Of a DNA stretch of 64,000 nucleotides, positions 1-64,000 are shown piece after piece (position 1 is the stretch's first letter; the number at the start of each line of letters is the position of its first letter). The notes beneath the pieces were generated by a model. That model ran no database searches and had not been told where the DNA came from. It was given only the letters and a program-made list of their open reading frames with translations. Source of the DNA: an uncultured delta proteobacterium (GTDB taxonomy: Bacteria > Desulfobacterota > WTBG01 > CAIYCZ01 > CAIRTM01); contig CAWDSQ010000007.1 of the NCBI GenBank assembly GCA_963804955.1, positions 64,001 to 128,000 on the forward strand, given 5' to 3'. Both the position numbers and the translations under genes were made by a program.

Positions 1-1611
1 GATGGCCTCAAAGGACTTGATCAGACGATAATAACGGGGATTCTGTGCCTCGGTTACACTCTGCAGGCGTCCTGAACCGTTGACATGGGTAACCGCCGGG
101 ATCAGCGGCCGCTTATCTTCACGAATCTGATACACTTGCAGCATAAAGGGAACATCGTAATCGGTTTCAAACCATTCCTTAACTGCTTCACGGATTATCG
201 AAGGGGCAAAAGGCCGAAACGATTCACGACGCTTGATCTTCAAATTCAGGATATCCTTCATGTCGGCTCGACGGGGATCGCAGACGATGGAGCGGTTGCC
301 CAGCGCTCGCGGCCCCCACTCCAGGCGCCCCTGGAACCAGCCGATCACCTTGCCTTCAGCAACCCGTAGCGCCGTCCGGCGGCAGAGCTCTGCTTCGTCC
401 AAAATCTCCTCAATCAGGCAATTCTCCGCCTGTATCTTTTGAGCATTCGCTGTCAACAGTTCACCAATCTCCGCGTTGCTGAACTCCGGCCCCAGATAGG
501 CATGATCCATCACAAACGAACGCGGATTACCCAGTTCCTGATTCCAGACATAAAACGCAGCGCCGATTGCGCCGCCGCCGTCTCCGGCTGCCGACTGGAT
601 ATACATCTCCCGGAAGGGGCTCCTCTCAAAGACCTTGCCATTGGCAACTGAATTCATGGCGCAGCCGCCGGACAGGCAGAGGTTCGGGGACTTTGTTTCC
701 ATATGGACATGCTTCAGCAAATGGAAAAAGGCCTCTTCGTACATAGCCTGAAGAGAAGCGGCCAGATCCTTGTGATACTGGCTCAAAGGCTCATCCTTGC
801 CCCGTGGCGGCCCCAGCAGCTCAGCCAGCTTCGCCGAGTAGACTGTACCGATCTTCGGCTCGCCGTCATCCCACACCATGGAGACCCCTTCGGAATGATG
901 AATAAAATAATCCAGATCCAGCTCAAAGAGCCCCTTGGGCTTCAGGTGCACGATCCGTCGCATTTTCTCCATCTGAGATGCTGCACCATAGGGAGCCAGG
1001 CCCATGACTTTATATTCGTCGCCGTAATGGGGGAACCCCAGATACTGGGTCATGGCCAGGTAGAACAGGCCCAGGGAGTGAGGGAATGACACCTCATCGT
1101 GAACGGTGATGGATGCCCCGCTCCCCATGCCCCACATGGTGCTGAGGAAATCGCCGAAACCGTCTACTGAGACAACGGCGGCCGAATCAAAAGGCGAAAC
1201 AAGAAACGAACTGGCCAGGTGCGCCAGATGGTGCTCCACATCGTGGATGCGCGCACGGCAGCTCTCAGCTTTCACCCCGAGCCCCTCACACAGCAGCGCT
1301 CGAATATCTTTAACTTTTCCGGCATTTCTGAGCCGGTCTTTGATTGCTTCAAGGCTGGGGCGCTTGGTAAAGGCAAAAAGCGCCTTCTGCAGGAGGTGGG
1401 CGCTTGGTTTGCGGTTGATGGCGATATGGTCAACCTGATCGATAGTTATCCCGCCGGCTGCCAGGCAATAGCGCACCGCCTGAGTCGGAAGTCCGGCCCA
1501 GTGCTTGATGCGCCTGAAACGTTCCTCTTCGGCAGCTGCCACCAGTTGGCCGTTGATGAGCAGGCAGGCTGATGAGTCTCCGTGGTATGCATTCAGGCCG
1601 AGTATGATCAT
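1..1611 (-). CDS. Carbamoyltransferase, NodU/CmcH family (3' end runs off the window)
   Basis: Not in the ORF track because there is no stop in the window. Manual translation from ATG 1611 gives MIILGLNAYHGDSSACLL..AAEEERFRRIKH, then VEHHLAH..SPF..VDGFGD, FPHSLGLFY..GDEYKVMGLAPYG, and PAVTHVNGSGRLQSV near the end. SD GGAG lies upstream. Confidence 0.93.
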   Translation of the reverse strand, partial: MIILGLNAYHGDSSACLLINGQLVAAAEEERFRRIKHWAGLPTQAVRYCLAAGGITIDQVDHIAINRKPSAHLLQKALFAFTKRPSLEAIKDRLRNAGKVKDIRALLCEGLGVKAESCRARIHDVEHHLAHLASSFLVSPFDSAAVVSVDGFGDFLSTMWGMGSGASITVHDEVSFPHSLGLFYLAMTQYLGFPHYGDEYKVMGLAPYGAASQMEKMRRIVHLKPKGLFELDLDYFIHHSEGVSMVWDDGEPKIGTVYSAKLAELLGPPRGKDEPLSQYHKDLAASLQAMYEEAFFHLLKHVHMETKSPNLCLSGGCAMNSVANGKVFERSPFREMYIQSAAGDGGGAIGAAFYVWNQELGNPRSFVMDHAYLGPEFSNAEIGELLTANAQKIQAENCLIEEILDEAELCRRTALRVAEGKVIGWFQGRLEWGPRALGNRSIVCDPRRADMKDILNLKIKRRESFRPFAPSIIREAVKEWFETDYDVPFMLQVYQIREDKRPLIPAVTHVNGSGRLQSVTEAQNPRYYRLIKSFEAI

Positions 1612-1620
1612 GAATATCTC

Positions 1621-1863
1621 CTAAAATTGAAAATAAATACATTGATTGACTGGTTTCAAAAATATAAAATCAAAATAAATCATCATGCTCAATGCAGCTA
1701 TCTCCGATACACGGAAAACGATTGGACTGCTGAATAGTGCAAGACGCGCTTGTTTGAGGTTATACGATGCCACCATACCGGCTATATAAAAAAACGATAA
1801 GATAAAAATTTTCCCGAATGGAAGTTGCAGATATGACTCAGGGTGAATAACTTTGCCTGACAA
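1621..1863 (-). CDS. Small membrane protein ending in an AlgI/DltX-like hexapeptide (CIYFQF); stand-alone shuttle or MBOAT C-terminal remnant
   Basis: 80-aa ORF with a TTG start and two hydrophobic stretches, C-terminus ..VNQCIYFQF*. Its stop overlaps the SD of the carbamoyltransferase. Confidence 0.5.
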   Translation of the reverse strand: MSGKVIHPESYLQLPFGKIFILSFFYIAGMVASYNLKQARLALFSSPIVFRVSEIAALSMMIYFDFIFLKPVNQCIYFQF

Positions 1864-1887
1864 AAGGCACCGCCGCTTTTCCCCCGG

Positions 1888-3102
1888 TTACTCCTTTAAA
1901 TACGGCTGAATTATCTGCTTTCCTGTAATTACACCCCGAAACAACGCAATATTATCTTTTAACACCTGATCATCCTCTGCAGCGTTCCTTGCATACTTCC
2001 GTGCACGAAGCCGTTGCTCCACCCGTGCCGCCTTATTCAAAGCCGTCTGTGCCTCTATAACTGCGCAAAACCCTTCCTCCGCCTCCAAGGGCAGATCCCA
2101 CCCCACACCCTGAGCCTCCAGATTCCGCCATGGCGTCTTGTCGCTGATCAAAACTGGTAAGCCCGCGGCCAGGGCTTCGAAGATGACATGTCCATAGTTT
2201 TCTCCTCTTGTCGGTAAAAAGAACAAATCGTACCCGGACAGCGTATCCAGAACTTTATCGTGCGCAATTCTCCCATGATACTGGACGACCACATGCTTCG
2301 GCAAATCATGTATAAGTTGTTGGCAGTGCTGCCAGTAGGCGGCATCTTCCGCCACGCCATAAATGTCAAACCTAAGCGGCGTCTTGACTTTAGCAAGCAC
2401 CCGCAAGGCATAATCCAGATTCTTCATTTCACAAATACGGGACAGGAAGCACACCCGCAAAGGATCATGCTGACAGCGGTCGTTTTGATCTTCGAAGTCC
2501 GACATTGACGCTGCTGCGCCCGGCATGTCAGGCGCAAGAACGATAGCAAGAACGATTCTCTTGGCTATTTCTCCCATGGCCCGACGGACATCTTCGGCCT
2601 CATACACGCTGGATGCCTGCCAGGTAATGTCTTTATAAAGACTAACCGTATTTACAATACCCAGATAGGGTTTCTTTTTCCAGGCCTTTAGCGCCAGCGC
2701 CCCTCGGGCAAGTGACCCGCGAGGCGCAAGAATCGTCGGCCGCTTTGGTACAAGCCTCAGCAAGCGTGCCAAAAGTGGTAACTGAGTAAAAACCGGATCA
2801 AAGAAGCTATTCAAATACAGAACATCGTGCGGGATCTCCCTGAGAAGGCGAACCCAAAAAAGCAGCGACTGATTATGTGGCGAGCAGTAAAACACTTTCG
2901 CCTTGCCGACCTGATTCCAGCCATCAACGACCACATTCGAATAGGACTCCTTATCTTTAAAGTCTCTATCGGCTGTGACGATGCGGAAATCGAATTCATC
3001 GCTGAGCAACGACACCATGTTGGCAACCGTCTGAACCGGTCCACCTGCTTTGAACCCGGGCAGGTACCAGGGAATGGAAGTCAGTATTATTGGTTTAGTC
3101 AT
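1888..3102 (-). CDS. Glycosyltransferase family 4
   Basis: YLPGFKAGGP N-terminus, FLSRICEMKNL, and FFLPTRGENYGHVIFEALAAGLPV (E-x7-E motif). Confidence 0.92.
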   Translation of the reverse strand: MTKPIILTSIPWYLPGFKAGGPVQTVANMVSLLSDEFDFRIVTADRDFKDKESYSNVVVDGWNQVGKAKVFYCSPHNQSLLFWVRLLREIPHDVLYLNSFFDPVFTQLPLLARLLRLVPKRPTILAPRGSLARGALALKAWKKKPYLGIVNTVSLYKDITWQASSVYEAEDVRRAMGEIAKRIVLAIVLAPDMPGAAASMSDFEDQNDRCQHDPLRVCFLSRICEMKNLDYALRVLAKVKTPLRFDIYGVAEDAAYWQHCQQLIHDLPKHVVVQYHGRIAHDKVLDTLSGYDLFFLPTRGENYGHVIFEALAAGLPVLISDKTPWRNLEAQGVGWDLPLEAEEGFCAVIEAQTALNKAARVEQRLRARKYARNAAEDDQVLKDNIALFRGVITGKQIIQPYLKE

Positions 3103-3464
3103 TGTCACCGCTCAACTTTCAGACCTACTGCGCCAGTACTGCTCTCTGGGCATCAACATGTTCCTTCACTATACTTTCGGGCCGAAAACGCCCGGCTTTT
3201 CAGAATCCGTGCGGCACCACTTACTGCCTGGATGCCGGCTATTCATAATATTCTTTCTCCGCAAACTCCCAGAGTACATGATAGGCGAACTGATGTACAT
3301 GCTGACCGCCTTCCCCTGACAACCCCGTGCAGGAGGGCGCTAAGTATGCGACCATATTTTCATACAGTCAAAAAGAACCATTTGCAAGATAGAACCCAAC
3401 GTACCAGAGCACAATTTGCAGTTAAGAGTGCCGTTGATTATCAGAAAACCATGCGGGTACTATT

Positions 3465-4991
3465 CTAAATCCTTCCTCGAAATATTACTCTATTGATAAA
3501 AAACAATATTATAAGCGGAATGGTGAGCAGCCTGATATTTGAAAGGAAATGCCCCAACGGTGCTTCCATAAGCAGAGTAAGCCCGATCACATACGGTGTC
3601 CAGGGATGGTCGGATAATCGTGCGGGGGAAAGAAGCCAGGCGCTGAGCAGTGCCCAAAAGACGCCCATTAGAGCAAAGGATAAAACCCCCCCGAACCAGC
3701 CATAATTCCCCACGAATTCAAAAGGAATAGTTACCGCAAGGTTGGTCACCAAATCAAATCTGTTGGCATAACCGACGTCCGCACCAACCGTCCGGGCAAA
3801 AAAATTTCCGATATTCATATCTCGTTTTTCCGGCAGGATTGCTCGCGGAACGAGAACCTCAAAGCCCCATGTGATAGTGTCGCCGCCCCACTCACCTTCA
3901 GAAAAGCTGTTACGCCTCGTCAGTTCAGCGGCAAGAGGAAAGATCCCCCTGAAAAGCACTGCAACATTTGTCTCTCTGCCCATGGCCAGGCGAAACTTAT
4001 CGGGATTGGTGAGCAATTCATAAAAAACCTCAACTCGCCCGCCGGAGGAATCTACCTTAGCCATGGCTGCAAGGTATCTTCCGTAGGTGACATACGGCGC
4101 TATGACCAATACAAAAAAAACTGTCACTATCGTGATGAGCATCCACGGGGGGCGCTGAAACCGGGATATATAAGCAAAAACATACAGGGCAAACAAAAGG
4201 GCTAGCGGCCCTTTCCAGCCCCCGTACAGAGCCGTGATAATAGTCTGCCATATGGTTACGGCAATCAGAATTTTGACAGTAAAGGGAATTTTTTTCCATG
4301 GCTCAGTCAGGTAAGTCATAAGTGACGAGTTTATCATCGGAGTGAGTGCTCCCACCGCAGAAATAACTCCGACCCACCAGATCGTCGTCTTTGTTCCGCC
4401 TAACATGGACGTCTCCTCTCTTCCCACAATACCCAAAACTTCCAGAAGCGTGATCAGCACACCAGAGACCACCATTAAGCCGGTATAAACAATAAAAACA
4501 TTGGTGGGGAAATTATCACCTGAGGGTTGAAGGAACCGAGCATAAAAGCTCTTTCCGGAAAGCCAGCGAAGTGTCGCCCGAGCGACAATAGCGTAGAGAA
4601 TAACCCCCGGGGCCACAATCCACAGTGCTTCCATTGCCGACACTTGCACTTGTCGCGCTAAAGCGGCATCAACCTGAAAATAGTTAAAGGCCGAAACGAG
4701 CGAAGGGCCAAAACCAATCCACCAGTAGAATAAACAAACAATAGCCTGAATCGGGTTGAGCAAAGGCCGATCCGCAAGCAATGATAATGCTATGTAGACG
4801 CATACTCCCAGGGTAATCTGCCCCATTACGTAGGTATCCGGAGCCCCCGTTAAAAGCCCCATGACGGCTGCAAGAGCTACTGACCCGCCGAGCGACAATC
4901 GAAACCAGCCTGAAAGAAACCAATCGCAGTACCGCGAAGACCTGCGATGATATATCCCCCTATCCGGTGCGCTTCTATCAGGCGTTCTCAT
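3465..4991 (-). CDS. Polytopic membrane protein, probable polysaccharide polymerase (Wzy-like)
   Basis: Many TM segments with a periplasmic loop and a late EFVGNYGWFGGV motif. ATG 4991 overlaps the GT2 stop (ATGA). Lies in a polysaccharide operon. Confidence 0.65.
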   Translation of the reverse strand: MRTPDRSAPDRGIYHRRSSRYCDWFLSGWFRLSLGGSVALAAVMGLLTGAPDTYVMGQITLGVCVYIALSLLADRPLLNPIQAIVCLFYWWIGFGPSLVSAFNYFQVDAALARQVQVSAMEALWIVAPGVILYAIVARATLRWLSGKSFYARFLQPSGDNFPTNVFIVYTGLMVVSGVLITLLEVLGIVGREETSMLGGTKTTIWWVGVISAVGALTPMINSSLMTYLTEPWKKIPFTVKILIAVTIWQTIITALYGGWKGPLALLFALYVFAYISRFQRPPWMLITIVTVFFVLVIAPYVTYGRYLAAMAKVDSSGGRVEVFYELLTNPDKFRLAMGRETNVAVLFRGIFPLAAELTRRNSFSEGEWGGDTITWGFEVLVPRAILPEKRDMNIGNFFARTVGADVGYANRFDLVTNLAVTIPFEFVGNYGWFGGVLSFALMGVFWALLSAWLLSPARLSDHPWTPYVIGLTLLMEAPLGHFLSNIRLLTIPLIILFFINRVIFRGRI

Positions 4992-6076
4992 CTTCGCACC
5001 CCGCTTGTCTTGCTGCCGCCAATCTCCATTGATGCAAGAAGCAGCTGCCAGCCAAGCCGGATCCTGAATATCGCATGCACGCGCTTTTCCGGCGAGCTGA
5101 CGGCGGCCATGATTACTCTGCAAGCCAGATTCGCAACCCCGCACCAGAAGACGATAAAACGGTACAGGCAATAACGAACCAACCCTAAATTTTTCAGAAC
5201 ATAGTACCGGTTGTGGCGCAAAAACCTGATTTTAAAAGCAATCTCCTGTTCCCTGGAAAACTCGGTGCAGGAGCTTCCGAGAAGATGCATCACGACCGCT
5301 TCAGGAACAAACCATGTCTCCCATCCGGAACGGGACACGGCCAATCCCCAGTCAGCATCTTCATTATAGAAATGGTATGCCTCGTCGAGAACACCCACTT
5401 CCGGAAACACCTGTTTGCGAATCATCATAACAGCGCCGGTCAGCCAGCCGTCGGTGATACGGCACCTCGTGGAATAGGGAAATGAGTCTGTATGGTACTT
5501 ATCGCGAAAAGGCCGGGGTGCATGATTAAGAGCAAGCCCGAGGGTCAGCCGCAGTATCATGCTTGTCACCGTAAAATGAGCCTCGATTGAACGTTGTACA
5601 GTCTTATCGGCATTCAGCAATAAAGGCCCGCAAACAGCGGCGCGGGGATGGGCCTGCATAAAATCATGCATGATACCGATGGCATTATTTTCGAGAACAG
5701 TATCAGAGTTCAGCAAAAAAACATACTGTCCACGGGACTTCTCTATCGCCTGGTTGTTGGCCCTGGCAAAACCGAGATTCTCCCGATTTCGAATCAGAAG
5801 AATGTCGGGAAACTCATTCTCCAGCATCTCGCAACTCGTATCGATCGAGGCGTTGTCGACAACAATAATCTCATAGGAAAGGCCGGAGGTCTTCTCATGC
5901 ACGCTGTTCAAACAGTCACGCAGAAGGGCGCATGTGTTGTAGCTTATGACAATGATGGAAACGTTTATAGCGGCCCCGGCGTGCGCTGCTTCCCCGCCCA
6001 TGGTTCCCACATAGGACTTTGGCTGTGTGCCGTCTTTGCTCATCGTTGTCTTGCAAAACGTTCCGGGCTCATTCAC
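4988..6076 (-). CDS. Glycosyltransferase family 2 (WbbL-like)
   Basis: VSIIVISYNT..EIIVVDNAS..NLGFARANN..LLNSDT, and GVLDEAYHFYNEDADW. The start codon is uncertain. Confidence 0.92.
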   Translation of the reverse strand: MNEPGTFCKTTMSKDGTQPKSYVGTMGGEAAHAGAAINVSIIVISYNTCALLRDCLNSVHEKTSGLSYEIIVVDNASIDTSCEMLENEFPDILLIRNRENLGFARANNQAIEKSRGQYVFLLNSDTVLENNAIGIMHDFMQAHPRAAVCGPLLLNADKTVQRSIEAHFTVTSMILRLTLGLALNHAPRPFRDKYHTDSFPYSTRCRITDGWLTGAVMMIRKQVFPEVGVLDEAYHFYNEDADWGLAVSRSGWETWFVPEAVVMHLLGSSCTEFSREQEIAFKIRFLRHNRYYVLKNLGLVRYCLYRFIVFWCGVANLACRVIMAAVSSPEKRVHAIFRIRLGWQLLLASMEIGGSKTSGVRR

Positions 6077-6353
6077 TGTTGGGCTCCTCGAGAACTCACG
6101 GGCTTACCTGTCATGGCAAACGACCGGAGCCCCGTATTATAGCGGCATGAACGGCACTGCCCGTTTACAAAGCGCACTGCTTTCCTGTCCACAACGAGAA
6201 ACACCGCATGCGATATAAAGAAACGCCACTGCTCCACGTATTGCGATGCAGCATGGAGCAGCGTTCTAATTCCATGTCGGGAAACGGTCATCTTCAGCCC
6301 TCAAAAAAACACGGAGGCGTATACCATGCGCATGTGCAGCAGCAAATTTCATA

Positions 6354-7091
6354 TCACATCTTGGGTAAACGCAGCTTGAGTTTGCTCCAGCGCCTCTCAA
6401 TCTCCTTTTCGCCAAGCGGAAAAGCCGCTATCCTGATTTCAGCAATGTCACCGCTGAAGGGCCGCCCACCCTCTGCTGCATTTCCAATCTGAAGAGGGAG
6501 GAAATTGTCTTTTATTGTATTCGCGGTGACAACTGTTCCGGCAAGGCTGCCGTCAACATACACACTCAGAGACTTTCCCTCGCCAAAAACTATTGCCACA
6601 TAATTCCACACCCCTGCGTTGAGTTTGAAATTTGCGCTTGATGACCACTCTGAGCCATCACCAAAACACATATAATAGATGTTTTGTTCTTTGTAAGCCT
6701 GTTGAACGGTGAAACCATCAATGGTTCCGACGCGGTGATTCGAAAGAATTGCCGCAAAGGGAACCTGCTGTGCAGAAGGTCTTACAATCACCTCTATGGC
6801 ATATGCTTCTTTCAGCAGTACAGGTTCAAGCATCACCCCGTTGCCGATATACCCTTTTTCAAATGCTATATGGAGCGTATCTCCGCGTTGTTTAGGCAAC
6901 AGACGACTGGCTGTTTCTTTAGGATGGAGCTTGGTTGATGTGCTTGCATTGTCATTCTGCACGGCTGTAATTTGAGCGATTGCAGCCTGCCGGACGGGAT
7001 TGGACGTAAAGATATCCGCCGCTTCGCAATAATCAAAAACCATCAATGAAGCCAGCATGAGAGCAGGCAGGCAGTGGTGTTTCTTGATCAT
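6354..7091 (-). CDS. Secreted LamG-like (concanavalin/jellyroll) domain protein
   Basis: Signal-like MIKKHHCLPALMLASL; WNYVAIVF..VYVDG..LQIGN..FSGDIAEIRI is the Laminin_G_3 pattern. Confidence 0.75.
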   Translation of the reverse strand: MIKKHHCLPALMLASLMVFDYCEAADIFTSNPVRQAAIAQITAVQNDNASTSTKLHPKETASRLLPKQRGDTLHIAFEKGYIGNGVMLEPVLLKEAYAIEVIVRPSAQQVPFAAILSNHRVGTIDGFTVQQAYKEQNIYYMCFGDGSEWSSSANFKLNAGVWNYVAIVFGEGKSLSVYVDGSLAGTVVTANTIKDNFLPLQIGNAAEGGRPFSGDIAEIRIAAFPLGEKEIERRWSKLKLRLPKM

Positions 7092-7952
7092 TGATGAACT
7101 CCTTACGGGTAGTTGCTGCAAAAGACTTTTCTTATGAAACAAAGAGAGCACTACAACTCTTGAAACGCTTATTCCCATTTTCTGTACTGTCACATACAGC
7201 AAATCAAAGCAGCTCGCTATCCAGCAGGGCTGCTTTCACGAACAAAACTTTGCGCCACGCCTGCTTAACTGCCGTATTTGTGCGCAACAGCCCGTCATCC
7301 GAACATGCTGGATGCATCATGCAGGAAGCTTGGGGCAGGAAACACCACCTCTTTCTTGGATCAGGCTAGGCTGGACGACTCGTGCATGCAGCAATTAAAC
7401 TCTCACAAATTCGCCCCATTTTATACCATCATGGCGAGCCTTTGTCCAGAGCACAATGGCACGCTTTGAGACGTAAGATTCCCCTGCGGGCCTCCCGCTC
7501 TGGCACGAACAAACCCTGCTGATATCAGAGCTCGTGTAAATAATCTCAAAAAAAGAACCCCGTCATCAAACGCATATCCTGCGTTATGCGCTCATTTCGC
7601 CAACAGTCTTTTTATCTCCTCGCTGCACAGCCTGCATGCCGGCTTCGGGTGCAAAGAACCAGGCGGACGAGGCGCCAAAACCCTGTGTGACACTCCTGTG
7701 CGCAAAAAGAGCTTGAACGAAAAGAGCTCCGGGACAGGTAGCCAGCAACGAGGATTCGTTCCAACCAACAGGCCGGCCCTTGACAGGTTTTCCCATAGAT
7801 CAAATCCCTTAATAGGCGCAGTTTCATCAGAGCAGTCAAGCCCGATGGGCTGTACGGCCTTAAGCCGGCATGCAGCCACCGCCATGGCAATCAGGGATTC
7901 AGGTGCTTGCCAACCACCGGCCCGCACTTGCAATCACTGAAAAAAGACACGC

Positions 7953-8930
7953 TCAGCGACTCCGGGGCACTTCAGGCAATAACCGGTCTGACTCAACCAT
8001 CATACTGATCACATCCCGCATTTTATGCTTTGCCTGCCAGCCGAGCACCCTGAGCGCTTTCTCAGTGTTGCCTTGATTCTCCATGATATCAGAAGCGCGC
8101 AGCAGAGAGCGGTCGGCAACGACATGCGTTCTCCAGTCAAGACCAAGGCAGTGGAACGCCTCGGCCACAAAATCCTCCAAAGTATTTGTTTGACCTGTTG
8201 CCACAACATAATCATCCGGTATAGGCTGCTGCAGCATGAGCCACATAGCCTCAATATATTCCGGCGCCCAACCCCAATCACGAGCAATGGAGATGTTCCC
8301 CAGATGAAGTTTCTCAGCGCTGCCCGCCGCAATACGGCAGGCAGCCTTGACGATTTTACGGGTAACATAGCGCTCTGGGCGAAGCGGTGATTCGTGGTTA
8401 AACAGTATGCCCGTACAGGCAAAAAGATTATATGCTTCGCGATAATTAGCAACCTCCCAGAATGCTGTTGCCTTGGCTACGGCGTAGGGGCTGCGGGGCC
8501 GGAATGGAGTCTGCACGTCGGCAGGCACACCTCCTGTGTTACCAAAGCATTCGCTGGACCCTGCATTATACAATTTTATGGGCCGACCGATGAAACGTAT
8601 GGCCTCAAGCAGATTAAGGGCGCCAACAGTGATGCTCTCCAGGGTTTCAACCGGTTGTTCAAACGAAAGGCTAACGGAGCTTTGTCCGGCAAGATTATAT
8701 ATTTCATCGGGCTGTACCTTGGTCAATATCTGCAAAACGCTACGGAAGTCATTGAGAGCCATGGAGTGGGAGGTAATCCGCTCTCTGATACCAAGCAGGT
8801 GCAGGTTGCCGAAGCTTGACATCTGTGCATCACGAGAAGTGCCATGCACAGTATATCCCCTGCCCAGCAGCAGACGGGCTAAATAGGCTCCATCCTGGCC
8901 TGATACACCGCATATGAGAGCTTTTTTCAT
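7953..8930 (-). CDS. gmd: GDP-mannose 4,6-dehydratase
   Basis: GVSGQDGAYLA, PDEIYNLAGQSSV, PRSPYAVAK, GILFNHESPLR, RDWGWA. Confidence 0.95.
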   Translation of the reverse strand: MKKALICGVSGQDGAYLARLLLGRGYTVHGTSRDAQMSSFGNLHLLGIRERITSHSMALNDFRSVLQILTKVQPDEIYNLAGQSSVSLSFEQPVETLESITVGALNLLEAIRFIGRPIKLYNAGSSECFGNTGGVPADVQTPFRPRSPYAVAKATAFWEVANYREAYNLFACTGILFNHESPLRPERYVTRKIVKAACRIAAGSAEKLHLGNISIARDWGWAPEYIEAMWLMLQQPIPDDYVVATGQTNTLEDFVAEAFHCLGLDWRTHVVADRSLLRASDIMENQGNTEKALRVLGWQAKHKMRDVISMMVESDRLLPEVPRSR

Positions 8931-9068
8931 GGCAGACAGATTCCCCCTTTTTTTATCTTCAACTGTTTACAATTCGCAAAAAAATCTCATATTTGAATGT
9001 TATGTCAACACGTCTAAAAAGCAACTAATTATACATGTGCTTGTTCCCTTGACGACTTGATAATAAAA

Positions 9069-11564
9069 TCAACGATAATTCATAAACGGTACGGCGACCA
9101 TAAGCCCGAGTTCACGAGCATCGGGTGACTGCTGAACTGCACGCATGGCATTCCATGTCCGGTCAATATTTATTGTAACGACCCTGCCCTCGGAACCGAC
9201 CCCGCCCACGGCACACTCAACCCACTTGCCTGTTCTGAAAACAACAGCGAGAGGCTTTCTACCGTTCAGGCTGACATGTGCCCGCAACTGAAAATCCTTC
9301 GGTGCAGGATGCCCGTTGCGCATATATATGCTTATGGCTTCAGGGGGCAATTGTATGGCGCAGCTTACACCGTTCATCCAGCAGAATACCGGCTTTACGC
9401 CCTCGGGCCAACCGGGAATGCCGGAAGCTGGCTCCTCGTCCCACAACCCGAAGCGCAACCCCTGTTTGCTTAAGTCAATCGCTGTGAGCGGTGTTCGAAC
9501 CAGAATTGAGAGCTTTCGACTGTCCTTACTTGTTGGGTGAAAAGATTTGGGCATCCAGGTGCTGCGTGCTGAGATCCGGAGGTCGTGTTCACGCAGATTT
9601 CCGCCAGCATACACGTACCGGCTTCGCCACCCAGCCTGCCTCCCTGCATCACGTGCTACTATCATGCCGTCAAGAGCAAAATCGACACGCTTCGGTCCTT
9701 CCTCAATATATTGGGGCGGCACCATATAGTTTATTATGTACAGACCATCGGTCGCAAACCTGAGAACGGAATTTTCACCCGCCCAGCGAACATCTCCCTG
9801 TGGGTCTTTTTCCTTGACGTAAAATCCTTCATAAGCAGCAGCATCGTTCTGGTAAATGCCGTACATATCAAGGCCATACTTTGCATCAAGATCTTTTGAC
9901 GACCGTGCCCCGGCATAGGCAAATCCGGCGCATATTACAAGCACGCAGCAGCCTGGGGCAAAACGCATAAAAAACCTCTGCACCCGTGCGGGCACATTCC
10001 CGACAGGCAAAGCCATTAAATAACCCAGGTTCAGAAACACCAGCATCCAGACGGGGGAAATATAGGGAGGGTCCTGGGTCAGCCCGTACTGGTGGAAACT
10101 GTACAGAGCAAGCAGCACGGGTATAGAGATCGTAATGCCGCAGCGAAAATACCCGGACATGCCCACGATAAATCCATAGGCGATCATAAGCAGCCACAGC
10201 ACACAACCGGCAAGGCCAACGCCGGTCAGCAATTGAAGATAGAAATTATGAGGCGTGTCAAACAGCGCTCTGGTATACCTGTTGTTTGAAAAAAGCGACT
10301 CGGGAATTTTCTCCATAATGCCGGTATGAAATCGGTAGCTCTCCCATCCAAGGCCGAACAGGGGCCGTTCCTGCCACAGTGCCAGAGCCTCTTTGGCAAT
10401 AGCTATTCTCTCCACGGGCATAAAAAAAGTGATGTATCTGTTTTTTAATTCATTCTGCCTGATTATGTTCAGCTGCAAGTCCCATGAGTTTAGCTGAGTT
10501 TCTTGCGAATTTTTGTACAGCTCAACCTCGATGTTTTTTTGAAACATATCAAAAACAACCAGGACCAAAAACAAACTCACTGCTATGGTAAAAGGGATTG
10601 ATATGGCAACCCTGATGGCAATACGAAATTTTTTGCTCGATTTTTCATCTTCAGCAGCATCTTTTGAAAGATAGAAAAAAAGCCAGCAGAAAAAAAGTGT
10701 CACAGGATAGGTCAGCCAGCCCGAACGCGCCCCGGTTAGTATTATGACAATCTCAAAGAGTATCATCACACCAAACAACAGTGCCTTTAATTTCCATCCG
10801 CGTTTGGAGAAAAAGCCGAACAGTATATAGGGGATGGTCATAGTCAGATATTCGGCAAACCAGCCAGCGTTGCCTGTGACCGATTGCAGGCGGAGATCCG
10901 TCTGCTTGAACCAGAGCAGACTGATCAGATTAAAATATTCAAGCAGGCCGGCAAGCGAAGACCACAGCCCGCCACAAAGCGTTCCAATGAATAAAAACCG
11001 GTAGCACTTCTCATAATCATGGCGCAGTGACAGTGCAGCAACAAACGCTATGAAAAGCAGTAGCCTCCAGACAGCTGCCACGGAATAAAGCGGGTCCGGC
11101 GGCAGCGCAGTAAAGATCGATTGGGCAGAGGACATAAACGACCACTGCATGAGCTTGGAAAAGACATGCTCGGGCAGCAGCTGCAGCGACAGACAGCATA
11201 TGGCGGCGAACAAAAAGAAAAACCAGGCAAAAACAGGGTTAAGCCTATTGCGGAAAGCGTTTTTTTTAATCGTGGTCAGAAGCAGTGCGAGCGCCAGCAC
11301 TGCAGTGAAAAATTCGAAAATAGCAGTATGGACGCGCCAGGAATGGTTGATGTAAAAAGGGAAGCTTGCGCCGAAGAGGAAAAGAATGTTCTTGATAAGC
11401 TGTTGCTGTTTGATGCAGACAGTTGCTGCGACGAATCCGACGCCGAGCAGCAGATAAAAAGCCGCCACTGACGCAACTTTAAGCTCCATATCGGCGATGC
11501 GAAAAACTATAGTACACGTCAGAAAAAAAAGGGCCGTTATATACAAAAGCCAGCGGACAATCAA
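9069..11564 (-). CDS. O-antigen ligase / oligosaccharyltransferase-like (Wzy_C) membrane protein with long C-terminal soluble extension
   Basis: RLQSVTGNAGWFAEYL, TGARSGW, ERPLFGLGWESY and DTPHNFYLQLL motifs, followed by about 280 aa of soluble beta-rich tail. Confidence 0.8.
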   Translation of the reverse strand: MIVRWLLYITALFFLTCTIVFRIADMELKVASVAAFYLLLGVGFVAATVCIKQQQLIKNILFLFGASFPFYINHSWRVHTAIFEFFTAVLALALLLTTIKKNAFRNRLNPVFAWFFFLFAAICCLSLQLLPEHVFSKLMQWSFMSSAQSIFTALPPDPLYSVAAVWRLLLFIAFVAALSLRHDYEKCYRFLFIGTLCGGLWSSLAGLLEYFNLISLLWFKQTDLRLQSVTGNAGWFAEYLTMTIPYILFGFFSKRGWKLKALLFGVMILFEIVIILTGARSGWLTYPVTLFFCWLFFYLSKDAAEDEKSSKKFRIAIRVAISIPFTIAVSLFLVLVVFDMFQKNIEVELYKNSQETQLNSWDLQLNIIRQNELKNRYITFFMPVERIAIAKEALALWQERPLFGLGWESYRFHTGIMEKIPESLFSNNRYTRALFDTPHNFYLQLLTGVGLAGCVLWLLMIAYGFIVGMSGYFRCGITISIPVLLALYSFHQYGLTQDPPYISPVWMLVFLNLGYLMALPVGNVPARVQRFFMRFAPGCCVLVICAGFAYAGARSSKDLDAKYGLDMYGIYQNDAAAYEGFYVKEKDPQGDVRWAGENSVLRFATDGLYIINYMVPPQYIEEGPKRVDFALDGMIVARDAGRQAGWRSRYVYAGGNLREHDLRISARSTWMPKSFHPTSKDSRKLSILVRTPLTAIDLSKQGLRFGLWDEEPASGIPGWPEGVKPVFCWMNGVSCAIQLPPEAISIYMRNGHPAPKDFQLRAHVSLNGRKPLAVVFRTGKWVECAVGGVGSEGRVVTINIDRTWNAMRAVQQSPDARELGLMVAVPFMNYR

Positions 11565-11731
11565 AAAGCATCCTTTCTTTTTAAGCAGGCAGGTTAAAGA
11601 TTTATGCTGGTAAGCTAAAGGCCTTTAAAAATCTTTTCACCTGGGATCTTTAGCCCGAGCCTTGATAATTATTTTCTCGTTAAGCAACAGAACGGGAAGG
11701 ATAGATGGACATACGGGAAGCACCCCAACAG

Positions 11732-13672
11732 CTACTCATTGTGAACCACTTTGAGCCTTCTCCCGGGAGAGGCTTCCGCGGGTGGGACATAAAAAACCAC
11801 ATACTTCCCAAGGGTGTTTCTTATCAGCTCAGGCTCTCCGCTTATGATCATGTTTTCAAAATTTCTAATCATCTCTTCGATATCTTTCAAGGTAAAAACA
11901 GAGTGCTGGCGAGCCATGAAAATTTTTTCATGATAGGTTTTATCTGTCCCCTCTTCCGCAGTCAGCAACTCTTCGAAAAGTTTTTCCCCCGGCCTCAGCC
12001 CTGTATAGATAATATCAATATCAACGTACGGCTCGAGATTATTCAGCTTAATAAGATCCTCAGCAAGCGTTGAGATCTTAACCGGTTCTCCCATATCAAG
12101 AACAAACACTTCGCCACCCTTGCCCATAGTCGCCGCCTGCAATACCAAGGCGACAGCTTCAGGTATGGTCATAAAATATCGCGTCATTTCAGGATGCGTA
12201 ACGGTTACAGGCCCGCCTTTTTTGATCTGTTCGATAAACATCGGAATAACACTGCCCCGGCTTCCCAGCACATTACCGAACCTGACGGATATGAATTTTG
12301 TTCTGTTCTGGCTGTTGAGGGCGATCCCTGCGTATTCAGCCATCCGTTTAGATGCACCCATAATACTTGAGGGATTCACAGCCTTATCGGTCGATATATT
12401 GATGAACTTTTCAACATTGGCGTCCATACACAGTTTTTCAAAATGCCAGGTGCCGATAATATTAGTTTTGACCGCCTCTTCGGGGAAATACTCCATCAGG
12501 TGAATATGCTTGTAGGCGGCAGCATGAAACACAATATCTACCCGGTAAGCGCTCAAAAGGCGCTTCAATTTAACCACATCCCGCAGATCTCCGATCATGG
12601 GAATAATTTCGGTATCTGATGCGGGTTTGAATTCTGCAAGCTCCAGCAGCAGGTTGTTAAGCTCAGTCTCGTCAATTTCAAATACAATAATGGCTTTAGG
12701 GTTAAAGAGCCTGAGCTGCCGCACGATCTCTGAGCCGATTGATCCGCCTGCGCCGGTTACGAGAACTGTTTTGTTGTTTAAAAGTTTGCCAAGCGAACTG
12801 GCTTCAATTTTCACCGACTCTCGGCACAGAAGGTCTTCCACATTGATATCCCGAAGCTCCTTCACGGAAACCGCTTCCTGGGGAAGCCGATTGATGCTCG
12901 GAACTATCTTTATTTCCATGATCCCGGACTGCCTGAGCATATCATACAGCAGGCTTATCTGGCCGTGTGAAAGAGTACTAATGGTAATAATTGCAGCCCT
13001 CACATTTTTGTTTTTTACAATCCGCGGTATATCCTTAAGAGCACCCAGCACCCTCACGCTCTGTATCGTTGTCTGTATGAGTTTCGCATTATCATCAACA
13101 AATCCTACCGGCTTATAAATAATTTTTTCATTTCTGAACATTTCACGAACAATGCGCTCACCAGTGCCTCCAGCCCCGATTATAAGCGTTGGTTTCCCTA
13201 TATTGCGGGAGCGATAGGATAATTCAATAATGAGCCTGCGGGAAACACGAAAGATAATAATAAAAAATCCGGCAAGAATATATGCGCTGAGAGGCGTTGA
13301 CCGGGGAAGCGCATATGCTGAATAATACTCCTGTACGCCTGTATTTGCGGCAAACAAAAGGAGCATGCTTGCAAACAGTGCTCTCAGCACAATAAAGCAT
13401 TCATGAAGACCGAAATAACGCCAGCTAAAGCTGTACACACCGCCCATATACATGGCCACACATGGAGGTATGATATACGCCGGCAACCAGAAAAATGCTG
13501 TGTTTCTGATTTCATCTGCTAGAAAAAAATCAAAACGAAGCATCAGCGCCAAATTGAGACAGACACTTATGACCAGAATATCGGTAGAGAGATACAAAAA
13601 AGCGCGTATTATTGCCGCGCGCATATGAATCGCCTTCCTGATTTTTAATTTAATCATATTTGCATTTATCAT
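11732..13672 (-). CDS. Nucleoside-diphosphate sugar epimerase/4,6-dehydratase (CapD/PglF/WbpM family)
   Basis: N-terminal TMs, IIGAGGTG, VTGAGGSIGSE, VFHAAAYKH, ISTDKAVNP, VRFGNVLGSRGSV, GLRPGEKLFEEL. Confidence 0.95.
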   Translation of the reverse strand: MINANMIKLKIRKAIHMRAAIIRAFLYLSTDILVISVCLNLALMLRFDFFLADEIRNTAFFWLPAYIIPPCVAMYMGGVYSFSWRYFGLHECFIVLRALFASMLLLFAANTGVQEYYSAYALPRSTPLSAYILAGFFIIIFRVSRRLIIELSYRSRNIGKPTLIIGAGGTGERIVREMFRNEKIIYKPVGFVDDNAKLIQTTIQSVRVLGALKDIPRIVKNKNVRAAIITISTLSHGQISLLYDMLRQSGIMEIKIVPSINRLPQEAVSVKELRDINVEDLLCRESVKIEASSLGKLLNNKTVLVTGAGGSIGSEIVRQLRLFNPKAIIVFEIDETELNNLLLELAEFKPASDTEIIPMIGDLRDVVKLKRLLSAYRVDIVFHAAAYKHIHLMEYFPEEAVKTNIIGTWHFEKLCMDANVEKFINISTDKAVNPSSIMGASKRMAEYAGIALNSQNRTKFISVRFGNVLGSRGSVIPMFIEQIKKGGPVTVTHPEMTRYFMTIPEAVALVLQAATMGKGGEVFVLDMGEPVKISTLAEDLIKLNNLEPYVDIDIIYTGLRPGEKLFEELLTAEEGTDKTYHEKIFMARQHSVFTLKDIEEMIRNFENMIISGEPELIRNTLGKYVVFYVPPAEASPGRRLKVVHNE

Positions 13673-14160
13673 TGCACATCCCTAATAAACCGGAAATCAA
13701 CTACACACTACATCATACTGTCGATTTGATACGTCAAATTAAATAAATGCTGTCTTTGATTTTACCTAGCATATTCTGCTTCCATGCAACTGTGCCCGTA
13801 TTAGCCAAGTTACCCTGATAAAGCATTTCAGATATGTACTAACTCTAATTCCATCTTATTATATTTCCTTCCTGTATCAATGTCAAATATTTCAAAAAAC
13901 TATTTTTTACAAATAATGAAATATACGTTACATGAAATCACCCACTCAAAAAAAAATCGTGCATGTGCCCCTAAAAAATAATATATATTAAAAAAACTGA
14001 AATTCTGTTGATCCACACAATAAAAGTTAATACGTGAGCAAAAAGTCATCTTAACTTAAAAAAAGGCCGTCGCTCAATAATCCAGCAAATCAAGGGTGCA
14101 GCTAATTCAAAAACCGGGATTTTCGTTCTCACATTAGTGGGTTTTCACATTTAATTTTAG

Positions 14161-14237
14161 CACCCTCTCCCCAAACCCCTCGAAGAGAGGGAGACCTGTT
14201 TTTCCACCATCCCTTGATGGGAGGGATGAAGGGGAGT
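14161..14237. repeat. Degenerate GC-rich palindromic intergenic element (CCCTCTCC..GAGAGGG / CCCTTGATGGGAGGG type)
   Basis: Two imperfect C-run/G-run hairpins with loosely inverted ends, embedded in AT-rich intergenic DNA. Confidence 0.45.
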
Positions 14238-14297
14238 TCGCCTAACTAGATAAATTTAAAGTCATAGCCCAATAGTTATATATAAAAAGTGAATAAC

Positions 14298-15443
14298 ATG
14301 AACATCCTCATTGCCGGTGATTTTTTCATTGCAGACAGTTTTAAAAACCAGCCACTGATTGATAATTCGGTGAAAGAATTGTTTGCGGCTGCCGATTACC
14401 GCATCGTTAACCTCGAAGCACCGTTAACGGCCAATGAGCCTGAAAACAGGATATTGAAAACCGGACCGCATTTGAGCAGTTCTGCAGAAACAATGTTGCC
14501 CTACCTTAAACAATTAAAAGTGGATCTGGTAACCCTTGCCAACAACCATATTTTTGATTATGGATGGAAGGGTCTGTCTGATACTTTCGATTCATTACAG
14601 AAAAATAAAATCAGTTACGTTGGTGCAGGTAACACCCTGAAGGAGGCCTCAAGGCCATTCACCTTTGAGAAAGAGGGGATGAAAATTGCCATCCTCAATT
14701 TTGCGGAAAATGAGTGGTCAATTGCCGAGGATGAAATGCCCGGCGCAAACCCCTTAGATATTATTGACAATGTAAACCAGATTAAAAAAACCAAAGCCAC
14801 CCATGATAAAGTTATTTGTATCATTCACGGTGGGCACGAGTATTACCACCTGCCCAGTCCACGCATGGTAAAACAATACCGCTTTTATGCCGAAAACGGT
14901 GCCGATGCCATTGTTGGCCATCATACCCATTGCATTGGAGGATACGAGGTTTATCAAGATGTCCCTATTATTTACAGCTTGGGGAATTTTCTGTTTACTT
15001 TACCGTCCAAACGAGAAGAATGGTATACTGGTTTGCTGACACAACTAAGTTTCGAAAAACAAAAAAAAATAAGTTTTAAAATCATGCCCGTTGAACAAAA
15101 AAAGGAAAGTTTTTTAATTGCAGCTTGCAATAAAAATAAAAAAAATATTTTAATGGATGATTTAGAAAATTATGTTAACATAATTCATGATTCAGCTCAA
15201 TTAAATAAATTGTGGAATATTTTTATAGAATCAATAAACAAACAACATTTAAATACTTACAGCCCTATTCAGCTTTTTAACAATAAATATATAACCGCAG
15301 TGTTTAAGAAACTCGGGATTGATACTTGGTTTATGAATATAAATCATTACAAATTAATACTTAATATGATTCGATGCGAGGCCCATTTTGATGCATCAAA
15401 AAAAATATTAAAAAATTTTATTTTTAAAATAAAAAAACGTTAA
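14298..15443 (+). CDS. CapA-family (PGA_cap) metallophosphoesterase-fold protein
   Basis: IAGDF, VNLEAPL, LANNHIFDYG, IHGGHEY, GADAIVGHHTH, YSLGNFLF. Confidence 0.92.
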   Translation: MNILIAGDFFIADSFKNQPLIDNSVKELFAAADYRIVNLEAPLTANEPENRILKTGPHLSSSAETMLPYLKQLKVDLVTLANNHIFDYGWKGLSDTFDSLQKNKISYVGAGNTLKEASRPFTFEKEGMKIAILNFAENEWSIAEDEMPGANPLDIIDNVNQIKKTKATHDKVICIIHGGHEYYHLPSPRMVKQYRFYAENGADAIVGHHTHCIGGYEVYQDVPIIYSLGNFLFTLPSKREEWYTGLLTQLSFEKQKKISFKIMPVEQKKESFLIAACNKNKKNILMDDLENYVNIIHDSAQLNKLWNIFIESINKQHLNTYSPIQLFNNKYITAVFKKLGIDTWFMNINHYKLILNMIRCEAHFDASKKILKNFIFKIKKR

Positions 15444-15536
15444 AAAAATTTTAATAATTAATTTAATTATAAAATTATTCTTTAAAGAGCCTTTTGCTGA
15501 AACTGCAAAAAGCCACGCCTAAAAAAAATTAAAAAC

Positions 15537-15565
15537 TTGACAACAAACAAACAAATGTCTATAAA
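15537..15565 (+). promoter_or_regulatory. Sigma-70 promoter
   Basis: TTGACA-17 nt-TATAAA upstream of SD AGGAG and ATG 15623. Confidence 0.6.
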
Positions 15566-15622
15566 TAAGCTATGTGAGGGTAATATTAAAAAAACACGCT
15601 TCATTTACAAGAGGAGCATTAT

Positions 15623-16066
15623 ATGAAACACGCAACAGGGGCATTTTTCAGCATACTCATGGCGTTTGTCCTGATTTTCAGTATGGCTGGAAAAGCAGCG
15701 GCGCAGGAAGTCGCAGCAAATGATCCGGCTGAATCTGAAATGCTGCTCATCGATGATGCAGCTCAACAGGACGGAGACTTCAAGGCCTTTGCATCAACCT
15801 GCACACTGAAAGTTTTTCCGGAATCAATTCGCAGCAGGCGCCTGGGGCGTTTTGGTATGTTTATCGTGAGCGAAGGCGACGGAGTGGAATTTGAAAGGGG
15901 TGATATGGTTGATTGGGGAACCGACGATATCAATACCATTTTGCAGTTCAGATTCCCGCGGCGCATCTTCTCCCTTGTATGGATACAGGCCAATGCGGAA
16001 CCGGGCGAATTTGAGGTGACAGTTGGCGATGATGATAACTGCACGGGCACGCTTGAAATACGATAA
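15623..16066 (+). CDS. Secreted hypothetical protein, small beta-rich (Ig-like?) domain with two Cys
   Basis: Signal peptide ending AAA-Q, good SD, and its own promoter and terminator. Cys in STCTLKV and DNCTGTLEIR. Confidence 0.75.
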   Translation: MKHATGAFFSILMAFVLIFSMAGKAAAQEVAANDPAESEMLLIDDAAQQDGDFKAFASTCTLKVFPESIRSRRLGRFGMFIVSEGDGVEFERGDMVDWGTDDINTILQFRFPRRIFSLVWIQANAEPGEFEVTVGDDDNCTGTLEIR

Positions 16067-16101
16067 GCAACCGCGGTACGGGAACTTTTAAAGAAGTGTA
16101 C

Positions 16102-16134
16102 AAAGAGCCGGGTGTTGATGCACCCGGCTCTTTT
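16102..16134 (+). terminator. Intrinsic terminator
   Basis: AAAGAGCCGGGTG-ttgatg-CACCCGGCTCTTT followed by T-rich sequence. Confidence 0.75.
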
Positions 16135-16462
16135 CATTTTCATGTATAGAGGCATAGTAGGATTTCGTAAAATGAGGAGTTGAATGGGTTCCCGGACCTC
16201 TGATAATAATAGGGAATAAAAAGGACCACCACCGAAACGGCTGTCGACCTAAAAAAAACGTCTCCTTTTTATAACGAAATGCAGTCCGGCAAGCACCTAA
16301 AACAATCAATGAAGACCAAATTGTACATAAAAGCGTTCCACCTGTGAAGGAGGGAATAATCCCTATATTCTCTCCAGCCATAAACCCCTCCTGCTTTCAA
16401 TTTTTTGTAACATAATGTTTGTCTTCGGTAGTGCGCCTGAAGACTTTTCAAAGGAGCCTCGA

Positions 16463-17257
16463 ATGGATAAAATATTTCGTTACGGTTTATGTTTCATCGG
16501 GCTCTTGGCGTTTATCGGTTGCTCGTCCGAAAACCCGCTTTACGAACAGATCATAAAAAAAATATCCGGCCGCTCACTGCTTGCAGGATGCCAGGATAAT
16601 CCTTCGGGCGATTCAACGACCGCTTTTACGGTAGGGGCTGAGACTGTCGCACACTGGGCTTTCAATGAAGGGAAGGGAAACACCGTCCATGATTTATCCG
16701 GCCATGGACATACCCTTAATCTGACCGGCACTTTTTCCTGGGGCGATTGCAGCTATGGAACAGGAATAAAGTTAGGAAAAGGCAGTGGTTCAACTCCGTT
16801 TTCTCCTGACTTTTATCCATCCGCTATCACGGTTGAAGCTATGCTCAGCCTCGATCGAATGCCTCCTGAAAACCTCAAGACCGATCCACGCATGATGATC
16901 GTTGCTGCATATAGTGCTGAGCAGGGTAAGGCGGAATACGGTTATGAATTACGGATCAACCGGTACGGAATTGTTGAGTTTGCTGTAGCAACCGGGGTTA
17001 CCAGAAGGTGGATCTCGGCCTTCAGTCGTCAACCAATCACCATTAACGCTCTCTACCATATAGCTGGGACCTACGATGGATCGACAATAAAAGTGTTCGT
17101 GAACGGTGTTTGCGTCGGTGAAACTCCTCACACAGGAACAATTGCCGCTCCGGCCGGCAAGGCGGAATTATTTATAGCGAACCGGAACAACGGCTGGAAA
17201 TTCTGGTATTTTGGGGTGATCGATGAAGTGAGAATCTCAAATTCTGCCCTCTATTGA
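16463..17257 (+). CDS. LamG-like domain lipoprotein
   Basis: SD AAGGAG; lipobox-like LAFIGC; AHWAFNEGKGNTVHDLSG, YHIAGTYDGSTIKVFVNG, FGVIDEVRISN. Confidence 0.8.
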   Translation: MDKIFRYGLCFIGLLAFIGCSSENPLYEQIIKKISGRSLLAGCQDNPSGDSTTAFTVGAETVAHWAFNEGKGNTVHDLSGHGHTLNLTGTFSWGDCSYGTGIKLGKGSGSTPFSPDFYPSAITVEAMLSLDRMPPENLKTDPRMMIVAAYSAEQGKAEYGYELRINRYGIVEFAVATGVTRRWISAFSRQPITINALYHIAGTYDGSTIKVFVNGVCVGETPHTGTIAAPAGKAELFIANRNNGWKFWYFGVIDEVRISNSALY

Positions 17258-17513
17258 CATCCCTCTTTTATTATTCGGATAATCGAGCCTGCATTATTAC
17301 CGGAGGACGGAGCAAGGGATCGCGTCCGTCTTTCGTAGTACTCTATCCAGCATCCCTTTTTTAAAGCCTCTATTGTGATACATCATGGCTTCCCGTGAGA
17401 CGCACGCGCATACACGATTTTAAGGGTCCTTTGGCGAGTAAATAAACCAAACAATAAGGCAGCAGACCTTTTACGGATAAAAAACACCTATAGGGAAAAG
17501 GATTATTATCGAA

Positions 17514-18854
17514 CTACTTCCCAACATCGCTTATGATAAAACGGGTCTTGCCCCTATCATGCGGAATATGCTTCACGAGTTGCAGTTTCACAGGTACTGC
17601 CTCGCCGATGCGATCACGCAAGTTAGCAAATGCCCTATCGATAATCTCCCTTGACTGCAGAGCAACCCCCTCCACACAACTCAGGGTGATAGAAAAGTCG
17701 GCGCGCTGATATATCTGGAACATTTTGACAGCCTCGGGATGGTCGTCAAATAATGTCGTAAGGAATTCGCCGCTGATGCTTCTGCCGTCCGGCAGCCTTA
17801 TTCTATCTGACACCCTGCCCCGAACCTTATCCATGAGGGGAAGCGTTACTCCGCAGGGGCAGGTTCGCATAAGTCTTCGTCCCACATCACCTATCTCGTA
17901 TCTGATAAGCGGGAACACCCGGTTTTCAAGGTCAGTGACAAGGACTCGCCCCCACTCACCATCGGGAACCGGCATCCCGGCAGTATCCACGAATTCTATG
18001 TGGCGTATATCGTGCATGATGTGCAGTCCGTTTCGTTCTTTGCATTCGGCCGCGAGCCAGGGTATTTCGCAGGACCCATATTGGTCATAAACCGGTGCCT
18101 GAAAAACCGATTGCATGATGCTCCGTTGTGCCTCGGAAAGCGGTGCCGAGGTTACCCATACCGCCTTAGGCGGTGTAATTGTTAGCCCGTTGTCGCGCAG
18201 AAATAGCGTGAATTCATATACTGCGCCAACATAGCCTTGGAGGATCGTTGGTTTTAGATTGTTATACCGAATGAGGAACGAACGCATTGTTTCCTGGGTC
18301 ATAAGCGCCGCATCGAGAAATATTCTCCGTGTCGGCCACCACAGCAAGTCGTTCAACAGGTTGAAAGGAAATATTCTCCGAAGGCGATAGATAAAGGCTA
18401 TGTCATCAGAGGGCTCGACATCCCACCACCTGACGACACGCCATAATGCTGTCTCGATGCTTACCCTACGATCATAGAGAACAGAAATAGGCATGCCGGT
18501 GCTTCCGCCGGTAGTGGCTCTGCAACAGTCACCCTTTGCAGCCTTGTCTGAAATGAACTCATCAAAGCAGGCTCGAAGATGCTCCCGCGTTACGATGGGA
18601 AGCCGCACAAAATCCTCGGGTCTTCTGATATCGTCAGGCGTTATGCCGCACTCTTCGAATACCCGCCTATAGAACCGTGTGTGCTTAGATGCAAAGCGCA
18701 CCAATTCACGTCGTTTTTCAAAATTCAGTTGGTCGATTTGCTGGGGTGCCAGACATTGTTGTGTTTTAAGGAGATTATAATACTTAAGCGACCCAGCACG
18801 AAAAACCGTGTTTTTCAATGCAAAAATTCTGCTGTTAAATAATAAATTACTCAT
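17514..18854 (-). CDS. Phenylacetate-CoA ligase-like adenylate-forming enzyme (CapK type)
   Basis: TTGGSTGMP, YDQYGSCE, VTDLENRVFPLIRYEIGD, GKTRFIIS. Confidence 0.88.
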   Translation of the reverse strand: MSNLLFNSRIFALKNTVFRAGSLKYYNLLKTQQCLAPQQIDQLNFEKRRELVRFASKHTRFYRRVFEECGITPDDIRRPEDFVRLPIVTREHLRACFDEFISDKAAKGDCCRATTGGSTGMPISVLYDRRVSIETALWRVVRWWDVEPSDDIAFIYRLRRIFPFNLLNDLLWWPTRRIFLDAALMTQETMRSFLIRYNNLKPTILQGYVGAVYEFTLFLRDNGLTITPPKAVWVTSAPLSEAQRSIMQSVFQAPVYDQYGSCEIPWLAAECKERNGLHIMHDIRHIEFVDTAGMPVPDGEWGRVLVTDLENRVFPLIRYEIGDVGRRLMRTCPCGVTLPLMDKVRGRVSDRIRLPDGRSISGEFLTTLFDDHPEAVKMFQIYQRADFSITLSCVEGVALQSREIIDRAFANLRDRIGEAVPVKLQLVKHIPHDRGKTRFIISDVGK

Positions 18855-18892
18855 AAAAAAGCTCCCGTGCTACTACTTGCGCGTTCGACGCC

Positions 18893-19888
18893 TTATCCTT
18901 CGCGGTCCAGGCTCTTGTAAAGTTTTTCGTATTGTTCCGCAACATGTGCCGGTGAATACAACCGCGCATTGGCAAAGCCCCGAAGTATCAGATCATTTCT
19001 CAGCATCTCGTTATGGATGATTTCTAAAACACCCTCTCTAATAGAGTCAACATTGAACGGGTCAACAAGCATGGCGCCGTTACCGGCGACCTCTTTCATC
19101 GGCGATAGATCGCTCGTAATCAAAACACGACCGACAGCCTGCGCTTCAAGAATAGGAAGACCGAAGCCCTCATAGGTCGAGACAAAGGCGACAATATCGG
19201 CTTTATGGTATTCATGCAGCAACTCGTCAAATGAAATGCCGCTGTTCTGTGTGTATTCGATCTTGTTGCGTTCAAGTGCGTTTTTAATATCCTCATACAA
19301 TATCCCCACAATATGAAGATGGCAGGGAATACCCTTAAGTGCTTCTGCAAGACGAGGAATATTTTTATTTTTGGTGTCCCCAATTTGAAGTATTCGTGGT
19401 TTGTGAGTATTAAACAACTTTTCCTGCGGCAGAAAACGGGGGTCGATGCAGTCGGGTATGAACATTATTTTTTCCTCCGAGCATCCAGTTATCTGCATCA
19501 GGTCTTTTTTCGTCTGTTCCGATATTACGGTGACAAAACGAGCATGCCGAACAGGCAGGGTAAACCATATCCATTTATAGGCCCATCGCTTTATGGCATT
19601 TTTTTCATGCAGGATGGTTACGCAATCGTGAACCGTGAGGATAGTCCTTCGTGCAGGCAAAGCCATAACGACGTAGTGGACATCTCCGGTGACATGATTG
19701 ACTGCGCTCCGGTTGTGCCAGGCCCACAGCATATTGGCGATCCGCTTAAAAAATCCGTTGCTGGTAAATGGCATTACTTTTCTTGACACCTGCACGTTGG
19801 CAGAAAAATGCCGCGCGATTATGTCAAATAAATTTTCAATACTAAAAGAGCCTTTTTTCAACAATCTTACAAAGAGGGCAACTTGCAT
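18893..19888 (-). CDS. Glycosyltransferase family 4
   Basis: HVTGDVHY, LTVHD, STYEGFGLPILEAQAVG. Confidence 0.92.
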   Translation of the reverse strand: MQVALFVRLLKKGSFSIENLFDIIARHFSANVQVSRKVMPFTSNGFFKRIANMLWAWHNRSAVNHVTGDVHYVVMALPARRTILTVHDCVTILHEKNAIKRWAYKWIWFTLPVRHARFVTVISEQTKKDLMQITGCSEEKIMFIPDCIDPRFLPQEKLFNTHKPRILQIGDTKNKNIPRLAEALKGIPCHLHIVGILYEDIKNALERNKIEYTQNSGISFDELLHEYHKADIVAFVSTYEGFGLPILEAQAVGRVLITSDLSPMKEVAGNGAMLVDPFNVDSIREGVLEIIHNEMLRNDLILRGFANARLYSPAHVAEQYEKLYKSLDREG

Positions 19889-20396
19889 GCAGAAATCTCC
19901 TGAGAGTCAAACAGGTCGATGAGTACGGGGGCTGTTTTCGCAAAACAAATACACTGAAGTCTCTCTTCGTTCCCACCTTTTCAATAATCTAAAGATGGGA
20001 TAAGGCACCATCAACATAAACATCCGGATGTAGTATAAAACAATGCTTGGCACTAGTTACCTAAATTTTCTTATACTATATAATCTCCAGAACAAGAAGA
20101 AAGAAAAAAATATACACAAAGAATGCAGGTAGAAGCGTATACCTACTATGTCCATCTGCTAAAAAAAAAACCTGGCAGCTACGCAAACCGGGGGTAACAA
20201 CACAGCTTGCAGCCTGGCGGAATGAGTAAAAAAACAGCGCTCCCCGTAACACCATTATGCGGACTGGATATCCTGCCCCTGATAATTTTCAGGATGTTAT
20301 CGAACGTGCCACCCCGACAATATATTAGCTCGCCGAACGCCCTGCATTTTATTACAGCAGCATCGAAGGCAGCCTAAACCCGCATATCAACATCTA

Positions 20397-20422
20397 TGAC
20401 GATATTTGCTGACGATATTTGC
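20397..20422. repeat. Perfect 13-bp tandem repeat TGACGATATTTGC x2
   Basis: Read directly; lies just upstream of the -35 box at 20424. Confidence 0.85.
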
Positions 20423-20423
20423 C

Positions 20424-20452
20424 TTGACACACTACAGTCGCCATTTTATAGT
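20424..20452 (+). promoter_or_regulatory. Sigma-70 promoter of the wzx operon
   Basis: TTGACA-17 nt-TATAGT. Confidence 0.62.
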
Positions 20453-20559
20453 CAAATACCCGACTAATACGAGTTCCTATCATTTCAAATACAATTCTAT
20501 CCTTTTATGGCTAGTGAAAGCCGGCATAAAATAAGCCCTATTTAACTTTAAAAAGATAT

Positions 20560-21920
20560 ATGAATTTTTCAGTTGCAATTATTAATAAATTTTTACGCTT
20601 ATTTTTAAAAAAAGAGGCGAACTTAATTCATCTGAAATCAGGCATAAAAATATTTTATTATCAGGTTCATCCAATGTTGTTCTGAAAATTATTACTTCTC
20701 TTTCATCATTAATTTCCGTTCCATTGGTTATTGGTTATTTTGGAAAGGAACTCTTTGGTTTATGGATGCTCATAACATCAATCGTGGGATGGATGCAGTT
20801 GTCGGATTTTGGGTTAGGCCGTGGAATGGTCAACATACTTGCTGAGGATTATGGCAAGGATGATTTTTCTTCTGCTTCTGAACATATAAAAACATCCATG
20901 ATTGTTTTGCTGCTTATACTTCTTGTGGGCATTTTCCCTGTTTTACTGCTAGCCAATTATCTTCCATGGGAATTAATAATAAAAAGCGATAATGCTTTCC
21001 ATATCGATATGGCTCAAAAATGTTTTGTTATTGTTGGCTTGTTTTTTCTTCTTAATATGGCTGCAGGATTAATCGTAAATATTTTTAATGCGTTTCAGAG
21101 ACTCTATGTCGCAAATTCAGTAAACACCGCTTGTTCGGTGCTGTCGCTTGCGGTTATTTACACATGTGTTTTAACTAAATTGAATTTTTTAATAATGATA
21201 TTTTGTATTTCCGCTGTTACTTTTCTTGGTTATATGTATTTGTGGCACATGTTTTTTAAAATATTTCCGGACATAAATTTTAGAGGGCCTGTTAATAAAA
21301 AAATTTTCTTGAAAGTATCAAAAACAAGCGGTCCCCTCTTCATTTTTCAAATTGCATCTCTCCTGGTCAATCAAAGTTATAATGTTATTATATCTGTAGT
21401 TGCAGGCCTGACACTGGTTGCAGATTATAATATTCTTGTGCGTATTTTTTCCCTTATTTCTTTTTCTGCTGCAGCCATTTCAACTCCTTTTTATCCTGCT
21501 ATTCGTGAAGCTTATGAACGGAAAGATTTTACATGGGGAGAAAAATCTATCTGGAGAGCTTTTTTTATAAGAAACAGTGTTTTAATTGTTTTTTCAGTGC
21601 CTTTATTTTTTATTGGAAACGACCTTATTTATTTTTGGGTGGGAAAAACGCTGGAAAATAATTTCGGGTATCTTGGTTGGTTCTTTTTTATTGCGTTTCT
21701 CCTTTCTACAGGTATTAGCTGTGCTGCCGGCGACCTGCTTCTTGTTATGGATGATATATGGGCTCAAATTAAGATTGCGCTGATCAATGGTGCGGTGGTG
21801 GTAGTCGCGCTTTTTTTACTGGTAAAACCATGGGGACTTGTTGGTGTGTATCTTGCGGCATTTGCAGGAAATGCTTATCCTGCTTTTTGGGGCCTTAATC
21901 GATTGCGGTTTAAAATTTGA
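20560..21920 (+). CDS. Oligosaccharide flippase (Wzx/MATE-like); frameshift in A7 run at 20607-20613
   Basis: ORF 20724-21920 extends upstream without stops (RHKNILLSGSSNVVLKIITSLSSLISVPLVIGYFG). One extra A joins it to ATG 20560. Has an SDFGLG motif and multiple TMs. Confidence 0.8.
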
Positions 21921-21979
21921 CAGGGATTTGGAAAATGAAAATTATTAGAAGCAATATTACTGGTTGTAGAACAAATAAA

Positions 21980-22879
21980 ATGTCTTTATTGTTTAAAATT
22001 AGCAATGGATTACTTATGCCATTTTTTTTATTTATATCTTTACTCTTATGCATGAATGGCGCATTAATTCATTTTAAATTAATATTTATTTTTATATTTT
22101 TATTTTTAAACAAAAAATTAACCTCTAAAAATCTTTTAAAACTGCTGGTATGCCCATTTGATTCAGTAAGATATTATGAGGCTCACGTATTTTATAAAAT
22201 TTTAAAAAATAATGTTTTTAAATTCGAAAACTATCTTGATGTTTCTTCTCCGCGGATTTTTCCTTTTATTTTTTGTTTAAAAAAAAATAAATTAACAAAA
22301 AAATGTATTTTAATAAATCCAGACAATAAAGATTTGTCTGAAACACGGTCATTATTCAATAAAAGCACCATGGCGTGTGAATTATATAACATAAAAGTCG
22401 GTGAACTGCCTGAAGATGAGCAGTTTGATTTTATTACTTGCATTTCTGTTTTAGAACATATTCCTCAAGAAGGTGATATCGACGCAGTAAAGAAAATGTG
22501 GCGAATTTTAAAAAAAGGTGGATTCCTGTATATTACAGTGCCTTGTTCAAATGAGGAAATCAATGAGTATCGGGACATGGATCCGTATGGATTGAATGGA
22601 GAAAATTCCAGTGAGTATTATTTTTTTCAAAAATTTTACGATAAAAACATGTTGGAAAATAGAATTTTCAAAACAACAGGGAAACCAATTATTATGGAAA
22701 TTTTCGGAGAAAGAATTCCGGGAAGAATACATCATCTCGATATGATGAAAAAAAAATTAAATTATTTATCCTCTGCGGAATCTTTAATCACCTTTTTAAA
22801 TATAAAAAAGCTTAATAAAATTGAAGACCTGAATGATTTAGGTGTTGTTTGCATGTTGTTCGAAAAACATGTAGACTAA
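21980..22879 (+). CDS. Class I SAM-dependent methyltransferase-like protein
   Basis: YLDVSSPR, FDFITCISVLEHIP, RILKKGGFLYITVP. The start is uncertain (21917-21980). Confidence 0.78.
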   Translation: MSLLFKISNGLLMPFFLFISLLLCMNGALIHFKLIFIFIFLFLNKKLTSKNLLKLLVCPFDSVRYYEAHVFYKILKNNVFKFENYLDVSSPRIFPFIFCLKKNKLTKKCILINPDNKDLSETRSLFNKSTMACELYNIKVGELPEDEQFDFITCISVLEHIPQEGDIDAVKKMWRILKKGGFLYITVPCSNEEINEYRDMDPYGLNGENSSEYYFFQKFYDKNMLENRIFKTTGKPIIMEIFGERIPGRIHHLDMMKKKLNYLSSAESLITFLNIKKLNKIEDLNDLGVVCMLFEKHVD

Positions 22880-22907
22880 AGATGCGGCTTAACTTCGGAG
22901 AACAAAA

Positions 22908-24001
22908 ATGATAAAATTTCCAGTTTATCAACCATCACTGACCGGCAATGAAAAAAAGTATGTCAATGAGTGTTTGGATTCCACCTGGATTTCGTCTAAA
23001 GGCAAATTCGTTGTAGAATTTGAAAAGAAATTTTCACAGTTTATAGATATTAAGCACGCAACCACCGTCAGCAACGGGACTGTTGCCCTGCATCTTGCCC
23101 TTTTAGCTTTAGGCATAGGCGATGGTGATGAGGTTCTTGTTCCGACACTTACTTATATCGCCTCGGTTAATGCTATTGCCTACACCGGCGCTACTCCTGT
23201 TTTTGTCGATTCATTAAGTGACACCTGGCAGATTGATCCTGCTGATGCAAAAAAGAAAATAACGCCAAAAACAAAGGCCATTATGGCTGTGCACCTTTAT
23301 GGGCACCCCTGCGATATGGATTTATTAGCAGCGGTCGCAAAAGAGCACAATATTTTTCTTATAGAAGATTGCGCCGAGGCTTTGGGCACGCTTTACAAGG
23401 GAAAGCATGTTGGCTCTTTCGGCAACATATCGACATTCAGCTTTTTTGGAAATAAAACCATAACAACAGGCGAGGGCGGTATGGTTGTCACCAACGATGA
23501 AACGCTCCATGACCGTGCCATTCATTTTAAGGGTCAAGGGCTCGCAAAACACCGCGCAGTACTGGCACGATGTTATCGGTTACAATTATCGCATGACCAA
23601 TATCTGTGCGGCAATAGGAGCTGGCACAGCTTGAGCAGGCTGATTTTTTTATTGAAAAAAAAAGAGAAATTGCAAAATGGTATAAACTATTTCTTAAAGA
23701 TATCCCGGTAGAAGTTCATAAAGAAGTTGGCAATATTCGGCATTCATATTGGATGGTTTCTTTGCTTGTTGAAAATCCTTCGCAAAGAGAGCCTCTTAGG
23801 GAGCATCTTGAACGTAATGGCATTGAGACCCGACCTCTTTTTTATCCGGTTCATACCATGCCGATGTATTCCTGCAAATACCAGAAACATGCTGTTGCTG
23901 AAGATCTTGGCTGGCGAGGAATGAATCTGCCAAGCTACCCCGGGCTCAATAAAGAGGATGTTGCGGAAATAGTCCAGCACATAAGAGAATTTTTTACATA
24001 A
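22908..24001 (+). CDS. DegT/DnrJ aminotransferase, GDP-perosamine synthase-like; two +1 G insertions (~23556, ~23620)
   Basis: SNGTVALHLAL, IEDCAEA, SFFGNKTITTGEGG. Removing two G restores KHRQYWHDVIGYNYRMTNICAAIGLAQLE and joins GIETRPLFYPVH..NLPSYP. Confidence 0.88.
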
Positions 24002-24376
24002 AATCCTTTGAAATCAGGGGATTTGCTTCCACAGCATTCTCAGATGCTGTAAGCTCATTTAGTAAAACAGCGATTTGAACACATGAAGTTTTTTTCATTT
24101 TTCTTTTGACGCAGACACAGTGCGTACGATACTATCCCCCAAATAAAACGGTGTCTGGAATTTTTTGCCTAAGAGAATATTGCAGGTTTCTTCATGCTGC
24201 GAGGGTTTGATGCTGGTTTTGCTATGACCGCCCATAATGTTTGAATCGGTTTTTAGCATTAAAAAATTGTTTGGCACAATTAACTTTCCAGTATGCGTAT
24301 TTTGCCTGTAAAATGCACACTCTAAGCACCATATTTGTTAAAAGTTGATAACGAAAACTATATTGTAAAAAATTTT

Positions 24377-25594
24377 ATGATGAAAAAGATAGCTGTAATT
24401 GATCCTGCTCTGAACGAAGGAGGGGGAGTAAGGGCACTGGTAAACCTCCTCTTAGAGATAAAAAAGGTGCGATCGAACTTAAGTATCGACTTATTCTGCG
24501 ACCTAAAGAAGCTGAAAAAATTTGACTATAAGGAAATGCTGATAAAAAACGGTATTACTCCAAGGAGCCTGAAATCTTTTGGCGTTAAAGGTTTTTTTTT
24601 GCGAGGCATAGATTTCTATAATAGAACTATAAAAAAACAGAGGACGGATTTATGGCATGAAGGTGTAAAAAAAGATATTGAAAAATGTTGTGGGGGATAT
24701 GATTTAGCTTATTTTTTTTGGCCAATGAACACAAAGTGCCCGGATCTAAAATGTCCTATGGTGGCAACATTTCATGATTTTGGTTATGCTTACTTTTATG
24801 GGGTAGCCAAAAATCCTGTTCGCCCGTTTTCATGCGACGAGATTCCAAAATGGATGAAAAGCAAGGTTGTTCCTGTTGTTTCAACAAACTTTATGGCGTC
24901 CGAGCTGAAAAAATTATTCCCTCATGCCGCAGAGCCTACAGTTATCAATCTTACGTCTCTTAATGCGCACACCGATACTGCTTCTTATGAAACTTCGCTG
25001 GAACATGTTAAGCATCTAGGTATTACGGGGCCATACTTCTTATACCCGGGAAATTTGGGCGCGCATAAAAATATTCACAACCTTGCTTGTGCTATCTATC
25101 TCTTAAATAAAACGGGCAAAAAAATTACATTGGTTTATACGGGATCACAGTCTAATCACTACTCGGGGAAAGCAGATAAGTGGGCGGTTAATGTTACAAG
25201 CACTGATCAAGATGTCATCGGTCTCGGATATATAGACGACGAATTGCTTAATCATTTGATGCAATGCGCTGAAGCGGTCGTTTCACCTTCTCTTTATGAG
25301 GCAGGCTGCGGGCCGGCTTTCGATGCGTGGGCCTTGGGGATACCAGTTGCAATGTCCAATATTGATCCATTTGTTGAACATCTTGACATGATAAATGGAG
25401 TATATGCAACACTGTTTGATCCCCTGAACCCCTATGATATTGCAGAAAAACTTAACTTTGTACTTGAGAACAGGGCTTTTATTCTTCAAAAGGCGCGCGA
25501 GTCAAAAACAGCTCTTAAAAACTGCACATGGGAAAAAGCTGCAAGGTTATATGTGGAATTATTTGAAAATATCTGTGAGTTAAAAGCTTTATGA
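24377..25594 (+). CDS. Glycosyltransferase family 4
   Basis: ATFHD, YFLYPGNLGAHKN, SPSLYEAGCGPAFDAWALGIPV. Confidence 0.88.
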   Translation: MMKKIAVIDPALNEGGGVRALVNLLLEIKKVRSNLSIDLFCDLKKLKKFDYKEMLIKNGITPRSLKSFGVKGFFLRGIDFYNRTIKKQRTDLWHEGVKKDIEKCCGGYDLAYFFWPMNTKCPDLKCPMVATFHDFGYAYFYGVAKNPVRPFSCDEIPKWMKSKVVPVVSTNFMASELKKLFPHAAEPTVINLTSLNAHTDTASYETSLEHVKHLGITGPYFLYPGNLGAHKNIHNLACAIYLLNKTGKKITLVYTGSQSNHYSGKADKWAVNVTSTDQDVIGLGYIDDELLNHLMQCAEAVVSPSLYEAGCGPAFDAWALGIPVAMSNIDPFVEHLDMINGVYATLFDPLNPYDIAEKLNFVLENRAFILQKARESKTALKNCTWEKAARLYVELFENICELKAL

Positions 25595-25721
25595 ACAAAC
25601 CCCTGACAATAAAAAAGCTGTTGCAGATAGACCTCCAATGGTTGGCCCGTCTATGTGAGCGCTTTGCTTTGAAGTGGAATGCACCTCGCTTTAACTGGAG
25701 CTTTGTAAATAGCCCTAGAAA

Positions 25722-26363
25722 TTAAATCTCTTGTGCCGGATTACCAAAAACAGAAACCCCGCTTTTCACATGCCTGATCACAACACTTCCTGCGCCAATT
25801 TTGACATTATCATTGATTCGCCGTGATGGAATGACCAGGGCTTGTGTACCTATAAACACATTTTTGCCCACTACCACATGACCAGCAATATCGACATGGG
25901 GCATAAGCGATGAAAAATCGCCTATAGAAGCGTCATGGCCAATCTGAGTCCCAATATTTATTGTCACAAAATTACCAACATGAACATTTGTTGATATAAT
26001 GGAATTCGGCAATACAACAGTTCCCTCCCCTATGTGTGAACCATGTGCAATAATGCAACCAGGAGCAATAAACGTAATAAACTGCACCTTGTGTTTTATG
26101 GAATTAACAATTTGCTCTTTAAGCTCACAGTCCGATACGGCCAATATTACGCGGTCGTTCGTTTCAAAATTAAAATCTTCTTCAAAACCTGCAACTTGAT
26201 ATTTTGTAGGATACCCATTTAATATATCGGCATCAATATCCAAATACCCCTCAATTCCCCAGTCTCTATCGGCCGCAGGGACTAATTGAAGCCAGCTTTC
26301 TATTTCACGCCCAAAGCCACTTGCGCCGATTATAAATAACCTGAATTGCTTCTTTTCTATCAT
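25722..26363 (-). CDS. Sugar N/O-acyltransferase, NeuD/PglD hexapeptide family
   Basis: IIGASGFGRE, hexapeptide repeats, IGHD, IGAGSVV..GNPA. Confidence 0.9.
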   Translation of the reverse strand: MIEKKQFRLFIIGASGFGREIESWLQLVPAADRDWGIEGYLDIDADILNGYPTKYQVAGFEEDFNFETNDRVILAVSDCELKEQIVNSIKHKVQFITFIAPGCIIAHGSHIGEGTVVLPNSIISTNVHVGNFVTINIGTQIGHDASIGDFSSLMPHVDIAGHVVVGKNVFIGTQALVIPSRRINDNVKIGAGSVVIRHVKSGVSVFGNPAQEI

Positions 26364-26364
26364 G

Positions 26365-27126
26365 CTAATGTAATTTATATCCACCATCTATAATAAATTC
26401 ACTGCCGGTTATCCACCTTGCTGCATCAGATAGCAAAAATGCGCACATACCAGCTACATCACTGGGCGTACCCAACCCAAGAGGATGTGTATCTATAATT
26501 CCCTGTTTTGATTCTTCAGGAATAGTTTCAAAAAGCGCATTGGTCATCTCTGTTTGAACAATTGCAGGAAGTACGGCATTGACCCTTATTTTTTTTAAAG
26601 CCAATTCTAATGCCATAGCTCTTATTCCGCCAAGTAAAGCTGATTTTGAGGAGCAATATCCGACTTTTCCCTTCTCAGCTATTGCCGCCATAATTGATGA
26701 TATGAAGACAATGCTACCACCCTGATTTGAAATATTTTTTTTCTTTGTTAAAATTCGACATAATTCAAATCCGGCAATCACATTTACAGCAAATAACTTC
26801 TCATACTTTTGGGCATTCATCATTTGCAAAGGCACCGTCATTTCGATACCTGCAGCATGTATAAAACCATCAACCACACCAGTTTGCTTTATTGCGATAT
26901 CAACTAACCCTTCAATTCGATCGTACTGAGTAATATCAGCCACCATGCAATGATGCCCCGTACCCTCCAACTGATTCATAGCAGCATCAATCTTGTTCTT
27001 ATTGGTGCCCGACAAGATAATACGGGCCCCCAATTGACTGCATAAAACAGCGCATTGGCTGCCAATGCCCCCCGAGGCACCTGTAATAAGAATTGTTTTA
27101 TCTTCGAGAGTTACCAGCGACTTCAT
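26365..27126 (-). CDS. SDR oxidoreductase (FabG-like ketoacyl-ACP reductase)
   Basis: TGASGGIG, YCSSK, IRVNAVLP, ITGSEFIIDGG. Confidence 0.9.
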   Translation of the reverse strand: MKSLVTLEDKTILITGASGGIGSQCAVLCSQLGARIILSGTNKNKIDAAMNQLEGTGHHCMVADITQYDRIEGLVDIAIKQTGVVDGFIHAAGIEMTVPLQMMNAQKYEKLFAVNVIAGFELCRILTKKKNISNQGGSIVFISSIMAAIAEKGKVGYCSSKSALLGGIRAMALELALKKIRVNAVLPAIVQTEMTNALFETIPEESKQGIIDTHPLGLGTPSDVAGMCAFLLSDAARWITGSEFIIDGGYKLH

Positions 27127-27169
27127 TGCTTTTTATCTGACAGTTCCCAGTAAATGACACAGAAACGAG

Positions 27170-27391
27170 TTAGAACTCAACACTGCCCTCACCGATCAGT
27201 TTGATCAAATCCATTGGTGTATTGATGCTTTTAATATCAACCCCCTTGAATCTTTTCCCAAAGTTTTCATCGACAAAAGCAATAATAGACATGATGCCCA
27301 GAGAGTCGATGTCTAATTGAGTATCCAGGGTAATATCTGCAGTTAAATCAAGTGTTTCTTTTAAGCCATTTAAAAAGTCAGTATGTGTCAT
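27170..27391 (-). CDS. Acyl carrier protein
   Basis: 73 aa, acidic, IDSLGIMSIIAFVDENFG phosphopantetheine motif; lies between FabH and FabG. Confidence 0.88.
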   Translation of the reverse strand: MTHTDFLNGLKETLDLTADITLDTQLDIDSLGIMSIIAFVDENFGKRFKGVDIKSINTPMDLIKLIGEGSVEF

Positions 27392-27403
27392 AGTCTCATC
27401 GCA

Positions 27404-28402
27404 TTATAAGTTTATAATTACTCCTCCCCAGGATAAACCGACACCGAAACCTACCAGCAGTATCTTGCTGCCAGAAGTTATTTTTCCGTCCTTGATTAGG
27501 TTATGCAACGCGATAGGAAGGGTAGCGGAAACGGTATTACCTGTTTCCTGCAAGTTTATATAAAACTTATCTTCTGGTATTTTAGCTTTTCTGCGCAAAT
27601 AATCGAGCATGTATTTATTTGCCTGATGCAAAACATAATAATCAATTTTATCAGGCTCTACTCCATTTATATTTAATATCTCATCTATAGCTGCAGGAAT
27701 TTTTTCAATAGTAAAATTAAAAATTTCAGGACCATTCATATACAGAAAGTTGGCATTAGTTAAGTTATCCGTACCATAAATAAAGTCAGAAGCATGAGGA
27801 TCAAACTTATTACGAAAGCCTCCATTTTTCACAATCGCATTATCATATCCGTTCCCGTCAGTATAAAGAACAAATTTCCCGAAACGCGACTTCTCTGTTT
27901 TTCCGATGAGGCAGGCTGCCGCTGCATCGCCAAAGATCGATCGATTTGCTTTGTCTTTCGGATGTATATGCTTGGAATAGGTTTCAGACATTACCAGCAA
28001 AATACGATTTGTTACACCTGCAGACATAAGTCCTTCGGATATGGCGAGCCCATATACAAATCCAGAACAGCCCAAGTTGTAATCAAAAGCCATGCATTTT
28101 GCAGGCAGCCCTAGCCGGGACTGTAGAAGGCATGCACCGGAAGGTAAAAAGTACTCCGGACTTTGGGTGCACAATATAACAGCATCAACTTCTGACCTGT
28201 CTACTTGGGCTAACAGTTTACTGGCAGCCTTTTCAGCCATATCAAGGGCAGTTTCATTATCTGCAGCAATATGCCGTTGTCTGATGCCGATTTTAGTTGC
28301 AGTCTTAGTATCCTCAAAATCCGGAAACTCGATTTTAAGATCCTCGTTTGTCAGAACCTTCTCCGGAAGATAAATTTCTATTTTTTCTATACAAGCATGC
28401 AT
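27404..28402 (-). CDS. 3-oxoacyl-ACP synthase III (FabH-like)
   Basis: Catalytic triad NLGCSGF / HQAN / GNTVS; FGDAAAA; GFGVGLSWG. Confidence 0.93.
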   Translation of the reverse strand: MHACIEKIEIYLPEKVLTNEDLKIEFPDFEDTKTATKIGIRQRHIAADNETALDMAEKAASKLLAQVDRSEVDAVILCTQSPEYFLPSGACLLQSRLGLPAKCMAFDYNLGCSGFVYGLAISEGLMSAGVTNRILLVMSETYSKHIHPKDKANRSIFGDAAAACLIGKTEKSRFGKFVLYTDGNGYDNAIVKNGGFRNKFDPHASDFIYGTDNLTNANFLYMNGPEIFNFTIEKIPAAIDEILNINGVEPDKIDYYVLHQANKYMLDYLRRKAKIPEDKFYINLQETGNTVSATLPIALHNLIKDGKITSGSKILLVGFGVGLSWGGVIINL

Positions 28403-28558
28403 ATATTATTTTAATTATTGGTTAAAATTTAACAACTATTAAAAAACTCAGACTACTTAGATAAAAGTAAAGTTGCAGATTCTCAACAGACGAGATGCGC
28501 TTTTTCAGATGTCACAACAATGCAGCGATCCTACCCAACCTGCTATAATTTGCTTTTG

Positions 28559-28587
28559 AGCATATAAAGATTTTCAGGGTTAGTCAA
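28559..28587 (-). promoter_or_regulatory. Possible sigma-70 promoter of the FabH cassette
   Basis: Minus strand TTGACT-17 nt-TATGCT. Confidence 0.45.
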
Positions 28588-28689
28588 TAAATACTATGGT
28601 AACACTATGTTAGTTTAATTTCTGCTTAACGGACAGACCTATTAGCAGACTTACACCGCCAAGTTATCGCCCCCGCCGGGCCCACCATC

Positions 28690-28727
28690 ACAAAGAAGGC
28701 CGCTCCATTTGGAGCGGCCTTCTTTGT
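28690..28727 (-). terminator. Hairpin/terminator after the E3 gene
   Basis: 18-bp perfect inverted repeat ACAAAGAAGGCCGCTCCA / TGGAGCGGCCTTCTTTGT. Confidence 0.8.
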
Positions 28728-28750
28728 TTTTATAAAAAGCAAACTACGGG

Positions 28751-30487
28751 TTACTTCTTTTTGGGCATATGGATGGCTTTCTTGTCAACATCCAGCGCAG
28801 CTTCCATGATGCTCTCGGCAATCGTGGGATGCGCGTGAATGGTGTGGGCCATTTCTTCAAATGTTGCTTCCATCTGAATGGCAAGAGCTGCCTCATTGAT
28901 AAGGTCGGTGGCATGGGGTCCAAGTATTGCAACGCCCAGAACTTCGCCGTACTTCTTGTCGGCGATGATCTTCACCAGGCCGCCGGTCTCATTGATAACC
29001 AGTGCCTTGCCGCAGCCGACAAAGGGAAACCGGCCGATCTGCACGTCGCCGTACTTGGCCTTTGCTTCCTTCTCGGTCATGCCGACGCTTGCAACTTCCG
29101 GGCTGGTGTAGACAGCGCGGGGCACTGAGCGGTAGTTCATCTTGTGCTTTTTCCCCAGGACGTTCATTGCCGCTGTTTCACCTTCGGAGGTGGCTACATG
29201 GGCAAGCATGTAATTGCCGATGGCATCGCCGATGGCATAGATGCCGGCAACGCTGGTCTCAAGGTATTCATTGACCTTGATAAAGCCCTTTTCCATGGCA
29301 ACGCCGACCTTGTCAAGGCCGAGGCCTTCGGTATAGGGCGAACGGCCAACAGCCACGAGCACCAGATCGACTTCCTTCTGCTTGTCGCCGAAGGTCACGA
29401 GCTTCTTGCCGCCCTTGTCCTCGATCTTGCTGACGGACGTATTGGTAAGTATTTCAATGCCTTCCTTCTGTATCATAGCCGAGAATGACTTTGCGATCTC
29501 TTCATCTTCGGTCGGCAGAATCTGTGGCATCATTTCAACAACGGTCACTTCCACATCCATACGCTTCATCACCTGCGCGAACTCCATGCCGATAACGCCG
29601 CCGCCGATGATGAGAATGCTTTTCGGAAGCTTGTCAAGGGACAGTGCGCCGTCGGAATTGATAACGCCGGGAAGGTCAACGCCGGGGATGGGTACCTTGC
29701 TCGGCACGGAGCCGGTGGCGATGATGATCTTGTCGCACGCGATGGTCTCGCCGGTCTCTTTTACTTTCACGGTCTTGGCGTCAACGATTTCAGCCGTACC
29801 CTTGACAATCTTCATGCCGTGGCTTTTCAGAATGCCGCCGAGTCCGCCGACCAGCTGCTTCACAACAGTTGCCTTGCGTGCCATGACAGCAGGAAAGTCG
29901 ACGCTTGCGCCGGTCATGTTGATGCCGAATATTTTGGACTCTTTTGCCAGATGATACACTCCTGCCGACTGCAGGAGCGACTTGGTCGGGATGCAGCCGC
30001 GGTTGAGGCAGGTGCCGCCGAACTCATCCTTTTCAATAATGGTGACCTTGCCGCCGAGCTGGCAGATGCGGATTGCCGCAGGATAGCCGCCGGGGCCGCC
30101 GCCGATCACAACCACATGGGTGTCGGCAGCAGGGGCTGCCGGTGCTGCTGCGGCAGCGGGTGCGGCGGCAGCTGCCGGTGCTGCTGCGGCGGGGGTTGCG
30201 GCTGCTGCAGCAGGTGCTGCGCCGCCTGCGGCAACGCCGGCCAATTCGCCCTTGTCTGCCGCTATTATAGCGATAAGCTCAGCTACGGGGACTTCGCCTT
30301 CCGCGGGAACAACGATATGGAGATAGCCGTTAGCCGGGCTTTCCACTTCATAGGTGATTTTTTCTGTTTCAACAACAAGCAGAATCTCGCCCTGCTTTAC
30401 TTCTTCGCCTTCGGCCTTTTTCCACTCGGCAATCTTGCCGGTTTCCATGGTCAGCCCGAGCTTGGGCATGGTTAAATTGGTTGCCAT
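28751..30487 (-). CDS. lpdA: Dihydrolipoyl dehydrogenase (E3) with N-terminal lipoyl domain
   Basis: ETEKIT lipoyl motif, Ala/Pro linker, GGGPGGY, GGTCLNRGCIPTK, IHAHPTIAE. Confidence 0.96.
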   Translation of the reverse strand: MATNLTMPKLGLTMETGKIAEWKKAEGEEVKQGEILLVVETEKITYEVESPANGYLHIVVPAEGEVPVAELIAIIAADKGELAGVAAGGAAPAAAAATPAAAAPAAAAAPAAAAAPAAPAADTHVVVIGGGPGGYPAAIRICQLGGKVTIIEKDEFGGTCLNRGCIPTKSLLQSAGVYHLAKESKIFGINMTGASVDFPAVMARKATVVKQLVGGLGGILKSHGMKIVKGTAEIVDAKTVKVKETGETIACDKIIIATGSVPSKVPIPGVDLPGVINSDGALSLDKLPKSILIIGGGVIGMEFAQVMKRMDVEVTVVEMMPQILPTEDEEIAKSFSAMIQKEGIEILTNTSVSKIEDKGGKKLVTFGDKQKEVDLVLVAVGRSPYTEGLGLDKVGVAMEKGFIKVNEYLETSVAGIYAIGDAIGNYMLAHVATSEGETAAMNVLGKKHKMNYRSVPRAVYTSPEVASVGMTEKEAKAKYGDVQIGRFPFVGCGKALVINETGGLVKIIADKKYGEVLGVAILGPHATDLINEAALAIQMEATFEEMAHTIHAHPTIAESIMEAALDVDKKAIHMPKKK

Positions 30488-30517
30488 AGTAGTTACTCCT
30501 CTATTATCAAGTTTTCC

Positions 30518-30546
30518 GTAGTGGCGGGTTTGAAACCCGCCACTAC
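30518..30546. repeat. REP-like palindrome with GTAG ends
   Basis: GTAGTGGCGGGTTT-G-AAACCCGCCACTAC, perfect 14-bp arms. Confidence 0.75.
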
Positions 30547-30575
30547 TATCATTAATTACGTTTGCCCTTATTTAA

Positions 30576-31967
30576 TTACGCCAGCACCAGCATCGGATCT
30601 TCATGCAGCTCTTTGATGGTCTGCAGGAAGCGGCCCGCGTCAGCGCCGTCGATGGTGCGGTGGTCATAGCTTATCGACAGGTTCATCATCGGCCGGATCA
30701 CGATCTGCTTGTTGACGACCACGGGCTTGTCGATGATCGCGCCCACGCCCAGAATGCAGTTTTCAGGCTGATTGATGATGGCGGTGAACAGCTCGGTGCC
30801 GAACATGCCCATGGCCGAAACCGTGAACGTGCCGCCGGTCATTTCCGCGGGGCCCATCTTGCCGTTGCGGCCCTTGTCGATCAGGGCCGTGCGGTCCTTG
30901 GCGATTTCGGTAATGGTTTTCTTGTTCGCGTTTTTAATGACCGGCACGATCAGGCCGTCCTTGATGGACATGGCCATGCCGACATTGATGTCCTTCAAAA
31001 ACAGGATGCCGTCATTGGTCCAGCGGGTGTTGATGACCGGATGCCGCTCGAGTGCCATTGCCGTGAGCTTGATCACGAAGTCGGTGATGGTCACGCGCAC
31101 GCCGTGCTTCTTTTCGACCGACTTCAGGATCTTCTCGCGGAATTCCTGAATCGCGGTTGCATCCACGCCGTTGGTCATATAGGCCATTGCCGCCTGGTTG
31201 CAGCTCTCGAGCATCTTGCGGGAGATGACCTTGCGCATGCTGGTCAGTTTCACGAGTTTATCGCCTTCGGACACTTTTTCTCCTCCTGTCTTTTGTTCTG
31301 CAGGTGCGGCTGCGGCAGGTGCTGCCTTTGCCTTGGCAAGATAGGCTTCGATATCCTCCTTGGTGATCTTGCCTGCGGGGCCGGTGCCAATAACCTGCTT
31401 GAGATCGATATTATTTTCTTTTGCCATCTTGTCGGCAACGGGGGTGATGCGAAACTTGTTTGCCGCCTGGTAGGCCAGCACATCGTTCTTTACCACGCGG
31501 CCCTCGGGGCCAGTGCCGCCGATTGCGGCGATTTCGATGCCGGCATCAGAGGCCAGCTTGCGGGCAAGAGGCGATGCTTTCACTCGCTCGCCGGCTGCAC
31601 GTGCGGGAGCCGGAGCGGCTGCTGCCGGTGCAGCGGTGCCGCGGGTGCTGCGGCTGCAGGAGCCGCCGCCGCTGCTGCCGGTGCTGCGGCTGCTCCCCCC
31701 GCCGCCGGCACATGCTGCGTCATAATCGGCCTTGTCAGCCCCGATAATGGCGATCAGTTCAGCCACAGGCACTTCGCCGTCCTGCGGCACTACTATATGC
31801 AAAAGGCCGCTTGCAGGGGACTCAACCTCATAGGTGATCTTCTCGGTCTCAACGACCAGCAGAATTTCACCCTGGTTGACCTGCTCGCCTTCGGCTTTTT
31901 TCCACTCAGCAATCTTACCGGTTTCCATGGTAAGGCCGAGCTTGGGCATGGTTAAATTTGTTGCCAT
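30576..31967 (-). CDS. Dihydrolipoamide acyltransferase (E2): lipoyl domain, two subunit-binding domains, catalytic domain
   Basis: ETEKIT; ASPLARKLA..GTGPEGRV and ITPVADKMA..GTGPAGKIT; SYDHRTIDG. Confidence 0.95.
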   Translation of the reverse strand: MATNLTMPKLGLTMETGKIAEWKKAEGEQVNQGEILLVVETEKITYEVESPASGLLHIVVPQDGEVPVAELIAIIGADKADYDAACAGGGGSSRSTGSSGGGSCSRSTRGTAAPAAAAPAPARAAGERVKASPLARKLASDAGIEIAAIGGTGPEGRVVKNDVLAYQAANKFRITPVADKMAKENNIDLKQVIGTGPAGKITKEDIEAYLAKAKAAPAAAAPAEQKTGGEKVSEGDKLVKLTSMRKVISRKMLESCNQAAMAYMTNGVDATAIQEFREKILKSVEKKHGVRVTITDFVIKLTAMALERHPVINTRWTNDGILFLKDINVGMAMSIKDGLIVPVIKNANKKTITEIAKDRTALIDKGRNGKMGPAEMTGGTFTVSAMGMFGTELFTAIINQPENCILGVGAIIDKPVVVNKQIVIRPMMNLSISYDHRTIDGADAGRFLQTIKELHEDPMLVLA

Positions 31968-32011
31968 GTTAATTGACTCCTTTCCTTATTTAGTCACATC
32001 ACGCCAGCTAC

Positions 32012-32995
32012 TCAGCCGATCATCTTCTTTACCTGCGCGACCAGTTTGTCGGCATCGGGCAGGTAGTGCTTCTCAAGCTTGGGCTGAAAAGCGACATGCG
32101 TGAAGGGAGCCGCAACGCGGGCAACAGGTGCATCAAGCCAGTCAAACAGATTCTCCTGCAGGTCAGCGGCAATTTCTGCGCCCACGCCCATGATCTTTTT
32201 GGCCTCGTGAATGACCACACAGCGGTTGGTCTTCTTTACCGATGCATAAATCGTATCCATATCGATGGGGTTCACGCACAGAAGGTCGATGACTTCCGCT
32301 TCGATGCCGTCTGCCTTCAGCTTGTCTGCCGCCTTGGTGGCTTCAAGCAGCATGCGGCCGATGCTCACGATGGTGACGTCCTTGCCCTCGCGGGTGATCA
32401 TGGCCTTGCCGATGGGGCAGATATAATCGTCAACAGGGATTTCCATTTTGAGCTTGTAGGATGACAGGGGCTCGACATAGAGGACGGGGTTGTCATCGCG
32501 AATGGCGGCCTTCATAAGGCCCTTTGCCGTATAGGAATTGCTGGGCATGACGACTCTCATGCCGGGCATGCTTGCAAACCATGCTTCAAGGGATGATGAG
32601 TGATGCGGCCCTGCGCCGAAGCCGCCTGCGGTCATCGCGCGCACGACCATGGGAACCTTCACCTGGCCGCCGAACATCCAGCGCATCTTGGATGCCTGGT
32701 TGTAGAACTCTTCAACCGCCAAGGTGATGAAGTTCATAAACATGATTTCAGCAACCGGCCGAAGCCCCGATGCTGCAGCGCCGACGCACAGGCCGACGAT
32801 CGCGCCTTCGCTGATGGGGGTGTCGACGCAGCGGCCTGCGCCGAACTGGTCGATAAGGCCGCGGGTGACGCCGAAGGGTCCGCCGGGCTTGCCGACGTCT
32901 TCACCGACGATGAAGACGCTGGGGTCTCTTTCCATTTCCTCTTTGATTGCTTCGTTAATTGCCCACTGAACATTCAGGGATTTTGTACCAGCCAT
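32012..32995 (-). CDS. ThDP-dependent dehydrogenase E1 beta subunit (acetoin/2-oxoacid dehydrogenase type)
   Basis: [50 protein letters not shown]. Confidence 0.95.
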
Positions 32996-33043
32996 GTATC
33001 TATCCTCCACTTAAGAAATTTTTAACTCATTAAAGCCTGCAAA

Positions 33044-34003
33044 TCAGGCAAGAATATCGACATACAGCTCTTCGATATCGGGCTGCGGGCTCTTGCGGGC
33101 GAAATCAACAGACTCATCAACCTCTTTTTTGATTTCGTCGCGAATCTTCTGAATGCCCTTCTCGTCAACCACGCCCTCTTTGGCAAGCTTCTTCTCATAG
33201 AGCATGATCGGATCCTTCTTCTTCCATTCCTCAAGCTCGCCTGCCGGGCGATAGTTGCAGGGATCGCCTTCGAAGTGGCCGTGATGGCGGTAGGTCTTGA
33301 ACTCAAGCATATAGGGGCCCTTGCCTTCGCGGGCATGCTTGACAGCCTTGGCCATTGCTTCATACACGGCCTCGACATCATTGCCGTCTGCAATAAGGGA
33401 GGGCATGCCGTAGCCGGCTGCGCGGTCAGATACGTTTTCGATTGCCACGTGATCGCTTTTAGGCGTCATCTGGGCATACAGGTTGATGCTGCACACGAAA
33501 ATGAGGGGCAGCTTCAGGATGGCGGCCATGTTCATGGACTCATGAAACGAGCCCGTGCCGGTTGCGCCTTCGCCGAAATACACGGCGGTGCAATTGTCTG
33601 TCTTGTTGTACTTCTGGGCAAATGCGGTCCCGAGAGCGATGCGCATGCCCTCGCCCACGATGCCGTTTGAGCCCATGCAGCCGGTCTTCACATCGGCAAA
33701 GTGCATGGATCCTGCGCGGCCCTTGCAGCAGCCGGCGATGCGGCCGAACAGCTCGGCCATCATGGGCTTCAGGTCAGCGCCCTTGGCGATGATGCAGCCG
33801 TGTCCGCGGTGCGTGGTATAAATGGCGTCTTCAAGGCGCAGATTTGCGCAGGTGCCCACCGCCACGGCATCTTCTCCCTGCGACAGATGCAGGAAGCCCG
33901 GCATCTCACCGCCGGAGAATATCTTGGTGGTGTCATCCTCAAAGGTCCTGACCCGGATCATGCGTTTCAGCAGATCAATTTTTGTGTCCTTGCTAATTTT
34001 CAT
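33044..34003 (-). CDS. ThDP-dependent dehydrogenase E1 alpha subunit
   Basis: GFLHLSQGED, THRGHG, GRAGSMH, NGIVG, TYRHHGHFEGD. Confidence 0.95.
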   Translation of the reverse strand: MKISKDTKIDLLKRMIRVRTFEDDTTKIFSGGEMPGFLHLSQGEDAVAVGTCANLRLEDAIYTTHRGHGCIIAKGADLKPMMAELFGRIAGCCKGRAGSMHFADVKTGCMGSNGIVGEGMRIALGTAFAQKYNKTDNCTAVYFGEGATGTGSFHESMNMAAILKLPLIFVCSINLYAQMTPKSDHVAIENVSDRAAGYGMPSLIADGNDVEAVYEAMAKAVKHAREGKGPYMLEFKTYRHHGHFEGDPCNYRPAGELEEWKKKDPIMLYEKKLAKEGVVDEKGIQKIRDEIKKEVDESVDFARKSPQPDIEELYVDILA

Positions 34004-34209
34004 TGAACATCCTCCGAATACGTTTTAGTTTTAAACAAACAACTGCCCTGTGTACGTATGTGAAAACCGGAACATGCCGCTCCGGTTTTGCGTGCAATTT
34101 ACAAAATACGTGAAAGGCTGCGCGCCGATCGCTTAACGCTGATTCAATCTGATTCAAGGATGTATCGCGGCCTTCACTGAAAGCCGCGATACATGAACTG
34201 CCTGTCTTG

Positions 34210-34641
34210 TTACGGACAGATGATTTCGGCTGTGCCCATGACACAGTCGCCGCCGTCTTTATTTTGAATCTTCATGTCGCAGACAAGAATGTTCTTGCCG
34301 CCATCGGTCTTTTTCTCCTTCACCACGAGATTGCTCAGGATGGTGAAGCCCGGCTTTACCGGAGCGCGGAACTGCAGGTCGACTCTGGTGCCTGCGGCAG
34401 GCCACTGCAGGCCCTGAATATCGCAGATGGCCTGCAGCACGGGCTCGACATTAATGGTGCCGTGGGCGATGGTTGAGCCGCCGAACATGGTATTTGATTT
34501 CATGCCTTCCACGTCAACGTGGAGGGGGTTATAGTCGCCGCAGATGTCGGCATAGTCGTTAATCAGCTGCTGGGAAACGGCAATGCTCTTTGAAGGGAGC
34601 GCGTCTCCGACGTTTACGCTGGCGAAATTTATTTTGCTCAT
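34210..34641 (-). CDS. MaoC-family (R)-specific hydratase/dehydratase
   Basis: YADICGDYNPLHVD..IAHG hydratase-2 motif; FRAPVKPG. Confidence 0.9.
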   Translation of the reverse strand: MSKINFASVNVGDALPSKSIAVSQQLINDYADICGDYNPLHVDVEGMKSNTMFGGSTIAHGTINVEPVLQAICDIQGLQWPAAGTRVDLQFRAPVKPGFTILSNLVVKEKKTDGGKNILVCDMKIQNKDGGDCVMGTAEIICP

Positions 34642-34671
34642 GGTGTCCTCCATGTATCTGAAAAAAGGTTT

Positions 34672-35148
34672 TTATTGCATCGTCTTGGGCAGCAGGAAGC
34701 TCATCTGAATATCGACAATCTTGTCGCCTGCCTGGTTGGTGGCGTTCATGTCAACAGAGAGAAACTTGCTGATGCGCACCTGGCCGTCTTTTTCCTTTTT
34801 TACTTCCTTTTTGTCAGCAATGGAGAGCTTGGTGGTGATGGTGTCGCCGATTTTAGCGGGCTTATGGAACAGAATCTTGTCGCCCGCGCGCACAGCGCCG
34901 TCAAGAAAAACCTTGCGGTCCCAGCAGATGCGCAGGCCGAAAATATAAATCATGCCGACCGGAACGGTCACATCACCCTTGTTGCTGTCGCCCATGAGAG
35001 CCGCGAACTTGGCGACTTCATCGGCCGTGATTTTATAGGTTCCGCCGCCGCAGTCAAAGCCCGCTTCCATTTCGGCGAACTTCAAATCGGGCAGCATCTT
35101 TGCGGGACCAAATCCGCTCACTAAGCTTGTATTGAACTTATGTTCCAT
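34672..35148 (-). CDS. MaoC-like hot-dog fold protein (probable non-catalytic partner)
   Basis: ITADEVAKFAALMGDSN and FHKPAKIGDTIT; lacks the D-x4-H histidine. Confidence 0.75.
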   Translation of the reverse strand: MEHKFNTSLVSGFGPAKMLPDLKFAEMEAGFDCGGGTYKITADEVAKFAALMGDSNKGDVTVPVGMIYIFGLRICWDRKVFLDGAVRAGDKILFHKPAKIGDTITTKLSIADKKEVKKEKDGQVRISKFLSVDMNATNQAGDKIVDIQMSFLLPKTMQ

Positions 35149-35285
35149 GGAATGCCTCCCTCATACTCAACAATTTATAGTAGTTAGACCATCCGCCTTT
35201 TAGTGTGCTAGCAGCATCTGTGCGGGATCTGGCGGGGAAAACTGCATGCCGTCGGCAGCATAAAAGGCTGTGCGGGATCAAGCAA

Positions 35286-35320
35286 AAACCGGTCTCCCGC
35301 AAAAAGCGGGAGACCGGTTT
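35286..35320 (-). terminator. Intra-operon hairpin/terminator after the acyl-CoA dehydrogenase
   Basis: AAACCGGTCTCCCGC-aaaaa-GCGGGAGACCGGTTT; followed by a T run on the minus strand. Confidence 0.65.
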
Positions 35321-35326
35321 GCGACA

Positions 35327-36571
35327 TTAATAGGACTTGTTCTGTCCCAGCATGACCTGACCGATATAGTTTCTCGACATCTCGTTGGTGATCGGCGCGA
35401 ACACCAGCTGGCGGATATCTCTGTAGTAGCGCTGAATATGATATTCCATGGTGAAGCCGTAGCCGGCAAGAATTCTCATGGCGCGGTCGGTGCAGCGGAA
35501 TGCCGCATCGGAGGTGTACATCTTGGCCATGCTGGCGATAACGCCGAGAGCCGGATCCTTAGGAGCGTTTGCCTGCATCCAGGCCGCCTTGTAGGTGATA
35601 AGGCGCGACAGCTCGATTTCGGTTGCCATGTCGGCAAGCTGATGCTGAATTGCCTGATACTGGCCGATGGGCTTGCCGAAAGCCTCGCGCTCGCGGGCAT
35701 ACTGGTTGGCCTCTTCAAGGCAGCCCTGCGCAAGACCTACGCAGATGGCGGCGCACACGATGCGCTCATTGTTCAGCGTTGCAAGCAGGTTGTACCAGCC
35801 TGCGCCCCGCTCCCCGAGCATCGTGGCCTTGGGGATCTTGACGTCTTCAAAGGATACTTCGAAGGATGCCAGAATGTGGCTGCCGAGCTTCTTGATCTTG
35901 TTGTAGGTCATGCCCGGCATGAAATGCTGCTTCAGCAGGGGGCCGTCGGTATCGTGCTTGCCGATATTATCGCGGTCAAGCAGGAAAATCGTGAGGCCTT
36001 TAGCCGGCTTGCCGGGGACATCGTCGGTGCGGGCGATGAACACGTCGGTATTGGCTACATGCAGGCCCGTGGTGAAAATCTTGGAGCCGTTGGCGACGAA
36101 GTTACCGTCGGGCTGCTCCACGGCGCGGGACTTCAAAGCGCCAAGGATGTCCGTGCCGCCGCCCGGTTCGGTCAGCGACAGGGCGAAATTCCAGTCGCCT
36201 GCGATCAGCTTCGGCAGGTAAAACTCCTTCTGAGCCTGCGTGCCGTAGTGCAGGATCGACATGCCGCCGAAGCACACGCCCGTCAGATAGGCAAGGCCCA
36301 TGGCGGAAAAACTGTTTGAAATCTCTTCGGTGATCAGGGTTTCGTCGATGATGTTGCCGCCGGTTCCGCCGAATTCCTCGGGGAAACAGGCGCCCAGGAT
36401 ACCTTCATCGCCCAGCTTTTTCCATACATCAACCGGGAAATGATTCTCCTCATCCCATTCGCCAATCTTGTCCTTGGGGCATTCTTTCTCTTTGAACTTC
36501 TTCAGCATGTCGAGCATCATTTTACGCTCTTCGCTGAGCCCAAATTCTGTCGGGATCATTAAATCTGCCAT
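35327..36571 (-). CDS. Acyl-CoA dehydrogenase
   Basis: LSLTEPGGGTD, NGSKIFTT, LNNERI, REAFGKPIGQYQAIQHQLADM, GYGFTMEY..RYYRD. Confidence 0.95.
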   Translation of the reverse strand: MADLMIPTEFGLSEERKMMLDMLKKFKEKECPKDKIGEWDEENHFPVDVWKKLGDEGILGACFPEEFGGTGGNIIDETLITEEISNSFSAMGLAYLTGVCFGGMSILHYGTQAQKEFYLPKLIAGDWNFALSLTEPGGGTDILGALKSRAVEQPDGNFVANGSKIFTTGLHVANTDVFIARTDDVPGKPAKGLTIFLLDRDNIGKHDTDGPLLKQHFMPGMTYNKIKKLGSHILASFEVSFEDVKIPKATMLGERGAGWYNLLATLNNERIVCAAICVGLAQGCLEEANQYAREREAFGKPIGQYQAIQHQLADMATEIELSRLITYKAAWMQANAPKDPALGVIASMAKMYTSDAAFRCTDRAMRILAGYGFTMEYHIQRYYRDIRQLVFAPITNEMSRNYIGQVMLGQNKSY

Positions 36572-36636
36572 AGGATCTCCTTTCATACACTGTTACAAGT
36601 TGGTTAAAGAATTTATACCCAGCTCAGTATAGAACT

Positions 36637-36653
36637 GGCACAAGCCATGCCAA
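36637..36653 (-). promoter_or_regulatory. Sigma-54 (-24/-12) promoter
   Basis: Minus strand TTGGCATGGCTTGTGC (GG-N10-GC). Upstream are an AT-rich IHF-like TTTCAATGAGTTA (~36690) and the palindrome TGACA-GAT-TGTCA (~36785-36797). Confidence 0.6.
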
Positions 36654-36970
36654 AACAATAAATAAAAAAACAATATATTAAAAAGCAATTTCAATGAGTT
36701 AGAAAACCCTTTTTACCGTCTCTGCAAGCAGTTTCATACGCACTGCCAAATCTGACAAAAACCAAAACTTAAAAGACCGGATACTGACAGATTGTCAAAC
36801 CAAAAAATAATTTTTACCAAATATTACCACGATATAAAGTTTGATTTATATCGCCCATACTATGCTTTGTCAAGGAATTTAACCAAAGGGGAAGACAGAG
36901 GAACTTTTTGGGTGCAAAAACAAAAAAACAAGTAAAAACAGATAATTACACAGCAAGCCACGCACACTGG

Positions 36971-37294
36971 CTAGCCTTTATCGACCATTCCACGGAGCCA
37001 GTCCAAATAGTTGGCAGAGCCCTCGGCAATGGGCACGAAAACAAGCTGCGGAACCTTATAGCTGTGCAACCGCTGTACGGCTTCCACAAGCAGGGGGAAA
37101 ACATCTCTTGTTGTTTTTGCCATGAAGAATATCTCATCTTCGCGGCAGACTTTATCTTCCCACCAGTAAATTGATTGAATGGGGGCAATGATCTGGGCGC
37201 AGGCAGCCAGTCGTTCTTCAACAAGAAAGTTTGCGATCTTCTCAGCCTCTTGCCTCGAGGCGGCCGTCATAAGAACAACGCCGCAGTCGGTCAT
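36971..37294 (-). CDS. cutA: Divalent-cation tolerance protein CutA
   Basis: LVEERLAACAQI..SIYWWE..KTT..HSYKVP..YLDW. Confidence 0.92.
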   Translation of the reverse strand: MTDCGVVLMTAASRQEAEKIANFLVEERLAACAQIIAPIQSIYWWEDKVCREDEIFFMAKTTRDVFPLLVEAVQRLHSYKVPQLVFVPIAEGSANYLDWLRGMVDKG

Positions 37295-37307
37295 GCACGT
37301 GCGCTTT

Positions 37308-38027
37308 CTACTTGGACGTGATAAAGGCTGAAATGCCTTCCTTTTTCTCAAGCTCTGCTGCCATTTTCTGAGCATCTTCCAGGCTTCTGTATTTGCCGAT
37401 ACGCACCCGGTAGACCACGCCTTTGTCGGGGACCGTAATCTTTACAATATGGGACTCATACCCCTTGGCTGCAAGGGAGCTTGAAAATGCCGTTGCCACC
37501 TCATTATTTTGGAATGATCCGAGTTGCAGCGTATAGGTAAGAGTCTCGGACACCGAACCGTCCGGGGCAGACTGCTGCGCTGCGGCAGTCACCGCAGCTT
37601 TTATTTCAGCTACGCGCTGGGCGGCAGAAGGCGCAGTGGCTGGCCGTACCATGCCGACGGTCTTATTGTCGGCCGGCGCCCCCGGCTGTTTTGCACCGCC
37701 AGCGGATACGGCGGCCGGGGATAGAGCTGCTCCCGGCTTTTTTTCAGCTTCAGACTGAGGCATTACATCCGGCTTTTTATTCAAGAGCGTTTCAAAAAAG
37801 CTCATGTACAGAGAAGATGATGTATCATTCTGCCGGCTGCCGGCAAGCGGCATGCCGTGATCGGCATAGGGCTGCAGCTTCGGATCTGCAGGCGGAGCTG
37901 TTTTTTTAGATGCAAACACATCAACAAGATACCCTGCGGCAAAAAAAAGCCCGATGGTTATGGCAACCCCGATGGCGATTTTTATGGCCTGTGTTATACA
38001 GCTAAAAATAAAACGGACTATTCCCAT
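37308..38027 (-). CDS. SPOR-domain cell-division protein
   Basis: N-terminal TM, Ala/Pro linker, YTLQLGSF..YRVRIGKY; lies downstream of argS. Confidence 0.88.
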   Translation of the reverse strand: MGIVRFIFSCITQAIKIAIGVAITIGLFFAAGYLVDVFASKKTAPPADPKLQPYADHGMPLAGSRQNDTSSSLYMSFFETLLNKKPDVMPQSEAEKKPGAALSPAAVSAGGAKQPGAPADNKTVGMVRPATAPSAAQRVAEIKAAVTAAAQQSAPDGSVSETLTYTLQLGSFQNNEVATAFSSSLAAKGYESHIVKITVPDKGVVYRVRIGKYRSLEDAQKMAAELEKKEGISAFITSK

Positions 38028-38062
38028 GTTACCCGATTGCGAACAATAAACTTTTTTGTCGT

Positions 38063-38189
38063 TTCTGACTTCCGACTTCCGGCTACTGACTCCTGACTTC
38101 TGGATTCCGTCTTCCGTCTTTCCTACCGCCTACAGTCTAAAAGCCTACAGCCTTTATCTTTATAATTTCTCCGACTTCTGGCTTCCGAC
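38063..38189. repeat. Degenerate heptamer tandem repeats (TTCYGAC type)
   Basis: Eight consecutive 7-mers at 38063-38118, then GCCTACA units, then three more units at 38170-38189. Confidence 0.8.
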
Positions 38190-38192
38190 AAC

Positions 38193-39857
38193 TCACATTT
38201 TCTCCGGCGCTGTCACGCCAAGCAGCGCAAGGCCGTTTTCAAGCACGGTCTTTATTCCGCTCATGAGATTCAAGCGAGCGGAGCTCAGGGCCTGATTATC
38301 GGTAACCACGCGGTGCTTTGCATAGTAGCTGTGGAACTGACCCACAAGCTCCATGAGATAGGCTGAAACCCTGTGCGGCTCGGCCGCAAGCGCGCTGCCG
38401 GCAACAAGCTCAGGGAACTGCGCAAGCTTCTTTATGATCTCGCGCTCCTCGTCCTCAATAAGCAACCCTGCATTGATATCGGCGAATTTTCCAAGCGGCA
38501 CGCCTTTTTCAACTGCTTTTGAAATCATGCTGCAGATGCGGGCATGGGCATACTGGACATAATACACCGGGTTTTCATCGCTCTGCTTTTTGGCCACTTC
38601 AAGGTCGAAGTCAAGCTGTGCATCGGACCTGCGCGTCAGGAACATAAACCGGGCGGCATCGCTGCCCACTTCTTCGATCACTTCCCGCAGGGTGACAAAC
38701 TCGCCGCTTCTGGTCGACATGGCCACCGGCTGGCCGTCACGCAGCAGATTTACCATCTGCACGAGAATTACGCCCAGGGCGTCCTGGGGCAGGCCCATGG
38801 CCTTCAAAATCGCGGCAAGGCGGGGCACATAGCCGTGATGATCAGCGCCCCAGATATCGATCACCCGCTGAAACCCGCGCTGAAATTTATTTTTATGATA
38901 GGCGATGTCTGAAGCAAAATAGGTGGTGCGGCCGTCGGCCCGCACCATAACTCGGTCCTTTTCATCGCCGAAGTCCGTGGCCTTGAACCACAGCGCGCCT
39001 TCTGATTCATAGGCAAGTCCTTTTGCCTTCATCTGCTCAAGGGTGTTCGGCACATCGCCGGAGTCAAAAAGTGTTTTTTCGGAAAACCAGGAATCGAATG
39101 TGACGCCGAACAGCTCCAGATCATCCTCAATGCCCTGCAAAATGGCCGAGGAGGCAAACTGCGTGCATAGCCCGATGGCTTCATTTTCGGGCATTTGCAA
39201 AACCTTATCGGCCTGCCGCAAAATCAGGTCGCGGGCTATGTCAAACAGGTACTCGCCCTTATACAGCCCCTCTTCGGGGAACTCGACCTCTTTTTTTAAA
39301 AGCTGCTGGTAGCGCAGATACAGCGATAGCCCGAGATTCTGCATCTGATTGCCGATATCATTTATATAATACTCGCGCACCACGTCAAAGCCGGCAAATG
39401 CCATGACACGGGCAAGGGCATCACCCAGAGCCGCGCCCCGGCCGTGGCCGATATGCAGCGGCCCCGTGGGATTGGCGCTGACAAATTCCACCATAACCTT
39501 TTTGCCGCAGCCGACCTCGCAGGAGCCAAAGCGCGGCCCCTTTGCTTCAATCTCACCCAAAACCGAGTGCCAGGCATCCTGCTTAAGATAAAAATTAATA
39601 AAGCCGGGCCCGGCAATTTCAAGCTTCTCAATCACGGGATCGCTGCCCTGAAGTTTTTCAACAAGCAGCTGCGCTATCTGGCGGGGCTGCTTCTTCTCGC
39701 TTTTGGCGAGCATCATGGCAACATTAACGGCCAGATCACCATGCTCGCGGCTCCGTGGCGACTCAACGACAAAATCGGGCAGTTCGCCGGCAAACATGCC
39801 TTCGCTGCGGCATGCCTCAAACACCTGTGCAATGATTGTTCTGATCCGTTCTTTCAT
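38193..39857 (-). CDS. argS: Arginine--tRNA ligase
   Basis: VEFVSANPTGPLHIGHGRGA, EYYIND, WGADHHGY, MSTRSG, NPVYYVQYAHAR. Confidence 0.98.
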   Translation of the reverse strand: MKERIRTIIAQVFEACRSEGMFAGELPDFVVESPRSREHGDLAVNVAMMLAKSEKKQPRQIAQLLVEKLQGSDPVIEKLEIAGPGFINFYLKQDAWHSVLGEIEAKGPRFGSCEVGCGKKVMVEFVSANPTGPLHIGHGRGAALGDALARVMAFAGFDVVREYYINDIGNQMQNLGLSLYLRYQQLLKKEVEFPEEGLYKGEYLFDIARDLILRQADKVLQMPENEAIGLCTQFASSAILQGIEDDLELFGVTFDSWFSEKTLFDSGDVPNTLEQMKAKGLAYESEGALWFKATDFGDEKDRVMVRADGRTTYFASDIAYHKNKFQRGFQRVIDIWGADHHGYVPRLAAILKAMGLPQDALGVILVQMVNLLRDGQPVAMSTRSGEFVTLREVIEEVGSDAARFMFLTRRSDAQLDFDLEVAKKQSDENPVYYVQYAHARICSMISKAVEKGVPLGKFADINAGLLIEDEEREIIKKLAQFPELVAGSALAAEPHRVSAYLMELVGQFHSYYAKHRVVTDNQALSSARLNLMSGIKTVLENGLALLGVTAPEKM

Positions 39858-40156
39858 GATATTCAAAAATATAAAAGCATTAATACTTATTTGAAAAGCC
39901 CAAAATAATCCGTAATGTTTTATCCGCTTCATGCTGTTTAGTCAAGTCAAATGGTTGCGGCGGCCTGCGGCAGGAAAGCAGATGAAGGCCAAACAGACCT
40001 TTATCAGTATGCACCCATGGGCCGTACACTCCTGCCGTCAAGAGCTCGCAATCTTCGTAAGCAAAGAGGATTCAACAAACAATTTTTAGTAACACATCGT
40101 AACAGGCATTGGCTTTTCAAAAAACAATTAAGTATAATACATGCGCGAGGTGAACA

Positions 40157-40660
40157 GTGAGGCACAGTCAGCAAAAAATCGAAGAAATAAAACGCCATAA
40201 AAACAAACCCGAGCAGCGCTTCCTGTGCGACCTTGCCCTGCGCGAGCAGGACCATATCGTTCTGGTCTATCATGCTTCATCTGCAGGCCGCATCGCCGAC
40301 ATCGACATCGCCCCCGGCTCCACAACCATTGCCCACTACTGGCAGGCAGGCGGTTATGTTCTCTGGCGCATGTTTGCAGCCGACCAAACGCTTGTCGGAA
40401 CGCTCTTTCATATCTGCGCTAATACTGATATACAGGAAACTAGCGTCAGCTATGATGATCTGATTTTAGATGTCTGGATTACCACGCAAGGGGTTGCGCG
40501 CGTGCTTGATGAGGATGAATTGGCCGATGCAATCAAGGCAGGGGTGGTCACAAATAACGAGCAGAGTTGTATTGAAAGACAGAGACAGATTATTCTTTCT
40601 GACTACGCTGCCATAATAGATCGAATACGGGATATTGAATCAGCTATTTTAAACCGGTAG
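40157..40660 (+). CDS. DUF402-like protein
   Basis: YDDLILDVWI..VLDEDELADA acidic motif. Confidence 0.72.
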   Translation: MRHSQQKIEEIKRHKNKPEQRFLCDLALREQDHIVLVYHASSAGRIADIDIAPGSTTIAHYWQAGGYVLWRMFAADQTLVGTLFHICANTDIQETSVSYDDLILDVWITTQGVARVLDEDELADAIKAGVVTNNEQSCIERQRQIILSDYAAIIDRIRDIESAILNR

Positions 40661-40728
40661 GGTGGATTTGCCAAGCACGTCCACAGTGTTTTCAAAATTT
40701 CGTGGACACACTTCGTTATTTTACCTAC
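40657..40728. repeat. Degenerate REP doublet
   Basis: GTAGGGTGG..GTCCAC / GTGGAC..CCTAC inverted arrangement. Confidence 0.5.
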
Positions 40729-40769
40729 GACAACCATGAACATTATTTCCCTTAGAAAGGACTGCTGCC

Positions 40770-41588
40770 ATGACTGGCGATACGCTGGGCGGCTCTACAG
40801 AATTTGAAGTCGTAAAAATCAGGGACGGTTCTGCCGAAACTTTCACGCAGGCCGTGGCGACCGAGGTGCCGTGCACAATCGTCATCAACGGCAAAGAGGC
40901 TGTTACCACCCTGATGACGCCCACTCACTTTAAGGAATTTGCCGTGGGGCATCTTTTTACCGCAGGCATTATCACGCGGGCCGAAGACATAGTCAGCTGC
41001 AGCTGCGACGAGATCAGGTGGCGCCTTGATGTGGAGACGCGGCGCGAGGTTGATCTTGATCTTTTAGGCAAGCGGGTCTACACCAGCGGCTGCGGCAAAG
41101 GGGTCATGTATGCCAATGTCATCGAGCTTTCGTCGCGCCACCCGCTGCCTTCAGGGTTCACGGTGCAGGCAGGCCATCTGAAAGCGGCCATACAGTGGCT
41201 CCTGTCAAGCTCGACACTTTTCCAGGCGACCCGCGGCGTGCACTCCGTGGCGCTGGGCCTGGGTGGCGCGCTGCCTGACATGCTTATCGACGATATCGGC
41301 CGCCACAATGCCGTAGACAAAATTATCGGGTACGGCCTGCTGCACGGCCTTGATTTTTCGCGCAGCATACTGCTCAGCACCGGCAGGACCTCCTCGGAGA
41401 TACTGCACAAGGCAAAGCGGGCGGAGATACCCATAGTGCTCTCACGCGGAGCGCCGACACACCAGACAATTCTTCTCTCGCGAGACATGGGCGTTACGGT
41501 AGCCGGCTTCAAACGGTCGGGAGACATTGTCGTCTACTCAAACTGGCAGCGTGTGCTTACCGATAGCGGCATCCCTTCAATGGAATGA
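40770..41588 (+). CDS. fdhD: Formate dehydrogenase accessory sulfurtransferase
   Basis: YTSGCG, TRGVHS, DIGRHNAVDKIIG, STGRTSSEI. Confidence 0.93.
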   Translation: MTGDTLGGSTEFEVVKIRDGSAETFTQAVATEVPCTIVINGKEAVTTLMTPTHFKEFAVGHLFTAGIITRAEDIVSCSCDEIRWRLDVETRREVDLDLLGKRVYTSGCGKGVMYANVIELSSRHPLPSGFTVQAGHLKAAIQWLLSSSTLFQATRGVHSVALGLGGALPDMLIDDIGRHNAVDKIIGYGLLHGLDFSRSILLSTGRTSSEILHKAKRAEIPIVLSRGAPTHQTILLSRDMGVTVAGFKRSGDIVVYSNWQRVLTDSGIPSME

Positions 41589-41703
41589 ATAAAAAATTTT
41601 TGGGTCGGTTCGCTAATTGCCCTGGGGTAAAACGTATACCAACTGATTAGATGGTGCGCGATGCGCACCCTTTCTTTCAAACCCGCAATTCGAGAGGAGC
41701 TTT

Positions 41704-43100
41704 ATGATCGCAACTTTAACATTCATGGGAGCAACAGGCACGGTTACCGGGTCGCGGTATCTTCTGAAAGCCGAAGGTAAAAAATACCTCATCGACTGCG
41801 GCCTGTTTCAGGGCTTGAAAGAAATACGGCAGCGCAACTGGGAACCCTTCCCTGTGCCGCCAAATGAAATCGACCGTGTACTGCTGACCCATGCCCATAT
41901 TGACCACTGCGGCTTTCTGCCACGCATTGTGCAGCAGGGTTTCAAAGGGCCGGTGCACTGCACCTTTCCCACGGCAGACATCTGCAGCCTCGTCCTCAGA
42001 GACAGCGCCTACCTTCAGGAAGAAGACGCGCGGTACGCAAACAAAAAAGGCTTCTCAAAGCACAAGCCCGCCCTGCCCCTCTATACTGTGCAGGATGCCG
42101 AAGATGCCATCAGCCTCTTTAAACCAGTACACTACGGCCAGGACCTCTTTTCTCAAATACCATGCGCGTCAAATTCAAGGACGCGGGGCATATTCTCGGC
42201 TCATCGTTTATCGACGTGAAGCTCATGCAGGCAGACAAGCCGACCCGCATCCTCTTCAGCGGTGACATCGGCAGCCCCGACCGCCCCATACTGCGCGACC
42301 CCACGCAGGTATTTGAAGTGGACTATCTCGTGCTTGAATCGACCTACGGCGACCGCACCCATGACCACGGCGACGACGCCCGCCGGGACGGGCTGGCCCG
42401 TATTATCAATGAAAGCGTAAAACGCGGCGGCATACTTATCATTCCGTCGTTTGCCGTGGAGCGCTCGCAGGAGCTGCTCTACTATATCCGAGAACTTGAG
42501 GACCAGAAACGCATTCCCGTGCTGCCGGTCTATCTTGATTCGCCCATGGCAGTGTCAGCCACTGAGATCTTTGAAAAATGGAAGCTTGTCTACGATATGG
42601 AAGCACGAATGCAGGAGCTCGACGGCAGGCATATCATGCAGACACAGATGCTGCATGTCGTGCGCGATGCCTCTGAGTCAAAGCTGCTGCACAATGTGAA
42701 GGGCCCGGCCATATTCATTTCCGCCAGCGGCATGCTTGAAGGCGGCCGCATACTGCATCACCTTGAGCACCGCCTTCCCTTCGCGGAAAACACTGTCCTC
42801 TTTGTCGGGTATCAGGCCGAGGGCACGCGCGGCAGGTCGATCCTCAACGGCAGCCCGACCATTAAGATTCACGGGCAGATGATTCCCGTGCACGCCAAAA
42901 TCGAGAATATCACCGGTTTCTCCGGCCATGCCGATTACAAGGAGATCCTTGCCTGGCTCATGGGCTTTAACCGGCCGCCGGTTAAAACCTTTATCGTCCA
43001 CGGTGAGCCTGATGCTGCTCAAGCCATGGCTAAAAACATCAGAACAACACTTGGCTGGGAGGTTGAAATACCGGAGTTCATGCAAACAGTTCAACTGTAG
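41704..43100 (+). CDS. Metallo-beta-lactamase / beta-CASP ribonuclease-like protein; frameshift in T run ~42150
   Basis: GTVTGS, DCGLFQG, THAHIDH, AGHILGS, SGDIG, ESTYGDR, FSGHAD, VHGE. One added T joins the two ORFs. Confidence 0.9.
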
Positions 43101-43121
43101 GAAGATAAAAACAATAATCAG

Positions 43122-43156
43122 AAGGCCGGGCTGCTGCACACAGCCCGGCCTTTTTT
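43122..43156 (+). terminator. Intrinsic terminator
   Basis: AAGGCCGGGCTG-7 nt-CAGCCCGGCCTT plus T run. Confidence 0.8.
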
Positions 43157-43230
43157 ATTGATGCAACTAAATCGTGACACGAACAAAAAACATACATAGC
43201 AGGCTGGAGTAAAACGGCTGCGTTGCCATC

Positions 43231-44106
43231 TCACTTGGCTTTTCGGCGCTCGTACATTTTGCAGATATCCGACAGTGCGGCAGCCATGGCGGGATTTGTC
43301 TTCATAATCTCCACGGTTTCATCAGGAGATTCCAGAAGCTTAAGATAGGCTGCCTCAACGGTATTTGTTTTCATCCGCAGAACCCCGAACAGCATATCGG
43401 CAATATCCACGCCTCTGATATTGGCATAAAAATTAGAGCTGTAATACAAGTCACACATCAGGCACAGCCGGGCTATTGCAGTGCCGGGCTTATGATGCTG
43501 GTGAATATATTTCGGGTTGAGCACATAAATTCTAATTTTTTTGATGCTGTGACAGGTTAAAAAATACATGTACCGGTTAAAATCCTTACCCTCGCCGAAA
43601 ACCTTTTCGGCAAGTTCACGCTGAGCCTTATTGAGGCCGCCGCTCTTAACGTTCTGCCAGTAGTAGCGCGTATCGATTTCAAAATAGGCAAATTCAGGAT
43701 CAAATTCTTTAAGTTTCAGAGAAAAAAGCCTGGTTCTATGCGTATGCCCCGTTTTAACCGAGTCGTAAACTTTTTTTACTTCATCTTTGCTGAGCCGGTA
43801 GTTTTCATTAGCCAGCATCTGCCGGCATGCTTCTTCCAGATTGTTGAAAATGGGGTTTGCTTCACGCCTGCCAAAATACAAAAAACCCTCTTTGCCGAGC
43901 TTTGTTTTTTCAACCGCATACATGCCGAAGTCTGCCGTGAAATAAAAATAATTCAAAAATGCAGGATCCGTGATGTTCTTATAGTCCATAGCCCGCTTGG
44001 CTGCTATGTCGGCAGATGTTGAAATAAAATCAGCATCAAAAAGGGCTGCATCCTTTTGAAATATCCCCCTGTTTTTCTTATTGGTAATAAGTTTAATTAT
44101 ATCCAT
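43231..44106 (-). CDS. Hypothetical protein resembling DPANN-archaeal C-type-lectin-fold (DGR variable protein-like) family
   Basis: Clean 291-aa ORF. Motifs FTADF..LYFGRRE.NPIF.N, YFEIDT, RIYVLNP.Y, AR.C....YSSNFYANIRGVD....FGV. The ORF is solid; the family call is from recalled similarity only. Confidence 0.6.
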   Translation of the reverse strand: MDIIKLITNKKNRGIFQKDAALFDADFISTSADIAAKRAMDYKNITDPAFLNYFYFTADFGMYAVEKTKLGKEGFLYFGRREANPIFNNLEEACRQMLANENYRLSKDEVKKVYDSVKTGHTHRTRLFSLKLKEFDPEFAYFEIDTRYYWQNVKSGGLNKAQRELAEKVFGEGKDFNRYMYFLTCHSIKKIRIYVLNPKYIHQHHKPGTAIARLCLMCDLYYSSNFYANIRGVDIADMLFGVLRMKTNTVEAAYLKLLESPDETVEIMKTNPAMAAALSDICKMYERRKAK

Positions 44107-44145
44107 GTCTTTTCACAAAAAAGCTGTTGTCTGGTTATAGTGCAT

Positions 44146-44234
44146 GGAGGGGTTGCCCAATCGTACCGGGCAGAGGCCAATGCTTGTGATGCCCGAATAA
44201 GGCATGCATCAATGCGCAGGCTAAATCCCCCTCC
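44146..44234 (-). ncRNA. Candidate structured leader RNA (three-way junction)
   Basis: Closing stem GGAGGGG/CCCCTCC encloses a long irregular hairpin (TGATGC..GCATCA) and TGCCCG-GTACGAT-TGGGCA. GC-rich island in an AT-rich leader. Confidence 0.3.
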
Positions 44235-44319
44235 CTCCAAAAAAAACTATTTGATCAACGTATACCGATTTAAGCAATACAACCAATCAACAAATCAATA
44301 TTTACCAGATAATAGTACA

Positions 44320-44337
44320 TTACAAATATTGTGCCAA
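44320..44337 (-). promoter_or_regulatory. Sigma-54-like promoter
   Basis: Minus strand TTGGCACAATATTTGT (-12 GT instead of GC). IHF-like TTTCGATTAGTTA at ~44365 and TGT-N10-ACA at 44408-44423. Confidence 0.5.
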
Positions 44338-44734
44338 TTTGTTTAAATAAATTAATCAAGCATTTTCGATTAGTTAAAAACATGCTGGAGTTAGTAACAA
44401 CTAAAAATGTGTCTCATGATACATAAATGCACAAGCAAAAGCGTATCAAAACCTTACTGTCCCTGTCTGTTTATATAATTGGATGGCCGTAGGGTTGAAG
44501 CTAAAAAAAGAGTGGCAAAGGCAATCGTTGAGGCTCTTAAATACACATCTCCTGCTTAAAAAAGCGGCACAGGCAGCCCAGCGGCGGATTTGGATGTGAT
44601 AGGGGTTTTCGATTTTTTAGTCGAGATCTGCGGAATTAAACTTACTCAATAATTGTGAGGGTAGAAGGTGATTTTATAGCAGCAAAGTTCTTCAACCAAA
44701 TTAAACGGCTTGAGTCTAGCCGGCTCTTCTTTGC

Positions 44735-45271
44735 TCACAACCACCAGAACAGGCATGGCGCCAGGAAAACAAACGAGCCGAGGATGGCTGCCATGTAAAA
44801 AAACAAAAGGGGTATACACACCAGAAACTGCGGAAATAATTCCGGACTAAAAATCATGTTCGGGATCAATAAAACCATATAGCCAAAGATAACAAAGGCC
44901 TTGTGCATATTTTGCTCGAGCAGCATAATCGCTTGATTGCACTGAGCCTCAAATACTTCCACCTGTGCCAATCGATCCTGAACCGCGCGGACCCGCCCGC
45001 GTGCACCATATGCCTGGTCGGCAGTAATATGCATGGCCTGCAGATTTCCGGACCTGATAAGTTGTACGAGATCGCGCAGGCTTTTTTTGGCATCTGCCTG
45101 TAAACTCAGGGCAACATCAGCAGTGCAGGTGGTATCCCGTTCCGCACAGGCGGCATAGGCCTCCAGAAGCGTTATACTGTCAGAGCTGATATCATAAAGC
45201 GTTTTCTCCTGTGCAGGCGATGCAGACGGAAGCGCCAGAACGCACAAAAACAGCAGCATCATTTTTTTCAT
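44735..45271 (-). CDS. Array protein B1: exported helical protein with C-terminal hydrophobic hairpin ending PCLFWWL
   Basis: Signal peptide ending SPA-QEKTL; paralog of 46717-47256; SD AAGGGG. Confidence 0.82.
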   Translation of the reverse strand: MKKMMLLFLCVLALPSASPAQEKTLYDISSDSITLLEAYAACAERDTTCTADVALSLQADAKKSLRDLVQLIRSGNLQAMHITADQAYGARGRVRAVQDRLAQVEVFEAQCNQAIMLLEQNMHKAFVIFGYMVLLIPNMIFSPELFPQFLVCIPLLFFYMAAILGSFVFLAPCLFWWL

Positions 45272-45327
45272 AAATTGTACCCCCTTGAAAACAAGCGATT
45301 GCATTTCGGCTCTTCATCAGTCCAAAA

Positions 45328-46623
45328 TCACATTAATGCAGCCGGAACTGGCAGCAAGGTCACGTTATCTGTAGACCATTGCTCTTTCCAGGCAATCACG
45401 CTGCCATCTTCAGCCAGTGCCGAATACCCGTCTATAAATTCAGAATTGCTATATTCTAAAAAGCCGTGGTTGTCATCCTCACCGGCATCAAAGGCGTTCA
45501 CGGCAATAATGTTGTTAAACTCATGATGAAAAACCAGAACCCCCGAATGCACGCCGCCATACCATTGATAATATCCCCATACAACTATTGACCCATCCTG
45601 CTTCAGCGCAATATTATTGCTGTCTCCCGAAGCAGCCGCTGTTGCCCGAAGCCTTCCTGCGCGAATCGGAAGAGGGACATCCCTCCACCCGGATATATAA
45701 TTTATATGCCTCTGCACGACATTCCCGTCAGACTGCACCGCCACATCGAAATTGCTCCCCAGGGATATTGAAACTGCATCATTAACAGGGGTCATATAGC
45801 TGTGGGGCCATTTCGCTATCGTGCCGTCCGCCTTCACCGCCGCGCATCGACCTTCTCCTGCGCCGATGCTGACCACATCGCTGATAGCGGCAGGAACATG
45901 CATCGGCTCTTCATTCATAAAACCCCACCCGACAAGATTGCCGTCTGCTTTTAAAGCAAGAAAATGATGATAGCCGGCGGCAACCGCCACCACATCAGCA
46001 AGCCCGTCAGGAACAGGAAGCTCCTGAGGGCAGGAAAGCGCATCACATGACCACACCACCACCGTCCCGTTGTCTTTTAGCGCAACGCTGTAGTCATTGC
46101 TTTTTGCTATGGCGGTTACATTTCTGAGCCCCTCAGGGGTTTCTAGTAGTTTGCCGTCTTCAAAGCTCCATTCCACAACCGTACCGTCGGCCTTGAGCGC
46201 AAGGCTGCCATGAGTAGTTGAAGCAAGCGCTATGGCTTTTTCAGTCTTGAAAACCCGGAATTTTTTGGCCACTTCCTTCATTGGCCCTTGTTCAACAGCC
46301 GCAGTAATGGTGATCAATTTCTCGCCTGGATTTTCAGGGTTCACCTGCCCAATCCAGCGCCAGGTGCCGTTATCGGTTGCCAGTAGTTCCTGTTCTGCCT
46401 GGCCGCCGATTTCGCTCAAATCAGCCGTAACCGTAACCGGCGCAAGAGCCTCTGGCGCCTGCCGCCAGATCACCCTCACATCGCAGGTCTGCCCAACCAA
46501 CAGACGCCCCATAAGAAATATGCGATTGCGCTGCATCGAGAGGTCAAGGGGCGGCTTGCATCCTGCCGCTGCAAGCAGCCCTAGTACCGCCAGTCCGATA
46601 CATAATTTTTGTATTTTTTTCAT
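45328..46623 (-). CDS. Array protein A1: lipoprotein with RCC1-like beta-propeller repeats
   Basis: Lipobox LAAAGC; VTVTADLSEIGG domain; repeats ALKADGTVVEW, ALKDNGTVVVW, ALKADGNLVGW, ALKQDGSIVVW. Confidence 0.88.
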   Translation of the reverse strand: MKKIQKLCIGLAVLGLLAAAGCKPPLDLSMQRNRIFLMGRLLVGQTCDVRVIWRQAPEALAPVTVTADLSEIGGQAEQELLATDNGTWRWIGQVNPENPGEKLITITAAVEQGPMKEVAKKFRVFKTEKAIALASTTHGSLALKADGTVVEWSFEDGKLLETPEGLRNVTAIAKSNDYSVALKDNGTVVVWSCDALSCPQELPVPDGLADVVAVAAGYHHFLALKADGNLVGWGFMNEEPMHVPAAISDVVSIGAGEGRCAAVKADGTIAKWPHSYMTPVNDAVSISLGSNFDVAVQSDGNVVQRHINYISGWRDVPLPIRAGRLRATAAASGDSNNIALKQDGSIVVWGYYQWYGGVHSGVLVFHHEFNNIIAVNAFDAGEDDNHGFLEYSNSEFIDGYSALAEDGSVIAWKEQWSTDNVTLLPVPAALM

Positions 46624-46648
46624 TCATTACCCTTTTCAATAATATTCA

Positions 46649-46676
46649 GCAGGGGCATGGCATGCCGTGCCACTAC
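46649..46676. repeat. REP-like palindrome between cassette units
   Basis: Minus strand GTAGTGGCACGGCATGCCATGCCCCTGC. Confidence 0.6.
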
Positions 46677-46716
46677 AACTGATTTACCTCAACCATTCCA
46701 ATACAGCCAATCCCGC

Positions 46717-47256
46717 TCACAGCCACCAGAAAAGGCACGTTGGCGATAAAATAATCGTCATGAGGAAGGACCAAAGGGTTGAGCCTATAAGAACCATAAG
46801 TTCGATCATAAATCTTACAGGGCCTTCATATAAAATAACAAGATAAAGCAACAGGGGGTTCAAAAAGCTCGCCAGATACTGCAAATTACCGAGCAGTTGA
46901 ACAAAATAATGAATTCCCGCATTGCAGCTCTCATCGGCAATTGCAATATGCGCAAGCTGCTCCCGCACAACCCTGGCGCGAACGCTCAGCGCCGAAGCCT
47001 GACCGGGGGTGAGCATTATGCGGCTGCGGTCGCCCGACTTTACCAGCCCCACAAAATCCCGCAGGCCGTTTACAGCTCCTGCCTTTATGGCCAGCATATC
47101 TTCGGAGGTGCAGGCGCTCTCCCGGTCCGCACAGGCTGCGTACGCCTCAACCAGAAAAAACATGTCCTGGCTGATATCGTTGAGTGTTTTTTCCTGTGCC
47201 CGGACTGCGGCAGGCAGCAGCGCGATACATAAGACCAATAGTATGGTTTTTTTCAT
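46717..47256 (-). CDS. Array protein B2 (paralog of B1)
   Basis: AQEKTL.DIS, EAYAACA.R...CT, LRD.V.L..SG, CN, and TCLFWWL; SD GGAGG. Confidence 0.85.
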   Translation of the reverse strand: MKKTILLVLCIALLPAAVRAQEKTLNDISQDMFFLVEAYAACADRESACTSEDMLAIKAGAVNGLRDFVGLVKSGDRSRIMLTPGQASALSVRARVVREQLAHIAIADESCNAGIHYFVQLLGNLQYLASFLNPLLLYLVILYEGPVRFMIELMVLIGSTLWSFLMTIILSPTCLFWWL

Positions 47257-47284
47257 TTCACACCTCCCCTGGGTGCATTCTTTA

Positions 47285-48579
47285 TCATTGTAATTCCTCC
47301 GGCACTGTTAGCTCATGCTGGCCATCCCACCACTCTTCCCATGCCAGAACGCTGCCGTCCGCGGTCAGGGCCATGCTGTTGGGCGGCGTAAAACCGCACA
47401 GGCCATCGGCTATGGCAATTATGTTTGCCAGCCTTTCATGGCTGACATAATACAAACCCGCATACTGGGTCGCGCGCCACCAGAGCATGACCGTGCCGTC
47501 TTCCTGTAGCGCCATCCAGTGACTCCCACCAGCAACTACAGCTTTTGCCCTCAAGTCGCCTGCCCGGCGAGGCAGGCTGTCACCCCGGCCGCCCCACATG
47601 ACTGCGCTGCCATTGTCTGTTAAGGCAAGAGCATTCTCCCACGCATCAATAGCCACCACGTTTTCAAGGCCTTCCGGCGCATCACAATAGTCCTCCGGAT
47701 ACGCCCAGAGATCCTCAGTTCTTACTGCAAGCCATGAAGCTACCGTACCATCGGCTTTCAGCGCATGTGCGCAGGCATTACCCGCCGCCAGTGCAACAAC
47801 ATCGGTGAGCCCTTGCGGTATGTTCAGCCCGAGGCTATCATTATCGCCCCAGGCTGCTACTGTGCCATCAGCTTTCAGCGCAAGGTTATATATGGCTGCG
47901 GCGGCTATGGCTACTATATCCGTAAGATTATCCGGCACATCGAAACTTTCATCACTGCTATTGCCCCATGCCGCTACCGTTCCGTCGGCTTTCAGCGCAA
48001 GGTTATGATAATAACCTGCAGCTATGGCCACAACATTGCCGAGACCTTCAGAGGCATAAAACGCCTCTTGATTCTGATCACATTTCACATACGAACCAGC
48101 CGTCCCGACCTGCCAGTCAACCACGGTGCCGTCAGCTTTCAATGCAAGGCTTTGGGCCGCACCGCAATCAATAGCTACTGCCTTTGCTGCCGCATTATGC
48201 ACCTGCACCTGCTTTTCGCTCGGGTATTCTTCATCATCCGCGTCCAGCGCGGTAATGCGCAGCGTCTTCTCGCCGAACGCCGGGGCGCAACCTTGCCGCT
48301 CCACCGCCAGATGCTTTGGTTATCTGCGGTCAGTTCCTGTGCCGCATCTCCGCCGATTTCACTTAAATCCGCCGTCACCGTTACCGGCACGGGGTCATTA
48401 GCCCCGGCGCGCCAAATCAGGCGCACATCGCAGGCCTGGCCCGACAGAAGCCGGCCGAGCAGAAATATGCGGCTGCGGTGCAACGACAGCGGCTCTTGTG
48501 GCTCAGGTTTTTTACATGCTGTTGCCGCCAGCAGTCCCAGCGCCGCAAAAGATACCAATACTTTTTGTAATGTCTTCAT
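47285..48579 (-). CDS. Array protein A2: RCC1-repeat lipoprotein, 1-bp deletion ~48282
   Basis: Lipobox LAATAC; VTVTADLSEIGG. ORFs 48175-48603 and 47285-48304 join into an A1 paralog ending VPEELQ. Confidence 0.82.
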
Positions 48580-48649
48580 GTATACCCCCGTACAGTTTGT
48601 CATAAAAGCATTTTAAGAGCATCCAGTCGTGTCCCAATGCTGTGCGCCC

Positions 48650-48708
48650 GCTCATAACCACCAGAACAGGCATGGCGCCAGGAAAACAAACGAGCCGAGG
48701 ATGGCTGC
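48650..48708. repeat. 59-bp direct repeat of 44733-44791 (B1 3' end)
   Basis: 58/59 identical by direct comparison; the single difference is a synonymous Leu codon change (TTG/TTA). Confidence 0.92.
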
Positions 48709-48997
48709 TATAATATTTCCCCATTAGCACCTCCTCTGTGTGATTGGATGTGAAAGTATTTTTACACTACATTCTCTGCATGCTCAGACCGTGCTGTGCT
48801 TTGGTCATGCACAATACTGCTCTGAGCCCCTACAGCAAAGATGCCGGTTTCTCTACAACCCTACATGGCAATACAAGCTCCCGGATGCCCACGGGAAGAG
48901 TAATACCAAGCCAACGCATAGGCACAATACATATAGCCCCTATCAATCATGCCACTCTAGCCATTCACGCTCACACATAAAAAAAATCGGGGCACCG

Positions 48998-49068
48998 GAA
49001 CCGCACAGGTCTGCCCTACAAGCAGCCCCAGCGCAACACTACCATCAAATTTTTTATACTGTTTTTAT
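48998..49068 (-). pseudogene. Decayed N-terminal remnant of an A-type lipoprotein gene
   Basis: SD, then ATA-AAA-ACA-GTA-TAA-AAA-ATT, and ALGLL fused directly to VGQTC.V. Confidence 0.55.
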
Positions 49069-49128
49069 GCATTCCCCTTTACACGGGTCCATTCATCATG
49101 AATACAATGCGCCGGGCCCCCGCCGCTT

Positions 49129-50340
49129 TCAATACTCATTATTCATTACCGGATTTTTTTGCAGTTCAGTAATATCAAGCTTATACAAAATATCCCAGCC
49201 GAAGGAGCCCGGTTCCCCCCCTATTCCGAAAAGCCACAAATTTGAGCCGGATAAAGCAATACTGTAAGGAGTTGAAAGCGGGCCATTTCCGGTTCTCCCG
49301 CCGGTGGGCGGATATATGAGACTTACGATATTTCCATCCATATCAATCTTATAAAGCATCTTTCCATATATACTGTCGGTAACCCAGAAGTATGTTCCGT
49401 CAAAAGCGATGCCATAGGGATTATCAAAAGGCAGGGGAATTGCCGTGTCGCAGAAACCATTCATATCGCATTTATTGATGCTCCTGGCTTGTCCGGCCAC
49501 GTACCAAACAGTACCATCCTTCACGAAAATACCCCTGGGGTCGCCGGGCGCACGAAAGGACGCAACCGGTTCGCCTGTTTTGGTAAACTTGTAAATGCTT
49601 TCGGAATGGAATTCGGTATACCAGATAAAGTCCCCATCTGCCGCAATACCGCGCACCTCATGATTCTCAGTCAGGGGGTAGCGTAACGATCGGTTCGGGC
49701 AAAAAATAACCAGCGTCCTCGGGAGCAGCAATGCCTGCTATAATCCGTTTTCCTGTGGAATTGTCGATGCCGAGCGTCCACAGCACCCCACCGTCAAAGG
49801 TTCCCACCGGAGTTACTGATTTCCAGTGCTGCACAACAGGCAGACTGGCAAGGGGCGGAGACCAGCCCATATCTGTTTCCTGGAGAAAAGGAATTTTACG
49901 ATTAAATATGGGTCGCAGGCGGACAAAGTCCGGCAGGAATCCGGCCATTCCCACAGCTTTCATCGTCAGGGCGGGCTCTTTCAGATTTACTCTACCCCAG
50001 ACGAAATACAGCGCGCTCCCTATGAGAGATTTAGGATTTTGACTAGAAACCCGTAATAGCGCATGTCAGCGTTCAAATCTGACCTGCTTATACTAAATCC
50101 ATACACCTCATCGAATACATACGTGCTGGTTGACCGCCAGTACATTTTGCCGCCGTAAAAGCCGACTTCCTCCCTGGCATACCATTCACTGTAATAAGAC
50201 CCATCATAAAAGCCCCAGAGCAAACCGGTGAGCCCATCGCTGGAATATGACCAGTCTGCGGCATCGGCAGGGTTGAATGGCAGAAGTACAACAAGAGTGA
50301 GGCAGGATAAAAGAATTATTTTTGCGCGTGTTGTAAGCAT
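49129..50340 (-). CDS. Secreted protein with C-terminal beta-propeller repeats (NHL/Vgb-like); two frameshifts (~50025, ~49678)
   Basis: Signal peptide ending ADA-A; RGIAADGDFIWYTE, PRGIFVKDGTVW, PYGIAFDGTYFWVTD, PYSIALSGSNLW. Three consecutive ORFs join. Confidence 0.65.
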
Positions 50341-50558
50341 GTAGTCCCCTTTTTAATTTTACCCCGAAGAGGCATCCGCCGCAGCGGACATCGTGAAACT
50401 ATAACTGCGTCACCTCAATCGTTCCGGAACAGACAATCGTTCTCACAGCCGGAAAAAAAGAACCGGAAAAACAAGGCTCGGCAGCAAACAAGGTGCAGCA
50501 AATAAAGATTTTAACGTAGTGCATGCCCCCCATTACAAGCTGCAATACAAAAATACGG

Positions 50559-51056
50559 CTAGGCTATAACCGTATGCATCAACTGCAGCGCAAGCGCGAC
50601 CAGCATTCTTGCGCTATTGCATGACCCATCATGCATTTCTATTTTTGAAAACCGGCCTCGTACTTCTTCGGACCAAAAACGCAGGGCTTTCTCTTCTTCG
50701 GCAGTTAAAACCAGGGCACGCATATCGCCCGACTTTATAAGACTCTTAAGATCCTGAAGGGTCTTTTCAGCATTGGCTTTTAATGCCTTGCCATCCTCTT
50801 CAGTACAGGCAATATCATGATGTGCGCATGCCGTAAGCGTCTCTGCAAGGATAAGCGTCCGGGCGCTGATCTCGTACAGCCTGTTCTCATGCGCTTGCAT
50901 TTTGCAACTCACCCGCACCCGGCAGGACGTGTTCGCATAAACCGGCTCGGTGAAAGACAGTTCGTTTATCCGCGGCCAGGGCTGATCTTTAAACACCGCA
51001 GCTGTCAAAAGCCCCAACGCTGCAACTGTCAGTAAAATTTTATGAACGGTTTTCAC
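50559..51056 (-). CDS. Chimeric A/B array protein (A-type N-terminus fused to B-type body), possibly truncated
   Basis: SD GAGGAG + GTG; KTVHKILL..ALGLLTAAVFK..SCRVRV, then HENRLYEIS..ACAHHDIACT..LQDL..LIKSGD..SCN. Confidence 0.6.
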   Translation of the reverse strand: MKTVHKILLTVAALGLLTAAVFKDQPWPRINELSFTEPVYANTSCRVRVSCKMQAHENRLYEISARTLILAETLTACAHHDIACTEEDGKALKANAEKTLQDLKSLIKSGDMRALVLTAEEEKALRFWSEEVRGRFSKIEMHDGSCNSARMLVALALQLMHTVIA

Positions 51057-51696
51057 GCTCTCCTCACTGTATGCTTTACTGCCCAGGGGTATTCGCCGGG
51101 GCTGAGACCGCACCCTGCAACTGCAAACATTGCTGCATAAATATATCTTTAGCCGTATTACTTTGAGTAAAGAAGTGCTGTTCCCGTTTTCCCCTTGCAC
51201 GTTCCCCCTGCAAGGGCAGGCAAAAAACTAAACTAACACTATTCAAATTAACGCAAGACGCGTACCAAAAAAATTAACTTGCTCTGAAAAAATCCAGAAC
51301 ATAATAAAAAGTATTGAAAAACAGATGGTTGAAAAAAATAAAAAAATAGCGGCTGCTTTGGCTCCATAAGCGGTAAAATACAATTGGCTGATTTCAGCCA
51401 GCAAAAGGGGTTGAAATAAATTTCATTGGTTGAATCCAGCCAATTACAGGTGATATGTATCGCCGGGGTTGACGGATTGAACTGCACATAACATGCCTGT
51501 TCCCTGCAATGCTTCAGATATGCCTGCCCGAATAATTTCTTGAGAAAAATGCGGCGCAAAGGTATATTTTGTGGAGAAACAGCCCAGGGTAATTCCCGGC
51601 TGACAGGAGCAAACTAAAAAAAAGAGCTCACGGGGGCCTTTGAGGGCCAACCCAGCTTCTTGAGCTTTATGCACAATATCATGACAGGACGATTGC

Positions 51697-52110
51697 ATGC
51701 CGATCTATGAATACTACTGCACGCCGTGCCACACCATTTTCAGCTTTCTGTCACGCACAGCAAACGTAAGCAGGCAGCCCGCCTGCCCTCGCTGCGGCGG
51801 TGAGATTCGCAAACAGGTTTCATCATTTGCCTTCTCCCAAAAGATGAGGGGCACTGAAAGTTTGCCCTTTTCGACACAGCAGGCAGAAGAAGGCGTTAAA
51901 AAGCTCAAAAGCGAAATCGACCGACTGAAGTCAGAGGAAAGCCCGCAGCGCGCCGCGCAGTTCAAAAAAAATTTCGAACGCTGGTCGGGCGTGAAGCTCG
52001 ACCACTCGGCTGGCTCCCTGCGCGGCGTTGAGCTTGCGCCTGAAAAAGGAGAGCCCCCTGAAGAAGAAGGCCCGCCTCCGGAGCGCGATGATACGATTTA
52101 TGATTTATAA
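51697..52110 (+). CDS. FmdB-family zinc-ribbon protein
   Basis: MPIYEYYCTPC..CPRCG..SSFAF. Confidence 0.88.
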   Translation: MPIYEYYCTPCHTIFSFLSRTANVSRQPACPRCGGEIRKQVSSFAFSQKMRGTESLPFSTQQAEEGVKKLKSEIDRLKSEESPQRAAQFKKNFERWSGVKLDHSAGSLRGVELAPEKGEPPEEEGPPPERDDTIYDL

Positions 52111-52118
52111 ACAAGCAG

Positions 52119-52310
52119 TTGGATTGGTTAATCTGGTTATATTAGTTTAATTGGTTTTATTGGTTGATTTGTTGAAACCGGGCTTAAATCATCTATGCTC
52201 ACACGGACGATCTTCAGAGACATTGCTGGTTGTCAATTGATGGTTGTTCATTCATCTAACGAGCATTGACCTTTGACTATTGACCACTGACCAATAAACC
52301 ATTGACCATT
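52119..52310. repeat. Short degenerate tandem repeats (ATTGGTT-containing ~9-mers, then CATTGAC 7-mers)
   Basis: 52119-52170 and 52264-52310, read directly. Confidence 0.65.
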
Positions 52311-52316
52311 CCCTGC

Positions 52317-53168
52317 ATGATGACCCTTGACCAGCTTCGCACAAACAAAGTGGGCCTGGTTCTCTCATCAGGCTTTTTCGGCTTCTACGCGCACGCGGGC
52401 TGCCTGTGCGCCCTTTCCGAAATGGGCATTCATCCGATGGGATATGCCGGCAGCAGCGCCGGCGCCATCATAGCCGCAATGGGGGCCTCGGGCATGGCCT
52501 GCGAAAAAATCCGCGAGCGCCTGTTCCCCCTGAAAAAAAAAGACTTCTGGGACCCTGAGCCATGGTACCGCGTGGCGCTGCACGGACTTCGCCTGTTTCG
52601 CGGGTGGCATGGCTACCTGAACGGCGACAGGTTCGCAACACTGCTGCAGCGCATGCTGCCCGTAGCGACTTTTGAAGAGCTGCGCTGCCCCTGCGTTATA
52701 ACTACCATTAATTTAAACACTAAAAAACGCGAGTGGCGCACTGCCGGAAATCTTGCTGATGCGGTGCAGGCATCCTGCACCGTGCCCTGGCTGTTCAAGT
52801 TCAAAATCATGGACGACGCCCTGCATGTTGACGGAGGATTTGCCGACAAGGCGCCGGTCGAGGCACTTGCCCGGCACATGCAGCCCGATGTGCTCATCGT
52901 GCACTACCTGAAATCAAGCAACCTGCGCGGCGATGATCAGTCGTTCCTCAACCGGCGATTCTCAGCCGGCAAGGCCAAAACTCTTGCCGTCACCATCGGC
53001 CGCCACGAGCACTACCTCACGCAGAAGCGGCTTGTCGAGCAGATGGGCATCCCTGTGCTTGAAATAGCCCCCGAGCTTCCTTCTGTCTCCCCTGCTCATA
53101 TTGACCGCGGCCCTGCGGCTTTTGAGCAAGCACGACAGCAGACACTGCTGTTATTGAACAGCCTATAA
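52317..53168 (+). CDS. Patatin-like phospholipase
   Basis: LVLSSGFFGFYAHAG, GSSAG nucleophile elbow, DGG motif. Confidence 0.9.
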   Translation: MMTLDQLRTNKVGLVLSSGFFGFYAHAGCLCALSEMGIHPMGYAGSSAGAIIAAMGASGMACEKIRERLFPLKKKDFWDPEPWYRVALHGLRLFRGWHGYLNGDRFATLLQRMLPVATFEELRCPCVITTINLNTKKREWRTAGNLADAVQASCTVPWLFKFKIMDDALHVDGGFADKAPVEALARHMQPDVLIVHYLKSSNLRGDDQSFLNRRFSAGKAKTLAVTIGRHEHYLTQKRLVEQMGIPVLEIAPELPSVSPAHIDRGPAAFEQARQQTLLLLNSL

Positions 53169-53452
53169 GGGCATGTATTGTCCTGAAGGAGCTCTTTGCC
53201 GGGTTTTTTCTATGGTATGTAGAAGCCGCTTCCGCCGCCTGCTTTTACAGATTATACATAAACCGAAAATTTCATTTTACATCTAATTCATTCTTATGCT
53301 GTTGACTGAATCTAAATCATATGTAATAACAATTATAATTTTGAATTTCCATGATTTGCTTAAAGAATACAGCTTGTATAATGTTAAAAACTACTGATAT
53401 ATTTTATTTTATAAGACGTCATGCCCTAATATTGTCATAAAGGAGAGTTGAT

Positions 53453-55216
53453 ATGGCCTATGATGCGACAAAATTAAAAGACTGGGAAATTTCAGAAGCA
53501 GCTGAAAAGAACATGCCCACGCCTGAACAGTGGCGCGACAAACTTGGTCTTCAGAAGGACGAGATCATTCCCATGGGCAGGCTGTGCAAGCTGGATTTCA
53601 TGAAAGTCATGGAGCGGCTCAAAGGCAAGCCCGACGGCAAGTTCATCGAGGTAACCGCCATAACGCCGACACCCCTGGGGGAAGGCAAAAGCACAACTTC
53701 CGTGGGCATCATCGAGGGACTTGGCAAACGCGGCAAGAATGTCGGCGGTGCGCTGCGGCAGCCCTCGGGCGGTCCGACCATGAACGTCAAGGGAACTGCG
53801 GCCGGCGGCGGCAATGCCCTGCTCATCCCGATGACCGAGTTTTCCCTCGGCCTCACCGGCGACATCAACGATATCATGAACGCGCACAACCTGGCCATGG
53901 TCGCCCTCACGGCCCGCCTGCAGCATGAGCGCAACTACAATGACGAGCAGTTGCAGCGCCTGACCGGCATGCGGCGCCTTGACATCGATTCAACGCGGGT
54001 TGAAATGGGCTGGATCATCGACTTTTGCGCCCAGAGCCTCCGGAATATCATCATCGGCGTCGGCGGCAAGCAGGACGGCTATACCATGCAGTCGAAATTC
54101 GGCATCGCCGTCGGCTCGGAGTGCATGGCGATTCTTTCCATCGCACGCGATCTTGCCGACCTGCGCGAGCGCCTCGACAGAATCACTGTCGCTTTCGACA
54201 AAAGCGGCAAGCCCATCACAACGGGAGACCTGGAGGTGGGAGGGGCCATGTGCGCATGGATGCGCAACACTATAAACCCCACGCTCATGAGCACGGCCGA
54301 GTACCAGCCCTGCATGGTGCACGCGGGCCCCTTTGCCAATATCGCCGTTGGCCAGTCCTCCATCATCTCCGACCGGATGGCACTGAAAATGTTCGACTAT
54401 CATGTGACCGAGAGCGGGTTTGCTGCCGACATTGGGTTCGAGAAATTCTGGAACGTGAAGTGCCGCCTGAGCGGGCTGAAGCCCCATGTGTCCGTGCTGA
54501 CCACGACCATCAGGGCCCTTAAAATGCATGGCGGCGGCCCCAGGGTATCGCCGGGCATAGCACTTCCCGAGGCCTACACAAAGGAAAACCTCGAGCTCCT
54601 GGAGCGGGGCCTGTGCAACATGATCCACCATATCCATACCATCCGCAAGGCGGGCATCAACCCGGTTGTGTGCGTCAACATGTTTCACACGGACACGGCC
54701 GAGGAGATAAAAATGGTCAAAAGGGCTGCTGAAGCCGCGGGCGCCCGGTGCGCCAAGTCATCGCACTGGGCCGACGGCGGCGACGGCGCACTGGAGCTTG
54801 CCGACGCGATCATTGACGCGTGCAATGAAACGAACGACTTCAGGTTTCTGTACCCCCTGGAAATGAAGCTTCGCGACCGCGTTGCCGTCATTGGCAAGGA
54901 GGTCTATGGCGCGGACGGCGTGACCTGGACGCCCGAGGCCGAGGCAAAAGCAAAAATGCTCGAAGACGATCCGCAGTATGCTGACTATGCAACCATGATG
55001 GTAAAAACGCACTTGAGCCTGACCCATGAACCGTCCCTGAAAGGCGTGCCCAAGGGCTGGATACTGCCCATACGGGATGTGCTCATATACTCGGGCGCAA
55101 AATTTCTCTGTCCCATGGCTGGCACTATCAGCCTGATGCCGGGAACCGGCTCGAACCCTGCGTTCCGGCGCGTTGATGTTGATGTTACAACAGGAAAAGT
55201 CAGTGGCCTCTTCTAA
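53453..55216 (+). CDS. fhs: Formate--tetrahydrofolate ligase
   Basis: [53 protein letters not shown]. Confidence 0.97.
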
Positions 55217-55257
55217 ATGCAGTGTACCTGAATGCTGCGCACAAACGGAGATAGAAA

Positions 55258-55285
55258 TTGACATACTGTCTCCGTTTGCTATTAT
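55258..55285 (+). promoter_or_regulatory. Sigma-70 promoter
   Basis: TTGACA-16 nt-TATTAT with a TGn extended -10. Confidence 0.5.
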
Positions 55286-55354
55286 TTGCTACCCGGCAGA
55301 CCGGCATACATACAGACGACATAATAACCTGACAGAACAGAGAAGGAACAACAC

Positions 55355-56152
55355 ATGAAGATCAAAAAATATATACTGATACTGCCCATCCTGCTGCTGG
55401 CTCCAGCAGCCTGCAGCAACAGCAACAGCCAGGAGGCGAGCCCTCCCCCCGCAGCGGCAAAGTCTGCACCTGCAGCAGCAACGCCTGCGCCTGCGGCAGC
55501 AGACATCACCGGAACCGTGGCTGAAACCATGGATGCCGCAGGCTACACCTATGTTCTGCTTGACACAGGCAGGGAGAAGGTCTGGTTTGCCGGCCCCGGA
55601 TGCACGGTCAAGGTCGGCGAAAAGCTGAGCATCAAGCCGGGGCTTGAAAAAACCAATTTCACCAGCAAAACCTTCAACAGGACCTTTGATAAACTCTACT
55701 TTGTGGACAGCTTGGGCGCCGCCTCAGACACCAAGGCCGTCTGCTCTGTGCCTCCGACGCAGTCCGCAGTAACCTCGCCCCACAACCTTGAAGGCGCATC
55801 CCGTACCGCTGCGCCCACTCCCGCAGGACTTGATTTTGCCGGAATCAAAAAGCCCGCCGGCGGAAAAACCGTAGCACAAATCCATGCAGAGAAAAAAGCC
55901 CTTGCCGGAAAGCGCGTTACCCTGCGCGGCAAAGTGGTCAAATTCAGCCTCGACATCATGGGTAAAAACTGGGCACATATACAGGACGGCACCGGCGCTG
56001 CGGGAACAAACGACCTGACCGCAACGACACTGAGCGCGGCAAAGGTAGGAGACAAAGTGCTGGTTGAAGGCCTTGTCGCTGTTGATAAGGACTTCGGATA
56101 TGGCTACAAATATGATGTTCTGATTGACAATGCCACACTGAAAACGGAATAA
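55355..56152 (+). CDS. Lipoprotein with two OB-fold-like domains (NrfJ-like N-domain)
   Basis: Lipobox PAAC; GTVAETMDAAGYTYV..W.A.P; RGKVVK..IMGKNWAHIQDG..KDFGYGYKY. Confidence 0.75.
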   Translation: MKIKKYILILPILLLAPAACSNSNSQEASPPPAAAKSAPAAATPAPAAADITGTVAETMDAAGYTYVLLDTGREKVWFAGPGCTVKVGEKLSIKPGLEKTNFTSKTFNRTFDKLYFVDSLGAASDTKAVCSVPPTQSAVTSPHNLEGASRTAAPTPAGLDFAGIKKPAGGKTVAQIHAEKKALAGKRVTLRGKVVKFSLDIMGKNWAHIQDGTGAAGTNDLTATTLSAAKVGDKVLVEGLVAVDKDFGYGYKYDVLIDNATLKTE

Positions 56153-56171
56153 TGACAGAGCGGCATTTTAC

Positions 56172-56214
56172 AAACAGCGGGCCGGCAGTGCATGCCGGAC
56201 CGCTGTTTTTTTTT
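56172..56214. terminator. Intrinsic terminator between convergent genes
   Basis: AAACAGCGGGCCGGCA-gtgca-TGCCGGACCGCTGTTT plus T run. Confidence 0.75.
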
Positions 56215-56229
56215 GCCTGTCTCAGGGTA

Positions 56230-57917
56230 TTACTTCTTTGCTGTTTTATACATGGAAATCTGATTTATACTGGAGCCGCCAAACCCCTCAGACCTCAGCG
56301 AAAGTATGATAATCTCCCGAACCCCATCCTTGTCGATATCATCAAACAGATAATCCGTCACAGAGTCTTTGATCATGGGGCTTGACCAGTTGAGAGCCAG
56401 GTCGGCGCCATCCCACAAAAGGCACTGCAACTGCCCCTCGGTGAAGTCAAACAGTTTACTGACCACAGGGCCGCCCCTGCGGTTGTTTTTACCGACGATG
56501 ACTGCCCAGCGGCCGTCGGGGGAAATATCGGCACAGATTATGCGCAGGGGCACATTTTCCTTCTGGTCCATCTCATTGGAGGTTGTGTATACGGAAAAAA
56601 AGTTGGGTGTGCCCCCCAGATTCATCGTGTCGCGCCAGACAGTCTTGCTGGTCGCGGACACCAGAATAAGGTCTGGCTGTGTGTTGAAAAAGCCCTTGTC
56701 GAATACGAGAAAATCGGTCACACCGTCGGCATCGACATCACCCTCGCCAAAGCCGTAGATGCCGCGGCTGCCGGGAAGAATAAACTGCTCGCGCGATATC
56801 AGCTTGCCCTCTTTCCATTCCATGCTGTAGATATCGCCGCTGAAAGGGCTCACGGTGCCGGCTTCCTGGCCGATGAGCCTGACGGAAGCATCGGAAAGTC
56901 TATAGACATGGTAAAACCACCGCTGGTTCTGCTCAATACGGGTATACTGGTTCTGCTGAAACTCCACGATGAATGAGCGTGCACGCTGGGTTTCGTAGCA
57001 GCTCACATACAGCTCGTCAATGCCGTTGCCGTTGAAATCACCTGCATCGACATGCACCACATGCTCGTCAATGCCGACGGGAATTTCAGCAATTTTTGCA
57101 AGTGAGCTGCCGGACAGCTGATAGATGTTCACGATCTCCGGCCCGGCCGCTATCAGCTCCTTTTTGCCGTCGCCGTTGACATCGCCTGAGCAGATATAGT
57201 GCAGCGGCTTGCCTTTAAGCTCAGCGGAAAAAGCTGGCGCCGATTCAAAAAGCGCACCGGGCCCTGCGCCGTAGCGGCGCTTCGGCTGCTCTGAATCGAA
57301 GCGGCTGGGCTTGCCCTGGGGCCGCCGGGGAGGGGGCGGATAGACATCTTCTGGCGCTTCGTCAGCCGTGGCATACGAGCGGCTGCGCTTGCCGGGCTGA
57401 GCGTAAAGCTCGTCATCGGCCGCTGCTGAACCTGCGGGCGCAATGCTCCCGACAATGGAATCGCGGGCCTTTTGCGCAAGTATGTTCAGCTGCGGTATGA
57501 TGCCGTCAAAGCCCTGGCTCTGGACGGAAATCGGCACAGGACTGTCGCTTGCGGCAAGATTCACGAGGCGGGCATCGATACTTATGACGCCGCCCATCTT
57601 CGTGATGCTGCCCGCAAGCAGATAATCCGCCCCGGCTTTTTTTGCCATGGCAAGCTGCTCTGCCGCAGGAATTACCCGCGGCTTCTGTCCCGCTTCCGCT
57701 TTCACTCCCGACGGCTCAAGCACGATAATCTGCCCCGGCATGGATAGCGCGTCCCGGCAGCATGGTGGCAATACCTGACTGAACACTGCTCATATCTTCA
57801 GCTGCATGCGCCTCAAAGGGAAACAGGACTAAGTTTTACCTCTTTTGCCTCGGCAGCCGCTGCGCTCAGCATGCAGCAGAGGACAATGGTCAGAAATGAA
57901 CGACAGGCTCTTTTCAT
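56230..57917 (-). CDS. Secreted FG-GAP/VCBS-repeat protein with N-terminal TolB_N/CsgG-like domain; two +1 insertions near the 5' end
   Basis: Signal peptide from ATG 57917; GADYLLAGSITKMG..SIDARLV; GDVNGDGKKE, GDFNGNGIDE, GDVDADGVTD, DDIDKDGVRE. Confidence 0.8.
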
Positions 57918-58145
57918 AGCTTCTTCTTTCTCTAAAATATGACGGCCGCTGATAAATGTTTCTGCTTGTAACATAATAAAACACGCCCTGTAAAGGAGTT
58001 AATAGCGGTGGCTTTACGCAAATTGCTCAGACCGGCAGTCTCAAACGTGACCGGAGCCTTTATTTTAATTTACTCCAGCCGTGAAGAGCTCTATAATTCA
58101 GCCAATAAACGAAAAAACACATGCGCTAAAGAGAGGCTATACACC

Positions 58146-59175
58146 ATGAAAGCACTTGGCTATACCCGGCCGCTTGAGATCGGCGAGTTTAAAACTGCGC
58201 TCACCATGCTTGATCTGCCGGTGCCCGAACCGGCCGATCAGGAGGTGCTCGTACAGGTGAAAGCATCTTCCATCAATATCGATGACATACATTTTGCCGA
58301 GGGCACGTTCTTCGGCGGCCTTTTTCCCTCGCGTGCATCAGCAGAAAAGCCCACCGTCGCGGGAGTTGATGTTGCCGGCACAGTCGTCAAAATAGGGAAA
58401 GGGGTTTCCATCTTCAAACCGGGAGATGACGTGCTCGGCTTCACGATGCCCGGCTCGGGCCGGGGGGCATGGGCCGAATACTGCTGCCTGAAAGAAAAAC
58501 TCGCCCTGCACAAGCCCGCAGGCTACAGCTTTGCCGAGGCCGCCGCCTGCGCTATCGGCGGCAAGACCGGTGCAAGCGCTGTCATCTGCGCCAAAGCTTC
58601 CGCAGGAGAAAGCGCGGTCGTTATTGGCGCGTCGGGAGGCATCGGCAGCATCGTGGTGCAGATTCTGGCCCGCCAGGGCCTGCAGGTTACCGGCGTTTGC
58701 AGCGGCGCAAACCGCGACCTTGTTCTGTCGCTGGGGGCGCAAACAGTTATTGATTATACAAAAGGATCATTCGATGATCAGATCGGCGGCGGGCAGATGG
58801 ATGTAGTCATCGACTGCGTGGGAGGCCGCGATGTTGAGGCCCGCGGCATGCGGATTCTGAAAAAAACCGGCCGCTTTGTCACCCTGTGCGGCCCGGAACA
58901 GTATATCGGCGAACGACGGGTCGGAAAAATCGGCGTTGCCGCCATGCTGGCCTATGTGTTCTGGCGCAGCTTCATAACCAGAATTAAGCGGGCCGCGCTA
59001 TATCATGGGCGGTATCGGCTCATCGCTCGAACCGCTGCAAAACCTGGTGCTGAATAACGATATCAAACCGCCCATCGACCGCCGCCTGCCTTTTACCGAG
59101 GCTGCCATACGGGAGGGCATTGCCCATATCGGCACCCACCGGGCAAAAGGCAAAATCATAATTGAAATGCAATAA
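58146..59175 (+). CDS. MDR-family NAD(P)-dependent oxidoreductase (quinone reductase-like); +1 insertion ~58989
   Basis: EVLVQVKASSIN, GVDVAGTV, GASGGIG; the +1 frame supplies IKPPIDR..HRAKGKII* ending at 59175. Confidence 0.87.
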
Positions 59176-59232
59176 AGGAATTCAAAAGCCGGGAGCCAAA
59201 ATTTAGAAAGTTGAACAAACACAAAGTCTTCA

Positions 59233-59267
59233 TTCTGGCTTCTGGATTCTGGATTCTGACTCCTGAA
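59233..59267. repeat. Heptamer tandem repeat (TTCTGGA type x5)
   Basis: TTCTGGC TTCTGGA TTCTGGA TTCTGAC TCCTGAA. Confidence 0.8.
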
Positions 59268-59277
59268 TTCCCCGTTC

Positions 59278-60901
59278 CTATTTATTGCACAGCAGCACAT
59301 ACCCCTTCCATGAATCATGTTCAGCATAGGGCGTCCGGGCAACAATCCGCCAGGGCAGCGGGCTCAACTTCTCGAAACGGTGTCCCCGCATGACAAGCCA
59401 GGTCTTTTCCGGAGACGCCATAAAGTCGGGTATGTCCTTTTCATCCTTGATGGTCGCCATGGGCCTGCGGGCATAAAAAATAAAAGTGTAATTTTCATTT
59501 TTCCAGGCAAAACCCAGCTGTTCATTCCTTGGGACGATCCGCGCAACATCCATATAAAAATCCTTACCCGAATCCTGCATGTTGCGTATGGGCACTGTAA
59601 AAGTAAAATAGGCGAAATGCACCAGCAGCATAAGTGCAACTACCGCCGTAAATGCTATTTTATCCAGCGCTGTCCGCGGCATACACATTTTTGCGCTGGA
59701 AACAGCCATCAGGCAGCCGCCGGCAAAAAGCAGCAGCGGCGGAATGTTGAGAGAGTGCATTGCCGGTATATTGACCACAAAAGGATTTCCCGCAAAAAAC
59801 GATGCCCCCGCACAGGCAAAGCCGGCAAAAAAGGCCGCTCTGAGACAGACTGCCTTCTGCACCGGCATCTTTTCCCGCAGCCACTGCCAGAACGGCTGCC
59901 AGGTAGCGCCCACGAGCAGCGCCACGGCAGGCGCTATGGGAAACAGGTAGTAGTCGCGCTTGGACTTGAGCAAAGAAAGAAACAGCAGGTTTCCCAAAAA
60001 CCAAAACAGCACAAAGAGGTTCTCTTTTCTTGACTTCTGAAGCCGCCGCGAACAGGCAAGCCAGACGGCAAAGGGCAGCATGAATATCCAGGGGAACAGC
60101 ACCCGTATAATTTCAAGAAAATAAAACTGAAAAGGCTCCCGATGCACAAAGCCGGTTGCTGCGCGAACAGCGGTTTCCCAAAGGACCAGCTTGATGAAGT
60201 CAGGATTGTCCTTCATGATAAACAGGGGCCAGGGCAGCACGATAATCAGAAACCAGAGCGAGCCCAAAAGGAACGGCTTGCTGCGCAGCAGACGAAGCTC
60301 CCGCGTGATGAGCAAAAAGCCTATAATGGGAATTAAGGGGAAGGTCAAGGCAAATGGGCCTTTGGTCATCATGCCCAGGCCCATCATCGCAAAAAACAGG
60401 GCAAACCAGAGCGTCCGACGGGAAGGTTCTTTATACCCTTTAAAAAAAAAGTATATGGATGCCGACACAAAAAATGAAAGCATGGATTCCAGCTCGGCAT
60501 AGCGGGCCTGGTGCATGAAAAAATTCGTGGCAAGCAGCGCGAAGGCAGCCAGAAAACCCGTTTGCAGGTTAAACAGGAGAGCTGCCGATAAGCAGAGTGA
60601 AAATCACTGTGCCGAAACCGGCCACTGCCGACGGGATGCGGGCGGTCAGCTCCGTAACACCGGTTTTAAGAGAGCAGACTGCCACGCTCCAGTAGAACAG
60701 GGGCGGCTTGGTGAGAATGGTTTCCTCTTCGAGCTGCGGGATGAGCCAGTTGCCGGTTTCAATCATCTCCTGTGATATCTGGGCCCGCCGTGACTCATTT
60801 CTCAGATGATAAAAATTCGGCTTCCCGAGATTATAAAAAAGCGTCCAGAGGGAAATAAGCAGCAGCCCGGCCGTCAATACATTTCTTTTCGTTGAAGTCA
60901 T
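59278..60901 (-). CDS. ArnT/PMT-like GT-C glycosyltransferase; frameshift ~60577
   Basis: ESRRAQISQEMIETGNWLIP..KPPLFYW..ARIPSA; MMTKGP; LPWP; KSKRDYYLFP. Confidence 0.87.
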
Positions 60902-61014
60902 ACAACCTCTTATTCGATATCGGCATACAAGTTAAAAAACGCGCCAATGTTCTAAAAATCCGGCACAGTCCCGTTGACCGCGGCAGGCCTATCTTCATAC
61001 CACAGAACGCCCGC

Positions 61015-61051
61015 AAAAAAAAAGGAGCGCCTGCTCAAAACAGCGCTCCTT
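61015..61051 (-). terminator. Intrinsic terminator
   Basis: Minus strand AAGGAGCGCTG-ttttgag-CAGGCGCTCC followed by a T run. Confidence 0.7.
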
Positions 61052-61071
61052 ATCAACTGCTGCAGAACACC

Positions 61072-62100
61072 TCAGGAAAACTTCTCTATCAGCTCCTGTA
61101 TCCGCTTTCTCGTGGGAAGGTTGTAGGGGCAGCGCTCTTCGCACTTGCCGCAGCCTTCGCAGGCCTGCATCCACATGAGCAGCCCCTTACCAACCTCCAG
61201 CCTCTCGGGGGGCAGCTGCTCCACCGGTATGCCCTGCACGGCCTGGTAAAAGATATGCACCATATCCGGCACCCGTATGTCATTGGGGCATGGCATGCAG
61301 TAGCCGCACCGGCGGCAGAACCCGGTGCCCAGGGGCGCCACCTCCTGCTCAAAGGCTGCAAGCTCTTCCGGGCTGAGCGCTTCTTCAATTTCAGCGCAGG
61401 CGATATTCTCCTTGAACTGCGCAACGCTTGCCACGCCATTAAGAATGAGATCGACGGGATAGGCATTAAAAAACCTGAAGGCTTTCTGCGTATTGCGTAT
61501 GGCCCCTCCGGCAATGGGCTTCATGACGATTGAGCCGATGTCAAGCGACCGGGCAAGGGCAAGAAGCTCATGCTCGGCCTCGCGCTCAATCACATTAAAC
61601 GGGTACATGACCGTATCAAACTCGCCCGTCTGTGCAAGCTCCACAAGCACGCTTATATGGTGGCTCGTCAGGCCGATAAAATCTATGATGCCCTCCTGCC
61701 TGGCCTTTCTGAAAGCGTCCATGCCCCCGCCACGGGCCATAAAAGCAGCCACCTCATGGGGATAGAGCGCATGCACCTGAAGAATTTCGATATGGTCGGT
61801 CTGGAGCTGTGTCAGGCTCTCGTCAAGATCCGAGCGCACCTCGTCATAGGTTCGGCTGTAGGATTTGCTGGCAATAATGCAGTCTTTGCGCCGGTCTTTG
61901 AGCACCGCCCCCAGATTCGTCTCCGAGTCCATGTACACGCGGGAGGTATCGATATAGTTGATACCGTAGTCAAGGGCTGCGGTGATGACCTCGGCTATTA
62001 CCTCTTCGGTCGTGCCGCCCATAATGGTTGAAAACGGTATGCCCCCAAGGCCCCAGCGCGTGACCTCAAGATTTGTTCTCCCGAGCCGTACTTTTTTCAT
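61072..62100 (-). CDS. Aldo/keto reductase with C-terminal 4Fe-4S dicluster domain
   Basis: GINYIDTSRVY, SLTQLQTDHI, MKPIAGG; CRRCGYCMPCP and CEGCGKCEERCP. Confidence 0.92.
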   Translation of the reverse strand: MKKVRLGRTNLEVTRWGLGGIPFSTIMGGTTEEVIAEVITAALDYGINYIDTSRVYMDSETNLGAVLKDRRKDCIIASKSYSRTYDEVRSDLDESLTQLQTDHIEILQVHALYPHEVAAFMARGGGMDAFRKARQEGIIDFIGLTSHHISVLVELAQTGEFDTVMYPFNVIEREAEHELLALARSLDIGSIVMKPIAGGAIRNTQKAFRFFNAYPVDLILNGVASVAQFKENIACAEIEEALSPEELAAFEQEVAPLGTGFCRRCGYCMPCPNDIRVPDMVHIFYQAVQGIPVEQLPPERLEVGKGLLMWMQACEGCGKCEERCPYNLPTRKRIQELIEKFS

Positions 62101-63950
62101 ATACCTCCTGTGTTTTCTATGCCGAGTTCCTTTAATTTTGCCTCTGTCAGCATTCCGTCAGCCTTCCAGCCCCGGGCACGGTAATAATCCTCAAGCATGA
62201 TGCCGACCGGCGGCAGATGGTCGGCAGCAGGGCCGCAGCCCCGCATGCTGGCCGGTAAAGCGTTCATGCAGCCTGTCGGCAGAAGCAGCGCAGCCCTGCC
62301 TGAGATTCACTACATGCTTTACCGCATAGCTGCGCTCGCCTGCAAGCAGAAGGGATGTAAAGTCATGCTCCATGCCAGTGGCAAGGTTCAGCCATTCCAC
62401 CACCTGCCGCGCCGTAACGCCGGTGAATCCGTCTGCTGAGTAATACTGGGCATAACCGGCATGGGAAAATGCGCACAGCACGAGCGAGTTGAGCACTGTG
62501 GCATAATTCTGTCCCCGCGCAACGGTCCGGCCCGTGCCCTCAACAGCAAACCGCACCGCCTGCATGTCCATAAGGTCAAAGCCCTCGATGCCCGGATCTG
62601 CTGCGCCCGTATGGTTTGCCCCGCGCGTATCGGTGGCATAGGCAAGCGCCAGAAAATTATGCGCCCGCGGATCATGGGCAGGCGCCTCAAGGCCCTTAAC
62701 CTCTATGGCGAAGCGCTCCGCACCCCCGCCGATCAGGCTGGCAGCCCCGCGTACACCTTCTGCAAGCACAGCGCCGAAGCCCTGACGCGTGCAGATTTTT
62801 TCAAGCATGGCAAGGGCGGCCTGCCCGTTGCCGAAAGACATATCAATGCCGTCGGTATCCTTCAGCGTAATCAGTCCTTCGGCAAAGCATTCCATGGCAA
62901 AGGAAATGACACCACCGGCAGATATGCTGTCAACTCCATAGCGGTTGCACAGGTCATAGGCTTTCTGCACGGTAGCTCATGTCGGTTATGCCGCACTGAG
63001 ATCCCAGAGGAGCGATAGACTCCCATACATTCAAACGCCTGCCGCCATGATCGACATTGGACTCAACGCACCCCGTGGGGCATCCTGCACATTGATAGGG
63101 GCGTTCATGAAAAGCATGCTCCCTGATCTCCCGAGCACCGCGTTCTCGAACCCCGTCAAATCGCCGTCACGCCAGTTATTGATACCGTGCCGGCCATCCC
63201 GAACGAACATGGTAAAGACCCTTGAGGCTTTTGCCGCACAGTGCTCGGGGGTTTTTACCATCTGCGGCAAAAAATCACGTATGGAACGGGCGAGCTTTTC
63301 GGCATGGGCAACTCCAACCGGATTGCTGCCGGCCACAGCGATTGCCTTCAGATTCTTTGCGCCCATGACTGCGCCCATACCGCATCTGCCTGCAGCGCGC
63401 GCTGCAGGACCATCGCTCATGACAGAGGAAAACCTCACAAGGTTCTCACCCGCCGGCCCGATGGCCGACACCTTGAAGGCATCGCCGTAGAGCTTCCGTA
63501 TAGTCGCTTCAGTCTCAACCGTATCTGCGCCCTGTAGAAAAGCTGCATCTTCGATTGCTGCCGTTCCGTCAGAGACCCTGAGAAAAACAAGCCTGTCTGC
63601 CTTGCCGGTTATGATAAGACCGTCGATGCCCGCTTTTTTAAGCGCACTGCCCCAGGTGCCGCCGGCAAATGCCTCTCCCCATATGCCGGTCAGGGGCGAA
63701 AGGGCCGCAACACAGTGCCTGCCGCTCCAGGGCACCATGGTGCCGGTGAGTGGTCCGGTCATAAAAAAAGAGGCGCTTCGGGAGCAAAGGGGTCCGTTTT
63801 CACCGGAACCATTTCGTCCATAAGCGCCGCAGCAAACCCCACACCGCCAATATGCCGCTCAGCCATCAGCGTCGGTGTTTCACGCACCGCAACCGTCCGG
63901 CTTCCAAGATCAACCTGCAGAAGCCTTCCTGTGTATCCTTTGTATGTCAT
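62097..63950 (-). CDS. Tungsten-dependent aldehyde:ferredoxin oxidoreductase family protein; four apparent frameshifts
   Basis: GYTGRLLQVDL, SPLTG, IGPAGEN, RAAGRCGMGAVMGAKNLKAI, CAGCPTGC, GVDSISAG, LAEG, HDPR, and EDYYRARGW. Stop overlaps the AKR start (ATGA). Confidence 0.88.
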
Positions 63951-64000
63951 GGCACTATAGAAACAGTTATCATTTTGTCTATGCTGATACCCGAATGCTG

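Follow-up and report, generated by a model that had tools for sequence, protein, structure and literature searches.

A polymorphic island of propeller-partner gene cassettes suggests matched, undescribed binding partners in the envelope of an uncultured deltaproteobacterium

Results

Gene content and borders of the cassette island

The analyzed window (a stretch of 64,000 nt) stems from an uncultured, sulfate-reducer-type deltaproteobacterial genus and carries an array of two-gene cassettes on its minus strand. Each cassette pairs a gene of family A with a gene of family B, separated by an intergenic gap of 28-56 nt. Besides B1, A1, B2, and A2, the minus strand holds a displaced 62-nt B tail, a weak A stub, a broken 490-aa propeller gene, and a further B-type gene. 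The features are as follows:

43231..44106, minus strand: flank gene, 291 aa, without family; island border on one side
44735..45271 (ORF to 45304), minus strand: B1, 178 aa from the conserved ATG (ORF, alignments)
45328..46623, minus strand: A1, 431 aa; lipobox, Ig-like stalk, and RCC1/BLIP-II-type propeller
46717..47256, minus strand: B2, 179 aa (ORF)
47285..48579, minus strand: A2, split in the window (ORF calls, G003 ortholog, public contigs)
48650..48711, minus strand: displaced B tail, 62 nt, last ~20 codons plus stop (repeat search, tblastn)
48709..48901, minus strand: remnant of a B12-type radical-SAM gene, start MLMGKYY plus upstream region; rest deleted from the window
48987..49083, minus strand: decayed A-type start, weak
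49129..50340, minus strand: secreted beta-propeller gene (Vgb_lyase/DUF5050-like) in three pieces
50559..51056, minus strand: B-type gene ("chimera"), 165 aa, without hydrophobic tail; helical ectodomain of B type, preceded by a signal peptide resembling that of A
51697..52110, plus strand: Zn_ribbon_8 gene (Pfam), conserved flank on the other side

The flank gene at 43231..44106 shares 92-99% identity with its copies on contig C31 and in genomes G003 and G001, and in G004 it lies ~510 nt from the LOG gene of the far side. The Zn_ribbon_8 gene borders the same site in G003 and G017.

A preliminary description of this DNA had proposed a tandem array of A and B genes built on common scaffolds, and both points were borne out. 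The ORFs of B1, A1, B2, and A2 were located together with the displaced B tail and the B-type gene; the scaffolds comprise lipobox residues G21/C22, the VTVTADLSEIGG block, and seven ALKxDGTVxxW blade motifs in A, and three Cys and a terminal C-LFWWL in B.

Remnants and broken genes

The B tail, which had also been noticed before, is 97% identical to the B1 tail (44733-44794) and is joined to codons 1-7 of the radical-SAM gene; a contig of public run X3 diverges from the window exactly at 48711. The radical-SAM remnant shows 88% identity to positions 11239-11430 of C31, where an intact 555-aa gene is found. A second displaced B tail is present on the same contig (C31 7217-7393).

Three other elements of the preliminary description stood only in part. 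(i) The decayed A stub placed at ~49068 left a trace at 49011-49083, but a weak one, consisting of 73% identity to the A1 5′ region over 78 nt and the peptide ALGLLVGQTCAVPV. (ii) The propeller gene is present, but the reading frame described before covers only one fragment of it; three pieces (49129-49731, 49667-49963, and 50020-50340) together correspond to one 490-aa gene, which G003 carries intact. (iii) The A/B chimera at 51056 is a B-type gene (35% identity to B1 over 109 aa, E = 5 × 10−23), but its A share is confined to a 19-aa resemblance in the signal peptide (E = 3 × 10−4). This gene is kept at the far end of the island, with dN/dS values of 0.82 (window vs. G003) and 0.60 (window vs. 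C31).

A 1-nt deletion within a run of C (~48281-48286) breaks A2 into two ORFs. The extra base is present in the G003 ortholog and in contigs of both public runs covering the site (X1 and X3). Within the propeller gene, a contig of run X4 has 2 nt fewer at 50040. The frameshifts of the window sit in homopolymers and are probably assembly errors.

Anatomy of the A and B proteins

Assignment of the lipobox, the signal peptides, and the membrane topology relied on visual inspection, hydropathy, and the helices of AF2 models. The sequence predicts that A is a lipoprotein in which a constant Ig-like stalk precedes an RCC1/BLIP-II-type propeller, probably of seven blades. The A1 lipobox reads LLAAAGC/K, G21 and C22 being conserved to at least 90% in 30 sequences. 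The A1 stalk (residues about 24-128, i.e. 46240-46554) was modeled as a beta-sandwich (pLDDT 82). Pfam RCC1_2 (PF13540) scored 57.9 bits in A1 and 75.4 bits in the C-terminal part of A2 (cut-off 22) and was common to all 31 proteins sharing the A stalk; visual inspection of A1 gave seven motifs of the ALKxDGTVxxW type. In a search with the A-family profile, the closest solved relative of the propeller was BLIP-II (E = 7.7 × 10−42 to 1.4 × 10−39), surpassing HERC2, RCC1, and UVR8 (10−21 to 10−12) by about 20 orders of magnitude, so that its kinship by sequence is with BLIP-II rather than with eukaryotic RCC1. Conservation of the propeller lies in the blade cores, and indels fall in the loops after the W of each blade. 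Mean identity among A proteins is 65% in the stalk and 47% in the propeller.

B proteins start with a signal peptide, followed by a helical bundle that contains Cys residues and then by a hydrophobic tail with CLFWWL at its end. The AF2 model of B1 is all-helical (pLDDT 90), and B is predicted to be exported, with the bundle in the periplasm and a hydrophobic C-terminal hairpin, ending in an invariant Cys plus LFWWL, holding it in the membrane. No match was found in Pfam or NCBIfam; the orphan family has 44 representatives among 1.84 billion proteins. Fold searches with B returned only generic helical hairpins, pore-forming toxins appearing only with E > 1 or with 26 Å rmsd. B is a protein family without a name and without a known fold relative. 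Mean identity among B proteins is 47% in the bundle and 22% in the tail, while B2 is 94% identical to its G003 ortholog.

Gene adjacency and turnover between genomes

Within the genus, B directly follows a same-strand A in all nine cases in which the upstream neighbor of B is visible, a count that leaves out one B gene (L018) at a contig start. The conserved two-gene module claimed earlier therefore holds at this level. B genes mostly lacking A neighbors, which the preliminary description would have taken as evidence against it, were not seen within the genus but were seen outside it, because distant B relatives are solo genes by pagL-lpxK or follow an Lcl_C protein. Of these relatives, a B-like gene in G017 comes after an Lcl_C/TSP_3 protein, and members of a second B-like subfamily occur singly and face pagL-lpxK in five of five metagenome loci with context, as well as in G017 (C37). 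None of the families described in Pfam, NCBIfam, PADLOC, or PHROGs corresponds to the A-B pair, in agreement with the earlier remark that it is not a described system; the locus is an undescribed polymorphic envelope module.

An invariant locus in the relatives, named earlier as an observation that would count against turnover, was not seen. Cassette sets differ in all four haplotypes (window, C31, G003, and G001), and the island is absent from the congener G004, which has an empty site. Public contigs carry A1B1 or A2B2 separately. G003 has two extra A-B pairs among adhesin-type genes (Lcl_C, BspA-type LRR, TSP_3, and Flg_new_2) and tyrosine-recombinase genes, and other secreted propeller proteins also occur in the island of the window. 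Cassettes are thus gained and lost among close relatives, and displaced B tails are left behind.

Of the "diversifying turnover" proposed earlier, the turnover was confirmed, but not positive selection. Compared with the G003 orthologs, dN/dS was 0.28 for the C-terminal part of A2 and 0.21 for B2. Orthologous intact cassettes are under purifying selection, with whole-gene dN/dS of 0.2-0.3 and no sign of positive selection in these whole-gene values. Variation arises through exchange of old, deeply diverged alleles.

The exchanged unit

Co-variation was analyzed for 11 A-B pairs from few, related genomes, three of them paired only through equal-sized contigs. Divergence of the propeller was correlated with that of the B bundle (Mantel rho = 0.79, p = 0.0005) and of the B tail (rho = 0.62, p = 0.0005), whereas stalk and propeller were not significantly correlated (rho = 0.19, p = 0.15). 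These correlations are no proof of contact, because neighbors exchanged together co-vary by linkage alone.

Comparison of A1 with a G001 gene revealed a mosaic. The stalk is 97% identical in amino acids; DNA identity is 83-96% over codons ~30-100 and then ~40-60%, with a sharp breakpoint at about codon 100. Synonymous divergence shows a similar step, with a dS of 0.40 for the stalk block and saturation (2.2) across the remainder of the gene, compared with 0.62 for the flanking gene. The propeller tree rejects a clade supported by the stalk tree (delta lnL = 129.8, AU p = 0.00017). The unit that is exchanged and inherited is the propeller plus B; the stalk (codons ~30-100), by which the recombination breakpoints are marked, has followed a separate history.

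Discussion

The joint exchange of propeller and partner between strains suggests that the envelope contains a matched, so far undescribed pair of binding proteins. The variable propeller would be a tight binder in the manner of BLIP-II, a secreted, very tight protein binder and inhibitor (PMC9218822), and its ligand would be the helical bundle of the B protein from the same cassette. The two products of a cassette would thereby form a matched lock-and-key pair tethered to the membrane, and the repertoire of pairs may act as a strain-specific determinant of envelope identity or exclusion. Binding between A and B is suggested by the co-variation and the kinship of the propeller, and is much less certain than the anatomy. 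As an explanation of the whole locus, i.e. an accessory, hypervariable chromosomal island built from such two-gene envelope modules, the matched pair is a tentative but serious candidate, slightly more prone to fail than to hold. The B-like relatives without A weigh against it, as do the whole-gene dN/dS values and an island in which no toxin domain, secretion system, or regulator was detected that would anchor a function.

Somewhat unlikely, in our estimate, is an ordinary lineage-specific paralog expansion, in which an old A + B lipoprotein operon was duplicated and then subject to neutral gain, loss, and occasional gene conversion, with neither selection for diversity nor allele-specific pairing. 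Such a history would agree with the gene-wide purifying selection (dN/dS 0.21-0.28), with the deep divergence of the paralogs (saturated dS), and with an island in which no toxin, defense, or mobility gene was detected (50 window ORFs against Pfam; PADLOC). It accounts poorly for four haplotypes that all differ and a fifth genome that is empty while the flanks are 92-99% identical, for displaced B tails of 97% identity, for a sharp, statistically supported mosaic breakpoint inside A, and for variable propeller positions concentrated in loops. Even on this ordinary reading, a cassette-exchange hot spot is documented and its breakpoints are mapped.

A surface-adhesin or capture module, in which A would bind an external ligand (polymer, cell, or phage), B would help in export, anchoring, or folding, and variation would track external ligands instead of B, is unlikely. 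The surroundings of the two extra pairs in G003, with their adhesin-type and tyrosine-recombinase genes, and the further secreted propeller proteins in the window's island are in keeping with it. So is the B-like gene behind the Lcl_C/TSP_3 protein in G017, from which it follows that B-type proteins can partner other secreted binders. However, one would not expect a generic helper to track the divergence of the propeller (rho = 0.79) or to vary this much (mean identity of 47% in the bundle and 22% in the tail), and no surface-export machinery was found near the cassettes.

Returning to the matched pair, a toxin-free identity system is a more specific form that we consider decidedly unlikely: the propeller would bind only the periplasmic bundle of its own partner, units would be reshuffled behind the constant stalk, and the matched set would decide envelope compatibility (kin recognition, exclusion, or resistance to an envelope-targeting agent).

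The island shares its formal architecture with polymorphic toxin-immunity loci (PMC8546572, PMC3482391), namely a constant N-terminal part followed by a variable C-terminal one, a small downstream cognate gene (here co-varying), exchange by recombination, and displaced 3′ remnants. In myxobacterial SitA lipoprotein toxins, the constant N-terminal part consists of a lipobox and an "escort domain" (PMC8546572). However, the variable part of A is a binding propeller of RCC1/BLIP-II type and not a nuclease or other toxin, no toxin domain being found in it with Pfam, NCBIfam, PADLOC, or PHROGs. Furthermore, the downstream B is predicted to be exported and membrane-anchored, whereas the immunity protein of those loci is cytoplasmic, and a Pfam scan of the 50 window ORFs revealed no linked system for delivery (T5SS, T6SS, T7SS, or outer-membrane exchange). 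According to PMC3482391, beta-propellers had not been found among immunity proteins. A toxin-immunity pair of this organization, with B damaging membranes and A acting as inhibitor, as BLIP-II does (PMC9218822), or the reverse, is very improbable given that the same four collections contained no toxin family matching A, B, or the chimera, that the fold searches with B pointed to generic hairpins, and that B, with its own signal peptide and permanent hydrophobic anchor, would act on its producer.

Other known systems resemble the island in part. BLIP-II (beta-lactamase inhibitory protein II of Streptomyces; PDB 1jtd, 3qhy, 9t9p) is, like A, an RCC1-type propeller, in its case with seven blades, but is a free, secreted protein of ~280 aa that has no lipobox, Ig-like stalk, paired membrane-protein gene, or cassette polymorphism; nothing ties A to beta-lactamases. 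IdsD and IdsE of Proteus mirabilis are encoded by adjacent genes and bind in an allele-restricted manner through variable subdomains (PMC4471559), the logic proposed here for A and B. The proteins are unrelated, however, binding is documented for Ids but only inferred for A-B, and Ids depends on type VI export (PMC3735182), to which no counterpart is linked to the island. Pairs of the BtuG-BtuB type are stable complexes between a beta-propeller lipoprotein and a membrane protein from an adjacent gene (PMC10404256), as A is encoded beside B, but there the partner is a TonB-dependent barrel and the ligand vitamin B12, whereas here B is small and helical and the pairs are polymorphic.

If the partners are allele-specific, the island would amount to a small natural collection of orthogonal protein-protein pairs on a BLIP-II-like scaffold, and "constant handle, swappable head plus partner" genetics would exist in polymorphic form outside toxin systems. 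It would also bear on strain discrimination or envelope variation in uncultured sediment bacteria.

The 93-nt spacer between the cassettes (46624-46716), earlier taken for a REP element, does not support that reading: it folds no better than shuffled sequences (z = 0.29) and is unique in the genome. Nor does the island match integron gene cassettes, as this spacer gives no sign of an attC hairpin and no integrase lies in the window. In G003, integrase-family genes adjoin the two extra A-B pairs, and the hairpin found there resembles a terminator.

Organization of the island

Protein alignments confirmed two protein families in the minus-strand island of the window: A, a lipoprotein with an Ig-like stalk and an RCC1/BLIP-II-type propeller, and B, a small cysteine-bearing protein with a hydrophobic tail. 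One A and one B gene form a cassette.

Genes of the island in the window, from the ORF list
44735-45304, minus strand: B1 (conserved start at 45271)
45328-46623, minus strand: A1, 431 aa
46717-47256, minus strand: B2
47285-48304 and 48175-48603, minus strand: A2, in two overlapping frames
Within the island, minus strand: propeller gene, in pieces
50559-51056, minus strand: chimera (B-type gene behind an A-like signal peptide), 165 aa

ORFs, repeats, and protein alignments showed that the inventory of the array in the preliminary description was essentially right. Repeat finding detected a copy of the 3′ end of B1 (44733-44794) at 48650-48711 with 97% identity. The stretch read as a decayed A stub bears only a weak resemblance to A genes (49011-49083; 73% over 78 nt). 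For the chimera, the similarity to B is solid (35% over 109 aa, E = 5e-23), whereas that to A is confined to a 19-aa signal-peptide match. In the window, this A-like signal peptide lacks the lipobox cysteine. The spacer between B2 and A1, previously labeled as a REP element, showed nothing special in its fold (z = 0.29) and had no second copy in the genome; the REP assignment is not supported, and an integron was rejected as a candidate on the same two properties. No conserved element upstream of the A genes was seen by eye, and scans for promoter-like (11 versus 9.4 expected) and terminator-like sites (20 versus 10.1 expected) were uninformative.

Several reading frames are interrupted. The A2 break is due to one base missing in a C-run at about 48281-48286; the base is present in the ortholog of the congener G003 and in the contigs of both public sequencing runs covering the site (X1 and X3). 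The propeller gene as described is one fragment of a single gene that also includes a 98-aa ORF and a 106-aa ORF with a signal peptide, and that is intact in G003 (490 aa). A homopolymer accounts for the position of one of its breaks, and at 50040 an X4 contig has 2 nt fewer. Moreover, compared with C31, another contig of the source assembly, an MBL/beta-CASP gene (41704-43100) is interrupted by an indel of 1 nt in a T-run, and an aldehyde:ferredoxin oxidoreductase (AFOR) gene (62191-63762) likewise appears as two ORFs. As the MBL-fold and AFOR genes are split together with A2 and the propeller gene, these breaks are probably homopolymer assembly errors and not signs of decay.

Features of the A and B proteins

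In alignments, A proteins display a lipobox, a conserved block of ~100 aa (…TCDVRVIWR…VTVTADLSEIGG…WRW.GQV.P), and seven ALKxDGTVxxW blades. A matched Pfam RCC1_2 above threshold, and a profile of 30 A proteins matched BLIP-II (E = 7.7e-42) far better than HERC2, RCC1, or UVR8; the A1 sequence alone gave no match in the PDB at 1e-10. NCBIfam, PADLOC, and PHROGs contained no match for A. By sequence, the A propeller belongs to the RCC1/BLIP-II group, of which BLIP-II is a secreted tight binder (PMC9218822). The conserved columns of the A propeller are its blade cores, whereas insertions are concentrated in the loop that follows the tryptophan of each blade. The stalk (residues 24-128) was modeled as a seven-strand beta-sandwich (pLDDT 82), for which a fold search returned only generic Ig, macroglobulin, and arrestin-like beta-sandwiches (E about 1e-3). 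It was found in 31 proteins, all of which carry RCC1 repeats.

Aligned B proteins share a signal peptide, three conserved cysteines, and a hydrophobic C-terminus with C-[LF]-F-W-W-L as its last residues; the hydrophobic stretch reaches the C-terminus in 12 of 12 sequences. In the AF2 model (pLDDT 90, from a 37-row alignment), the signal helix is followed by a bundle of three helices (residues 25-101) and then by a long hairpin of helices 106-139 and 143-169. B had no family in Pfam, NCBIfam, PADLOC, or PHROGs and no usable match in the ESM Atlas. Against the PDB, Foldseek found nothing for the model at E ≤ 0.001, and the B profile found no sequence below E = 0.02. In a wide VIA-align search, residues 104-178 matched nothing but generic helical hairpins; the Z scores were at most 9.8, which is under the tool's own meaningful level for helical proteins. 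B is also rare (47 clusters among 5.8 billion; 44 representatives among 1.84 billion), and an A-B fusion was absent from the 44 representatives in a search without length filter. In the open-access literature searched, no paper reports a small membrane protein as the partner of a BLIP-II/RCC1 lipoprotein. Neither B nor its pairing with A is described in that literature or in the family libraries.

Island haplotypes in related genomes

The island lies between a 291-aa gene and a Zn-ribbon/patatin pair. Neither the 291-aa gene nor the chimera had a match in NCBIfam, PADLOC, or PHROGs.

Content of the island in the window, C31, and three congeners
Window: chimera, broken propeller gene, A stub, radical-SAM gene start fused to B tail, A2, B2, A1, B1
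C31: chimera, 788-aa repeat protein, radical-SAM gene, A3, B3, B1-like tail
G003: chimera, 490-aa propeller gene, radical-SAM gene, two cassettes
G001: two other cassettes
G004: no cassettes; empty site, locus L050 (contig C274) 1-1591

The proposed turnover of the array between relatives was borne out, with different cassette sets in the window, C31, G003, and G001, and an empty site in G004. One G003 cassette is orthologous to A2/B2 (93-94%) and adjoins the 291-aa gene. In G004, the 291-aa gene starts ~510 nt from a LOG-family gene, which shares 93% identity with the LOG gene on the far flank of the G003 island; the window shows no such LOG gene in the interval from the chimera to the Zn-ribbon gene. 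The B profile had no match in G004, an 85%-complete genome. Public runs also differed: (i) contigs of X2 cover A1B1 without A2B2; (ii) those of X1 cover A2B2 and diverge from the window directly after B2; and (iii) an X3 contig diverges exactly at 48711, the junction of the B tail and the radical-SAM start.

C31 (16 kb; L001 1-16005) is collinear with window positions 40171-52513 and 96-97% identical in the flanks, but differs in island content and, at its left end, from the window's contig C7. The contig represents a co-binned strain or else a second copy. Its left end carries an extra SIR2-like gene (L001 2188-3099; Pfam SIR2_2; PADLOC SIR2, E = 1.8e-9) between the DUF402 and FdhD genes, which is absent from the equivalent place in the window (40660-40770). 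The radical-SAM gene is of the B12-binding type (L001 9593-11260 in C31; L014 10244-12136 in G003) and weakly similar to RiPP and hopanoid radical-SAM enzymes; the window keeps only its first seven codons (48709-48730). The 788-aa protein (L001 11578-13944) is secreted and contains many WGSSxxDVFAVG…HYDGxSWS-type repeats; Pfam, NCBIfam, PADLOC, and PHROGs offered no match for it. It has a signal peptide region in common with the broken propeller gene of the window.

Two extra A-B pairs of G003 (L015 and L016) are surrounded by Lcl_C, LRR_5/TSP_3, and Flg_new_2 genes. L015 contains a duplicated integrase region (3855-5068 and 7592-8820), whose 300-nt repeats share 95-100% identity. The A-B pair of L016 is bracketed by a 167-nt repeat (80%; 3829-3995 and 6183-6349) with a terminator-like hairpin inside.

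Mosaic evolution and selection

Co-variation was analyzed for 11 A-B pairs, of which eight came from loci and three were matched only by equal size of their source contigs. Mean pairwise identity was 65% for the A stalk, 47% for the A propeller, 47% for the B bundle, and 22% for the B tail. Propeller distances were correlated with those of the B bundle (Mantel rho = 0.79, p = 0.0005) and the B tail (rho = 0.62, p = 0.0005); the corresponding values for stalk versus propeller were rho = 0.19 and p = 0.15.

Across 75 stalk columns, A1 shares 97% identity with the first A gene of G001. At the DNA level, identity is 83-96% over codons ~30-100 and drops to about 40-60% after that. Synonymous divergence in the stalk block (dS = 0.40) was similar to that of a flank gene (0.62), whereas the remainder was saturated (2.2). 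The propeller tree places A1 elsewhere (nearest P0104, 57%), and it rejected the stalk-tree clade (delta lnL = 129.8, AU p = 0.00017), the tested clade having been named from the stalk tree and not from the propeller tree. Given the stalk/propeller mosaic, the Mantel co-variation, and the tree conflict, the unit of exchange is the propeller together with B, with breakpoints at the stalk edges.

dN/dS was 0.28 for A2 (C-terminal part) and 0.21 for B2 between the window and G003, and 0.21 for A and 0.27 for B between G003 and G001; flank genes ranged from 0.02 to 0.16. Intact cassettes are, on these ratios, functional genes under purifying selection. Of the 'diversifying turnover' originally suggested, the turnover of cassettes stands, but gene-wide positive selection is not supported (cassette dN/dS 0.21-0.28); the diversity consists of old alleles reshuffled, not of detectable gene-wide positive selection. 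The chimera gave higher values (0.82 for window versus G003; 0.60 for window versus C31). This B-type gene, which has no tail and closes the far end of the island (window 50559-51056, L001 13926-14423, L014 14133-14630), is kept in three haplotypes yet evolves fast.

Distribution and A-B adjacency

The B profile matched four of 61 related genomes, namely the source assembly, two of four congeners, and one genome (G017) of another family in the order. Among the 21 genomes that make up the order, it matched four. A search with a 7-row B alignment matched only uncultured delta proteobacterium MAGs among genome contigs and gave no match among metagenome contigs. The A-B family is confined to few uncultured genomes.

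The adjacency of A and B holds within the genus, where all nine B genes with a visible upstream neighbor have an A gene upstream on the same strand (a tenth sits at a contig start), but not outside it. In G017, one B-like gene lies downstream of an Lcl_C/TSP_3 protein. A second B subfamily (165-170 aa, ending in CSLGFIV) occurs as a solo gene (L019, L037, L040, L043-L045). In L019 (G017 C37), it is convergent with pagL-lpxK-kdtA-msbA (the last an msbA-like gene), and metagenome members are convergent with pagL-lpxK in 5 of 5 loci with context, these loci being closely related to one another. The solo genes are a hint that the B fold has an older, housekeeping function in the envelope.

Possible function and relation to known systems

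A and B genes are adjacent, propeller and B are co-inherited, the stalk has its own history, and cassettes turn over with displaced tails. We propose that A would be held by its lipid anchor and B anchored via the hairpin with its bundle in the periplasm. The BLIP-II-like propeller may then bind the B of its own cassette, and the cassette repertoire could serve as an envelope determinant that differs by strain. The propeller-B co-variation could arise from linkage alone.

Neutral expansion of paralogs is a rival to such a binding pair. Alternatively, A may be an adhesin and B its helper, for which the Lcl_C, LRR, TSP_3, and integrase neighbors of the two extra G003 pairs speak. A toxin-immunity pair fits in genetic form (PMC3482391; PMC8546572), but Pfam, NCBIfam, PADLOC, and PHROGs revealed no toxin domain in A, B, or the chimera. 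Polymorphic toxin loci likewise show the same genetic behavior as the A-B locus, which lacks their toxin and delivery features. The A-B pair is also conceptually similar to IdsD/IdsE (PMC4471559), but it lacks the toxin and delivery features that define such systems.

Judged from its sequence, the A-B island is a polymorphic, recombining envelope locus with a function that is only inferred. We consider it of moderate interest, because of this and because the family is limited to few uncultured genomes.

Elsewhere in the window, positions 13000-29000 have a low GC content (29-46%) and encode glycosyltransferases, Wzy_C, PGA_cap, a DegT aminotransferase, and Polysacc_synt; this region looks like a variable surface-polysaccharide island.
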